NCBI GenBank assembly: GCA_973895155.1
Contig: OZ316894.1
Span: 26,645,240-26,709,239 of the forward strand
Direction of reading: 5' to 3'
Origin: Marsupella aquatica
Taxonomy: Eukaryota; Plantae; Marchantiophyta
DNA: 64,000 bases
Shown here one piece after another: positions 1 to 64,000 of this stretch. The position numbers were made by a program, and so were the translations under genes. How positions within the stretch are numbered: position 1 is the stretch's first letter; each line of letters begins with the position of its first letter. The notes below the pieces were generated by a model. That model had not been told where the DNA came from. It made no database searches and saw nothing but the letters and a program-made list of their open reading frames with translations.

Positions 1-690
1 AGTTGCAACATCACGACGAATAGCCGCTGGCAAATCTAGCTCTCTACCATAGAGCAAGAAATAGGGTGAGAAGGATGCAAGTGATGCTTGTCGACTGAAA
101 CGGTAGCCCATAGCTAACCAAGGCAGTTGGAGATCCCAGTCTCCCAAATGACCAACCTGCAAGCCATACTTGCACAATCCTCTCTTCACAATTTGTACAA
201 CTCTCTCTGCCAATCCATCTGCCTCAGGATGATTGCGAGAAGTAGTACGATGGTCAATCAGAGCTTGCTCACACAAACTCTCAAAATCTCCACGGAATTC
301 CGTGCCCTGATCAGTCAACCTCCAAAGTGACTGAGTACACGATCCAAAAATGTGGCAGCAACTCCTCCGCTAGCTTTATCTGGCAACGCCACTAGCTCAA
401 TCCACTTGGAAAAATGCTCCACCATAACCAAAACATAACGGTTATGTCGTTGGGTGAGAGGCAATGGACCAGCAAAGTCCAAACTCCATCTGTACCCCAA
501 ACCCATGATTGGCAATGGATGCAATTGGGGAGTGGGAGCATTAAATGATGCTTGCACTCGATCACAAACCACACACTTAGCTATCAATTGTTGAACATCA
601 GTGTGCATACCATGCCACCAATACTATGTCTGCAGCAAGCTATAAGTGCGCTTGACACCAAAGTGCCCTAACTCCTCGTGCGCATGTCGC
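1..690 (-). pseudogene. Retroviral-type integrase domain (zinc-binding + DDE core), truncated by window
   Basis: HAHEELGHFG...CVVC zinc motif; RWSLDFAGP (D1), LTDQGTEF (D2, ~295-320), DGLAERVVQIVKRG (E, ~180-220). Confidence 0.9.
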
Positions 691-2519
691 ACCAAATGTA
701 CTGGTTGTGATGGTTTTGGTACCACCAATACCTTACCATCACGTAGTACTCTCAAAAGATGGCTTCCTTCCCATCGAAACCTCTTGGCTCTCTGTAGAAC
801 CCTGTCACGTTCCTTGGCATCAACACTGCCAACAATAGAACCACTGTGCAGATATTCCAACACTCTCACATCATTGTGAATATCTTGCTGTCCAAAAGTT
901 ACCTCACCAACATACACATCTAAAGACTCATCATCTACTTCATCCAATGAAGTAGAATCCACAGATCCACTGCATGCTGGAACCCAACAAAGGAAGGCAG
1001 ATGCATGCCATCCTGACACCATCTCCTTATCTGACTCATCATGCCATCTGGCTCCAGTCTCATCCTGCTGACTGGTACATGGGTTGCGGCTCAATCCATC
1101 CGCATCCAAGTTCACTTTTCCAGGTCTATGTACAACCTGGAAATCATATTCCTGCAACAACAATGCCCATCTTGCAAACTTCCCAGTAAGCTTGTCAGAC
1201 TCCATTAACCACTTGAGAGGCTGATGATCAGTGATCAAAGTGAAAGGATTACCAAACAAGTAACAGCGGAAGTGTGCCACAGCCCACACTGCTGCCAAAC
1301 ACTCTCCCTCATAAGAGCTATACTTAGCCTCTGCTGAATTGTTTGATCTACTGGCATATGCCACAACAAACTCATGCCCTTCATCATCTTTCTGAGTCAG
1401 CACTGCTCCAAGTCCTACTCCACTCCAATCAGTGTGTAGCTGAAATGGTCTCCCTGAAATGGGTCTTCTCAAAATAGGGGATGATGCCAATCTTTCTTTC
1501 AACTCGTGAAAGGCATGCTCCTGATCATCACCCCAAATCCATTCCTGATCCAACTTAGTGAGTATGGTCAAAGGTTTAGCAAGCTGGCTAAATCCTTTAA
1601 CATATCTCCTATAGTAGCTCGCCAATCCCAAGAATGCACGAACTCTGCTCACATCAGTAGGACGAGGAATCTGTCTAATGGCCTCCACTTTAGTCTGTTG
1701 TACACCCAATCCCCCTGGGTATATAGTGTGGCCCAAATACTCAATCTGTTCTTGGAAGAATTTACACTTGCCAGGATGGAGCTTTAACCCATGTGCTCTC
1801 AATCTCTCCAACACAATCTGCAAGTGTTGCTGATGTTCTTCCATAGTAGAAGAATAAACCAAAATATCATCAATATAACATCTGACAAAATCCAAACCCG
1901 CAAGGATTCGATCCATGACTCTCTGAAACTCAGCTGGTGCATTCTTCAACCCAAATGGTAAGAACAACCACTGATACAAACGATCCTTGCCATAAGAATC
2001 AATTCCCCAGAATGCTGTCTTGGACCTCTCAGAATGTCTGATTGGAAGCTGATGATACCCTGCCCTCAGATCCAATAAACTAAAAACCTTTGCATGCCCC
2101 ACTGCATCAAAGATCTCCTCAGGTGTGGGCATGGCATATCAATCAGATTTTGTCTGACGATTAATAGGTCGGTAATCACCACACATTTGCCTATCTGTGT
2201 AATTACCATGCACATCCTTCTTGGCTGGCATCACTGTGGCAGATGCGTACTCCCCGTATGAGATCTCCACCAAACCAGCCTCCAACAAATCTTGATTTCT
2301 GCTCTGAATCAGAGCTCTCTCCATGTCACTATAACGGTATGGTCTACGAAAGATTGGCGCATCACTAGCCAATTCAATCTGAATACCAGGGCCCTTCAAT
2401 GTCCCCAAATCCTTCATGCTGAATGCAAAACAATTCCAATAACTCTTTAGGAATCGATGCATGCGACGTCTCTCCTCCCCTGTCAACTTAGGACCAATCT
2501 GTGGCTCCCAACTCTCCAC
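624..2519 (-). pseudogene. Reverse transcriptase + RNase H of Gypsy pol
   Basis: MCGDYRPIN, LDLRAGYHQL, LPFGLKNAPAEFQRVM, CYIDDILVYS, KCKFFQEQIEYLGH, FLGLASYYRRYV; RNase H LHTDWSGVGLGAVL, YASR, ITDHQPLKWL, ADGLSR. Confidence 0.95.
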
Positions 2520-2779
2520 CAGATCCCTAATATCTTTTTGTAGGGTAGAAGAGATAGCCGATGATTGCTATTTAGCAGTAGATTGAGCAGTCCCTTCCTG
2601 CTCAATAATCTGTCCAGCTTTGGCCGATCTTGCCATAGGTCCATGGACTGTCTGCTTGCCCCCAGCTGTGGTCATCACTGTCTCAATGGACCGCAAGCTC
2701 ACTAATGGACGATCAGTAACACCAGCAGAGCGCATCCACAATTGTTCAGCTACTCCCAAGCTGATAATCCAAGTCAAGC

Positions 2780-3720
2780 AATTCAAATCCATGGCTTGAC
2801 CAAGGACTTGGCGGCGAGAACTCTCTGACACCGAGGCAACTGCAGTAGTGCCTGTCAAAAATCCCATAGGACGCTCTCTTTCATCAGTAGTAGGCTCCAC
2901 TAACTGCTATAGAGTTGTATCCCACACAAGTCCAGGCCCACCTGCTCTAAATGCATATGAAGCAGAATGGCTCACAAAAGTGGGTAATGCACAACGCGGG
3001 CAACCAACTACATTGACCACTGCCAATGGAGGTCTGTCAGACTGGGTCACATGTTGTGCACAACGCCCTGGATCCAAAATATCATCCACCACCAAGGATG
3101 TTGAGCGAGGAATGCTATCAAATGCTCGCTTCAACACTTCACAAGGTAACAAATTAGTCCACCACAAGCGTGGACGATGTGCACGAGAACCCACACGTGC
3201 AGCATCCAATAACACAGCAAGTCCAATCCAAGATCTGACCTGATGAACACTAGCAACAAGTCGATGACGCTCATCACCCAATAGTGGCACATTCTCCAAA
3301 ATGTAGGTAGGGGAATGTGTTTGATGTAACTGGAGATGACGCAATACCCGTAACATCTCCCAAAACAATGCAGAGCGTGGATCATGAAGTCCATGTCCAA
3401 CTCCAGCTCTAGATTGGCCTTGACATGGCCAACCAGCAATCACCAAATCAATAGGGCCAACGCGATCCAAATGATCTGCCCCCAACAGTGAAATATCAGC
3501 AGGCAGTGCATGCTGATAGCCACGAACAGTATCCACTGGCAACAATTGTGGATAACGGTCCACCAACATAGCCACATGGCGCAATGAGACTCTCCCTGTT
3601 ATCTCATCTGTCTCCACATACAAGTAGCGACGCACAGAAATTCCTGCCTGAAGAACAGCAGCCAATCTAGTGCTAATTCCACCAAATAGATCGAGCAAAC
3701 AAATACCCTCTGGTGGATAT
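2780..3720 (-). pseudogene. DNMT3-like C5-cytosine DNA methyltransferase domain embedded in pol (copy 1)
   Basis: Motif I LLDLFGGIST, II YLYVE, IV GPIDLVIAGWPCQG (catalytic PC), VI ILENV, VIII LDAARVGSRAHRPRLWWTNL, IX DERERPMGF, X RRQVLGQAM, in canonical I-X order; in frame with RT except for single stop codons. Confidence 0.9.
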
Positions 3721-4189
3721 TGTCACGCAATAGGGGTGGTATCCAATGGTGAAAGAGTCACTGGTCCACCTGTAGGAGATTGCTCTACTCCTGACTGTGG
3801 TGTAAAAGCATGACGCCATGCATCATGTACCAATTGTGCTGCCCTCTACGGCAAGGCTTGTGGAGTACCCCATACTGGTGGCACAACACTAGTTGGATTG
3901 GGATCATCCCAATCCAAGTTGCTCCTTCGCACCATCTGCTCCTCATGTGACTCCTCCACTGATGGAACATCTGCTGCATGTGCATTACCCTCCATCAAAT
4001 CATCAGGATCAGTGATCAAACCACTGAAGGCTGCCAAAGACAATAGTGTGGGTTTAGGGCCTCCCACAGGTCCACTAAATTGCACTGGCAACCTGCTCAA
4101 TTGAGCATCTCCTGACTGCCAATCAGGTTTATATGATATTGATTCATCCCAAAAATCAAGAATAAATCCCATGGGGTATAACACTATAC

Positions 4190-4570
4190 ATCCCACCAAC
4201 ACATCATATGACTCTGACTTAGTCAAAATAGCTCGTGCCTGTATGTGGGAGCTATCCTTGGCATGACCCTCCTGATCCTCAATTCAAGTGGTCGTCTGGT
4301 GATGTGCTGTGTGGGTGTAGGTCCCCCCAATGAAGTCTGAATAGGAAAGGGACACTCCTCCAGATCATCTGGACGCAATGCCAATCCTCGTACCGCAAAC
4401 TTATCCACCATCAATGGCTGAGCACCAGTATCCAGTAACACTCTCTCTGGCTGGTATATGGCTCCAATAGGTCCAACTAATCGGAAGATACCACTCCGAT
4501 TATCCAATGACACAACACTAGGTTTAAACCGAGTCCTCTCAAATGCAAGGCGTGCTGGTAAATCCATCAA
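4190..4570 (-). pseudogene. Retropepsin-like aspartic protease domain
   Basis: ERVLLDTGAQPLM catalytic D-T-G motif; C-terminal YDVLVG motif after a 1 bp frameshift. Confidence 0.85.
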
Positions 4571-5309
4571 CTTTGCCGCTGTTGCATGCTATGTCTCACT
4601 AGTTGCAGTAGGGGGTGTCAACTTTTTTGCTCTAGAACTGCATGCTGCCTCTGCATGAGAAGCCAAAACTGGAGTATCCTCACATAATGTGGCTGCCAAT
4701 CTGAACACATCGGCTGGACCAATTCCCAAGTGCAGCATGTCTGTCGCTGAGAATAATAGGGTGGGCAATATGGTCGTAGCCGCCCCCAGCAAGGTACCTA
4801 TCATCCCTGCTGCATCACTACCTGATTCTGCCAACTGACCCACACTAGGGTTTGTCCGAACCGGGTTCATAGAGGCAGTCTGAACTGTCTCTAACAATGT
4901 AAAAGATTGAGGAAGCTGTGTCTACCGACGTGCATCCCCCCTCTGTGGATCTAGCTCCACTACTGCTCCTCGGGGCTCAAGAGTTTTTGCTGCCTCACGC
5001 GTCAAAGCTGTTGATGCATCAATGTGTGTAGTGCCACACATGAATCCCATAGTGGCAAGATCTCCATCAACCCCATAAGATGTGGAAGCCCCATAGGATG
5101 TAGAAGCCCCATCACCAGAAGCAAGTCTCACCTGAGAACTAGCCATAGCAGCTAGTTGTTGCTCCAATTGAGCAATCTTAGTATCCTTAGGATCTGTGGT
5201 CGCAACAGGAGCGGTATCACCTCCCTGCCTCGCTACATGTGGCATACCTCAGCCACGACCACCACCTCTAACTCCTCTTCCCTGATCATGTGTGCGTTGT
5301 CCTCCTCTC

Positions 5310-6483
5310 CATAACTCAGGATGGAGTGAAAAACACCTTTCCTTGGTGTGTCCAGGAGCTCCACAATGATCACATTGCCGCTGATCAGGTGCTGAGGTCC
5401 CTCATGACCCTCTATGATCAGGGCAATACCGCTGCGCATGATCCCCACCACAGGTCCAACATCCTGACTATTGTCCAGCATAGGAAGGCACAGGTCTCTG
5501 ACTGGTAGATTCCCGTGCAATGGGCTTCTCCCTCTGACTCTTACGTGCAGTAGGCTATGATGTGGGTGTAGATGCAGCCTTTGGTGCTTCCTTGGCAAAC
5601 CCGGAAGTCACCACTTTCTCATTCACCATATTGAGCTCAATGCGCTCTGAAAGTGTAAAAACAACTGCCAATGTGGGATCTGCATCCCTAAATAGAGTGA
5701 CATCTCTCACTCTGCGTTGTAATTCTCTATCTAGAATTGCATACCAAAATTGGACTGCCTGAGCCTCTGTCACTCCCTTGGTGATAGTGATCAATCTGCG
5801 CATACGAGTGTATGCCTCACGTAGACTCTCTCTAGTCTTGCGTTGAAACTCCTGGAGACCCTTCAACTTATCAATCCTCACACCCTGATAGTTTTGCTTT
5901 AATACTTCAAAGAACTCCACCATAGGGTTAAACGTTGGCGTAACTCCAACCCCCGTCACAATCGCACCGGTAGGAGTAGCGGTGGATGTTGTTGGAGTGG
6001 TACTGGTAGATGGTGTGCCACTCTGGCTAGTGCTGCTAGAAGAAGCAACAGCTGTAGCAATGGGTTGGGCAGCCGCTCTAGTGCCATAGGTGATGGACAC
6101 ATAATTAGGCAACCAATGCTCCTCCATGCCTCAATCTCAACCAAATGAGCCTTCCAAAACTCATGGTAGTCATCCATGGGTGGCCCCTCCAAATGCTGAA
6201 ATAATCCTTTCCATGCCATGAAAGGGGTAAACAACGTGGCATTACGTAATGACTGCATATCGCACCACGTATCAAACTTCTGGATGAAGTCATCCAGATC
6301 AATCGTGCCAACTGTACCAGAGTATCGTCGTGGGCCCTTTGTAGCCCCGTACATCTCTTCCATATCCCACAACAAAGGTGCAATCATCTGATGACAAGGA
6401 GACCTGGTCATAGAGTCCTCGTCAGAATCACTATCTGAAGCTGCACTTGCAACTGCTATCAATGTTGTTGGCCGAAACGGCAC
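5310..6483 (-). pseudogene. Gag (retrotransposon capsid-like) with two zinc knuckles
   Basis: YSGTVGTIDLDDFIQKFDTWC and FQRKTRESLREAYTRM (Gag Q-x4-E-S-x3-Y-x2-R type motif); knuckles CWTCGGDHAQRYC (~5425-5462) and CDHCGAPGHTKERC (~5333-5375) read from the minus strand. Confidence 0.8.
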
Positions 6484-6795
6484 CCCACTTCGAGTGAAAC
6501 CGGTCCTCTATCCCTCGAACAGTCCCGTAGCACCCAAAGAATCCGTGATGACAAATCTGCCCTAAATCATCACCATCACCTTCATAATAGGCTTCACAAT
6601 GCCCCAATGTTGTAGCTAAGAATCCATGCAAAATTGATCCAATCTATGCATCCAGATGGATTCAGAAGTATCAAAAACTTCTAAGTAGCTTCTAATTTGG
6701 CCCAAAACAGGTCTCTAGACAAACTAACAAGTGTATAAAGCCCCCTGGCCCTTCAACTTAGACAACAAGTTGTGAAAGCTTGTGTGTACACTATG

Positions 6796-8314
6796 TGTCA
6801 TAAGAACTCCATGGTTAAGCACGCGCAGGAGGAATAGCTTTGGGATGGGTGACCTCCCCCTTGGAGTTATGCACCAACTTAGGCACTCCAAACCAACCAA
6901 TTGTCAACTACTCCTCCCGTACCAGCAAGCTGCCTTGCGGCCCACTCCGGTCTGGCTTCTGCTCCGCCCTCACGCCCCTCGTCACGAGTCGCCTTGAAAC
7001 ACCGAGATGAGCCTGAGGGAGCCCTTCACACCCGCCACACTCCGATACGTCGGGGTGAACCTCCAATTCAAATCCATTCAACAGTCATCCGGACGCTCGG
7101 TCCGCAAGTTGGAGTGGGATGATCCCAATCCAAGTCCTTCACGTCCACTACACAGGTGAAGTCACCAACATACAATTGGATTGGGTTGATCCCAATCCAA
7201 ATCCACTTCAAGATCTAGATGAGGTCTGTGGACACGCCAACACAAAGTCGGACTCGGATGATCCCAATCCAAATCCACTTCAAGGTCCAGATGAGGTCTG
7301 TGGACACGCCAACACAAAGTCGGACTCAGATGATCCCAATCCAAATCCACTTCCTAGTCAAAATGAGGTCAATCTCAAGAGACAACCCGTAATTGGACTA
7401 GGATGATCCTAGTCCAAAACAAGGCGCGCCACAAAACACGCCGCAATTCTCGGACCACAACACTGTTCAACAATATTGTCGTTTTCCTTGTGCCCTAGGT
7501 CGCCGCCACACCTCGTCTTAACGCGGACTCCATTGCGACACCGACAATGAAATTCACCAACCTTCGATTGTCACTTCCTTCATAAGTGCACTATCCATCA
7601 ACAAACCTCAAATCCGCAACAACCTTTGCAATGCAATCAATAAGGACTAGAACTCCAAAAATGCAATGTAGCAACTAGCACTCAAAGCGCCTTCTGATCT
7701 TCGATCAGTCTTTCATTGCCATATTCGACAAGCTCCAAATGTCAATTTGATAATCAACTTCAAACCGGACTTCAATGAACAAACTATTAGAGAGCTGCAA
7801 ACAGCACCAAGCTGCGCTCTCCGAGTAATCAATAGCTCACAATCCCCAATCAACTAGCCGCTGATCTGACTTGAGCTACCACAAATCAACCAGCAAGCTC
7901 TCCACGATCCAAGCTACCATGGATCAACTCTACAATACAGCAAGCTTCGAAACAGCTTCGAATCAACTTGCAGTGATCTTTCAATGTAATCTTCAATGGA
8001 TGAAATCGAACAACAAAGGTGCAATCCAACAACAATCCCGTCCAACACGATCACACATATATATCAAGCCCAACGCACCTTGTGCTTCAAGGAATCCATG
8101 TTACATGCACACAACCTGGTCAGCCACACCATAGCCACCGAGCTCATGCTCAAAGGCTCAACATTGAAAGATGAGGCCTTTGAGCCAACACAAGGGGATA
8201 ACTATCCCTCACACCAACTCAAACTAAACACAAAGTGCTCATATAGCACACATACAAAACCTCTATACCCTGGATAGTACAATATACTTTACTACCACTC
8301 TAAATGGTGTGACA
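6796..8314 (-). repeat. Candidate 5' LTR of copy 1
   Basis: Outer end TGTCACA at 8314 is well supported by the homology breakpoint. Inner end ...TTATGACA at 6796 is only a guess: no canonical tRNA PBS was recognised and the partner LTR is outside the window. Confidence 0.5.
7176..7352. repeat. 72 bp tandem repeat (~2.3 units) inside the putative LTR
   Basis: GATCCCAATCCAAATCCACTTC starts at 7188, 7260 and 7332 (period 72). Confidence 0.9.
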
Positions 8315-10950
8315 TGGTTTTGGTGCCACCAACACCCTACCATCACGCAATACTCTCAGAAGATGGTTTCCTTCCCATCAAAACCTCTTGGCTCTTTGTA
8401 GAACCTATCACGCTCCTTGGCATCAACACTGTCAACAATAGAACCACTACGCAGATATTCCAACACTCTCACATCATTGTGAATATCTTGTTGTCCAAAA
8501 GTTACCTCACCAACATCCACATCTGAAGACTCATCATCCACTCCATCCAATGAGGTAGAGTCCACAGATCCACTGTATGCTGGCACCCAACAAAGAAAGA
8601 TAGATGCATGCCATCCTAGCACCATCTCCTTATCTGACTCATCATGCCATCTGGCTCTAGTCTCATCCTGTTGACTGGTACATGGGTTGCAGCTCAACCC
8701 ATATGCATCCAAGTTCACCTTTCCAAGTCTATGTACAACCTGGAAATCATACTGTGGAAGATGCATACTCCCCATATGAAATCTCCACCAGTCCAACCTC
8801 CAACAAATCTTGAGTTTTGCTTTGAATAAGAGCTCTCTCCATGTCACTATAACGGTATGGTCTATGAAAGATTGGCGCATCACTAGCCAATTCAATTTGA
8901 ATACCAGGGCCCTTCAATGTCCCCAAAACCTTCATGCTGAATGCAAAACAATTCCAATAACTCTTCAAGAATCGATGCATGCGACGTCTATCCTCCCCTG
9001 TCAACTTAGGACCAATCTGTGGCTCCCAACTCTCCACTAGATCCCTAATATCTTTTTGTAGGGTAGAAGAGATAGCCGATGATTGCTATTTAGCAGTAGA
9101 TTGAGCAGTCCCTTCCTGCTCAACAATCTGTCCAACCTTGGTCAATCCTGCCATAGGTCCATGGACTGTCTGCTTGCCCCCAGTTATGGTCATCATTGTC
9201 TCAATGGACCGCAACCTCACTAATGGACGATTAGTAACACCAACAGAGCGCATCTGCAACTGTTCAACTACTCCTAGGCTGATAATCCAAGTCAAGCATT
9301 CAAATCCATTGCTTGACCAAGGACCTGACGGCGTGAACTCTATGACACCAAGGCAACAACAGTGGTGCCTGTCAAAAATCCCATAACACGCTCCCTCTCA
9401 TCAGTAGTAGGTTCCACTAACTGCTGGAGAGCTGTGTCCCACACAAGTCCAGGGCCACCTGCTCTGAATGCATATGAAGCAGAGTGGCTCACAAGAGTGG
9501 GTAATGCACAACGTGGGCGCCCAACGACATTGACCACCACCAATGGATGTCTGCTAGGTTGGGTCACACCCTGTGCACGACGCCCGAGATTAAAAATATC
9601 ATCCACCACTAAGGCTGTTGAGCGTGGAATACTGTCAAATGCGCGTTTCAGTACCTCACATGCATGGGATCAAATTAGTCCACCACAAGCGTGGACAATA
9701 TGCACAAGAACCCACATGTGCAGCATCCAATAACACAGTAGGTCCAATCCAAGACCTCACCTGGTGAACACTGGCAACAATCCAACGACGATTATCACCT
9801 AAGAATGGCACATTCTCCAAAATGTATGCTAGAAACTATGTCTGATGTAGCTGGAGATGACGCAACACCCATAACATCTCCCAAAATAATGCAGAGCGTG
9901 GATCATGAAGTCCATGCCCAACGCCAACTCTAGATTGGCCCTAACATGGCCAACCAGCAATCACCAAATCAATGGGGCCAACATGATGCAAATGATCCGC
10001 CCCCAACAATGAAATATCAGCAGGTAGTGCATGTTGATAACCACAAACAGCATCCACTAGCAACAATTGTGGATATCTATCCACGGCCGCAATGAGATCC
10101 TCCGTGCTGTCTCATCTATCTCCACATACAAATAACGACGTATAGGAATTTCTGCTTGAAGAACAACAGCCAATCCAGTGCTAATCCCACCAAATAGATC
10201 CAACAAGCAAATACCCTCCGGTGGATATTGCCAAGCAATAGGAGTGGTATCCAATGGTGAAAGAGTCATCGGTCCATCTACAAGAGACTACTGTGCTCCT
10301 AACTATGGTGTAAAAGCATGACGCCATGCATCATGTACCAATCATGTTGCCACCTGCGGGGATGCTTGTGGCAAGGCCTGTCCAGTGCCCCACACTGGTG
10401 GCACCACACTGCCAACAGGTAATCCCCGCATGATCTGCTCTTCATGTGACTCCTCCAATGGTGGAACATCTGCTACATGCGTCCAAATTAATCAAATCAT
10501 TAGGTCCAATAATCACACCACTGAATGCGGCCAAAGACAATAGTGTGGATTTAGGGCCTCCCACAGGTCCACTAAATTGCACTGGCAACCTGCTCAATCC
10601 CACCAACACATCATATGACTCTGCCTTAGTCAAAATAGCTCGCGCCTGTATCTGTGAGCTATTTGTCGCATGACCTTCCTGAATCCTCAAATCAAGTGGT
10701 CTCCTGGTGATATGCTGTGTACGTGTAGGTCCCCCCAATGAAGTCTGAATGAGGTAGGGACAATCCTCCAAATCCTCTAGACGCAATCCCAATCCACGTA
10801 TGGCAGACTTACCCAAACATCAAGGGTTGAGCACCAGTATCCAGTAACACTCTCTCTGGCTGGTATACAGTTCCAAAAGGCCCAACTAATCGAAAGATAC
10901 CACTCTGATTATCCAATGACACAACACTAGGTTTAAACCTAGTCCTCTCA
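8315..10950 (-). mobile_element. Second, diverged and internally deleted copy of the MTase-bearing Gypsy family
   Basis: Colinear with copy 1 positions ~710-4540 (protease, MTase, RT start, RNase H end); lacks ~1.08 kb of the RT/RNase H core (junction ~8750) and 90 bp at ~10597. Confidence 0.92.
9300..10230 (-). pseudogene. DNMT3-like MTase domain, copy 2
   Basis: LLDLFGGISTG, YLYVE, IAGWPC*G, ILENVP, DERERVMGFLTGTT, RRQVLGQA; disrupted by stops and small indels. Confidence 0.88.
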
Positions 10951-11469
10951 AAAATCTTTAAAACTCTATCTGTGTTGGAGCTGACAGGAAACTGGCGGAG
11001 CTGTTTGAACTTGTTACTGGGTGTTTTTAAATTGTTTGGAAGGATTGAGTGCTCTTATTTTGATTTGATCTAGTCTTCCCTTGCTTTCTCTCCGATTGGA
11101 GAATGGTTTTTACTCATGATGGATCCCATTTTACTGCGGACGTTTCATCAATGTTGATTACGCGTTTGCTGATCAGGATTAGGGCTTGAACCAACTCCTG
11201 CAAGTTGTTCTAAGGTTTTTTTGCGGCTCCGCTTCTTCCTTGTTACACACTGGGCGAACTGCTTACGATTTTGCGCTGGGGTTCTGTCTTCACCTAGGGG
11301 ATCCTATTTTGTTACCGGGATTACGGGCGAGGGATGTCACATCGGGGATCGCTGCTGCACTATATTGTGGAAAGTTTCTAAGTTCTCTCGGAAACCTCTG
11401 TGGAACGCTGTTTTCTTTGTTATGCGGGTGAGCACTCGTCCCTGCTAATTTTTGATTACGGCAGCATAA

Positions 11470-13393
11470 GTGACTACGTGCTTTCGGGTTACACTTGAGA
11501 TTGTAAGGACTACTGCTCCTTCTTTTAACTCTACTAGTCTGGACGTTAAGGTTCTTTCTCCCTACGCACAACGCTGCTCCTGTTGGTTGTGTCCACGCAT
11601 GTCTTCTTCCCGTGGTGGTCTCTATGGTCGTGGCGGCCGAGACGCGCCCTTACGGGACCTCCAGATGCACAGGGATGCTGAAGGTGGGGCCGGTCATTGG
11701 GTGGACCCTGGTCGCAGACATTCAGGGAGAAGTGATAATTTTATGATGGAGGGGCCTTATGTTGCTCCCTCGGGTTTCTCTCGGCAGGATGTTCGCTCTA
11801 ACCATCCGCCTCCCCCCCACTTGAATTCATCCAATGCTTCTACATCCTGCTCGTCGGATGTTCCAATGTAGAGTTGGTTTGGTACAAAACCTTCTGGCAC
11901 GGTGGTGGATGGATTTGTTTGCTGGGATGCATATAGATCTTGGGACCACTTTATGATGGACCAATTGGAAGGTCGGATTGCACCTCCTGCTACGGAGATT
12001 TTTCATGACAACATCGGGGAGCGCTCTGAGCAGACGCGGACAGTTCCTGTTGTCCATCCTAAGGGGCAGACGCTGCGCCCTAGAGTGGGCCTTCCTCCCT
12101 CTCATTTGGCTTCTCCTACTTTGGCTAGTGAGACCCCTGCCGCTGCTTCGCGGGTTGAGGAAGTGGAAGCTTGCATTCCTCTCTTAAAGAGAATCGCGGA
12201 TCTGTCGGTGCAAGACTGGCCCTCTAAATTACACACCACAGTACAATGGTCTCTTGAAGAGGCTGCGGAATCTGTTACGGAATTGTTCAATTGCACAATG
12301 ATGTGCTATTTCACTGACCGGGCCCCGATGCTACCTACGTTCAAATTCTAGGTTAATAAAACTTTTGTGCAAGAGATGGAATGGCCGGTTACCCAGGTAA
12401 AATTCATGCGGAAGAGCTTCTACATGGTGACCTTCAAATACCCTGAGCACCGGGATTTTGCGCTTGCTAATGCGCCATGGTTTTTAGAACACAATTTTGT
12501 TTTTACGTTCCCTTGGGACCCCTCTTTTTACATCAGAAGTGACTCTTACACTATGCTCCCGGTCTGGATTGAAATCCCCTTTCGAGCTCTAATTCTGGAG
12601 CCGTGCCGTCACAAGCTTGCTGCCTCTCTTGGTGACATTCTACATTACATCCAAGGTGACAACTTAAGCTCCTACCCACACGATCGTGCGTGCGTCTTAT
12701 GGGATACTCAACGTGAAGTTCCTTGGAGTGTTGAAGTTCAGATTCAATCTGGCCTTTCTATCTGGCAACCGGTGATCTTCAAAAATATACCTTTTCACTA
12801 CTTCTGTTGTGGCAAGAAGGGTCATTTAGCACGAGATTGCTCCACTCTGGAAGAAGCGGAAACTACTCAGTTGGATGCTACTGAGATTATTGGCGAAGAG
12901 GGGCTGCCAGTTCCGGTCCAGATGGCGAGTACTATACCCTGTGAACTTGGTGTTCCTGAACCAATTCCTGTCATAAATCCTGAGGTCCCACCTTCTGCTC
13001 CTGTGATTACAACACGCGACCCCGTCTCTGCTGCTGAAACAAATTCTGATGTGCGGCTCTTTGGGAGCCTGATTGCGGTTGTACCTAACACCACCTCCAC
13101 TAATTTGGAGTGTGAACCTGAACCTGTGGACTCTTTGCCTGCTCCAAAGGTTCAACCTTTTGCTGATCTCCTATCCCCCCAACAAGAGAGTATCCCTCGT
13201 ATTATTCAAGACTTGCAAGCAACGAACCAATTCATCGTGACCCCCTTGAATTCTTGATCCCCACTTAAGGATTCATCTGAGGACCTCAAATTGGTTGCTG
13301 CCCTTGCACCGAGTTCCCACCCATCACGTGAGCCGGATGGAACCTCTGAAGAGAAGGACAAGATGGAAGACGAGGCCTCTGCGTCTGAATTAC
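11470..13393 (+). pseudogene. LINE (L1-like) ORF1 remnant, DUF4283-type domain + zinc knuckle
   Basis: FYMVTF..., APWFLE, PWDPSF, LPVWIEIP, WQPVIFKNIPFHYFCCGKKGHLARDC (degenerate CX2CX4HX4C) are typical of plant LINE ORF1; interrupted by stop codons. Confidence 0.75.
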
Positions 13394-16300
13394 TGTGGTG
13401 CATCCCATGGCTCCCCAAACCCAAGAAAACCCCCTTGCTCAGGCCAATTCCCGCAGGTTTTGTCCTCGGCGAGGCCGTTTATGGGGCTTAGCGGCATGGG
13501 ACGCTACTAATCCTCCTTCTACTACTATTAACATTTTACACACATATATTGGACAGATCCTTCATCGGGTCATGAGATACTTAGCCGGCCTATTCTAGGC
13601 CTTCCCTTGTATTCCTCTCCTGGTCTTCCATTAGGTATGTTTGGATTCCGCCGCCGGAATGATCCCCAATTGGCTTGGTTAAGCCGCTAAGACCTCTCTC
13701 AGCTCGACACATCCAACTCTCACTCCCTTGCTACTTCCCTTCATTGATGTGGGCACTCTTCACACAAGTTAATGCGACACACAAATAGCAAAATGACTCC
13801 TTTTGACTGAGTTATACCATGCACTTGCCATACAAACAGTACATCTCATACACAAGCTCTGCGGACTAAGCCGTGAGGCCAACTCTATTCAGTTCTTAGG
13901 CATGAGGAAACATGAATATACACAAGGGTCACTGTATAACTAACCGAGAGCTTCTCTTACTACTTGATCCCAGCCCTGCTGGTGCAACTAAAAACTTGCT
14001 AAAGAAGAGGCCCTGGACTCCTCGCTGCCTAGGTATTTATCCTGGCAGTGGATCTGTCCAGAACTTTGCTGCGTAAGCTTAATCTATCCTACCTGTAATC
14101 TACCTAACTGTATAGCGAGGCAAGAGCACAAGTGTTGCTCCTACCAGTGGATCCGCCACCCCACTAATCTAAGTGTCAGGGCCGTCTCTTGGTCTTGATC
14201 CTAATCCTAAACTTGGAGATCTGAGCCCGCCCTGCCCACTCACGCCTCCTACCTCCACGTCCGCCCTTCCTAAAAGGAACGGCGCCCTTGCACCGTCACA
14301 ACACCGGTGGCGGATCCTCAATGGACGCCCCCAATGCTTCCCCCGCAGCCACTGCTGTCGGTCCGTCCTCTGATAGATTACCTACCCCGGACCGAGTCAA
14401 CTCTTCATCGGCTTGACTGGGTCCACCCTCGGCTTCGGCCTCAGCATTGGTCACGGCCTTTGATACGGCTTCGGCCTCCCCAACATGTTCTAGTGGAGGA
14501 TCCGGTACCTCGGCTTCATCAATAGCTGTCCCGGCCTCGGGCCTGCCATCTCCACCTTCTTCAACAGGTGGATCTACTACCGTGACCATGCTAGAGGTTG
14601 GTGCCGGATTGACCTCCTGGGTCACAACGGCTTGGTAAGCCGTATAACTCCCAGACCTAGAAGGTTTCCGCTTCTTCTTTTTTCCTGTTTCGGTAGCTGG
14701 TCCCTTAAGGCCCTTTGCTACCTACCTCCGGCACCGGGGCTTGTGTCTCGGCTTGTCCTTTGGCCAGTACCCCTCCTGGTAACGAAGTTCCCACAATTGG
14801 ATTTGGACCAGATGAAGCCAAGCACTTAAATACTGCGGCCTATTTCTTCAGCCGCTCCATTTGGTTGTCGGCCCGCCGCTGTAAGTTCTCCAACTTCCTG
14901 GTGGTTTCCTCCAACTCCTCCTGGGCTTCCTCCAGGTCCTTCCGTCCCTCCTGCAGCTCCTTTCTGGCTTCCTCCAAGTCCAATTTTAAGGTAGCCCTCT
15001 CCTCCTGGGTTGCTCTTAGCTCCTTGTCGAGCTCTGCTACGACCTCAGACTCCATCTTATTCATCTTGGCATAAGTCTGGTCGAGCTGGTCGTCCTTTTC
15101 ACGTAGGTCGGCCTTGAAGCTGGTCGTCAGGGACGCAAGCTCCTGCTGCAGCGCAATAATCCCTTGATAGGATTTCCCTAACTCGGCCTCCTTCTGCTCA
15201 AGGGCTCTGCGGATATCCTTGAGCTCTCCTTTCAACGCCCTCTCCCTTCTCTGAGTCTCCGCCATGGCCCGGTTGTTGGCGGTTATGTGGGCCTCCTCTG
15301 CGTCCCTCAGCTCCTACTTCCACTTCTCCCTGTCCTTGACCGCGCCGGCCAACTCTCCTTGGGTCCGAGTCAGTTTATCCTTGATAATCTGATTGCCAGA
15401 CTGAGCGGCATCCAATTGTCCTTGCATGATGTTTAGCTCATGCCGCTTAATTCGTAGCTCATCTTGGTCTTTCTTGGCCGCCTGCAGGTCTTCCACCTCG
15501 GCTTCCATCTCCCTAAGCCGTCGGATGACCTTGTCCTTCTTGCTTCTCTCCAAACCCACCGCTTCTTCTAATCGGTGCTTCTCCAACCTCTCCCTTTGGA
15601 AAAAGGGTCCCTGCTCCAACTCCTTCCCAAAGATGCTGAGCGCAAGATCCCCACACATTTCCCTGTACTCCATGGCTCTATCTTTAGCATAGGTGGAGTA
15701 AGTAGAAGTCATCGGCATCAACCACCGCGGCCTCTGTTCCCAAGCCGCCTTGCGGATTTTTTCTATGGTGGCAAGAGGGTTGCTTCTTTTTTTGGCAAGC
15801 CGCCTGATGTCCTCCAGCCAATCTCCTCCTGGTAAATCTTTCTCCCGTGCCAGGGCTGCTTTCTCTTCCTCCCTAAGTCGCTCTTGAAACTCTTGTGCCG
15901 TCTGCTTTATGCCGTCAAAGCTCAGGGGAGCAACCTCTGGTGGGGGAGACTTGGGGCTACTCTGTTGGGTGGGGTCCCCTCGAACTACTCGCGGAAGCGT
16001 GGGGATAAACCGGCCACAGGTCCTTACTCCTGGAACATGATGATCCGACCCATAGCTGGAGTTATCATTGTTGTAGTCCTCCACCGCCTCCTCCATTCAA
16101 TGACTCCCGGCTTCCCCCTCTGTTCCCCTGGTCCTGCCGTGAAAACTGCCTCATAGATCACGGGCTCCGGTTCCTCCTCTGGTTTCCAGGCTGTCCTCTC
16201 CCTCTGATTTTCGCGGGAAGGAGCCTTAGGCTGCTCTGCCTCCGATTCGGGGCTTGAGGCTCCCACATACATTCAAACTCCCGACTTGTGTTCCGACCTC

Positions 16301-18117
16301 CTTCTCTCCTTGGCTCCAGTAAAGGGGTTTTCCCTCCTGAGTCGGCTTAGGCCGGCCTCTGGGGCAGTGTCCTGTACCGGTGCCGTTGCCGTTGCTGGTG
16401 CCGTTCTCTCCTTCTCCAACAATTTTAGCAGATTCTGCATGCCTGATTGCTGCTTCGGCAAGTCTTCTTTCTTTGGCCGAAACACCTGCTCGATCATAGG
16501 ACTGGCAGGCTGGTTGGGCTCTTCTGTTGCCGGCCTCTGCTCCGGAACCTCCTCTGGTGCGCTTGCCGATAGGGAAAGTACTGGGGCAAAGATTTGACTT
16601 CTGGCATACCGGCACAACAGCGGCATGTGATAGCCAAGCCGGGACATGCTTCCCACGCCGATCACCTGCTGTTCCTCCTTTAAGATCTTCTTTAGTTGGT
16701 TGAGGAGGTACCCATTGTAATCTTGGCTTGGGTCTGGCCTTTCTGCCAGGTAGACCTGAGCCTTGCCGATCTCTGCCCTCGGCAAGTTACAATGCATGGT
16801 CACCCGCAAGAAATTGATCATCTCTCCAATGTGCGGGTTGGTGCAGGTGTTCCGGAAGAAGCCATTCTTCATTGATGGTCCTGGGAACGACCGGAACTCC
16901 TTGTCAGGTAAGGTCTTCTTGGTATCTACTTTGGTCTTATTACCCATCGGCAAGCCAAACACCTCGGCAATCACCCGGGGAGTGAGATAGAAATCCTTCC
17001 CATACACCCTCGTGGAGTTGGTCTCGGGTTCCCATGATCCCACAAATTCTAATAAGTCTGAGTCCGGCACCTCCGGCTTCAGCCATGGTAATCTTACGAA
17101 GGCTTCCAAGCCAGATTCGGCCATGAAGCCCTGGTACTTCTTGGTCTGCATGGCCGTAAAGCATGCATCCTCCTCCCTTGCAAAATGTAATTGCACTTCC
17201 TCTGGTAGGGTCGCCGCCCAGCCTTTCCAGGTGTCATTCTTTGTTGGAATGGCATTGATGGGATCGACCTCCTCCTCTTTGGCTTCTCCCTGCCTCCTAT
17301 TCTGCTGCTCTGTTGGCTTCCTTGGTGCCGCCGACCTCGTTCTTTTTGTCGGGGTGGCCTCTTCGATGTTGTTTCTTTTCCTCTTCATCTTGGCTGCCAT
17401 GGATGTTTCTCCTAGCACAGTTGCCTTCGTCCACCCCTCCGTGCTACCCTTCAACTCCCAGTGCGCGTCGTTGCAGCGGTTGATGGCTTTCCAAATGCCG
17501 ACAATTCTGTCTTCGCAAAATAGAAGGTCATCGAGCTGATTGGCAGTAGGAGTCCACAAGAACTCGGCCTTGATGAGTTCTCCTCCTAAGAAGGCAGACT
17601 TCTGCAGCTCCCACAGTCGAGCGAGCTCCTGCCGTTCTCAAGCTGCTCTCTCCGATTCCTCGTCCTCGTAAGTCTTAATGTACTCAATTGCCCGTTCGAA
17701 CAGGCATCCCCAAAAATGTGCCGCTTGATTGACGTTGCTCATACCCTCCTTGAGTCGATCGTTGGTATCTGCTCCCGCCCAGAGTGCTTGCCTAAGCAGC
17801 TGACAGTAGTTGGCCTTCCGTAGTCGTCTGCCCAGTTCGTGCTTGCAAATGAGCCACCATTCCTCGCGAGCAGTCCTTACCTCTCTCCTCCTCTGGTCTT
17901 TCCTCCCGTTGGTTACCCCTAGCCGCCGATGCTTAGCGCGCCCTAACCCTAATCGTGTTTTCCCCTGACGTCCTTACTTCCGGCCTCGGCCCGGGTTCCA
18001 TAGTCACCCTTAATTGTTTATATTTTCCTTATTTTTGTTACTATACTAATGTGTTTATAGGGTACACCTCCGTTTTCCCCACTTAACTGGCCTAGTGATT
18101 CCTGGCTAGGCATCACA
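13394..18117. mobile_element. 4.7 kb insertion bounded by TGTGGTGC...GCATCACA (solo-LTR-like or other TG..CA element)
   Basis: 7/8 terminal inverted match; flanks ATTAC / GTTGC (possible decayed 5 bp TSD); interrupts the LINE ORF1 tail; no long internal direct repeats seen. Confidence 0.5.
14296..17900 (-). pseudogene. Long decayed ORF (~1200 codons): plant-mobile-domain/Athila-ORF-like segment followed by a coiled coil and low-complexity tail
   Basis: 16273-17559 and 16024-16272 are in frame across one TGA; 15314-16096 and 14840-15265 are in frame across one TAG. LLEFVGSWEPETNSTRVYGKDFYLTPRVIAEVFGLP resembles TE-associated plant mobile domain proteins; E/K/L heptad-rich coiled coil at 14840-15600. 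Confidence 0.6.
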
Positions 18118-21100
18118 GTTGCTTCCCAAAACGCCTGCTCCTCCTCAAACTTGACCAGGTCATCATCCATTTGTTGGCAACAATTGTGCCTCCATTCTTC
18201 AACCTAAATATGAGTCAAGTAGGAAGAATCAAAGATGTGTACAAACAAGGGAAATTTCCAATTTCCAGGAAAAAGCTAGAGAGCTCAATATCCTTTTTAT
18301 GTCTTTGCTCATTGAAGGATAACGGACCTGCCGTAGATCTAGCAAGAAATGGGTGGTTCAAATACGCTCTAATAGGTTTGAACCTCAGTTATCGTGATTT
18401 GGCCAGCCAGGTTCCAATACTGTTGCAAAGAGATGTTTTGCAAAGAGCCTAGAAATGTTACAGGCTGCATATGGGATAAGAAAAATCCCTGTCTGGCCAC
18501 AAGTAGCTAAACCAGTGTGGTCACTCTATTGACTCTTCTCTACTTTGAGATTTCCTTGGGCATACTAGCGCCATGTGAGGTCGCCTTTGGTACTTTTTGA
18601 TGAGGCATTGATGGTTATGGACAGTGGCAACATTCCAGTTTGGCACCCTTTGTGTCATGGGGCATGGTCACACGTAGCCCGGTGATTGGAACATTTGGTT
18701 GTTGAACTCCTAGATGAGTAGTGCACTATGTACTCTTGCAATTAAATTGCCTTGTAATCCCTTCAGTATTGTGCCCAAGGTATACACCTAATAGTATGCG
18801 GTCTATTCTCACAAGCAAAATGAGAAAGTTACCATTCCGTCCAGGATTGGTTGATTCAGATTGAAAGGTTCTATAATCTGGATGTCAACTCAGCCCAAAT
18901 AAGAGAAACGATGCACATGTCCCCTAGTTTACTACACATATTGCTATAACAAGAGGGGAGTCTCAGTCTAGGGGGGGGGGGGGGGTCCTATACCACTCCC
19001 AACATTTACACCCTAAAAAAGACCCTAAAAAAGAATAACTAATTTTTGCGACCCTATTTTTCAGGAATAGTCCAAAATTGGTTAAAAAAGCTATCTTTAC
19101 TTAATCCTAAAATTAAAGGATTAAAAGACACATAGTGTTCTTCTACAAAAATTAGTCTTCCCTTTAACCCAATAAAACAATTTTATATTTATTTGCACAT
19201 GATTGGCTGGAAGGAAATTAGTGCAGACCCCGGGACATGAGGATACTTCAACACACTCCCTCAATCCCCAGAGATGACAAGAGCTGTAAAACTCATGTTA
19301 TGGATTTGTCCATGGGTTATCTCTGTGACCCTGTTGTAAGGATCATTGGGAAGTCCCCATAGAGTGCAACAACAATTGTCGGGAGGTAAACTAAATGTAG
19401 ATGGGCAGGTGGTGGTTGCTCAGTCCGTTGGGCTTGAGTAAACTCCAGTGGCACACCTTTCCAAAGTAACCATCCCACTCGTGGATGCCCTCCCACCCTG
19501 CCTGCCCTCCCCTTCTCAATCTCCCACAGTCCCACTATTCCATACTTTGTGGGCACTCGGCCATGTCATCTCCCACATTGTTTATGCAAAGTAAGGAGCT
19601 TAAAATCTGGCAATAACTGACAGGGTCAGAGAAAATGCAACATTGAAACACCACATTCAAGATAAAGCATTGACGAGGAATAGGACAGCCAAGGCTGTTA
19701 ATTGAGCAAATCCAAGGACAAGGGGTAAGCAAAGTTCAAAATGTAGGATAATGAGGCGGCAGTCCAGCAAAAGCCCAGTAAAAGACCAGGCAGAAACATT
19801 TGTTATTCAATGTGCCTAAACCAAAGAATCAATGGCAAGATGGCCTGCCAAACGAGCTGGCAATTCAAGCTTAACCTTGTAAAGTCCCTTCCCGGTGAAG
19901 AACATTGTGTCCCCTGTAAAAATTAAATTAAAATCCAACATTTGGAAATTTTTGTGTCCAGAAGTGGTGGGTAAGCAAACAGTCAGTTACTTATAGAGTG
20001 TCGCAATCCCATCCATTATCAGTCACCGGTATCAGTTATCATACCCATCAGGGCACCAAGATGACTTAGTGGAGCTGCCAAGTTGAAAAAGTGATTATGT
20101 CAGGAAGGTTAGTGAAGTGGACTTTTCTGCATGATTTTGGCTTGGAGAGGTCTACTAGTGAAAAAGTGACTCAACAAGGTCAGTGGAGTGAAAATTTTCC
20201 AACTTGGCGAAACTGCCAAGAGAAAAAAGCCAACCTCCAAAATGACATTCAAGCCCAGCAAGGCCACTGAGCTTCATCAATATGAATGACACATAGATGG
20301 GGTTAACAAAATCTTATATATACACAGTTGACCTACATCGCTCAACTGATTGTGATACAAATCCTAAAAAAGGGGCATCAGAGTGTGGTCAAAGTTTACA
20401 TTGACATATATATGATAGAGTTTAAGCGTGCTGACTTCCTCACCACTTGCCCACCACACGCTCAACCCATAGGCAATTTAAGGTTTTGATATGCCATACT
20501 AGGATTATTACAAGTATGATGATAATCTCACTATGGACAATTTTATGCTGATCAACATCTGCTTGTCGTCAGCCTGTAGGTTGCCAAAAACTTGCCCGAT
20601 ACTGACTCGAATCTGCCTGAATATACGACATGATGCATTTATAATATCATAAGTTTTGGGCTGTGCAAGGGCCATAGAGTCATGTTGTGTCTCAGACGTG
20701 GCATTCCTAGTTCTGGTCGGAGACAGGGCAATAATCGCCTATTTGTGGCACCATAAACAAAAACTACCTGTAACATTTACCAATACATTTACCAATGTGA
20801 ACCTCCTATATGCTTTCCCCACATATTCGGGTCAATTCTATTAATAAACAGAATGGTCCATCTTGAGACTACTATTATTATATTCATTTTTGGGGGCAAG
20901 CCGAGGCATGGGTGGAATTTGTTACTTTTCGGCTCTCTCAGGCACAGTGGTGGATTTTGATAACTTTCGGATCTCTTAAAAATGCACTGGGTCCTGGCGT
21001 GCGGTGGACCATTGCCGGGGAGGCAGCGAGTCTACGTGCCGGGATCTTAGGGACAGCTCTAAGATAGATTAGTGGGCGGAGCAATCATTAGTGGGGGCTA

Positions 21101-22027
21101 ACACTACCTAATCTGAGGATTATTGACACATCTAATCCCGAATTTCCCCCCGGAGTTCCATCATCATTTCCACGCAGATACAACCCTAATCCAGGCAGGG
21201 AGCCCCCGCACCTGCGATCGAGATCGCGGACCCGCGCCGGTGCTCCCGACTGCTCCATGCAAAAACCTGTAAAGGGTGGGCAACATCGCGGGCCAACCCG
21301 GCATCGTTGTTACGAAATTTTCGCCAATGAACCCGCGCTGAAGTCGATGTGTGTGTCTCGCCTTTCTGTGTCTCTCTTTGCGCAGAGTTCTGCTCTCTCT
21401 CGCTCTCTCTCTTCCCTTTCTTTGGCAAACAGCTCTGATCTGCTCAGCACACCTGCGTGTCTCTCTGCGCCTCGGCCTTTGCCCCGCGGTGCTGAATTTG
21501 AGATGGGTTAAAACTTAAAAGCATTTTGAGCCAGCAGCACGGCTGCGGTGGTGGGGGGAGGGGGGCAGGAGGAGCGGCACCCATGGGGTTGAGCTTCAGG
21601 ATGCCGTGCCTCAACGGCTGGCCGTTCTACCGCTGCTGGGAGGGGAGCAAAGAAAAGTGAGGTGGAGGGTAGAGGGATGATGGAGAGAGCCATGGTTGTG
21701 GGCATACTGTTTTGCGAAGATGGCAGGGGGAGTTTGTGATTTTGTTGCGGGTTCTGTTCCGGGGGATGAATGAACGAATTTGGGGTGCGGTGTTGTCGGT
21801 GGCGGAAGCAGGCACGAAGAAGGAGGAGGATCTTTGAGGAGGTGGTTAGACGGGGTGTCGGTCTTGCGTCTATCCATTTCTCGGCTGGCCTGGATTGGAG
21901 TCACTCCTAGAGCTGAGTGAGGTCGGGTCGGGTTCTGTTCTCGTTAAATCTGCGATCGGAGAGCGGCTGGGGCGGGGGACGAGAGGGCACGAGGACGGGG
22001 ATCAGGACGACCGGAGATCTGTCTGTC

Positions 22028-25000
22028 ATGGCGACGGCCCCTCCGGCACTGCCGCGGAGGGGACATGCGTTCGAAGGTGGAAGAGGGCGGAGCACGCAAG
22101 GGTTTGGTAGTAGTCATGTAGGTGCAGGAGCAGCAGGAGGAGCGACCGAGAGTAGGAAGCAGAGCAGCCGCAACAACGAAGCGAATTGCAAGAAGAAGCA
22201 GGACCTTAAGCACGACCTTTTCGACGACGATGATGAGGACGAGGATGAGAAACCCCTCTGCATAGTTAGGTCGGGGTCGGGCAGGAAAGGGGAGGTTCCT
22301 TCTACTACACCTAGGAGTTCTGCTCGTGCTGCATCCCCTCTAACTACTGTTAAAGGCGGGGCCACTAGCGGGGCGGGAAGCAGTAGAGCAGAAGTGGTGG
22401 GAAGCGGCGGTGGTACGATGAAGGAAGTAGGAGTGGAGAAGAAACGACTTCTGGGGGGAGACGGTGCTGGAAAGGCTGTGGGAGAAAGTAGTGCGGGTGG
22501 TGCTGGAGGAGCTGGGTCGCCTGTGACAAAGAAGGTCAAGATGGGTGGAACTGCGGGCAACGCCATGGAGCCCTCGAAGAAAAGGGAGCCGAATCGCGAC
22601 GAGGACGCCGAGGACGATGTGCCATTAGCCAGCCGTATGAGTAGGATTGTCCCTCCTAGTACTAAGAATGACGGTGTAGACTTGGTAAAGGCGCAATTAG
22701 TGGTTGCCAAGAAAGTCATGGAGGACAGGTTGAAAGCGAAGACGGAAGGTGGAGGATTGGCGAACATGGCCAACCTATCCGGTACCACTACCAATGGTGG
22801 CGCTGTTACTGCGGTGCCTGGAAAGGGTAGCATATCCCGCGTCTCATCGGAGGAAGGAAAGGAAGGACACGGACGCATTCTGACCCACAGTTTACCTGAC
22901 ATGGATGGAAAGAAACCGGACGTTAAGTCAGCAGCGAAGGCTCCTGCGAGGCCATTGCCAAAGCCTGTGTCGAGACCATCAGTGGAGCGGAATTGGGTTC
23001 CGGATTCGGACGATTCTGACGATGACAAGCCGCTGAGCCATAGGAAGTCCATGAGCTTAACGATGGGAAGGGATTCTAAACCTGATAGTACTGAACTGAA
23101 AGAGGCCTTTGCGAAGAAGAGACCAGCGGGGCAAGCGGTTGTGAGTCCAAATAGTCAGTCGGCTTTGAAGAAGTTGAAAATTGTCCCAAGTGGGTCGCAG
23201 AAATCATCCTCCATTCGATCGCCCAAGTCAGGGTCCTTGTATTCACCTAGGGCTGCGGTGAAAAGGGAGTTGGATTCTAGCACTAAACCTGCCGTGCGAA
23301 GAGCAGATCCCAATGATGATGACGACGATGTTCCTCTGGCTCAGCGTATGTCTTCACTTACAGCGAAATCGAACAACTCAATGAAGAAGCCACCTGCGGC
23401 ACCAGTCAAGGTGTCAGCCAAAGTAGAACGAGATCGGGACGACGACGATGATGACGACTATGTGCCCCTCGCCAAACGCGCCGGACAAACGCCTGTTGTC
23501 AAAGCAGCAACGAAAGTGGGTGCCACGATAAAGAAGCCCTCGGCCGGCTCTGCTAAATCTATAACGAAGAAAGTTTTAGAGCAAAGGCGGAAAGGGAAAG
23601 GTACTGTGAAAACAACAAAGCATGTCGTTAAAACCAAAATTGCGAAGAAGAGCGAAAGCAAGATGATTGTCAGCGGCGGGACACAGAAGTGGGAGACTCT
23701 GGAGCACAATGGAGTAATCTTCCCTCTGCCGTATCAACCCCATTGTGTTAAGATGCTATACAGGGGGAAGCCCGTGACACTTACTCCTGAACAAGAGGAG
23801 GTAATCTTCACTGGCCATCCTCGTTCTAGCATTTTTATCAATCATATGTGACATTATGCTTTATCTCCTATACCTAGGGTATTGCTGGGATTCAAAAAGG
23901 TGGTGTCGGGTGGGGTAGGGTATCTTGTACTAGGTCAGTGCACATATTTTCCTCGTCCTGTCTTCCTTAAGCAAAGCCAACCCTTTCTGCTGGGAGGCTG
24001 GATGCCAGTTTAGTAACATAATGTGCTACTGTCCCTTCACGGACCGAGCTTCGTACATGATTGGAGGGCTCTTAAGGATAGCCCTGGTCGAAGCTATTCC
24101 ATTAGATTGAAAGTGTATTGTCCGTTTAGTACCTTACAGTTGTTGAATCGATGTTCTCATCGTTTCATAATGTTTGGGTCACGGATGGCTATCTTTGAGC
24201 ATTGTTGTAAATCGTTGGTACATCGTCATTTTATCTCGAGGCCTTCATGGGTGTGTCCGTAGGATTTTTCCTTCCTGCCTTCTCCTTGATCTCAACAGCC
24301 TTTGTTGTGGGCGATTCACTATGGAGATGCGGTGTGTCATTTTACCTGAAAATGTGCAGGTTGCTACAATGTTTGCGGTGATGAAAGATACCGACTACGC
24401 AACGAAGCCCAAGTTCATTGAGAATTTCTGGGCCGATTGGAAGCCAATTCTTGGTAACCGCCACGTCATTCAAGATTTGGAAGGTTGCGATTTCACACCG
24501 ATATACGAATGGTTTATGGCGGAGAAGGAGAAGAAAAAGAGTACGAGCTCAGAGGTGAATTTCTCATTTATGACAAGCTTTCCCTCCCCGCGTCATGGAA
24601 GGAAAAAGTATACCAATTACTGGCAATAGGAACGTATCTGGGGTGTCAGTAGTATGCTGTCTGCAGTAGGTTTGCCTACTTTCTCTTGGTGGGGGTCCCC
24701 TAACCATTTCATCGTGTTTTCTTATTGAATTGAACTTTTGTATTGGAACCTTCTTATGTACATAGGTTGACTGGACATCTGATAACTGGCAATGACGACA
24801 TACTGACGTTACTTAGTTTTTGTTAGCTTGTGTCTGACATGCTGTACTCTCTCAGGAGAAGAAGAGGCTCAGAGAGGAGAAACTGAAGATGGAAGATAAA
24901 TATATGTGGGCCCTTGTAAACGGTGTAAAGGAAAAGGTATTTTCCGGAAGCTGGCATTTTCGATTTAGAATATGGATTAATGTCACGTCCAGGAATCAAT

Positions 25001-28000
25001 TGGAAGGATGGTGTTGAATCTCAGAATAAGCACGGGATGTTATGATTAAAACCAAGCAACAGCCCCTGTCATTTTGAAAAGTTTTCTAAAACTTAACGCT
25101 GTTTCGCTGTAGTGTGAAAATGGTCTTACGGCTAGTGCACTAAGAATTTGCAATATCTCAGGCGTTACGCATATAGTGGAGGTCAGAGAAGCTGATTACG
25201 TTCACCAGAAAGGCGTGTTTTTTTTCCTGTCCCGATGGCTATTTGATTATTAGGATATTGGAAAATCATCAACTTGGGTTGGGGCAGATGCTCCACTAAG
25301 CAGCGTTGAGTTTGTACAACAGTGTAGCATGCTCAGTTCTGCTTTGTAGTGGAAGGATTCGTGTGGACTTGGCTGGAACTGCTTCTGATAGTTGGAAGTG
25401 TGAAATGACTCACGCGTTGGGGTTCTTTAACACTAAGCTGTTTTTGATTACCGTCTTTTGCCACCATTTGGACTGTTGTCTGCGCATACACCTTTAACGT
25501 TTGCACAACTTGCAGGTCGGGAACTTTAGAGTTGAACCACCAGGCCTATTTCGTGGGCGTGGCGAACATCCCAAGGTAGAGTAGAGCTAATATTATTGAT
25601 TTGGTCAACGTTTTGATTGGTTTTGTATCGGAGTGAGTGTAAACCTGGAAATGAAGGATCTTACAAGTGCTAGGGAGCATGGAGTTTGGCCTCAGTATTC
25701 ACTGTGCTTGGATGCCATTTGCTGATACCTCCAATTTCTTCCACAGATGGGGAAGCTGAAGAAGAGAATTTTCCCGGAGAACATTGTCATCAATATTGGA
25801 AAAGGAGCACCCATTCCTGAATGTCCAATGCCTGGCCATAAGTACGTCTTTTCTCTTTTCCTTTTGCTATTTCTGGTTTTGTATAATGAATGCGAACCGA
25901 TGCCAAGTCCTGCTGTTGTTTGTGTGTTTTGTATTTGTTGCTTGGCGGAAGGTCTGGTGAGTGGAAGGGCGAGCTAGATTCCATTTTCCATGAGGTTTTG
26001 TGGGAAATTGCTAACGGTTGTTTCGTGCCTTGTACTCGTTTCTCCCTCTTTCCCAATGTCCTTATTGTGATATGAGGTGTAGGCTGTGGATGAAATCGTA
26101 TATCCTGAAAATGTTTCGTCTTGTTGATATAGTCACTTGGGCTGACAAGTTGTGTATGCATCGCTAATGTTGTCGGGGATGATTTTAGTACAACTTGTGG
26201 GTTTTAGAACTGATCGAAGGAGCTGCTTTTTGTTAAGACATAACGAATCGTGGGCCTGATAGGTGGCTCCAAGGACAAACGGATTCATTTGTATCCAGCT
26301 GACTGAAATGGGCACGTCAATTGGATTTGTTTGTGTCTCTTTGTAGATGGAAAGAAATACGGCATGACAACACAGTAACATGGTTGGCATTCTGGAACGA
26401 TCCAATCAACTCCAAAGAATTTAAGTACGTCTTCTTGGCTGCCAGTAGCAGCTTGAAAGGCCAAAGTGATATGGAGAAATATGAGAAGGCTCGCTTGCTG
26501 AAGGTAACAATGGTTTACTTGTAAACTTCCAGTGTTTTGATTCGTTTTGCTCATTGTCACTTTGTTTTCGTGGTCCATTTTTGTCTAACTCAATTTTACG
26601 TTGTCCTGTGTCTTATTGAAACTCATATTGCAACCTTTTGTGGAACAGGATCATATAGAAAATATTCGGAGGACATACACGAGAAACTTTAGCTCCTCAG
26701 ATCCTGCAACGAGGCAAATAGCTGTTGCAACTTATCTCATTGATCGACTTGCTCTTCGAGCTGGTAATGAGAAGGTGAGCTCCATTTTTTGTTAAGCAGG
26801 AAAGTTATCCTGGTTTCGTGAATCTGAAGAACTGCGATGGACGTGCCTTTCCGGGTCACATTCTGGGGAAAGCATGTAGCATTGTTTGCGTCTAGGGTGG
26901 TAGTTTCTCCGTGAAGGTTCGCAAAGCTAATTGTCTGGGAAAGGAAAAGGGAATACTAGATAGCAAAGCAAGTGTTTTCGTTGCAAGAATAATGCCATAT
27001 GTGATTTCACTTGAATCTGTTGTCCTCCACTTGAAATGAGCCCAGGATTAAATTGCTGTGACGGGGGCTTCCATCCTATTTAGTGAAAAAAAATTGAAAT
27101 TTCCATCCTGCTCTGTTTCAGGACGAAGATGAAGCAGACACTGTAGGCTGCTGTTCGTTAAAGGTGGAGCATGTGATTCTTGTACCACCAAGTTCTCTGA
27201 CGGTAGGTTAATGTTGTCGACGTTTGTTTGTGTTAATTCATGCTATATTTCACTGCACATCACTGGTGTAAACACAATATAGCTCGGTGGTGTTTGCACT
27301 TTAACGTTAAGCTTTTCTGGACAGAATAGTTTTTGTTGTCGATTTCCAAGATTCTGTTTTCAGTTTTTGCTAATTTTGTACTGCCTTGTCTGACAAAGAT
27401 GCTTAACATGGTCACTGGATGTTTTGCAACAGTTTGATTTTCTTGGAAAGGATTCCATCAGGTACTTCAATACGGTGGAGGTTGAAAACAAAGTGTACGC
27501 AGCAATTGGCGATTTTAAGAAAGGTGGAGAAACATTCCTGCCTCTTAACCGCTGAGACTTATCGTCACGCCGTTGTTGATGTGTTCTAGATTTCCGCAGT
27601 AAAAGTGAACGGATTACAGTGTATGCCCAATGTGCGCTTCCTTGCAGTAACTGTTTTTTAACAAATTGGGGTTTTCTCAAGTAGAAGGTCTTCGTCATTC
27701 GATTGGTTCTCTGGTGCCTCGAGCAGTATGGTGAGTATTTTTGGAGCTCAACCTTGTGTTTTCTGGATCGGCAGGTAAACGTACCGGAAATGATCTCTTC
27801 GACAAACTTGACACCAGTAAATTGAATCAGCACTTGAAAGGCATCATGCCAGCTCTCACTGCAAAGGTGTTTCGAACATACAATGCGTCGATCACCTTAG
27901 ATACACTTGTAAGTTCTTTTTAATGTTTTTTTCTATATCTCATGTCCGTTGCTCTTCCGCATGTCGAGAGTTTATGGTGTTGTATCTGGGAATTTGGTAC

Positions 28001-29380
28001 TAAGGATAAGTGTGATATTACAATCTAGTGTGAAGCCCTCTCTGCGGGCAAACTAAGTTTTTTTGCCCTTAATTGAATGGGTATGGCTATTAATTCGAAT
28101 GTAGATTTTGGAATAGTTCAAAGAGCGGCTGGTGAAGCCGAATTCTGAAGTATATCCTATGTTGATATTGCAGCTACAAGACACAGTTGGGAGCAATGTA
28201 CTAGAGAAAGTTGCTGACTATCAACGTGCTAACAAGGAGGTGAGGTTTCACAAGTTCATCATTTCACAGTAGCTTAGTGGTTCAGGTATATATCTTGGTT
28301 GTCCAAGTACGTGATCATGGGGACATCACTCACGATCTGTTATACGTCGTACGATGCATTCCTCTTAATTGCTTCTTGTATGAAATTTCTGTGAGGGCCA
28401 TCTTTTTTTCTTTGATTTTGAAGACCGTTGGATATTGTATTGAGAGTATTTTTTGTTGGAAAACTGCCCAGGTCGCTATATTGTGTAATCATCAACGGAC
28501 GGTGTCCAAGTCACATTCCTCTCAGATGGAAAAACTTGAGGCAAAGATGACAGAGGCCGAGGTAACGTTCGCAGTAGTCACATGCACCAAGGAGCTCATG
28601 ATATGGTTCGAGTCTTCGCATGCATTTCTATGTTCGAAATGTTTTCTGAGAGGTGTTGTCTTACGTATGAAACCAGGAACTGGTTCAGGAGATGAAGATA
28701 GATTTGGAAAGGGCCCGGAAAGGAAAGCCACCTCTAAAAGATTCTGACGGAAAGCCGAAAAAGATTGTATCAGCTGAATCGTAAGTACTTTCAGTTCTCA
28801 TATGTGATTGATGGCTGTGTGGATCATCGTTGCATGACTTGCATTCGTTTGGTGCATAGCTGGCTTGCTGTGGTTGAATATTAATCAATGTTCTTATCAT
28901 GTGCAGACTAGAAAAGAAAATTGCACAGGCAGAACAAAAGGTAGAGAAAATGAAGCTGGATATGAGGATTAAGGACGATTTGAAGACAGTCGCCCTTGGT
29001 ACCTCTAAGATAAACTACATGGATCCACGAATCTCTGTGGCATGGTGCAAAAGACACGAGGTTCCCATTGAGAAGGTAAGTGATAACTCCTGCTCCTAAT
29101 TTCTCCCTACAAAGACGCTCAATGGGTCTATTTTTGGTTCAAGCTGCTGTAGAGCTTCTGGTCATTGTCAAGCGTGAAAGGTACCTTGGATATCGACAGG
29201 ATATCTCAAGAAAATTCTCAGACATCAGTTGGCTGCTTGGGTATGTACCTAGTTTGGGCCGGATACTTGGGTGTTAAAATGACAAAACCATTTGGACGAT
29301 GAATGTGGCAGGTATTTAATAAGTCTCTGTTGGCAAAGTTTGCCTGGGCCATGGACGTGGAACCAGAGTACCGATTTTGA
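22028..29380 (+). CDS. TOP1: DNA topoisomerase IB, 15 coding exons (22028-23800, 24360-24554, 24856-24936, 25516-25575, 25747-25841, 26347-26503, 26649-26774, 27122-27202, 27433-27523, 27775-27908, 28174-28239, 28472-28561, 28677-28780, 28907-29075, 29312-29380)
   Basis: [85 protein letters not shown] (catalytic Tyr); GT-AG junctions with consistent phases. Start ATG 22028 is inferred. Confidence 0.96.
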
Positions 29381-30864
29381 GGATGGTGAGAAAAACCCGA
29401 AGAGGCGTTACTTCGTGGACGGTGCCCATATTGGGCACAGCTTGTACAATGTAAAAGTCATTCTTGGAACCACTGGAGCTGAAACTAGGGACAAGCGTTT
29501 TCGAATCGTGAACAGACTAACAGTTCTGGTGCATCATAATTTCTGAATGCGAAGTTCGGCTGCAAGGAGACCCATGGCGTTGAATGATCTGGAAAAAACA
29601 CTTGGACCAGTGATGAGGATCACACGGTTGGTTAGGCTGTGGGTTGCTTGGTTTGCCTCCTGGGATATATCGGAGGGTACAGAAGATTGAAGAACAGCAT
29701 TTCCTACATTATTTTCAATTCCAGTTGGTCTTGGAATGCTTGTGATAGATTGGTATAGGGTAGACTATGGCCTGCAAATGGGCCATTTGTAAAGTTCTCG
29801 GATCCCACCTGAAGCTCACTCATTTGAAACGATGGCAAAACAATTGCCGAAGTAGAAGGATAGGGTATCATTTGTTTCGATGCTATCCTCAATAAGATCC
29901 AGCGCGTGATAAGAAGATAGTCATGCTGTTGTGTTTCTCAGCTCAGTGTTTCCTGGGGCTTCTATTGATTGAACTGCACCACTAGAAGTCTTCATGGCCA
30001 AGTCGAAGGGGAAAACTGGCCTTGTGACAGTTCTTAAATATCTCTCCCGCTATGAGATCATTAGATCCCCGAGACATGGACAGATACGACAGTCTTGATG
30101 ATCTCTGCTTAGTGTTAGGAGGCAAAGCGTCAGCTGTAGTGTTGTAGTCAAATGGCAGCCCAAGTGCGTCAAGGTATATCTCCTGTGAATTTTGGTCTGC
30201 TAGTCTTCTAGCACATGCGAAGCTATGTCTTGATGCACGTGGGCTCCCATTTTGAGTAGATTCGCTTAACCTGAAAGAAATTACGACACGCTTGACACTC
30301 AGTGGCATTAGAGGATGTTCAGGTTCATTGAGGTTGTTGCTAAGTTCTTCCTACTATTCCACACCTTGCCAGAGGACTAGCGGCAAACAAGGTCAGTATG
30401 GGCACTGCACGAAGTACTTGAATTATGTAAGGATGTTCATCCGTGAAGCTGGGCGTATTAGTCGCTTTGCAGCTAGGGGCGTCTGCTTTTCCGAAGTTTC
30501 AAATCTGTAGATGTTTTAGATCCTTACGAAAGGTGCAAGGAGGTGTCTTAGTTTGCGGTGGAATGTTCTGCTTCCCATGGAAATACTTTCGTTCTTAAGC
30601 TTCATGAGGCTCGTAGGTGTGTATTGCCTCTCTGTTGGTCAAAGCTACATTTGGAAGACAGCATTTGTGTGTGTGTGGGGGGTGGAGGCAGGGGTCAGCA
30701 AGCAAGTAGGCAACAGTATCGTGAGCATTTTTGAGGGTGAAAATGGTGAGGACAGTCATTAAGATTGATATAGCTTCCTTCGGTTAGCACCTGGGAGAAG
30801 GATGTCAGGTCATGCTAGATTTGCAGAGAATGTTTTGGAGATGCACCGTCCTCTTGATGGTGGT

Positions 30865-30891
30865 CCTAAACCCTAAACCCTAAACCCTAAA
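30865..30891. repeat. Short interstitial plant telomere-type repeat (CCCTAAA) x ~4
   Basis: cctaaaccctaaaccctaaaccctaaa. Confidence 0.8.
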
Positions 30892-33204
30892 GTCCGGATA
30901 TCCTGGAGCCTCATTTGGATGAGTGGTGTACAACTTTGGGGACTTTTGCCTTTGATTTCTCGTCTCATGCAATTAGAGCATCTCCAGTAGTGACCTGGTT
31001 TGTACCTGTTATATGCAAACACTAGACCTAGTCATATACACAAAACAGTCTTACTCAAACACCGTCCTTGAGTATGTGGGTCACTAGCAAGACCTATGCA
31101 CATGTGCAACAGTTTTACTCAGCAAGTGGTGCAAACGTCAGGCTTGAAAGACGCCTTTACTGAGATTGCTTTGGTGAATTAGTAACATGCTATCCCTCTT
31201 GCTTGACTTCCAAGCTCAATCCTGATTGCACTCCCTCAATCCATCTCACTCCACCACTACTTAAGTCTTCCTGCACAAAGTTAGTGTGCTATCTGTGAAT
31301 TTGCACGTCTCCCCCATCGTGCTTAGTGAGTGAGCTCAAGTAAGCTCTTGTAAGCAAGTGAGCCCGTGCAATGTAGACCACAAACTCTACTTGACTAACT
31401 CTCCCACTTCCGAAGCCTAGCCCTACGCACTATGTCAACTTGCATCCGCACAGGTTTCCGCTAGGTAGGCCACTATTTTGAATATCCCTCCCTCCAAGAG
31501 TACAACCCGCTTACAGCCACTTTGTTTTTGCCCTTGTTTGTCCTGCGAAAGCTTCCCGTCCCCAGAGAATGCCAAAATAGCAACCTGACCAATGCCTTAG
31601 TACCCCTGACTTAGGTGTGGCTTTCTGACCCACTGTTCGGCTCCTTTTCTCTTGTTTGGGCATGTGTGACCCATTGTTTGTTCCTTGTTTCTTGTTGGGG
31701 CGTGCTGTCGGCTTCCACATCCCCATCCAAATCTGAGCCCTTGAGTTGGGCCAGAAAGGAAGAGACCTGGGCCTTCAGCGGTCTGTTTGCGCTCGTCCAT
31801 ATAGGTGCATTGGCCTTGCTGCCCAACCTGTGTGGCAAGGCCAAGGTTTGGGATGCCTGGGGGGCTGCGGGGTTAGTAGCCTGAGTTCATGCTTGAGCTC
31901 ATGCCGAACTAGCTACTGTAGTTCTCACCCTAAGTTTCTATGGTCTGATGTCGCTTGTTCACCCACCCGACTCGAAGCTTGGGGATGTGAAAGAATTGCG
32001 CACGTTGTTACCCGCAAGAGCCCTCTAAGCTAAACATGTCAAGCAGTCTAGGGCTTTGACAACTCAGTACATTACATTTTGACAGATTATATATCTAACC
32101 TAAGATTATTCTTGAAAATTTGAATCTGCCATGTGATGAATCCACTTTTCATATTTTGTCTTGTTGATCATAATTTTTGTGTCATATATTTTTATTATGT
32201 GCCTTGTCAAGGGGCATACTTTGTATCATATAGATTTTTAATTAATTTTTAGAAATCTTTAATTTTTAGTATTCTAAATAATTTTGAACTTATTTTAGCA
32301 GCCCTCTTAATTTTTAGACTTTGGTATCTCTTAGATTTGAAGTGTCTGGAAACCACTAGCTTTAATTTTTACCACTTCAACAAAGTTTTTAACTCTTGTG
32401 AGTGAGAGAAATGATTGTAATGGAACATGAACATTGTGAGTGAGAGAAATGATTGGAATGGAATATGAACACATTGTGTCTTACCTTCCCCCATGGCTTT
32501 CTTTCCCTCATGGCTTTCTTTCCTAAGTTTATGATTTTTATTGAATTGAGTGTCATTAATAAGGCACATTGCATTAAATAGTGCACAGATGGTAGCACCT
32601 TGTGTCATAGAACTTGACTTGACTTTTCATTGGTCATTCACTATATGCTTTTCTTTGTATGTGCTCTACTTATATTATTTTATCCCACTTGGACTATGTA
32701 TCCTAGTTCTACTCTCTTATTTTATCCATTTATAGATCACTAAAGGATAAAAATCAAGCATGCTCCAAGATGAGCATGCTATATATTGCTTGTTCCTGAA
32801 TGAGTTGGAATTTGGCATGGGGCCTATCTGGCAGAATACTGGGGTTGCAATTGTGTCAGATAGGCGGCATACCACCTCTCTACCAACACGTGGTCTGGGT
32901 TCAGCACAATAGGGCGTGTCACAGCACTGCAGTAAGCAAGGTCTTACAGTTGTGACTTTTTGGACATACTATCCTTACAGGGCACATATTTAAGTAGCCT
33001 GTAATGTTTCTGCCCTAGTCATAAAGCACTTTTGTCCTTGGCCCTATCTCAATTTAGGGTTTAAAGCAATGAGAATGAGTTTCCCCATGCTTCACATGAG
33101 AGAAAGAATGACATCTGAGTGTCACAACCCTGGCCAAATCACTAGACACTTGCTTCTGTGCTATATCCCCTCGTGTTGGGGAAACTCATTCTCTAAAGTC
33201 AAGC

Positions 33205-33320
33205 TAACCCAAGCAGTAGTACTACTTGTGTACATGCTCCACATCTTCTCCAGGAAACTCATTCTCTTAGGTTGAGCTGACCAAGCAGTACTACTTGCGC
33301 ACATGCTCCATATCTCCTCT
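33205..33320. repeat. Short imperfect tandem duplication (~70 bp)
   Basis: ACCCAAGCAGTAGTACTACTTGTGTACATGCTCCACATCT and ACCAAGCAGTACTACTTGCGCACATGCTCCATATCT. Confidence 0.7.
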
Positions 33321-34541
33321 GTGTGCGGAGATGGAGTAGGTTGGAAAATGGAACACACCTGTTTGGTTGGAATTGGTCATTGGACGTTAAGTCTTGCCTG
33401 TGGTTAATGTAAATTAGCGGTTTTTTATAAGTGTTACTATGATACCAAGTATACTGATATGACACGGTAGATGACGCACTAACCTCTGCCCTAAAGGTGA
33501 ACCTGAACAAAATCCAGCTAAATTCCTGGTCTTTCTTCGTAGATTTGGAGGCCCTGTCAACACTCTTTATCATGAAGTTTGCAAAAGTTGTTCTTTCCAT
33601 CGCCTTCAGCTTTTCTTGGCGGCTGCTTTAAAGTCATGGTTTTACAGAGTAATTTAAAGAGTAAGGAGACATTACGAGACAACTTCAGGAAGAGCTACAA
33701 AATGGTTTTCTGTTTACGGAGAGGATACAAGCTTTGAATCACTGATAAGGAGAATGACCACCCTTCACAAACGTCCCGCCCAACGTTTCCTTAGGATGCA
33801 GGTCATGAAAAATCTTCATCTGTGGACAACAATAGCGAAGTTCAAAGCTTAAAGTCCTCGTGGAAGGCCAAGCTTTACTTTCGGATGACTTCATTGTATT
33901 GCTCTCTACGTAGTGGTGCGGTACACTGTCAACATCTTTACGCAAATTGAATGAGTCTGGTCCGGCAGATCGAAGTCCTTTAGCATGCTCTCCGCACAAG
34001 AAACAATATCTTAGCTCGGACTTAGACCCATACACTTTTGGCAGACAAGTTAGTGCAGAACATCAGGGCCACTCACTTGCTAATCTCAGCTGCTTGCTTC
34101 AGATTGGAGGTTCTCTGCCTGCTCAAATAATGTAGGCTACCTTCTAAACGGCTTCAATTAGGAAATATCAACCCTTCTGTATGATAAAAAATTGGTGATG
34201 GAGACAGGACTGGTCTCCAACACCAATTTGGAAAACCAGCATATCAAACTATAACACGAAATTGAGATGAGGGGAACAGCAAAATCAGGACTTCTCATAT
34301 TAAAAGACTTCGCTAGTCTCCAGTATGAGGGCTGCCAAATAGGAATAAGTCTCAATCAAAGTAATGGATATTGACATTAACTCCGGGACTCAGTCTATAT
34401 AACACATCAACTTACCATAGCCCAAACTAGAAATCTCATGAAGACAGGTTGCACAGCAAGATGCTTCTTTTTTCATGTAGGGCCTTTTGTTGGTCGTCAA
34501 ACAGAGCAGATGTCGATTACGAACACCAATTAACGTTCCAA

Positions 34542-37500
34542 CTAGTCATTCATCGCCTCAGTTACAACAGGTTTTGAGCCATCATTAGAATCTGGGCACA
34601 TATTCAAAGCATAGTTCAGTACAGGGAAAAAGCCGAGAGTGTGGATTTGTCTGCACATTATGCCTACGAATGAGCTCAGGAACAGCTAGAACAATACTTG
34701 ATAGGAGATCAAAATTCTGGTCCCAAGAGGACAAAGAGTACACTTTTAATTCAGATAAAAAGTCCCACAGAATGCGGGTCTAGCTTGTCAGGAGATGGGA
34801 AGGACAAGTCCTTAGGTCACAGCAATGAATTTGTTGCAAACCTTGAGTGCATGCTGTGAAAGGAGATTGCATCCTGTCTACTGAAATCCACAAGCCGCCT
34901 TTCATCTGGGTAGATATATTCTGTAATCTGGGTAGATTACAGAAAGAAGATAAAATCCGAAAAGTAATACATATGAGAAGGGCTGTGCTACCTTCGTCGT
35001 CTTCTGAATCTTTGTCTGCAGCTTGTGGATCTCTAGAAGGCCGGGGAGCAAACCAGCTGTTTGCAGCAGCTCTACTTCGTCTTGGCGCTTCAACGATATT
35101 GCTGCGTTCAATACCATCCAAATCCCTTTTTGTCTCCAGGCGTGCCTTCACCTTTTTCATCTCTGCACGAAAATTTAGTTGGTATCACTTGTTGATAAAC
35201 CTAAAGAGCATTGACCTCCTGCGCAATATAAAACAAGTCGACGACATCCCAAGACTCTTGTCCGGCTGGCGTGATCTACAGAGCACTAGTGCTCCACCAC
35301 AAGCATTAAACTAAAAAGCCAGAAAGGCTGAGCACTTCAGGTTCCTCGGCTTGAAACATTGGAATCTCAATTGTTTTGTAACTTCATTTGAATAACTTCA
35401 TTTACTCTTCAGTAGATCCAACCCGGTCAAGCACATTAATTCGTCTTATACCTTTCTCAGTGGGATTTGATGATAATCCTTCTTGGGCTAGTCTGGTCTC
35501 CAGCTCTTTAATCAAGACTTCTTCTCGCTCATGCTCTGGGGCCTGCTTGGCCTTTTTATACACGATTGGAGATACCCTGAAAAGCGCTTTTCCGGAACGT
35601 CAATTTCTTTATTTAGAATGGGTGAGTTTCGTTTCATATATTCGTCTATGCCAATTGCACATCCTAAACAACAACGAGCTACTTCTTCAGCAAATTTATG
35701 AGTTTGAAGGCACCGTCATCGGTGCAAGGCCATGATTAACACCCGTGTACTCAAACTAGCAATACTCAATCCATGAACCTTCAAAAATTAACAAGGCGGG
35801 CTTCCTACACGTATTCAAAAGTCAAATCCATCTCAAAAAAGGCCTTCTTCGTTTCGAGCACTGGGCCATATGAATATAAGAGTTCATACAGGAGACTATG
35901 CTACGTACCCTATTCCAACGAATTTCAAGATCTTCCTTAAACGTTCAACCTTGGCAGTAAATGTTCGCTTCGCATCAGTGCTGTTTTCAACAACCACAAG
36001 CTTTGTCTTCACTTCATTATTTTTCTTCCTTCGCTTTTTTAGCTGCACATGTAACAATGTCAGAGGCAGTACCAATCGTACACCTTGTTATATCACACTG
36101 CTCCTACTTTCCGCTATGCATGTCTGGAAGACGAATAAAAATAACAATGACGACCCCTGGACTGCACCATTCATCTCGTAAAGTGATCCAATGCATACGA
36201 ACTTGTGAGTGAGGGAAGGTGAAGAATTATTTTTACCTTATTTAGCCTTTTTTCATCAGAGAACTGTACGAGAACTGTATTTCCTTGCTTTTTCTCCTCG
36301 CCAACTTCAATCGCCTCAACAAGAGCGCTGCCCATGGAAGATTTGCCCTCCGTGCCTTTCGGTCTTCCTTTACTCTTTCCTAGAGCTTCCTCCTCTTGTT
36401 TGTGCTCCCCTTTCCATCGATCAATCTTTGGTTCCTCACTGGCAGCTCCTAGCAACTGTTAGCAACTTGTCAACGCTTTAGCAAGGAAAAGAGGGACCCA
36501 AAATGACATCTCGGAGGAAGTTAACCAAAAGCAGAGCACAGAATTTGGAAATGGGAATGTGAACCTCATCAACAAGCGTTCGTATGAACTGCTTATGGAC
36601 CTTCAATCCATCTCGCTCCAGTCCAAGATCATCTTCTAGTAAGTGCCTCACATTCGTCACAGTAAGGGTCCTGTGCGCCATCAACAGAATCTGACTCATA
36701 AAAAGCGTGATTTTTAACAGAGTATTGAAATTATGCATGCCCTGAGTAAAAACTGATGCACCCTTTGGAGTTTACTTCGATGAGATACATTTCAGCATAA
36801 AATCCTTACTCTGCTTGAGACTTCAGTTCAGCTGCTCGTCTCGACAGGGCTACCCTGACAGCATCCTCAGTAGTGTGTGTTAAGTTTGCCTGTGAAGTCT
36901 CCTCTGTGTCTTCGTCACAGTCTTTCTGCCGGATTGTTCCCTCATTACTTTTAGCGAAGGTTTCCTCCGCTTCTCCTTCATCCTCTGGTATCACCTTGTC
37001 TTCCTTGCTGGGGCCCTCTTGAACAGGCCCATGCTTCTCAGATTGCATCTCTGTACTGCCCTGCCTGTCAGGCATTTCTGCATCTTGCCCTCCATCTTTA
37101 ACTCCCGGATTGTCTTCATCCTCAGAATCATCCAAATTGGTTTTGGTTGGTTTCTCCTTGTCCACATATAGAAAATTTCTTATTTTGTTAGTGTTCCCAT
37201 CAACGGTGGGAGTTTCCAGTTCCTCATCCTGTAAATCTTCTACTACCCTCGAGTTTTTCTTTCTTCTCTTTTTCGCCTCTTCCGGGACAGCATCCTGATC
37301 GTCAGCGTCATTGAAGGTCTCGTTGAGGACCTATTCACGAAATTGAAAGGATAAGACGATGTGCAGATTAAACGATGAGTCCAGAATTTATTTTTTGGGG
37401 GGAAACAAGCATGAGTCCACTATTCCCATCAAACTAATTTCAGGGGCAATAACAAGGAAAAACTGTTAATAATTTCCCATAATTTTCATAGGTCCCCGTG

Positions 37501-39173
37501 TATTGACAAATAGTCCCCAAAGTAGTTTGAAAACTCATTTCTGGGGCCATCAAAATAAACGTACAAAGATGAGAAGATTATTAGAGGGATACTCTTCGAA
37601 ACTTATGACAATGACTTTGAATTGGACCATGGATTAGAGTTTGGTTGTGAAAATCGGAGCTTGAAAAATATGAGCTCAATCTGGGCAATTGAGCTCGAAA
37701 GACGATGAATTTCAGAGGGGCAACCCTTCAAGACAATAGATCTAGTTCAGGAAAACCCAGTGATTTTGGATGAGGGCGTGCGTTAGAACTGGAAAGGTGG
37801 CTAGTTGGTACCAGTATCAAAAACCTGGTAACTGAATACAGTAACAATTAGACCCAGCAGTAGAAAGATTGGCTTACACATGTTTATCGATTATACAACG
37901 GCCGAGAAGCATCTAGGTTGAAGACACAAGATTGCCATCTGTAAAGAGTGCTTCAGAAGCACTAAACCTTTCGAAGATGCGAAAACTTGATTCAGATCGA
38001 AGACTCAAATTGACTTAAGGGATTGAGCCACATCAGATCGTTTGCACGATATAGGCACTTTGGTACCTTGTCCACGAGCCCCTTTATCACAGCTTTGTGT
38101 TCTTCCAGATACAGGTCGTGAAGTCCCAGATCTCTTTCTAGAAGCCGTCTCACAGATGAGAGAGTCAGGTGACTGCCAGTCAGAGCCACAAATCAGCGCC
38201 ATATCGAGTTAGCAGACAGCAGAGGTCCTTTAAATTAATTTTCGCAGAGTCCACACAACTGAGCAGTTTCCTTCCAACTACAACACAAAATGCTGCACTC
38301 CCAACAAGCCAGAGGGTTAACCAAGCTGGAGCTCTCAACTTCAAAGACTATGCCTCTCCATGAACAATCTTATAATACATGTCCAACGGTGCCCGGACAA
38401 GATTCGTATGAGAGGTTTTGTTCTAGTGCAGAGGAGTTTAATTGTCCGCATCCTTGAGGCAGCGCAAAAATCCAAGAATCAAATTGACTTCAAGTAAACG
38501 TAGATAGTTTGTAGAGTTCGTCTATAACAGTCAATTTTTCTCTGATGGGGACTGCCTGTACTTATTCTGTCCGCATTATTCTGAAACGAATCAATCTTTG
38601 TCACGATGTCTTATCCCCTGCCCAGTTCCAGCTGTGCAGGGTTGGTTCCCCTGGCAGGAAAAGGAAAGCGCGTATTTAACCGAAGGCTTCAATTGCGAAT
38701 TCCAAGGTCACTCCCGTGGTTATGAACGTTTAAAAGGACGATGCTCTTCAGTAGTCTTTCTCGTAAGCAGGAACAAACAGCCACTCGAAAAATCAAAGCA
38801 TAACGAAACACTGCATATGACAGAAACTAATCTACTCTCTAGGGTTTGCATTCAAATTACTGCAAGAATAGTTGGCTGGACACAAATGGAAAGGGAAGAT
38901 TTGCGCCAGTCAATTTAACTTGTTAACAGCGATTTAGTACTGTTTTATCTCTTTTATGAACGATTCCCCCTTCACCGCATTTGGCAGAATGGCCGAGAAA
39001 AGGCAAAGAACCACAAAACAAACAAACGAGAAAGCAGGATAGACATCAGCGGGAGTAGCCAACACTCACTCAGATTGCCCCTTGATGTACGGCGCACGGA
39101 GCTGAATAGCGCGCGAGAGAGAGCTCTCCAATTCGGCGGTGGCGGGATCTTCATTCTCCTGCTGCTGCGCCAT
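34542..39173 (-). CDS. DEK-C repeat / HIRIP3(CHZ)-like histone chaperone, 9 exons (39070-39173, 38067-38172, 36810-37330, 36565-36670, 36237-36455, 35909-36042, 35452-35576, 34992-35162, 34542-34591)
   Basis: Two DEK-C-like units (LTLSSVRRLLERDLGL..., LTVTNVRHLLEDDLGL...), acidic/basic linkers and the C-terminal DLDGIERSNIVEAPRR motif; GT-AG junctions keep frame from MAQQQENE to ...AMND*. Confidence 0.8.
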
Positions 39174-42100
39174 CGCACCTACTGCCATCCCCCGTTCTCA
39201 TCCAACTCTGACAACCTCTCAAAATCAGCTAAAACTGTTCTTGCTCCATCGCTGCCGTATCTCCGCCATCGCTCCACCGCCACCCTCTCTTCCATTCCAT
39301 TCCATTCCTTGTTCTTCGACCTCAACTGCGCTCTTTCTCATGCCCGAGCTCGACGACCTCGATCGATAAGTTATGTAGCTCCCTGTCATTGTTCCCTTAC
39401 CGACTTCACTTTAAGGGGAGTTCTTGAAAATTAGGAGTAAATTTCATCTCATGAATGCAATTGTGTTTACTTATCAATGGTGACAATTATAGGGTGACTG
39501 CCTATTGAAAACACTAAGTGAAACAAGGCATGAAAGAAATATCTAGCTCATATGCACAAAAATTAAACATAAACTTGAATTGTTGTAACAGGGTACCAGA
39601 GTCATAATTACTTAAAAAGAGTGGAAATATAATAGTTTTTTAAAACTTTCGTACCCTTAAGTATGTCACTTGGGCAAGTTATTGAATAATTCACGATACT
39701 AAGCCATGCTTAACTTGTAAACTTTCCTTCGAAAAGAAGTTGAGACAAAAGAAAGGAAACCTACTTTGGTTTGAAGTTAGTTTGATGAGAATGGAAGATG
39801 ATTATTATCAATTGGGCATTACAAGTAAATTAGGAGAGTACCACAAAGTCTATTTAGATGACATTTGAAGATCAAGAGGAGCTGGTTGGACCAATGAGCA
39901 ACGATCCCGAGAAGCCCTTTTCTAGGCAATCCTTGAAGGGCAAAGCCCAGGGGGAAGTTGGAGATTCAGTGGTTAGCTTGATATCCCTTGATTAACCTTG
40001 ACCCCAAACCCATAGTTATATGATTGTGTGTCCTTCTTTACACTCAAGAGTATACTTTTGGTTTTGACTACTTTGACTACTCTTCTAAGTGGAGTTGTCA
40101 CTATTGTTTATTTTTGAAATTGATTTTATTTTAGGGGATGAAGAGGCATGTCTCTTTATTCACCCTTGCCAGTGGGCCATCCTACCTAGTACAATTTATC
40201 CTACCTAGTATATATGTTACCGATTTTTACTTTTCTTAGGGGGACTCAGTTATTGCAACTCTAGCAATAAAGTTTGTCCCTTTGGCAATCAAGGATTATC
40301 CTTCATTTAATATTAAGGAGTCTGACCTCCACCTTTCCATGTCCAGATTGTATATCTTGCATATGGAAGTAAAAATTGGAAACTTGGTGTTTTGTCGTGG
40401 AATGAAACATTCCTTGCTGGTGCTTATTCCATGCAAAACCTCTGTTGATCCAAGTTCTTGGATGCTCAAGGATTGTTTGACTCAAAGAGAGTGAGTTTGT
40501 TTGAGGTCTAGAATGAAGATAGTGTTTAAGTTGTTGGAGCAAGATTCTATCTTTGGATGTTTGCAGTACCCACAATTTGCAAAAGTTGTGCATCAGCATT
40601 CTCTCCAAATTGCTTCTCGCTAGTGAGATGAATCATGTTGACAGCATTTTAATGTAGATGCTCATGTGAGATTGTCCAGAACATTTCCTCCACATTAGAG
40701 CACATTTAAAAAATAATTTTGTTATCTGTTATCACGTAAGGATTGTCTAGTAACTTATAGTTAATCTACCAGTCAAGATCCAGGATAGCTTTTATAATCC
40801 CAGTGTCAATAATTGCTCAAGTTAGGACAACTTTAGAGGACGCAAAATTGAGAAAGGAGTTGTTTATTGACATTCAAAAATAGAGCTTTGAGCTGTGGAC
40901 TAGTGCTGAATTACAGTGCTTGCCATTTTAGAATGAAACTGGACCAATGTGTTTGGTTTAGAAGTTGAGAAAGATTTCAACAACAACAAGTAGGAGCTCC
41001 GTCTTATGTGTGCATCTCAGGTACAGGGCATTTCCAACCCTTTAGTGAAAGGTCTTTACACTAACTGGGTAAGGCTTACCCTAATGACTTATTGGACAAG
41101 CAGCAAAACATTAAAATTCTCACACAAGCCAATATTTTACACATGTAGTCATGCTACATGATTCTCACAGTGGATCAATGAATATCAATGATTGAGAATG
41201 AATCCTTCTCTTGTTTCATTATCTTAATTGTTATCCAAGTTTCAGTTCAAATCTAGCGCCAAAGACTATGTGTTATCTGAGCATGTTCACAAGGCCCTTT
41301 CTTCATAGTCATTGACCAAGTGCTTTCAGCTGTCTCATATGGCATATTCCACAAATTCTACCATTGATGAGAGTGGAATCTAAGATTCAAGCAGCTGCAC
41401 TATCCGGACTGATTTCACGTTTGGTTTCATTTTTCTCATTTTTATTTTCTATTTTCATGGCGGATCGGTCTTTTTCAGACTCTAATGGTACTGTAGAAAG
41501 CCCACTAAATAGGTGAGAAAGTCCGGGCGTTCCATACGCCAGGTCTTCCCAAAGGCTGTATACCGCAGTTTGGCTCAGTTCAGCTGAACTCCAACTCAAG
41601 ATCAATGTGACAGCTCAGGTTTAACAGTACCGCTTCTCAGTGCTCCTACTCTTCGCCACCAAGATTTCTACATGAATCGAAGGAGATCCCCGCTGGCTAT
41701 CCCGAATCCCGGGCTGTCGCAAGCTAACAATGCTTGCAGAATTCACAATTTGCGAAGAATTACTCGTCGTAACTCATTATTTAATGTCGCATTAGTTGCT
41801 TGCCGGGGAGCTGTGTGTAGCTGCATACTGACGAATCCAATGATCCCTGTTAGATTCGCGTTACCTATTTTACACGGCCTCTCGCGATGTCCTGTCGGCA
41901 GAGAATTCCTAGCAAGGCCCTAGCTATACTCAATTTTTTCTGCGTTTAAACCCTAAACTGCTGGGCAACTGTACTTTTAACTCTTAGTGCCTAAGGAAGC
42001 GGGACAGAATCTCTGTTTCAGCCCGGGAAACTTTTTTGTCTACCCATCCTGGTTCAATTCGTGCTCAATTCTTGGATGAGGTCTCCTGCTGCCTGCAATT

Positions 42101-44017
42101 ATGTGCATTTGCCTCTGTTTTCAGACATGTCAACTTTATAGGATGTCTCCGTTTGTGAGCTTCTTTTACTGCCCATCACAACCTAGGTCAATTTTTTTCC
42201 CACTTGCTTCAACTTCTTGTTCTGAAAGAATTGTCTAGCCTCCCCAATTTGCTACTTACACACTCTGCATATCAGTATCACTTGTTACAAGTTCTTCTTT
42301 GAAGAAATGTCGTCAATCTTTCGATTGGTATGCAGGACAATTCGGTTGGAAAGGGTTCTTTCTAGGAGGGCGCTAAACAAGAGCACTTCCGGCAAACCTT
42401 TTCAGAGGGCAATGTGCAGGTGGTGGTTGCTTTGGGATTTAAAATTCTCGTACTTTTTCCTCTGAAAACTTGTAGTTTTGATTCTCAAGTTTGGATGGCA
42501 AAGCTGGGATAATTCTTGGAAGTGTACAGCACTTCTTAGTTCTAAATTCTTAATGAAGGAGGACGTGATCCTGGAGAAGATACTGCTACTGCTATGCTTC
42601 TAGGGGTTCCTCCAACTCTTACGTTGAGCTGAGATTCCTCTGCCTTCACCAATAGAGCCTTCGCCAAGTGAATTTTGTTTCCTTAGTCCAAGGGGAAGGA
42701 AAGATGAGACTTGAAATTTGAGGGCTCTGCGAGATTGCACTACTTAGACTGATTGCAACGTTTGTCAAACAGGTAAGATCATATCTCTCACAACTGTACC
42801 ATTAAGCTCTATTCCCGGCACGGGAACGGATCTGACTAGATGGAAATTTTGGATATGGAACACGTTAGGCTGCACTCCACAGCCAGGTATGATTGATTTT
42901 GTATGCATGTCATTTGTTGGATTATGATGTGATCAAACGACATTGAATGCATTCTCAACGAACACGTCTGATTTGCAGAGTTCATCCTTCATCTTCCGGT
43001 TTGATTGGTATGGATATCAGCCATTGTTCTTGTACAAGGCCTTCAGGTAATGAGACTAAAGAGCGATTTCAACGTTATGCGTACCTACTTTTAAACAGAA
43101 ACTCTTGTTCCAGCACCACAGTGACATTTATAATTGCCTGAACTTCCTGCTATGGGTCTTGTGTGATGAAGACTTTAATTGAACTTGAAGTTTGATTCTT
43201 GGGCGAGGGGGCGGGGGGCGCTGTCACTTTCATGTCATATGTGTCTCTCGATGGATTGTATAAGAGCCAATTTAAGGAATGCTGCATAGGCAATTTTAGG
43301 AGAGGGACGGGTAGCGCTTTCCCATTCATGTCATGTGTGTCTAATTAAGGATTCTCTAGAGCCAATCTACAGATGCTGGCTAGGGTTTTTTGTGAATTGT
43401 AGACGCTTTTCAAAAACCTGAGATTCTGGTTGTGTATAGCATAGAAAGGACAGTGGAGGAAACGTAGAACTGAACGCCTGTCAATGTGTCATAAGAGTCT
43501 ATCCTATGCAAACCTCAAGGATAACATGCGACTCCTGCCTGAAGGTTTTTAGTGCCAATTGGATATTCTGTTGACTCTGTCCTTTCTGGGGTTACAGTGA
43601 ATAACAAGAGTATGAACAAGCTAATTGATACTGGAGCTACCTAGATCTGCCTTTCACAATTATTTCAGTATTCTAAGATCATTGCATTCTTGACAGATAG
43701 CCGTTACTCTCAGCTGAAAAGGAGTCATACAACTTTTGCAAGTTATCTTTACCAAATATCACAGCGGAGCAAGGGAGACAAGAAAATACATATATGGACA
43801 GAGGTGGGAATGCACCCTAGAACTCCCGAGACTTACCAGTCTGCTATCTATATCTGAACATTCATTGTAGGAAGATCGTTAGGAAACATAGTCCTCAAGA
43901 AATAACTTCAAATTCATTGCACTGCGTGGAATGTCCTGGATTTTATCCTGGACCAGATCTGATCGTGGGTTGTGGTGCTGACAGACGAAGCCCAGAGCAC
44001 TTGAGTTCGATCATAAG

Positions 44018-46261
44018 ATGACAAGGAAAGTACTTTGGGTGGATGGATGGTCAACTCCTGCATGGGTTAAGCCAAGGGCGAATGTGATTACTCACTGCAG
44101 ATTTCAATCTCATTTTAGTTATGGCACGGGAGATCGGTCTCAAGTCACGTTAAAAGGGACTGGCAGTAGGCATATGCATGAAACAATTGCTGTTTTGAAA
44201 GGTCGTCTACAGCGAGGCATTCCTACAGACTCGTACACATATGTTAAAGTTCTGCAAATGCTCTTGCATCAGAAAGATCTGTCAGCAGTCGAGCAAATTC
44301 ATGATTGCATCATCGAGAGTGGAGTTGATAAGAATCCACATGTGGTAATCACGCTGTTGAATGTGTATATCAAATGCGGAGGATTATCGGACGCACGTAG
44401 AGTTTTTGATCAAATTCAGAAGAAGTGTGTTATTACTTGGACCACCATGATTGCAGGATACGCTAGAAGTGATCATGTTGAATTTGCACTCGAAATGTTG
44501 AATCTCATGCGCCAAGAAGGCGTGCAGCCGAATAAGATCACGTATCTGAGCATCCTGAAAGGATGTGCCGGCCCATTAGCTCTAAGATGCGGAAAAGAAA
44601 TTCATGAGCATATTCGACGGGTCGGCTTTGAATCGGACGTGCGTGTAGGGACTGCTCTCGTAAGGATGTACGCTAAATGTGGGTGCATCAGCGAGGCAAG
44701 GAAAGTTTTTGAAAAGTTGACCACTCGAAATGTCATTACATGGAATGTTATGATTGGAGCATGTGCAGAACGTGGTGATGGTGTGGAAGCATATCGACTA
44801 TTCCTCCAAATGAGACGGGAAGGCTTCAAACCAGATGTAATCACTTATGTGAGCATCCTGAATGCATCTGCAAGTGCGGGGGCTTTGGAGTGGGTGAAGG
44901 AGGTTCATGGCCACGCTAGCAGAGCCGGACTGGAGTCGGATTTGCGTGTAGGCAGTGCACTCATCCACATGTATGCAGAGGGTGGCAGTATAGATGACGC
45001 CCGACTAGTTTTTGATAGAATGGAGAAACGCGATGTATTCACATGGAATTTAATGATCGGTGGACTTGCACAACATGGATGTGGCCATGAAGCATATCGA
45101 CTGTTTCTCGAAATGCGACGTGAAGGCTTCGAACCAAATACATTCACATATGGGAGCATCCTGAATGCATCTGCAAGTGAGGGGGCTTTGGAATGGGTGA
45201 AGACAGTTCATGGCCATGCTAGCAAAGCGGGACTGGAGTCAGATTTGCGTGTGGGCAGTGCACTGGTTCACATGTATGCAGAGAGTGGCAGTATAGCTGA
45301 CGCCCGACTTGTTTTTAACAGAATGGAGAAACGCGATGTAATCACATGGAACATAATGATCGGTGGACTTGGGCAACACGGCTATAGCCAGGAAGCCCTG
45401 GAACTTTTCAGAAAAATGAATGCAGACCATGTGAAGCCCATCGAGACGTCATTCGTAGCTGTGTTGTCAGCCTGTTCTCATGGAGGCCTTGTTGATGATG
45501 GCCGTAGAATCTTTTCAGCCATGACGCAAGATTATGGTATTGAGCATACTGTTGTTCACTATAACCTCATGGTGGATATTCTTGGGCGGGCGGGATACGT
45601 AGAGGAAGCAAAGCAGTTCATCAGTGAGATGCCGATCAAACCAGATGATGTGACTTGGACAGCCTTGCTTGGGGCTTGTAGAACTTACGGTAACGTGGAG
45701 CTCGGCGAACTGGCCGCTAACGAGCTTTTCAAGTTGAAACCCGGTAAGGCCTCTACGTATGTGCTGCTCTCCAATATCTATGCTGCAGCTGGGAAGTGGG
45801 CGAAGGTGTCAACTGTGCGCACTATGATGCAAGAGAGAGGTGTTCGGAAAGAGCCAGGGCGTAGCTGGATTGAGGTTGACAACCAGATTCATGAATTTGT
45901 TGTGGGGGATACATCTCACCCAGAAGCGAAGGCAATATATACTGAGTTGAATAAATTGAGTGAAAAACTGAAGGCTGAAGGCTACATTCCAGATACCCGG
46001 CTTGTGTTGCATGATATGAATGAGGAGGATAAAGAGCTAGCTCTTTGCTGTCATAGTGAGAAGTTGGCTATTGCTTACGGACTTATGCACCTACCTTGGG
46101 GAGAACCAATTCGTGTAAGTAAGAACCTTCGGGTGTGTTCAGATTGCCACTCAGCATCCAAGTACATCTCGAAGGTGACCGGACGCGAGATTATTGCGAG
46201 GGATGCAAATCGGTTCCACCATTTTAAAGATGGAGTATGTTCTTGTGGTGATTACTGGTGA
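44018..46261 (+). CDS. PLS-class pentatricopeptide repeat protein with E and DYW deaminase domain (organellar C-to-U RNA editing factor)
   Basis: 747 aa intact single-exon ORF; repeating P-L-S motifs, PG box (KEPGRSWIEV), HSEKLA...CSDCH zinc motif, ends CSCGDYW. Confidence 0.96.
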   Translation: MTRKVLWVDGWSTPAWVKPRANVITHCRFQSHFSYGTGDRSQVTLKGTGSRHMHETIAVLKGRLQRGIPTDSYTYVKVLQMLLHQKDLSAVEQIHDCIIESGVDKNPHVVITLLNVYIKCGGLSDARRVFDQIQKKCVITWTTMIAGYARSDHVEFALEMLNLMRQEGVQPNKITYLSILKGCAGPLALRCGKEIHEHIRRVGFESDVRVGTALVRMYAKCGCISEARKVFEKLTTRNVITWNVMIGACAERGDGVEAYRLFLQMRREGFKPDVITYVSILNASASAGALEWVKEVHGHASRAGLESDLRVGSALIHMYAEGGSIDDARLVFDRMEKRDVFTWNLMIGGLAQHGCGHEAYRLFLEMRREGFEPNTFTYGSILNASASEGALEWVKTVHGHASKAGLESDLRVGSALVHMYAESGSIADARLVFNRMEKRDVITWNIMIGGLGQHGYSQEALELFRKMNADHVKPIETSFVAVLSACSHGGLVDDGRRIFSAMTQDYGIEHTVVHYNLMVDILGRAGYVEEAKQFISEMPIKPDDVTWTALLGACRTYGNVELGELAANELFKLKPGKASTYVLLSNIYAAAGKWAKVSTVRTMMQERGVRKEPGRSWIEVDNQIHEFVVGDTSHPEAKAIYTELNKLSEKLKAEGYIPDTRLVLHDMNEEDKELALCCHSEKLAIAYGLMHLPWGEPIRVSKNLRVCSDCHSASKYISKVTGREIIARDANRFHHFKDGVCSCGDYW

Positions 46262-49200
46262 ACCCAGATTGAAACCTGTGTTGGGCTGGCTGGAAAGTGA
46301 CTTTAAAGCAGTACTACTGGCAGCGCAGATACGATCATTTCGTTGCTGCAATTCTGTAACATTAATTTTGAGATTTTGCATTTGGGGTTGTAAGTAGCCC
46401 TCATCTGGCTGAAAGAAAATTTCATGTAAGAGAAATGCTCCGAGAGTTTAGTTTAGATTCGTGAAATCAAGCCCCTGGCTTGATGTGTAGAAAGTTCTTT
46501 TCATATCTTCGTCAAATTTGGTCTTTAGATTACAAGAAGGGTTTGCATACAGTAGCTGCCTTGCCGTGAACATGGTACTGGAAGGGAACTCGTACGGCTG
46601 CCAGGAGACGGTAAAATCAAGGGCAGGAAGATAAAAGCGGCTACTTCACGATATCGTGCCAATTCTGGTTTTAAGCTACCGCATACTTGTTTCATGGCTT
46701 TCAACAGAGCCTTAGAACCAACGCCCGGAGCTTTATTGGTTCCATTAGCGTGGGGGCTGTAGCCGATCGAAGAGCGAGAATAAGCTAGTCAGTGAGAACA
46801 GCTCTACTTTCGACTTGTAGCTAGAATATCTTCAAAATCATTTTGTAGCTAGACCGTCTTCCTCGAGTAGGATAGAACATTAAGCAATCAGGTGCAGAGT
46901 TCATTGGCTTGTAGAGGAAGCCTTTCGCTCCCAAACTCCAGATCTTATACAGCTTAATGATGCAGGTTGGAGGTTAGACATTTCAATTCTAGTAAGGGGG
47001 TGTTTGACCAGGGATTGTCAACCAGGGCAGAGGCGGACGTGATCGTGTTGGTGTCCTTGCGAAGGCACCAGTACATCGTCTCTATGAAAGAGAAAGAGGC
47101 TATGAAGAAAGCGAGTCTCACAAGCAAAAGATGGATGAGAGTCATCTTACTGGGCCGAAGTAGATGTCAGTAGCTCTCAGGAATTACAAGGCGGAAAGAC
47201 TGGTCTCCTGCGATAGTTGTCGCAAAACTGACTCAGAGACAGACTCTGATGCCTACAAGACAAAGACCCCTTGAAACACTCTCTGATTTTTCAACTTGTA
47301 AATAGCAAATCCAACAACAGAGGCGGTCGTGTCCCCTCAAAGTCTTTTCTCTTTTCGAATCTCGGAATGTAGTTTTCAGATTTTGAATAGCAAAGTTTCC
47401 AATTATTGGCAATGAGCCCTGAGGAAGAAATAAATTATGTTTTAATTTTGGTCTCCTAAACCCTGAACCTTGACATGTTGAGACCAGTATATTGAAGTGA
47501 CTCCTCTGCACGGGCTTGTAAGATTTCAGGACAACAAAATTTGACTCCGAATGAGAATGATTGTGGCCATTACCCCGGTTTCTCAAAGTAGTACCGCTTG
47601 ATATGTTGAGCATTTAGTTGTGTACTACTTGGTCTGTTGAGCTTGTTGAGCATTTAGTTGTGTATTAGTGTTGATGGGACTGTTAATACGGCACGTCGGG
47701 AGAACACACTCAATCCCAAACACTCATCTGCAGTAGCACATGGCTGTGGAAATTTATCATCACGGAGTAATCCCACCATGGGATTTTCAATAGTTTAGGG
47801 ATTTGGTGTTGTGGCATGGCGCAAGGTAAGTTTTCACTCTCCAAGCAAATATCGTTTGGTTATAGACTGTGCACAACATGACTAACCTAACCAAGTCTGT
47901 AACTAAGGTTAGCCTTAACTACGGTACAATCGTTACTCTAGACTTAAGAGTAAATCCTAACAGGCGAGCCCAAGTCGTGAGTCGCGGTGGTCGCAACACC
48001 AACAGGAGATGTCAAGTAGAAACGACGATAACTTCTCAACGAGAAGTCCGTTGGGGGACTTCTTGGATGCGATGAAAATCTCTTGAAGAGGACTACATCC
48101 TTCTAAGCTCAAGCTGGGTCTGGGGATGTCATGGATTCTTGGGGTTTGCAGGGGCTATCTCGCCCGCTCGCCAAATTCGACCAAAATAGTAGCCAAACCA
48201 CGTTCAGTTTCTCACGGGAGCTTGCATAGGGGAGGCAAAGCCAAGTAGGCATGGAGATTGAGTGTCACTTGTCCCCTAGACTAGCAGTTGAGTGAGAACC
48301 ATGAGTTGGTTGCTATAGTTAGGGCCAATGTGATCCCGACATTTTCGAACAAGCTACGCTATTTGGGTCATGAGCATGTCATGGGGGCAGGTCGGTCAAC
48401 AAGTGATGAATAGGAACATGGGGGAGCACAGGCTGCACCCAAAGAGGGGTTATTATGGACAAACAATGGGGGTCGGCTTGATGTCGGCTCTGGCTCCGGC
48501 TTATGGCAAGGCCACGCAGGCCAGGGCGATTTTATTCGCTGACCTATAGTTTACCAATGTCTGTTGAGCTTGAGTTAGGATGCTAGACTTGGAAGCCGAG
48601 ATCCTTTGGGTTACTTACCAAGGTGTTTGGTTGCTTGTGTAGACAGTGAGGACCATTGAGTGACAGTCGTGTTAGGGAGCAAGTGCGGCTTCATATGGGA
48701 GTGGTTGCTAGGGGTGCAAGGGGCATCAAGTTGCTTGCTCAAGGAGTTCCGTGAAAGCATTCGGGCACCAAGGGCACTTAGGTGTGGGTGTTGGGATTGG
48801 TGAGGGTGCTGGGTGGCTAGGTCCACCACTCATACACCGTCTGGTCAAATATTAATGACATTTTGTAATAATAGTGTGTGTGTGTGTGTTTCCAAGAAGA
48901 GCTAATGATGTTGACTAAACTTACAAGTACCACTGATGGCTTCCTTGAATGGAAGATTGGCACTAAAAACTGCACAATAATCTTGTAGTACATGAATGCC
49001 TTGGCTGACTTTTCACCCTGAAATAGGATTTTGAACACACAAAAAATAGTAGTTAGAGAGATTTTTGTGTTTCAAATAGATTATTGTTCTTCATTACAAA
49101 ATCAAGAGTCCACAAATTTGCTTTAGCTTGCACTCCATATAATTGCTCCCTCTATAAAATCACAAAGAAAAGTTGTGGATTCCACTCCCCATGGAGTGAG

Positions 49201-50329
49201 CAACAAATGTGAAAGCTCCATCTTGCATAGTATGTGGTATAGCTAGTGATGTGGTGTAGTGTGGTTGGTATCTCTGCCAACTTGACCCTTTCCAAAACAA
49301 GAAGGATGACAGCCTCAATGTTGTCATCAAAATGAACCATCGCACCACCGCAAATTACAAAACTTAGCTTAGTGTACTGTTTTGTTTGGAATTTGCAATG
49401 GATCATCCCAACATCAAAACAACCGGGAAATCAACAAAGGCAAATATGAAATCAATAACACATGAATTGAAATGAAGTCCACTGACCATGTATATAGGCA
49501 ACCTCCGCAAAAATTGCAAAATTTAATGGGGTTGCAGTTTGAAGACTTAGCGGGAAGAGGTAATTAATGAGGGGTACTTGTTAGCCTTCTGTCCTTTTTT
49601 GGCAAAAATGGCGCGTATTCACTCCAATGGTAGAGGAGTACCGGGGGAGTACCATGCCGTCAGATGGGACAGCACAATGCCAAAGGGGTTACCATCCCTG
49701 AATTTCTGCTATTGCAGTTTCAACTCACGCACATAAATTTGGATGTGGCAAGTATTAAAAACAAGACTTATTATGTGGGAATGTGTAAGGACGTAATACG
49801 TTGACTCAAGTGAAATTTGCATAACCATCATAGGGGCACATAACAGTCAAATGCATATGAATTACCATTGTACATGTCATAACATAACATCATGCCCAAG
49901 TTGGGACATAGAAACTACATATTGTTGATATATAGGCAACTCCTTTTTGAGACTGGTAATATTATTAATACATGGAATTTGTAAATAATGTTATGAGAGA
50001 TTCTGAAAATTGTAAACCTCCAATTTCAACATGTACCACAATTGTTAGACGGCTTGTCAGAGTCATTGGAGGAGTCAATGTCTTTCTCAAAATTGCACCC
50101 AGTGAGGCAAAGGTCATCATTCACTGCTAGTAGTATCCCTGGTAGTATCCCCACGTGAGCTTTGTAGAGCAATGTTGAGTTACTTGAATTTTCTCCCTAA
50201 CGTCACTAAGAGCTTTCTACTATATATTGTCATATTGAGGCATCTCTTTGTTGGAAATTATGACATTCAGCATAGCAGATGGAAAGACACTTAATTCACA
50301 TGAAGCATTCAATGTGAGTCATCACTTCT

Positions 50330-50621
50330 TGAGTTTTCTTCCTACCCATCGCGCCCAAAGAAGTTAAGATTTTTTAAAATCAATTGAGCAGAAGACTTTT
50401 AAAATTTTGTTGAAGAAAGATAGGGCTGCCTGTTTTAATCCAATTTTTAAAATTATAAGAACTATATGGGTTTTTTCATTACAAATGTGGGGAATATTCC
50501 ATAAATTTAGGGGTTAAAAAATAGTAAAATTTTACTTTACTTTCTTGAGTTTAGGGTGTTAATTTATTACTTGAAAACTTCTCGCGTGATATGGGAGATC
50601 CCTTGGAGTGAGGCCCTTGAG
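50330..50621. mobile_element. Degenerate copy of the MITE family
   Basis: GAAGACTTTTAAAATTTTG, TTTTAATCCAATTTTT and terminal AGTGAGGCCCTTGAG resemble the 60457-60751 copy; left boundary approximate. Confidence 0.45.
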
Positions 50622-51296
50622 AGAACAACAACATGACTGGTTGATGCATAGACATGTTGATTGATATGGTTCATTTTATTCCAAAAGCTTTGGCCAACAT
50701 GAAATCATGCACAGTAGATCCTAGGTACAACAATGTCATTGTTCATCATCATCTTTTCTGTGATACTCCAGGGACATTACTAATTCACCCAAGTAACAGC
50801 AATGCCGTTCTTAGATTTCTTTCCCTTGGCTGAAGATGTATTTGCTGTCTCGGGGCAATTGGGGATGGGATTGTGTCATACACTGATTGGGCTTGCAGAT
50901 TTGTGAATCAATGTCAAGTGAACAACCTTCACAACATAGTCACTCACACACAAAGTGATCCTAGCTCTTAGGATTTTTGGATGACAACATTCATAGACTT
51001 CATTTGCTCTAATTCATTTTAATTAATAGTTGAAAGTCACAAGGACAACTATCCAACATGATACACGCCACATCCCATACATGGGCGGACTTATATGGAC
51101 AATCTTCCCATGGACTGCATGCATCACAAAGCATGATAATGAAGAGGAATTCAAGAATTTCAGGTAGATTATGGTTTCATTTGGGTCCAAACTCAAGGAA
51201 TTATGAGCACATTTTGCCATTATTGTGCCTATGATTGAGGACACACTAAATAAGTGAATTTTCTAGGATGTGGGTTGGGCACAACAACATTCACTG

Positions 51297-51594
51297 CTCA
51301 GGGGTCTCACTATATGGAGGCCTCCCCATCACTTGTGATATTTTTAGGCCTCAGACCCCCTAAAATGTAAGAAAATAATAATTTTTCAACCCCTATAAAG
51401 TTAGAATATTTTTGGAACATTCTAAAAATTTGATTATAATGACCCTAATGTTCTTATAAGTCTCAAAATTGGATTTAAAAGATCCTATTGTTCTTATAAG
51501 AAAAATTTTAAGTCTTCATTTCCAACCACCAATAAAATGACCCTATCCTTTGTCGCATGTGATGTGTCATTTTTGTGGAAATGAAACCCCCGAG
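51297..51594. mobile_element. MITE (~298 bp), 15 bp TIR, 8 bp TSD ATTCACTG
   Basis: Ends CTCAGGGGTCTCACT ... AATGAAACCCCCGAG, flanked on both sides by ATTCACTG; inverted homologue at 60457-60751. Confidence 0.88.
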
Positions 51595-53334
51595 ATTCAC
51601 TGTCCAGATCAAGGAATCTGCAAACTCTGTAGTCTCTCCTGCAACACTCTCTCTTCCACCTCGGCAAGGGAGGTCCAAGCAACTGTATAATTTGCCTTTG
51701 CATTTTGGGGAGGACAGAACTTAGAGGAAGTTCTCCCACTGACCAAGAATATACTGTCTGCAAATGAGAGCACCTGAGAGAAGAGATGTCCAAGCTTGAT
51801 TCCATGCCAGGGCTATAGTACTTTCATGTGATGTGGAGCTTGCTTGAATCCCCACTTCCTACCGTTCCGCACCAACTGTATGGAAGAGGTGATGCAATCA
51901 CAATTGAGCCCATCAAAACAATGTGAATGGCTTAATCAACATCGAGTATGAGGTGTCGGAAAGGTAATTTTCAACCTCTGATCCGCATAATTGGTGAATC
52001 TCAGAAAAATAATAAAATTCACCTTCCAATGAGGGTCCTATTGCTGTTGATAGAGTGTGGAAGCGGGAAGCCAAGGCACCCACCTGGGCACCCAGGTCTC
52101 ATAGCAGCCCTGGCGACAACAACAAAACTCAGAAAATGCAATGTCCACAATGTTCAACGCAACCAAATGTTTGACTTTGCAACTGCCAAGCAGACTGAGG
52201 TGGGGACTTTGAACTTGTCTGGGTATATTGGATCTCACATTGGATACACAAAAAGAACCAGAAAAACAACAGTGTTTGCGCTCATGTGTACTATTAGCCT
52301 CCCCATATTTAATGAGTTAAGGCTGTGCTTTGAGACACCCTTCTAAATCAAAATGTTGGATCACAAATATCCAAAAGCAATGCAAATTGGAAATAAATTT
52401 GGAACAGTCCTTAGGGTGGCTTTATAAGACTATGGGGGCAGTTTCCATTTTTTTGGTCTCCAAAAGTTAACCAAAAAGGCCACATTTTATTCATTATTGC
52501 GATCCGAATTAACACACTCTTCTACTAGTGCCCCGTCACGCTTTGTTTCTCCTGCAGTACCGGATACCCAACTGTCAGCCTACAAACCCCCACTTCAAGA
52601 GGAATTTGGTAGGTGGACCCCTTAGCATTTGAACCCACTGCCATTTCCCAATCGGATTTGCAGTCTATCGGGTTTGGGTTCAATTCCCAAACGAGGAATT
52701 GACACGAGTTTTTTGATAAAGGGGATTTTTAGTTGTTTGACTTTCTCCAGTCAGCTGCAGCAGGCCCCAGTGACTGTTCACCACCTAAATGCAGGTCCTT
52801 CCAAAGGGATTCGGCAGTGAGGCAACTGCTAACCAGACCCAGTTTCCCGGTTAGCGCCAGCCAAAAAATACTCAGGTTATTACCGCCCTTCCTTACACAG
52901 ACCTGCACGTAGCCACTTGTCCTACCCTAGTTTCAGAAACAAAGAATAATGCGGCATAACGGACCCCCAACTACAGTAAATTCCTCCGCCGCGGGCTGCC
53001 AGTTGGGGTAGTAGTCGTAGGACTAGGTACGGCATGCAAATGTGCATGCCCTCATGCACCTTGCATGCATGCAACGCCCGGTGTGGGGGGGCCGGAAGGG
53101 CTAGGAGTACGAGTAGGGCCGCCACTCGCCAGCAAGTCGGGTCTCATGGCATCATAGTGGCCAATTGAGGATAACACTTTTGAAGGTTCCTCATCCTTTG
53201 GGGTTTCGTCGTGGTAACACACGGCCACCGGCGCCTTTTCAGTGTGTGGTCTCCGTGGCCCCGCCGGATCCCCCGTCGTTGATTTCTGATCTAACTTGCG
53301 AAAGTAGGAGTTCGCGATGAGTAGAACATGAGGA

Positions 53335-54420
53335 CTAATCGACAAGCACAGTGCGGGTCGAAACGAAAACTGGCTATAAAGTTCCGGTCATTCGCCCGCA
53401 ACAGCCACCATCAGCACCAGATTGCGGCAAAAGCAGTCAGTAAAGTTTCCCAAATTTGCGGTGCTTTAGATTTGGGTTGTGATCATCTCTAGCTCCACAA
53501 GACAAGCACAATAAGAGCGTGAATTTTGTTGTAAGGCTCCTGTACTATTAGCCCAGCTACAGTAGTCAGTTACTTTCCTCAACTTACTTTGCTTTACTTC
53601 GCCTGGTTTGCTTTCTGAATTCCAATCATAAATGATCAGCTCATATGATTTCGGCCAATCGACAAGCGCAAGAGTGGACGCCTCGTTATAACGGTCTATT
53701 ACTACCAGCCATCAGCACCAGAAGTACGTAATCAGTTAGGTAGTTAACATTTGCGCTGGTTTGGGTTTCCAAATTCTGACTGATCATCAATGTCTAGCTC
53801 CGTTTGATTGAGGCTAATCGAGAAGTGCAAGAGGTGCCATCTTGTTATATGGCTCCAGTCGCTGAACTACTAGCTGCCATCAGCGAGAGAAGTTAGTGTT
53901 CTAAATTTAAGTTGTGCCTTGCTTTTCTGAATTCTGATCATCAACTTGTATCTCCGTATGATTGAGGCCTAGCTTGCCCCGTTTGGTCTTTGCGATGAGG
54001 ACGATGAACAGTATCGAGAAGCGCCGCATACATCAATGGAAACCTCGTGATAAAGCTTTGGTCGCTCAACGTACCACAACAGCGATCATTCGAAACAGAA
54101 GTCGGCAGCAGCACCTGAACTTCGCTTTGCTTTGTTTTGGTTTCTGAATCCTGATGATCAGTTTTGGGCTTCAGAAGATTGTTTCGCTGTGCTTGGTTTT
54201 GGTTTCTGAGTTCTGATGATCAGGTTTAGGTTCATAAGATTGTTTCGATTGCTTTGGTTTGCGAATATTAATCTCGTTGTAAAGCTTCTGTCAATCAACT
54301 ACTACCAGCCATCGAGACTAATCGGCAAGTACGGTAATAGGAGTAGATTGTTACAAAGCTCAGTCACTCGTCCACCACCAGCCATCAGCGACAGAAGTCA
54401 GTTAGTATTCTAAATATTGC
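53335..54420. repeat. Degenerate tandem array, roughly 160 bp units
   Basis: Recurring CTAATCGACAAGC, CCAGCCATCAGC...AGAAGT and TTCTGAATTCTGATCATCA blocks at ~53335, 53657, 53815 and 54300-54400. Confidence 0.65.
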
Positions 54421-56160
54421 TTTGCTGTCTGATTATGGATCTCTACCTCTATACCACTAGGGCTAACACTGTCCTGATATATATGTTTTACAATCTTTCA
54501 ACTAGGAGTCAATAGGGATCGTCTGGTATTTGGATATCTGAGCCTCCGCATTGTTTCCAATTCAGGTGTTCTTGCATGGAGCAGATCTATGTAGGAGGCG
54601 TTCCTTGAGGAGAGCGCTCGTTCTGTTGCGATTGCGGATTACTGCCGCCTTTGTATTTCTGGACATCATCAAGTTGGGGAGGATTTATGCTGTTGGATGA
54701 ATTGAAGAACGACGAATCGAAGCATATAGCCCGAGGGGGACCTGGGAGTCGTTTTCATCAGATAAATGTAGAGGCTATCGATCATGATTCGTCAGGCTGC
54801 TCCATGCTCTGTGTCTCGCACCAATGCCATTGAGTAGTCTGTCGAATCATTACCGAAATCAACTACAAATTGGACGTCGTGTGTTGCATGTATGGAGCGG
54901 TGTTTATTCTTCCATCTTCGACCAGCGTTGGCTACCAACCCCGCCTACTAAGTCACCACTCTCTTTCTTGTTGAGATGTTCACTTCGACTCGAGGGGGCT
55001 CCGGGCGGGGCTCCGGGTTGTGGTGATGGGGAGTGCCTGTTCCCATGTCCTTGTTTCAAACTCCGGCCCAGCACCTTACTATCGTGGCCCTCGTCATTTT
55101 GAGTGCAGGCATTCTGGCTTGCCTCTTCAGTCCACTACTGTAGTTCACCAGGCGCTACTGTTATGCTCTTAACGCGTTGAGGAGTAGGGTAAATCATTGG
55201 TCATACTGTCGCTTCCCTCGCGAATCCGTTTACACCTGTGTTCATTTCTTTAACGAGGGATCTGGAAGTATTTCTGGGTGTCCTACGCTGCACGTTGCTG
55301 ACTGTTTGGAAATTGTGGATCAGTGATGGATATGAGTTATGGTTGCTATGGTTGATTTTAGATGACTGTACGTTGTGCTTGACTAGTTTTGTGGTGCAGT
55401 ACAGTAGCATGATGTGAATTAGTCGCTCACGATTCAATCATATCCTCGTCATCCAGTCGGTGGCCCTGTTTTTCTGACGGCACGAATTGATTTGAGCGCG
55501 CGCAATCCCATCTCGTAAGCGCGTACTTTACTATTCATGCACTAACAACGGGACTTTACGGATTCTCTTGCTCCAAATCTTCGCTGTGAGCGACCTTGAC
55601 GTCGAATAGCATCGGGGTTACTTTGTAACAACAATTGAAGATAATGTTTCGCCGGTAAATTGTCGTGGAGCAGGCACATTGTTCCGCTAGTAATCTCCAA
55701 CTGAAGAAAATTAATATTGTTAAGTCTAGAAAAACTATTTGAACTTGTCTGCGTTCTTGCTCTCAAAACGAGTAGGTGTCAGTTTCACTAAGTTTAGGTA
55801 GAGGAAAGATATTTGTATTTAATCCCCACATATGCGAAGTAATCGAAAATTTGTGGTTGAATTAGCTTAAGCTAGTTCCTTTCAATGAGAACTGTTTGCA
55901 TTGGCGTGTATACTTTTTTTACTTTGAACAGTAATATTTTGCAAAAAGTTCAGAGACTTATGTCAGCTAGCAGTCTACGGGGCAATTTTTTGTTACTGAT
56001 GAAAAAACGGTGAAAGAGAATCTACTGCCACGTGGTAGTAGTCGCGGTCTCATGTACTGTCTGTCATGAGGAAGTCTGAACCACTTCAGATCTGTGTTGA
56101 CTGTCGATGGCTTTCTACGAATTGCGAAAGAAATTAGGTACTGTGGGCCGAAGAGTGGCA

Positions 56161-56347
56161 AGCCATGTTAGACACATATGGTGACTATCAATCGGAAGTT
56201 TGAATCGATTCCTCGACATTACAACATGCTGCACTTAGGCAGTCTGCAACGAAGAGTTTGAGCCATGTCGACATATGATGAGTATCAATCGCGATTGTGA
56301 TGGAACTTAACAAGTGTATATCGATTCCTCGACATTACAAAATGCTA
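56161..56347. repeat. Imperfect direct duplication (~100-120 bp)
   Basis: AGCCATGT...CATATG.TGA.TATCAATCG at 56161 and 56261; ATCGATTCCTCGACATTACAA at ~56204 and ~56320. Confidence 0.7.
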
Positions 56348-59300
56348 CCATCTCCTATAGCCTTTTCCCCTCTTTTCCTCCCTTTCATTGGGTTGCTTTC
56401 GGATCATGTCTCCAGGTTTGGCGTTTTTTTTTGGCGTTTTTTTCCCTTGGGTACTATAATATATATATATATATATATAGCTCAGCATTCAGAACTCCCC
56501 CGCGCATGAAATCTGTGGGAGCGGAACAATCTGTCTCAACATGAAGTAACATCTCCAAAATTTCTGAAACAAAGTACTAGGTCTGACCTAGCTAAGTTAC
56601 TTTTTCGAGGAAACTGAATTACTCTCAGTAACGGTCCGAAAATTTAGGGTACTACCTTAAATTGGGAAGTCGGAAAGATTTATGTGCCGGCCCTTTACCG
56701 GACAGGTTTATCCCATGACCTGTGTCCACCTTTGGGGCAATTCTCCCAAGTCCGAACTCATGCATGACTGGTAAATTACTTGGGCCGCTTACAGGAGTCC
56801 AGACGGTTCGTTCAGGAGCTGTTTGCCAAAGCGATTATACTTTGCGTGATGATTGATCCCGGAAAGTGAAGGCTCTGGAGGAACAACAGACGTTCCTTCC
56901 TATATATAGTCTATCCGTCTGTCAGCAGGGAAAAGAAAAAGTTTGACTTGGAAATGAAGGGGCGGGTCGCGAGGAGTCTGTTTCTTATTTTGGTGTTTTC
57001 CTTGCATTTTCTGTTGGCAAGCAGGCGCGTCGTGTTTCCTTCGCTCTGTTATCGTTCTGCCTTGCTCGCCATTCTCTGCCGCGAGGTCTCTTCATCGCTT
57101 GCCTTTCCAAATTGCACGAAGACTCCCCCTTCTGGATTTGCTGTTGCGTGTTCTTGGTCTTTATGCCCGTCACACTCCATCGCGAAGCTGCATGGCTGCA
57201 GATACGTTCCTTTTTAGGCTTGACTTTCCCCTTCTAAGCATGACGACGCTTAATCACGAAGACCTTTGGTAATTGAAAAGTGCCCACGCCAGAGTCAGAA
57301 CGTGAGCATTGGGAAACTCCAAGACGAAGCAAGAGCTCGTTCGGTGAGACAATTGAAGTTATCATAAGGCCAGAATCTTTACGATTCTTTGAGATTGCTG
57401 ATCCATGACCTAAAATTGTCACATCCGATCAGTTTCATTGCAAATTGATGTTGCGTGAAGACCCTAAACCAGCACTATTCTCAAACTTCTCTACTACTAA
57501 GGTCAATCGTAGCACAGACCTTTAGGAATCACGGACATAATCTCCACCGACCAACGAGAATTGGAGATTGTGAGAGAAGCGATTGTCCGAATAAGCAACG
57601 ATGTCGGGATTGTAGTTGCCTTTGGCAGTCGCCTGCACGGTTATGAACGATTCTTCTTATGAACTCTGGAAGAATATGTTTCGAATCAGGAATGTGAGGG
57701 AGCTAATTTACTTGCCGGAGGTTACCCGGGATACTTTGTACCTATCACTCTATTTAATTTTATCATGCCAGTAGCCCACACTGCTGAAGTGAGGCCTGGT
57801 GAGGAATCGAGGTGTTCCTTAGTTGAGATTACGCAGAGTCTTCGACTGAAAAGAATTGCCCGGGACGTTCGAAAGTTATACCAAGCAATTCCATCTTTAG
57901 ATGGTCACTTAAAAGAAAAAGTCCCCTTTAGTTAGTTGATACGGTTCGATATACGGTTTTAATCAGACATAGAAAGAACCTCTTGGTTCATATTAATCAA
58001 ATCCTGAAGATCATGATCTCGTGGGGCAATTCTGGAAGGGAGGTGGGGAGCAAGAGCTAGCATGATCTACCTTCCACTTTTAGGTCCAGGAACTTTGATT
58101 CGGACCGTAGGTGAAAACTTGAAAGCAATCCAAATCCATGATGACCACGCTGTCCGAATATATACTTAGTCACCTGAATAGGGTATTCCAGCATAAAGCT
58201 ATGGATTCAAATTTAACTCCCCACTTTGCTGTGTCATAATAACTCAGGCCGGTAGCAACTAGCAAAAATTCGATGAGAAAGTTTACTGATGAGCACATCA
58301 CCGTTGTAAAACTACCAATTGGCTTGGCGGATTTCATATTGCCACTGTATTAACATATGGAGAACCAACTCTCACGCAAGCATGAAGGTGGCATAAATTA
58401 TAATTACAATGAACTCTGATTTGAAAGAATATCTTGACCTTTCAACTTCTCCAGAAGTATTTTATTCATTACATCCTGCCAATTTCATCACCTGTCCGAC
58501 CAAGAAATTTTGCGGCTGGATAGAAACTTTTCTTCCTTCTATCATGGTGGCAAGTTTCTATCAACAAAGATACTCCAACAGATGCTACGATATAATGGCC
58601 ATTTGTTAGTGTCGTTCATGAATCTCAATCCTCTTCCACACTGGCGAGTGCATTATGAGAAACTGAGTTTCATGAAAGACATTAACAAATGACTCTTATG
58701 TTGTAACATTTGTTGTAGCATATTTTGACGCTCTACTCTTGGGAGGGTTGCCCTAGTCTAATTATTAACCCTGTAAATAATCGCACATCAAAATGTGATA
58801 ATATACACTAATTTAAATGTGATAATATACAGTGATTTAAAAAAAATTACAACTTTATGGTAGCGACCGATGGCGTACATCATATATGTCATATTTTGAT
58901 GTGCAGCTACCGGACTCAATTATTAACTCCTCAGCCAGTACAACTTCTGGTACATGTTTACGAAAGTAGTAAGAATCTATCAACCCTTCTTTCTTCGACA
59001 TCATGTCTCCATGATGACACTTTTGGTCCTACTACTTCAGTGTGTGCCACAAAAGTCATTGTACAGTAGTCCTTACAAATGACAAATGTCAACACTTTTG
59101 GTTTCCACAAACTTAATATCCCATGGCTTAATTGATTGTGAGAAGAAGAATCTTAGATGATTTTGAGCAAGGTTGGGTATGCCTGGCTATTTGAGAACCA
59201 CTCAAAAGCGGGGTAAAGTTAAACTAATATGAGTTGGGGGACAAGGTAACACTGAAATTAGTTATGGAGGCATATATTTAATAAGAATTACATTTTAGGT

Positions 59301-60456
59301 GGAATCTTAGGGGCATTCAGTAAAAACTTGAAATGATCTGGAAAAGAAAGTTGCTTTACTGTCATTTTCAAATTTTGGATTTTGCTACTTTTGCTGGAGT
59401 ATAGTATAGGATTCAGCTTTTCCAAAGTGGTTTATCTTGAATCTTATATTCAAAAAAAAGTGTTTATGCATGATTTTGGGAAAGTTAAATATGCACTGGT
59501 TTGAAGGTACCAAAAGTATAAATTTCCATTTCTAAAATGGGATTTTAATGATCAAGTCAATATGTCTGTAGCGGAGTTCATTGATTGTAGTCAAATCTTG
59601 AATTATTCTCATTTTGTTTTCTGTTCTATTGTATTCTTCTTCTTCATTCTTTTTTCTCAAGTAAAGCTTGAATTCTTTTTGCTGTTTTCCAATTTTTGAT
59701 GCTAAGATGTGGAAATACCTAAATTTTTTAAGTGAGGACGACCAATAGTTTGGATCCCATCTTATGAAGAGAGCTACATTTTAGATACCAAAGGTACGTG
59801 TTGGTTACACAATTCTATCAATAATAGTGCACTATAGAGGTGGTGGAGTTCATAAGGAATTTTGACTCAATGTTACAATGTTCTAGGGTAGTAGGGAAGG
59901 TGTAAGAAATTGTCAGCTCAGACCAAACAACAAATGCGGATAAACTCCTGAAGTATCCATAGCGTATAATAGTATATGTGAAAAATAAGGGAGATAATGT
60001 TCTCCCTCTAACCTATACTTCCAAAGGGGACTGAGATGTGTGGGCCTAAATATTAAGTGAATCTTAATTATCCTAATCTAACCAAGGGTCAACAAACCTA
60101 GAAAGGCCAAACTATGTACTAAAGTTAAGAACTTTAGTCAATTCTTAACATAGGAGTACCAATTGTACTGTTGGTATGTGCCTTCTTTCTTTATTTCTTC
60201 TTCTTGAAAGGAAATGAGGAAGAATACTTAATAGACTCTTCCCACCCCAATAGTGACATACATTCATTGTAGGGTTCAACCCATTTCAAGTTGAGCCCCC
60301 GCACATCCAACAGGTACCCACACCAGGAGAGAACAAGGGTTAAATCAAGGTCACAAAGTGGGCAACCAAAGGCCGAGGAGATAATCAGAACTCACATCCA
60401 CTACCCACAAAACCTATCCCACCCACACACATATATCTTTCACACCCGTGTGTGTG

Positions 60457-60751
60457 CTCGGGGGTTTCACTTCCACAAAAATAGCATATCACGTGCGACG
60501 AAAGATAGGGTCATTTTATTGGTTCTAAGGGAAGACTTAAAAAATTTTGCAGAAGAACAATAAGGTCTTTTAAATTCAATTTTGATACTTATAAGAACAT
60601 TAGGGTATTTTTAATCCAATTTTTGGAATATTCCAAGAATACTCCAACTTTATAGAGATTAAAAAATAATATTTTTTCTTGCATTTTAGGGGGTCCGAGA
60701 CTAAAAACGTCGCAGGTGATGAGGAGGTCCACATATAGTGAGACCCCCGAG
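60457..60751. mobile_element. MITE (295 bp), 15 bp TIR, 8 bp TSD TGTGTGTG
   Basis: CTCGGGGGTTTCACT ... AGTGAGACCCCCGAG (14/15 inverted match), TGTGTGTG on both flanks; reverse-complement homologue of 51297-51594. Confidence 0.88.
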
Positions 60752-60908
60752 TGTGTGTGGAAGGGGCCTGATTGAACCTAGGACCTCTCAGTTCCAGGCT
60801 AATCCCCAGCCAACTGACTAAGCCAGTTGGATGATGTGTCCTTCTCAATCCACATCCCAGATGGGCAGGCCTACACAAATTAAAGATGACTCCATTAAAC
60901 TCATAGCG

Positions 60909-61110
60909 CATTTCCTCTTTGTGCCCATATGTGGTCAATATTGTCATTTCCTCTTTGTACCCATAGGTGGTCAATATTGTCATTCATCAAACAGCTATGT
61001 GAGACTAGCTTCTGAATAAATTTCATATGTAGCTTTCAAACACTCTATCTACCGATGTCTCCATCAAACCTCATAGGGCATTTCCTCTTTGTGCCCCTAA
61101 GTGGTTAATA
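60909..61110. repeat. Short 36 bp tandem repeat plus a third dispersed unit
   Basis: CATTTCCTCTTTGT(G/A)CCC at 60909, 60945 and ~61079. Confidence 0.7.
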
Positions 61111-63110
61111 ATAACTCCTCAAACGGAGTTGTAAGTCATATCAATGAATTTCATGTGCAGGTTTCAGAAACTCTATCCAAGACATCAGTGCTCTGTTGAG
61201 CCTTGAATTGGTATATATATATTTATTTATATATAATGATAATGGAGTGAATTTCTCCTAACCTCTGTCATCCTCCAGAATTATGTTGTGCATGCTAGAA
61301 GAAAATACCTGTTTTGGACACCCAACCATATGTGACTATGACTCCAAGCCTTTAAAGGTGTTGTGTTAGTGATGAGAAAAGTGACTAAAATTTTGCCTTG
61401 TCATATAAAGTCATATTTTTAATACTCCAAGGATACTTTTTGTGTTTAGGCTTGGGTTTAAATTTTTTGTTTTTGTTGGGGAACCCGCACTTACCAACAT
61501 TTTAGGGTTTATTCGTGTGATTTATGTCACACACATGCATGTTTACCCGATTTGCCTATAGGTTACATGACATACTCTCATGTCAAAGTTCAATGGAGTT
61601 TAGGATGCCGGATTATCATTGGTTCATCGAGGGCATGAGTTGAAACATAACCCAACCCCAAGAGATACGGTCAAAGTAGGGTTAATTCACGAGACTTTGG
61701 ATGTTTTGTATGTTTCATGACATTTCCTGACAGCAATGTGGAATGAGGGAACTGACAGTTACTGTCGCATGCAAGGCTTCCATTTAAATATTTAAAGTTG
61801 GAAGGGATTTGTGGCACTACATTATTAGCATTTGTGTTAAGGGTGTCAATGTCCAATTGTTTTAATGAATTGAGGTGCTCTCGACATCTCCAATGTTGCA
61901 AAATCTACACAAAGGGCCTGGCCACAAGGACTCTCTCATTAGTGTCTTGAAGGTTTCAAAAATTGCTAAAGGACGCACCACAAGAAGAGTCAATGACTAT
62001 ACAGTACATGTCCTCTTCTACCAGTCAGAGTGAAAATAGTTAAGTTCGGTATCAGTTGGCACTTAACTTTTTAGTCTCATCTACAGAGTGACACTAACTA
62101 ATGGTGTTTACCTAAACAACAATATTCAGCTCGCAGGGCAATCCTGAGACTCATTGTGAGCCTTCCCGTACAATGCTGCCTGATTCTCATCCACTGCCCC
62201 TCCCACAAAAAAAAACTGTCACTAGAAATGAATGATCCGCACTTGTGGAGGTGGGGGCGGGGGGGGGGGAATGTGTGTAAAAAGAATTTCAGCCACCAGG
62301 GCTCAACCCCACGACCGGTCGGCCCCCATTTGAGTGCTCTACCACACCAGCATGTGGTTCATGCTGAAATCTGCCCACAGATAATACTTAACCTAAATTT
62401 TGGAGGCTTACATGGGCAGCGGGCAGTGCCTCCAAAATTGCACGTGCTGATCCTCATTAATTAACCTTGGGATTGCCTTTCTTCATTAATAACAACTATA
62501 AGGTTTCAACAAAGCCTGACACATCAGCCTCAAGGGACCCTAAGCCACATTATCTTTAGTTTGACAACATTATTTAAAAGCTGACTTTGGGTGTGAACTC
62601 ACCCTAAGGGCATTACAAAGCTTCACAACTAGGTTACTCTTCATGATTATGTTATCAGGTTGCAGGATTCATTAACCTGTTTACAAAAATCCTTCCATCA
62701 AACACTCTATAACCTAAAACCTACACATTGGACTAAGACTACTGCCTCTAGCCCCCTGGCCCCTCAGACAACCCACTTCATAGCTAGCCCACTTCATAGT
62801 TAGCCCGGGGCCATGGCCTACCTTACATAATCTAGCTAATATTTTGTGATGTAAATACATAGCACACGCTGCCAAAGAACAAAAGAGTCAACCCAGGAAA
62901 CATGATGTGAGAGGGCAGATGCCCATGAAAGGGAGAAAACAAGCGAAATCCACAATCTGACCCCAACAAAAGGGAGAAAAACAAGTGAAAAATACAATGT
63001 GGAGCCTACTGTCTAGGGCCAACGTGACTCGGGTGGCGACAAGCTTAGGGTGAGGGGGAGAACCGTAGGAGCTCGGGCATGCAGGCTAGTCTCTGGTGAA
63101 TCTCCCCCAC

Positions 63111-63156
63111 CTCTCTCTCTCTCTCTCTGTGTCTCTCTCTCTGTGTCTCTCTCTCT
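63111..63156. repeat. CT-rich microsatellite in the likely 5' UTR of the OTU gene
   Basis: (CT)n interrupted by GT, ~130 bp upstream of ATG 63287. Confidence 0.75.
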
Positions 63157-63286
63157 CGGTTGGTGTTTACATTCGCTAGTTTGAAGCGCAGTGAAGGGTT
63201 CGGAGTCCGGAGCTTTGTTAGAGAACACGAGGGAAGGGGTTGCGGCGGACTCTGGAAGCCGTGGGAATTTATGTAGGGGCTGAAGA

Positions 63287-64000
63287 ATGGAGGACACGGA
63301 AGCCGGTGGTGCTTCTGCTTCTGCAGATGTTGTGACTAATGGAGGGGAGGCGGTGGTGGCACCGGCTGCTGCCATAAAGGAGACGCGTTCGGAAGTGCTC
63401 GGTCGCCACCAGTACGTTGCATTGCATTGCGGCTCTCTGTCTGAGTCCCTCCATTTTTTTTGCAGTCTAACTGCTGTCTGTTTGGGGCCTGCTCGGTTCA
63501 CAATGATCACTGCTGTGCTATACGGAATGAGCCGAAGCATTTTTGTTGTGCGTAGAACTCAGGTTTGAGCGGATTTCTTCTGTTCTCTCCTTGTGCACCC
63601 ACCCCCTGCCTTCGGGCCGGGGGGGGGGCAAAAAACGCTTTTCGGATTGAGATGTGGCCCATAGAGGTACTGTTGCACGAGTATGGAAATCTCCTCCCGC
63701 TGCGTTGTGTGCTCTCCTTCCTTTATTACCATCTTTGAATGGTTGCAGTCTTTCATTCTTCCTGCGGTAACGTCAGTTTGTTGATAAATAAGGGTCTTTT
63801 CGGGCACTCGTGAGGAGATTGTAGATACGTGTGGGGCATCCAAGAGTAGTAGGTTGTTGCTAGGATGATACGCCTGGGGTTCTACGTGCGTGAGATTTGC
63901 CGGTCGTCATTTATGACAAGGCATCTGGCTTTTGTGAGCTTAGGAAGGAGATAAAGGAGTTGCAGAACAAGGAGATTGGCTTGAAGAAGGCAGCTGCAAA
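63287..64000 (+). CDS. OTU5/OTUD6B-like deubiquitinase, first two exons (63287-63411, 63944->64000), truncated by window
   Basis: The CA|GTACGT ... TAG|G splice gives ETRSEVLGRHQKEIKELQNKEIGLKKAAA, matching my recollection of the plant OTU5 / OTUD6B N-terminus; the OTU catalytic domain is not in the window. Confidence 0.72.

Follow-up and report, generated by a model that had tools for sequence, protein, structure and literature searches.

The presence of a cytosine methyltransferase between the protease and the reverse transcriptase (RT) of a retrotransposon raises the question of whether the enzyme belongs to the element and, if so, in which of its proteins it is made and for what purpose. 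We addressed this question in a 64,000-nucleotide stretch of the Marsupella aquatica genome (contig OZ316894.1, positions 26,645,240 to 26,709,239; hereafter, the window), where a sequence-only reading had pointed out such an arrangement. The role of transposon-borne DNMTs has been unsettled since 2018, partly because the organisms known to carry them are experimentally awkward.

Two copies of the element in the window

A Ty3/Gypsy-type retrotransposon was found in the window in two copies, both decayed, with the following features.

6364..8314, minus strand: 5′ non-coding region of copy 1, starting with TGTCA at 8314 and resembling the left ends of relatives
7156..7371, no strand assigned: three 72-bp tandem repeats inside the 5′ non-coding region
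4457..6363, minus strand: Gag, with a weak Retrotrans_gag match and CCHC-type motifs, matching Marchantia P0006
4149..4456, minus strand: aspartic protease (LLDTGA); a frameshift near 4275 splits the copy-1 gene
2742..3710, minus strand: DNMT3-like C5 cytosine methyltransferase domain, interrupted by a single decay stop (2907-2909)
2562..2570, minus strand: conserved UAG ending ORF1, then CAA UCA (UAG-CAR-YYA readthrough consensus)
1728..2246, minus strand: RT, with a decay stop at 2139-2141
1146..1454, minus strand: RNase H
1..713, minus strand: integrase, with a frameshift near 318, truncated by the window edge
8315..10952, minus strand: copy 2, with protease, methyltransferase, stop and signal, partial RT-RNase H, and the start of the integrase

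The order Gag-protease-RT-RNase H-integrase, with a DDE integrase, identifies the element as Ty3/Gypsy. In copy 1, Gag is interrupted by several stops and, near 6120, by a frameshift, and the split protease corresponds to an uninterrupted reading frame in the close relative P0451. In copy 2, the methyltransferase (10218-9286) is frameshifted, the RT-RNase H region has a deletion at 8751, and the integrase start is broken off where copy 1 begins. As had been noticed from the sequence, the methyltransferase frame is also that of RT (2246-1728), of RNase H (1454-1146), and of the integrase over its initial portion (713-318), and the stops at 2907-2909 and 3723-3725 of copy 1 are sense codons in copy 2. 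A PHD finger and the right end, both seen in relatives, would fall beyond the window edge.

Contigs of four sequencing runs (3,189 to 15,536 contigs per run) spanned 30 of 30 bins of positions 1-8400, a coverage that shows a many-copy family and cannot rank the parts of the element. A contig of run X1 departs from the window sequence at 8311. No protease-to-RT joint occurred among the 15 listed of the 92 contig joints, and viral contigs gave one distant match, at 29%, and no match to the junction.

Identity and conservation of the methyltransferase domain

A profile of relatives matched the methyltransferase (~3710-2742, minus strand) with an E value of 4.9e-143, and Pfam PF00145 matched it above the cut-off (E 1.6e-11), which bears out the claim of a C5-MTase domain between protease and RT; both window copies carry it. 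The motif sites of copy 1 are DLFGG (~3692-3678), PC (Cys at 3425-3423), ENV (3296-3288), HRPR (~3179-3168), and GQAMD (2801-2787), which we take to be motifs I, IV, VI, VIII, and X, all of them named in the sequence-only reading. The catalytic Cys (IV), ENV (VI), and RxR (VIII) follow each other in the unrearranged order of DNMT3-type C5-MTases, and, in an alignment of 71 relatives, at least 90% keep the catalytic C, EN, and R-x-R.

When the domain of the intact relative L004 was compared by sequence with solved structures, DNMT3A/B came out best (DNMT3A, E 1e-11), against an E value of 3.7e-5 for the best non-DNMT3 structure, 8e-4 for HhaI, and 0.02 for DRM2. Its predicted fold (pLDDT 95) likewise had DNMT3A/B as the best Foldseek match (E 1.3e-20, TM 0.73/0.84), with DNMT3 in 32 of the 32 matches listed. 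As judged from these sequence and model comparisons, the domain is DNMT3-like, as had been proposed, its closest solved relatives being DNMT3 rather than DRM or bacterial enzymes. It has the fold and catalytic motifs of host DNMT3A/B (PDB 6f57, 6w89, 6u8p) in common, but the identity is only 20-22% and the element version is transposon-encoded. Pfam scans of ORF1 gave no match to PWWP or ADD.

Among L010, L011, and L012, dN/dS was 0.10-0.13 for the methyltransferase, 0.05-0.07 for RT-RNase H, and 0.33-0.57 for the linker, indicating that the methyltransferase is under purifying selection. RT and methyltransferase trees, the latter built from element domains only, showed no strongly supported conflict across 75 elements. 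CG depletion, considered as a sign of self-methylation, was dropped as a test; its values varied, being 0.37 for the window copy, 0.28 for L004, 0.70 for L010, and 0.91-0.97 for two algal-type loci, and host methylation could account for it.

The stop between the methyltransferase and RT

The methyltransferase had been described as separated from RT only by nonsense codons, a description not borne out in this clade, where a third stop stands at 2568-2570 of copy 1. Copy 2 has this stop as well (9086-9088), with the same stop and signal at 9088-9080, and the relative P0004 (84% identical) stops at the same place. TAG was found at the methyltransferase-RT junction in 20 of 20 cases (both window copies and 18 of the 18 close relatives reaching the junction), a sample of about five independent lineages that includes the near-duplicates L005/L006 and L016/L017. 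CAR follows in 18/20, YY in 20/20, the combined CAR-YY in 18/20, and the final A in 12/20, so that the full UAG-CAR-YYA is present in 11 of the junctions; the window has TAG CAA TCA. As a background, CARYY follows TAG in 41/2768 cases in these loci and in 22/1656 in the window.

The stop and RT share a reading frame at 18/20 junctions. The intact relative L012 has an ORF1 of 1369 aa, TAG CAG TTA, and, in the same frame, an ORF2 of 1047 aa encoding RT-RNase H-integrase-PHD. Most complete protease-methyltransferase proteins (34/41) terminate 57-181 aa past the domain, with the ten from Marchantia doing so at 75-77 aa; for Marchantia, Calypogeia, and Coleochaete, the stop is placed from protein ends only. 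From its conservation, we conclude that decay does not account for the 2568-2570 stop. The TAG kept in both copies and in 18/18 relatives, with CAR-YY after it, defines ORF1 as Gag-protease-methyltransferase and suggests that RT-RNase H-integrase-PHD is likely made by readthrough, in which case the methyltransferase would be at the Gag level. Readthrough of the ORF1 stop is very probably how RT-RNase H-integrase is produced, although the Sphagnum-type junctions (n = 8), with C or T at +6 in place of A and an in-frame ATG at +7 in 7/8, would make it less likely there.

Stop suppression has reportedly been recorded for plant elements, both in a survey from 2003 of how LTR retrotransposons recode gag-pol and in work on soybean SIRE1, so we do not claim readthrough as such to be new. 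UAG-CAR-YYA is described as the TMV-type (type I) readthrough motif, an in-frame UAG with a type I context that also stands at the element junction (PMC3542737). The element further resembles MuLV, as characterized in the gag-pol readthrough literature, in having a UAG that divides an abundant Gag from a scarce Pol, but its stop sits past protease and methyltransferase whereas the MuLV-type stop sits between Gag and protease, and its readthrough is predicted from sequence (PMC3542737, PMC5009743).

We regard the anatomy as nearly certain: the order of the domains and the DNMT3 fold, the conserved catalytic residues under purifying selection, the agreement between RT and methyltransferase trees, and the stop, conserved in its sequence context. 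For its function, we propose that ORF1 would encode Gag-protease-DNMT3-like methyltransferase and end at UAG-CAR-YY, with likely readthrough of the UAG yielding RT-RNase H-integrase; given the conserved stop, the enzyme would be expected at a dose far exceeding that of RT. The methyltransferase would be packaged in the particle at the Gag level, and both this packaging and its release by the protease are probable by analogy with Ty3/Gypsy biology. The packaged enzyme would then methylate new cDNA before integration, so that the copy arrives pre-marked; we put the chance of such methylation, most likely at CG, at about even. The whole account, a Gag-level methyltransferase made via a leaky stop, packaged, and likely methylating cDNA before integration, is the one we lean toward.

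With the same anatomy, the methyltransferase could instead have its targets beyond the particle, among them integrated copies, competing elements, and the chromatin of the host, or serve as a non-catalytic DNA-binding module. An enzyme at the Gag level would far exceed the need of two cDNA copies, the Klebsormidium domain showed no methylation in yeast in a result that its authors judged inconclusive, and restraint of transposition is among the possible roles given in the same 2018 report (PMC5890265). We nevertheless consider this unlikely, as the conserved catalytic residues argue against a purely non-catalytic role and the fusion partner, Gag here and Pol in algal-type relatives, puts the enzyme into the particle either way.

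It is considerably less probable that RT-integrase arises by splicing, with the TAG as a 3′ splice site, or by reinitiation past the stop. The TAG does terminate in AG, a T run precedes it and an ATG lies at +7 in Sphagnum-type copies, and in seven annotated gene models the methyltransferase is connected with domains further downstream. However, the junction has TAG, never CAG, in 20/20, followed by CAR-YY in 18/20, the T run and ATG are missing in other lineages, and the seven models all join at different points, as predictor-made introns would.

One continuous Pol (protease-methyltransferase-RT-RNase H-integrase) with all stops due to decay is very improbable. Such a single open frame does exist in Closterium (P0283, P0422) and in the deep relatives P0280, P0308, P0316, P0329, P0346, P0419, and L028/L029, but the stop common to both window copies, P0004, and 18/18 close loci reaching the junction refutes it for the present clade. 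Since Closterium and several deep relatives are without the stop, the Gag-level dosage of our favored account is not required lineage-wide. The idea that the methyltransferase inserted independently, as a passenger, or stems from a host pseudogene captured by the element has practically no chance of being correct and is refuted, with no supporting evidence found, by the same position of the domain in mosses, liverworts, and Closterium, the absence of introns from the segment, purifying selection, and congruent trees. Of the earlier view of the domain as part of Pol and no passenger, then, its belonging to the element stands, while its place is at the end of the Gag-protease ORF.

Related elements and element ends

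Named relatives come from Marchantia, Calypogeia, Riccia, Sphagnum, and Closterium. Marchantia has several open Gag-protease-methyltransferase genes of ~1280 aa, annotated as hypothetical proteins, which makes the question of function testable in a genetic model; bryophyte DNA methyltransferase counts may be inflated by these elements. The Klebsormidium RT GAQ93234, placed by its RT only, groups with the family in one broad RT clade (support 0.96; 94 in a quick tree). As the sequence-only reading had supposed, no description of a land-plant family of this kind was found in the literature searched; the searchable supplements of the 2018 survey do not name Marchantia or Sphagnum, and its main supplement may show more hosts (PMC5890265). 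According to a 2019 review, land plants such as tracheophytes lack elements of this sort (PMC6338049).

By its make-up, the family is of the Gypsy-DNMT3 kind known from Klebsormidium (PMC5890265). As presented by de Mendoza et al. in 2018, KnitGypsy-Dnmt3 of Klebsormidium nitens also has an intronless DNMT3-type domain within a streptophyte Gypsy coding region under purifying selection, and its DIRS-like repeats (A-coding-B-A-B) would fit the B|A junctions of the present relatives (PMC5890265). By that description, its DNMT and RT are in one Pol ORF, as in Closterium, whereas in the present clade they are in the same frame with the conserved stop between them, the DNMT ending the Gag-protease ORF before a leaky-type stop; the hosts also differ, being land plants here (PMC5890265). 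SymbioDIRS-Dnmt3 is similar in having a DNMT3-type domain in a retroelement polyprotein and split direct repeats, and this Symbiodinium enzyme was reported to methylate CG de novo in yeast, while the present domain is known from sequence; it is, however, a DIRS element with a tyrosine recombinase and another RT, in contrast to the DDE integrase and 4-bp target duplications of the present family (PMC5890265). DAM-LTR and EpiLTR, as outlined in their preprint, are likewise Ty3/Gypsy elements with a DNA methyltransferase and a chromatin-reader domain, but have adenine methyltransferases, DNMT4-related domains, and a chromodomain rather than a DNMT3-like domain and a PHD finger, and their authors set them apart from streptophyte Gypsy-DNMT3 (bioRxiv 10.64898/2026.05.21.726589).

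The element had been called an LTR retrotransposon with paired LTRs, which did not hold for two complete relatives, L009 and L022. Both of these, the two with both ends visible, have TG...CA ends and 4-bp target duplications (TACA and ATTA, respectively), with no 11-mer shared and no blastn repeat between their ends; L035, a circular contig, is undecidable in this respect. In the window, only the left end is in view, and a paired LTR would not be visible because the 3′ end lies outside it. For the 5′ non-coding region (6364..8314), neither an LTR partner nor a primer-binding site was found, and a candidate 745-bp LTR (8314 to ~7569) was rejected, being without a partner and without a counterpart in relatives. 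A search by shared words gave no conserved primer-binding site; a GCTAG-G-run tract is kept in 5/5 at 109-117 nt before the right end, and the left-end sequence is not next to it.

L009 and L022 are arranged A-coding-B, and no full A-coding-B-A-B copy was among the loci examined. In L010, L012, and L035, the right end is joined to the left end as CA-GY-TG (the B|A junction), which suggests that integration proceeds by cutting such a junction, the cDNA being circular or terminally redundant. Considering these relatives only, the integrase may equally well cut or not cut such a head-to-head CA-GY-TG junction. A broader view, which we offer as a tentative possibility, is of a green-plant-wide Ty3/Gypsy lineage, alive in model bryophytes, that would load DNMT3 into its particle at Gag stoichiometry via a leaky stop placed after it, pre-methylate its own cDNA, and integrate without LTR ends, its integrase cleaving circular cDNA at a palindromic CA-GY-TG junction, amounting to DIRS logic with a retroviral-type integrase. 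Judging by its ends, the element would be expected to integrate by a route that departs from the LTR rule, and such an LTR-less route would also explain how the family has escaped LTR-pair finders.

Domain order, constraint and descent of the methyltransferase

The methyltransferase (MTase) is a part of this element by its anatomy and constraint, and has descended together with the reverse transcriptase (RT). The features, with the domains of copy 1 placed by a profile of relatives, are as follows.

1-8314 (-), copy 1, retroelement copy
4456-4149 (-), copy 1 protease (PR)
3710-2742 (-), copy 1 methyltransferase
2246-1728 (-), copy 1 RT
1454-1146 (-), copy 1 RNase H (RH)
713 to window edge (-), copy 1 integrase (IN)
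8315-10952 (-), copy 2, deleted, 85-92% alike to copy 1

Pfam matched PF00145 (E 1.6e-11), RVT_1 and RNase H in copy 1, with weak matches for Gag, protease and integrase. The sequence-only reading had placed a cytosine methyltransferase domain between protease and RT, and the Pfam match and domain coordinates bear this out; the methyltransferase motifs it named were found in the window sequence, and at two stop positions copy 2 does carry a sense codon. Copy 1 is dead: its frame shifts near 6120, 4275 and 318, and several stops interrupt it. A 25-30 nt hairpin-like motif of the 5′ tandem repeats (window 7106-7418) recurs in the protease-methyltransferase linker (3891-3922).

The intact domain of the relative L004 is 69% identical to that of the window; its best solved-structure relatives by sequence were DNMT3A/B, also the best Foldseek match (E 1.3e-20) of its predicted fold (pLDDT 95). 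The catalytic Cys, EN and R-x-R were at least 90% conserved among 71 relatives. The same reading had proposed comparing dN/dS across copies and building separate RT and methyltransferase phylogenies. In the open copies L010, L011 and L012, dN/dS was 0.10-0.13 for the methyltransferase domain, which is thus constrained; RT-RNase H gave 0.05-0.07 and the linker 0.33-0.57. The 0.33-0.52 among decayed Sphagnum-type copies is expected from decay following insertion. The two trees agreed, with no conflicting split at support ≥ 0.95 among 75 elements having both parts (12 PR-MTase-RT and 63 RT-RH-MTase-IN-PHD; three near-duplicates removed), and layout formed a single split in each.

The stop between methyltransferase and RT

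Between methyltransferase and RT, copy 1 reads TAG CAA TCA (2570-2562, -). The 33 metagenome loci comprised 17 close relatives reaching this junction, 6 ending before it, 2 without a stop (L028 and L029, one deep-branching element) and 8 of algal type (L015 and L031 by likeness). Together with L035 and the two window copies, the 17 gave 20 junctions. All 20 had TAG and kept the YY of CAR-YYA; CAR followed TAG in 18 (TAA instead in L013 and L030), and the final A was present in 12. The TAG was in frame with RT, 22-29 codons upstream of a conserved anchor, in 18 of the 20, the exceptions being L014, which ends before the anchor, and L030, which is frameshifted. The junction flanks diverge across about five lineages, and CARYY follows just 1.3-1.5% of background TAGs. 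Readthrough at UAG-CAR-YYA runs to a few percent. In plant viruses the consensus for type I readthrough is this same motif (PMC3542737), and MuLV Gag-Pol is made via UAG readthrough (PMC5009743).

Protein ends agree with the conserved stop: 34 of the 41 complete proteins, among 50 with the PR-MTase layout, end 57-181 residues past the methyltransferase domain, and P0004 and P0451 end exactly at the window stop position. Splicing across the site would replace readthrough, and seven annotated gene models do span it, but they join at seven different points, unlike one real intron. Points against the readthrough reading are a weaker context with an ATG nearby in the Sphagnum type, and Closterium, which has no stop at the junction.

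With the stop at this place, protease and methyltransferase are likely made at the Gag level, so that every Gag would carry both, with few ribosomes, a minority, continuing past the stop into RT-integrase. The enzyme would then be released inside the particle and methylate cDNA, probably at CG, like the Symbiodinium enzyme; the Klebsormidium domain was negative in the same assay (PMC5890265). The mark may disguise, protect or restrain the new copy, and the data are compatible with all three. The CG ratio was 0.37 in the window copy versus 0.77-0.90 in two host genes; we rejected this depletion as evidence of self-methylation because it does not discriminate.

Layouts, host range and novelty

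Once relatives lacking the methyltransferase were included, RT-RH-MTase-IN-PHD nested as one clade within the quick tree (support 99), so PR-MTase-RT is likely the ancestral layout. The window RT groups with Marchantia, Calypogeia, L004 and the Sphagnum-type L002 (support 97), with Closterium and Klebsormidium RTs in the same broader clade. Adjoining the bryophyte elements, including the window's group, is a Coleochaete scutata transcript (P0303) with an RT-RH-IN-PHD ORF; a relative is therefore transcribed, and this split may predate land plants. As relatives were sampled via the methyltransferase, and 48 RT-RH-IN-PHD proteins were seen without their upstream region, relatives without the methyltransferase may exist.

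The large sister clade with the methyltransferase between RNase H and integrase (L019-L021, L023, L024, L027, P0037-P0043 and many of P0166-P0300) is one derived RT-tree branch (support 99) with a Haematococcus protein within; a Hariotina protein has methyltransferase and PHD. The trees suggest one old capture, after which the methyltransferase moved within the polyprotein, and that this clade includes an undescribed chlorophyte family. In neighbouring RT lineages (P0383, P0384, P0391 and P0397) we saw PF05869, a Dam-type adenine methyltransferase domain, in most cases accompanied by a PHD finger.

Our profile search gave 538 clusters (E up to 1e-30), of which the best 150 were viewed. Named land-plant carriers are Marchantia polymorpha, M. 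paleacea, Calypogeia fissa, Riccia sorocarpa, Sphagnum fallax and S. troendelagicum, and named algal carriers are Closterium and Hariotina. Copies filed under bacterial assemblies labelled Synechococcales or Obscuribacterales (L035, P0439 and P0046) are most likely contaminating contigs.

Gypsy-DNMT3 elements as a kind are already published (PMC5890265). Later passages citing them in streptophytes name no land plant (PMC12344493; bioRxiv 10.64898/2026.05.21.726589), tracheophytes and such land plants are said to lack them (PMC6338049), and the seen main text of the REXdb paper mentions neither PHD nor Marchantia (PMC6317226). Literature searches that covered few subscription papers turned up no account of the bryophyte family, nor of its stop or ends. 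Of note in this family are its presence in land plants, a conserved stop of leaky type, ends that are not LTRs, and open copies in Marchantia.

Element ends and other window features

The left end TGTCA is common to the relatives L003, L009 and L022, and the window copy starts likewise at 8314. In both relatives whose two ends are visible, the element runs from TG to CA between 4-bp duplications, but no terminal repeat was present:

L009, 3991-12630
L022, 3758-13456

In L010, L012 and L035, the last a circular contig, the homologous right-end segment is separated by two bases from a following TGTCAC, forming a head-to-head CA-GY-TG junction ~110 nt past a G tract:

L010, 8235-8246
L012, 8656-8667
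L035, 7051-7062

Below, A stands for the left segment and B for the right one. KnitGypsy-Dnmt3 is reported to have DIRS-like A-coding-B-A-B repeats (PMC5890265), and HIV-1 integrase can cleave a palindromic 2-LTR junction internally (PMC1905944). Reverse transcription would yield the repeat B+A, and integrase would cut the palindromic B/A junction; cutting a two-repeat circle would give A-coding-B-A-B, and A-coding-B would come either from a cut in a circle with one repeat or from recombination of the two Bs. This model draws on five relatives, not the window copy, and a full A-coding-B-A-B copy was absent from the loci seen.

Elsewhere in the window we observed the following.

12352-13257 (+), DUF4283 and zinc knuckle, a combination typical of plant LINE ORF1
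14840-17973 (-), long open frames, GC-rich and strand-skewed; the two scanned, of 260 and 454 aa, had no Pfam match
21917-23851 (+), long open frame, ending on the first part of a topoisomerase I DNA-binding domain (PF02919)
43982-46261 (+), open PPR-E-DYW frame of the organellar RNA-editing factor type, which indicates a land-plant host; taken with the nearest named relatives of the element, a moss or liverwort is probable
51297-51594 and 60457-60751, ~300 bp inverted repeats, 9 kb between, 77-90% complementary, which may mark the two ends of a DNA transposon
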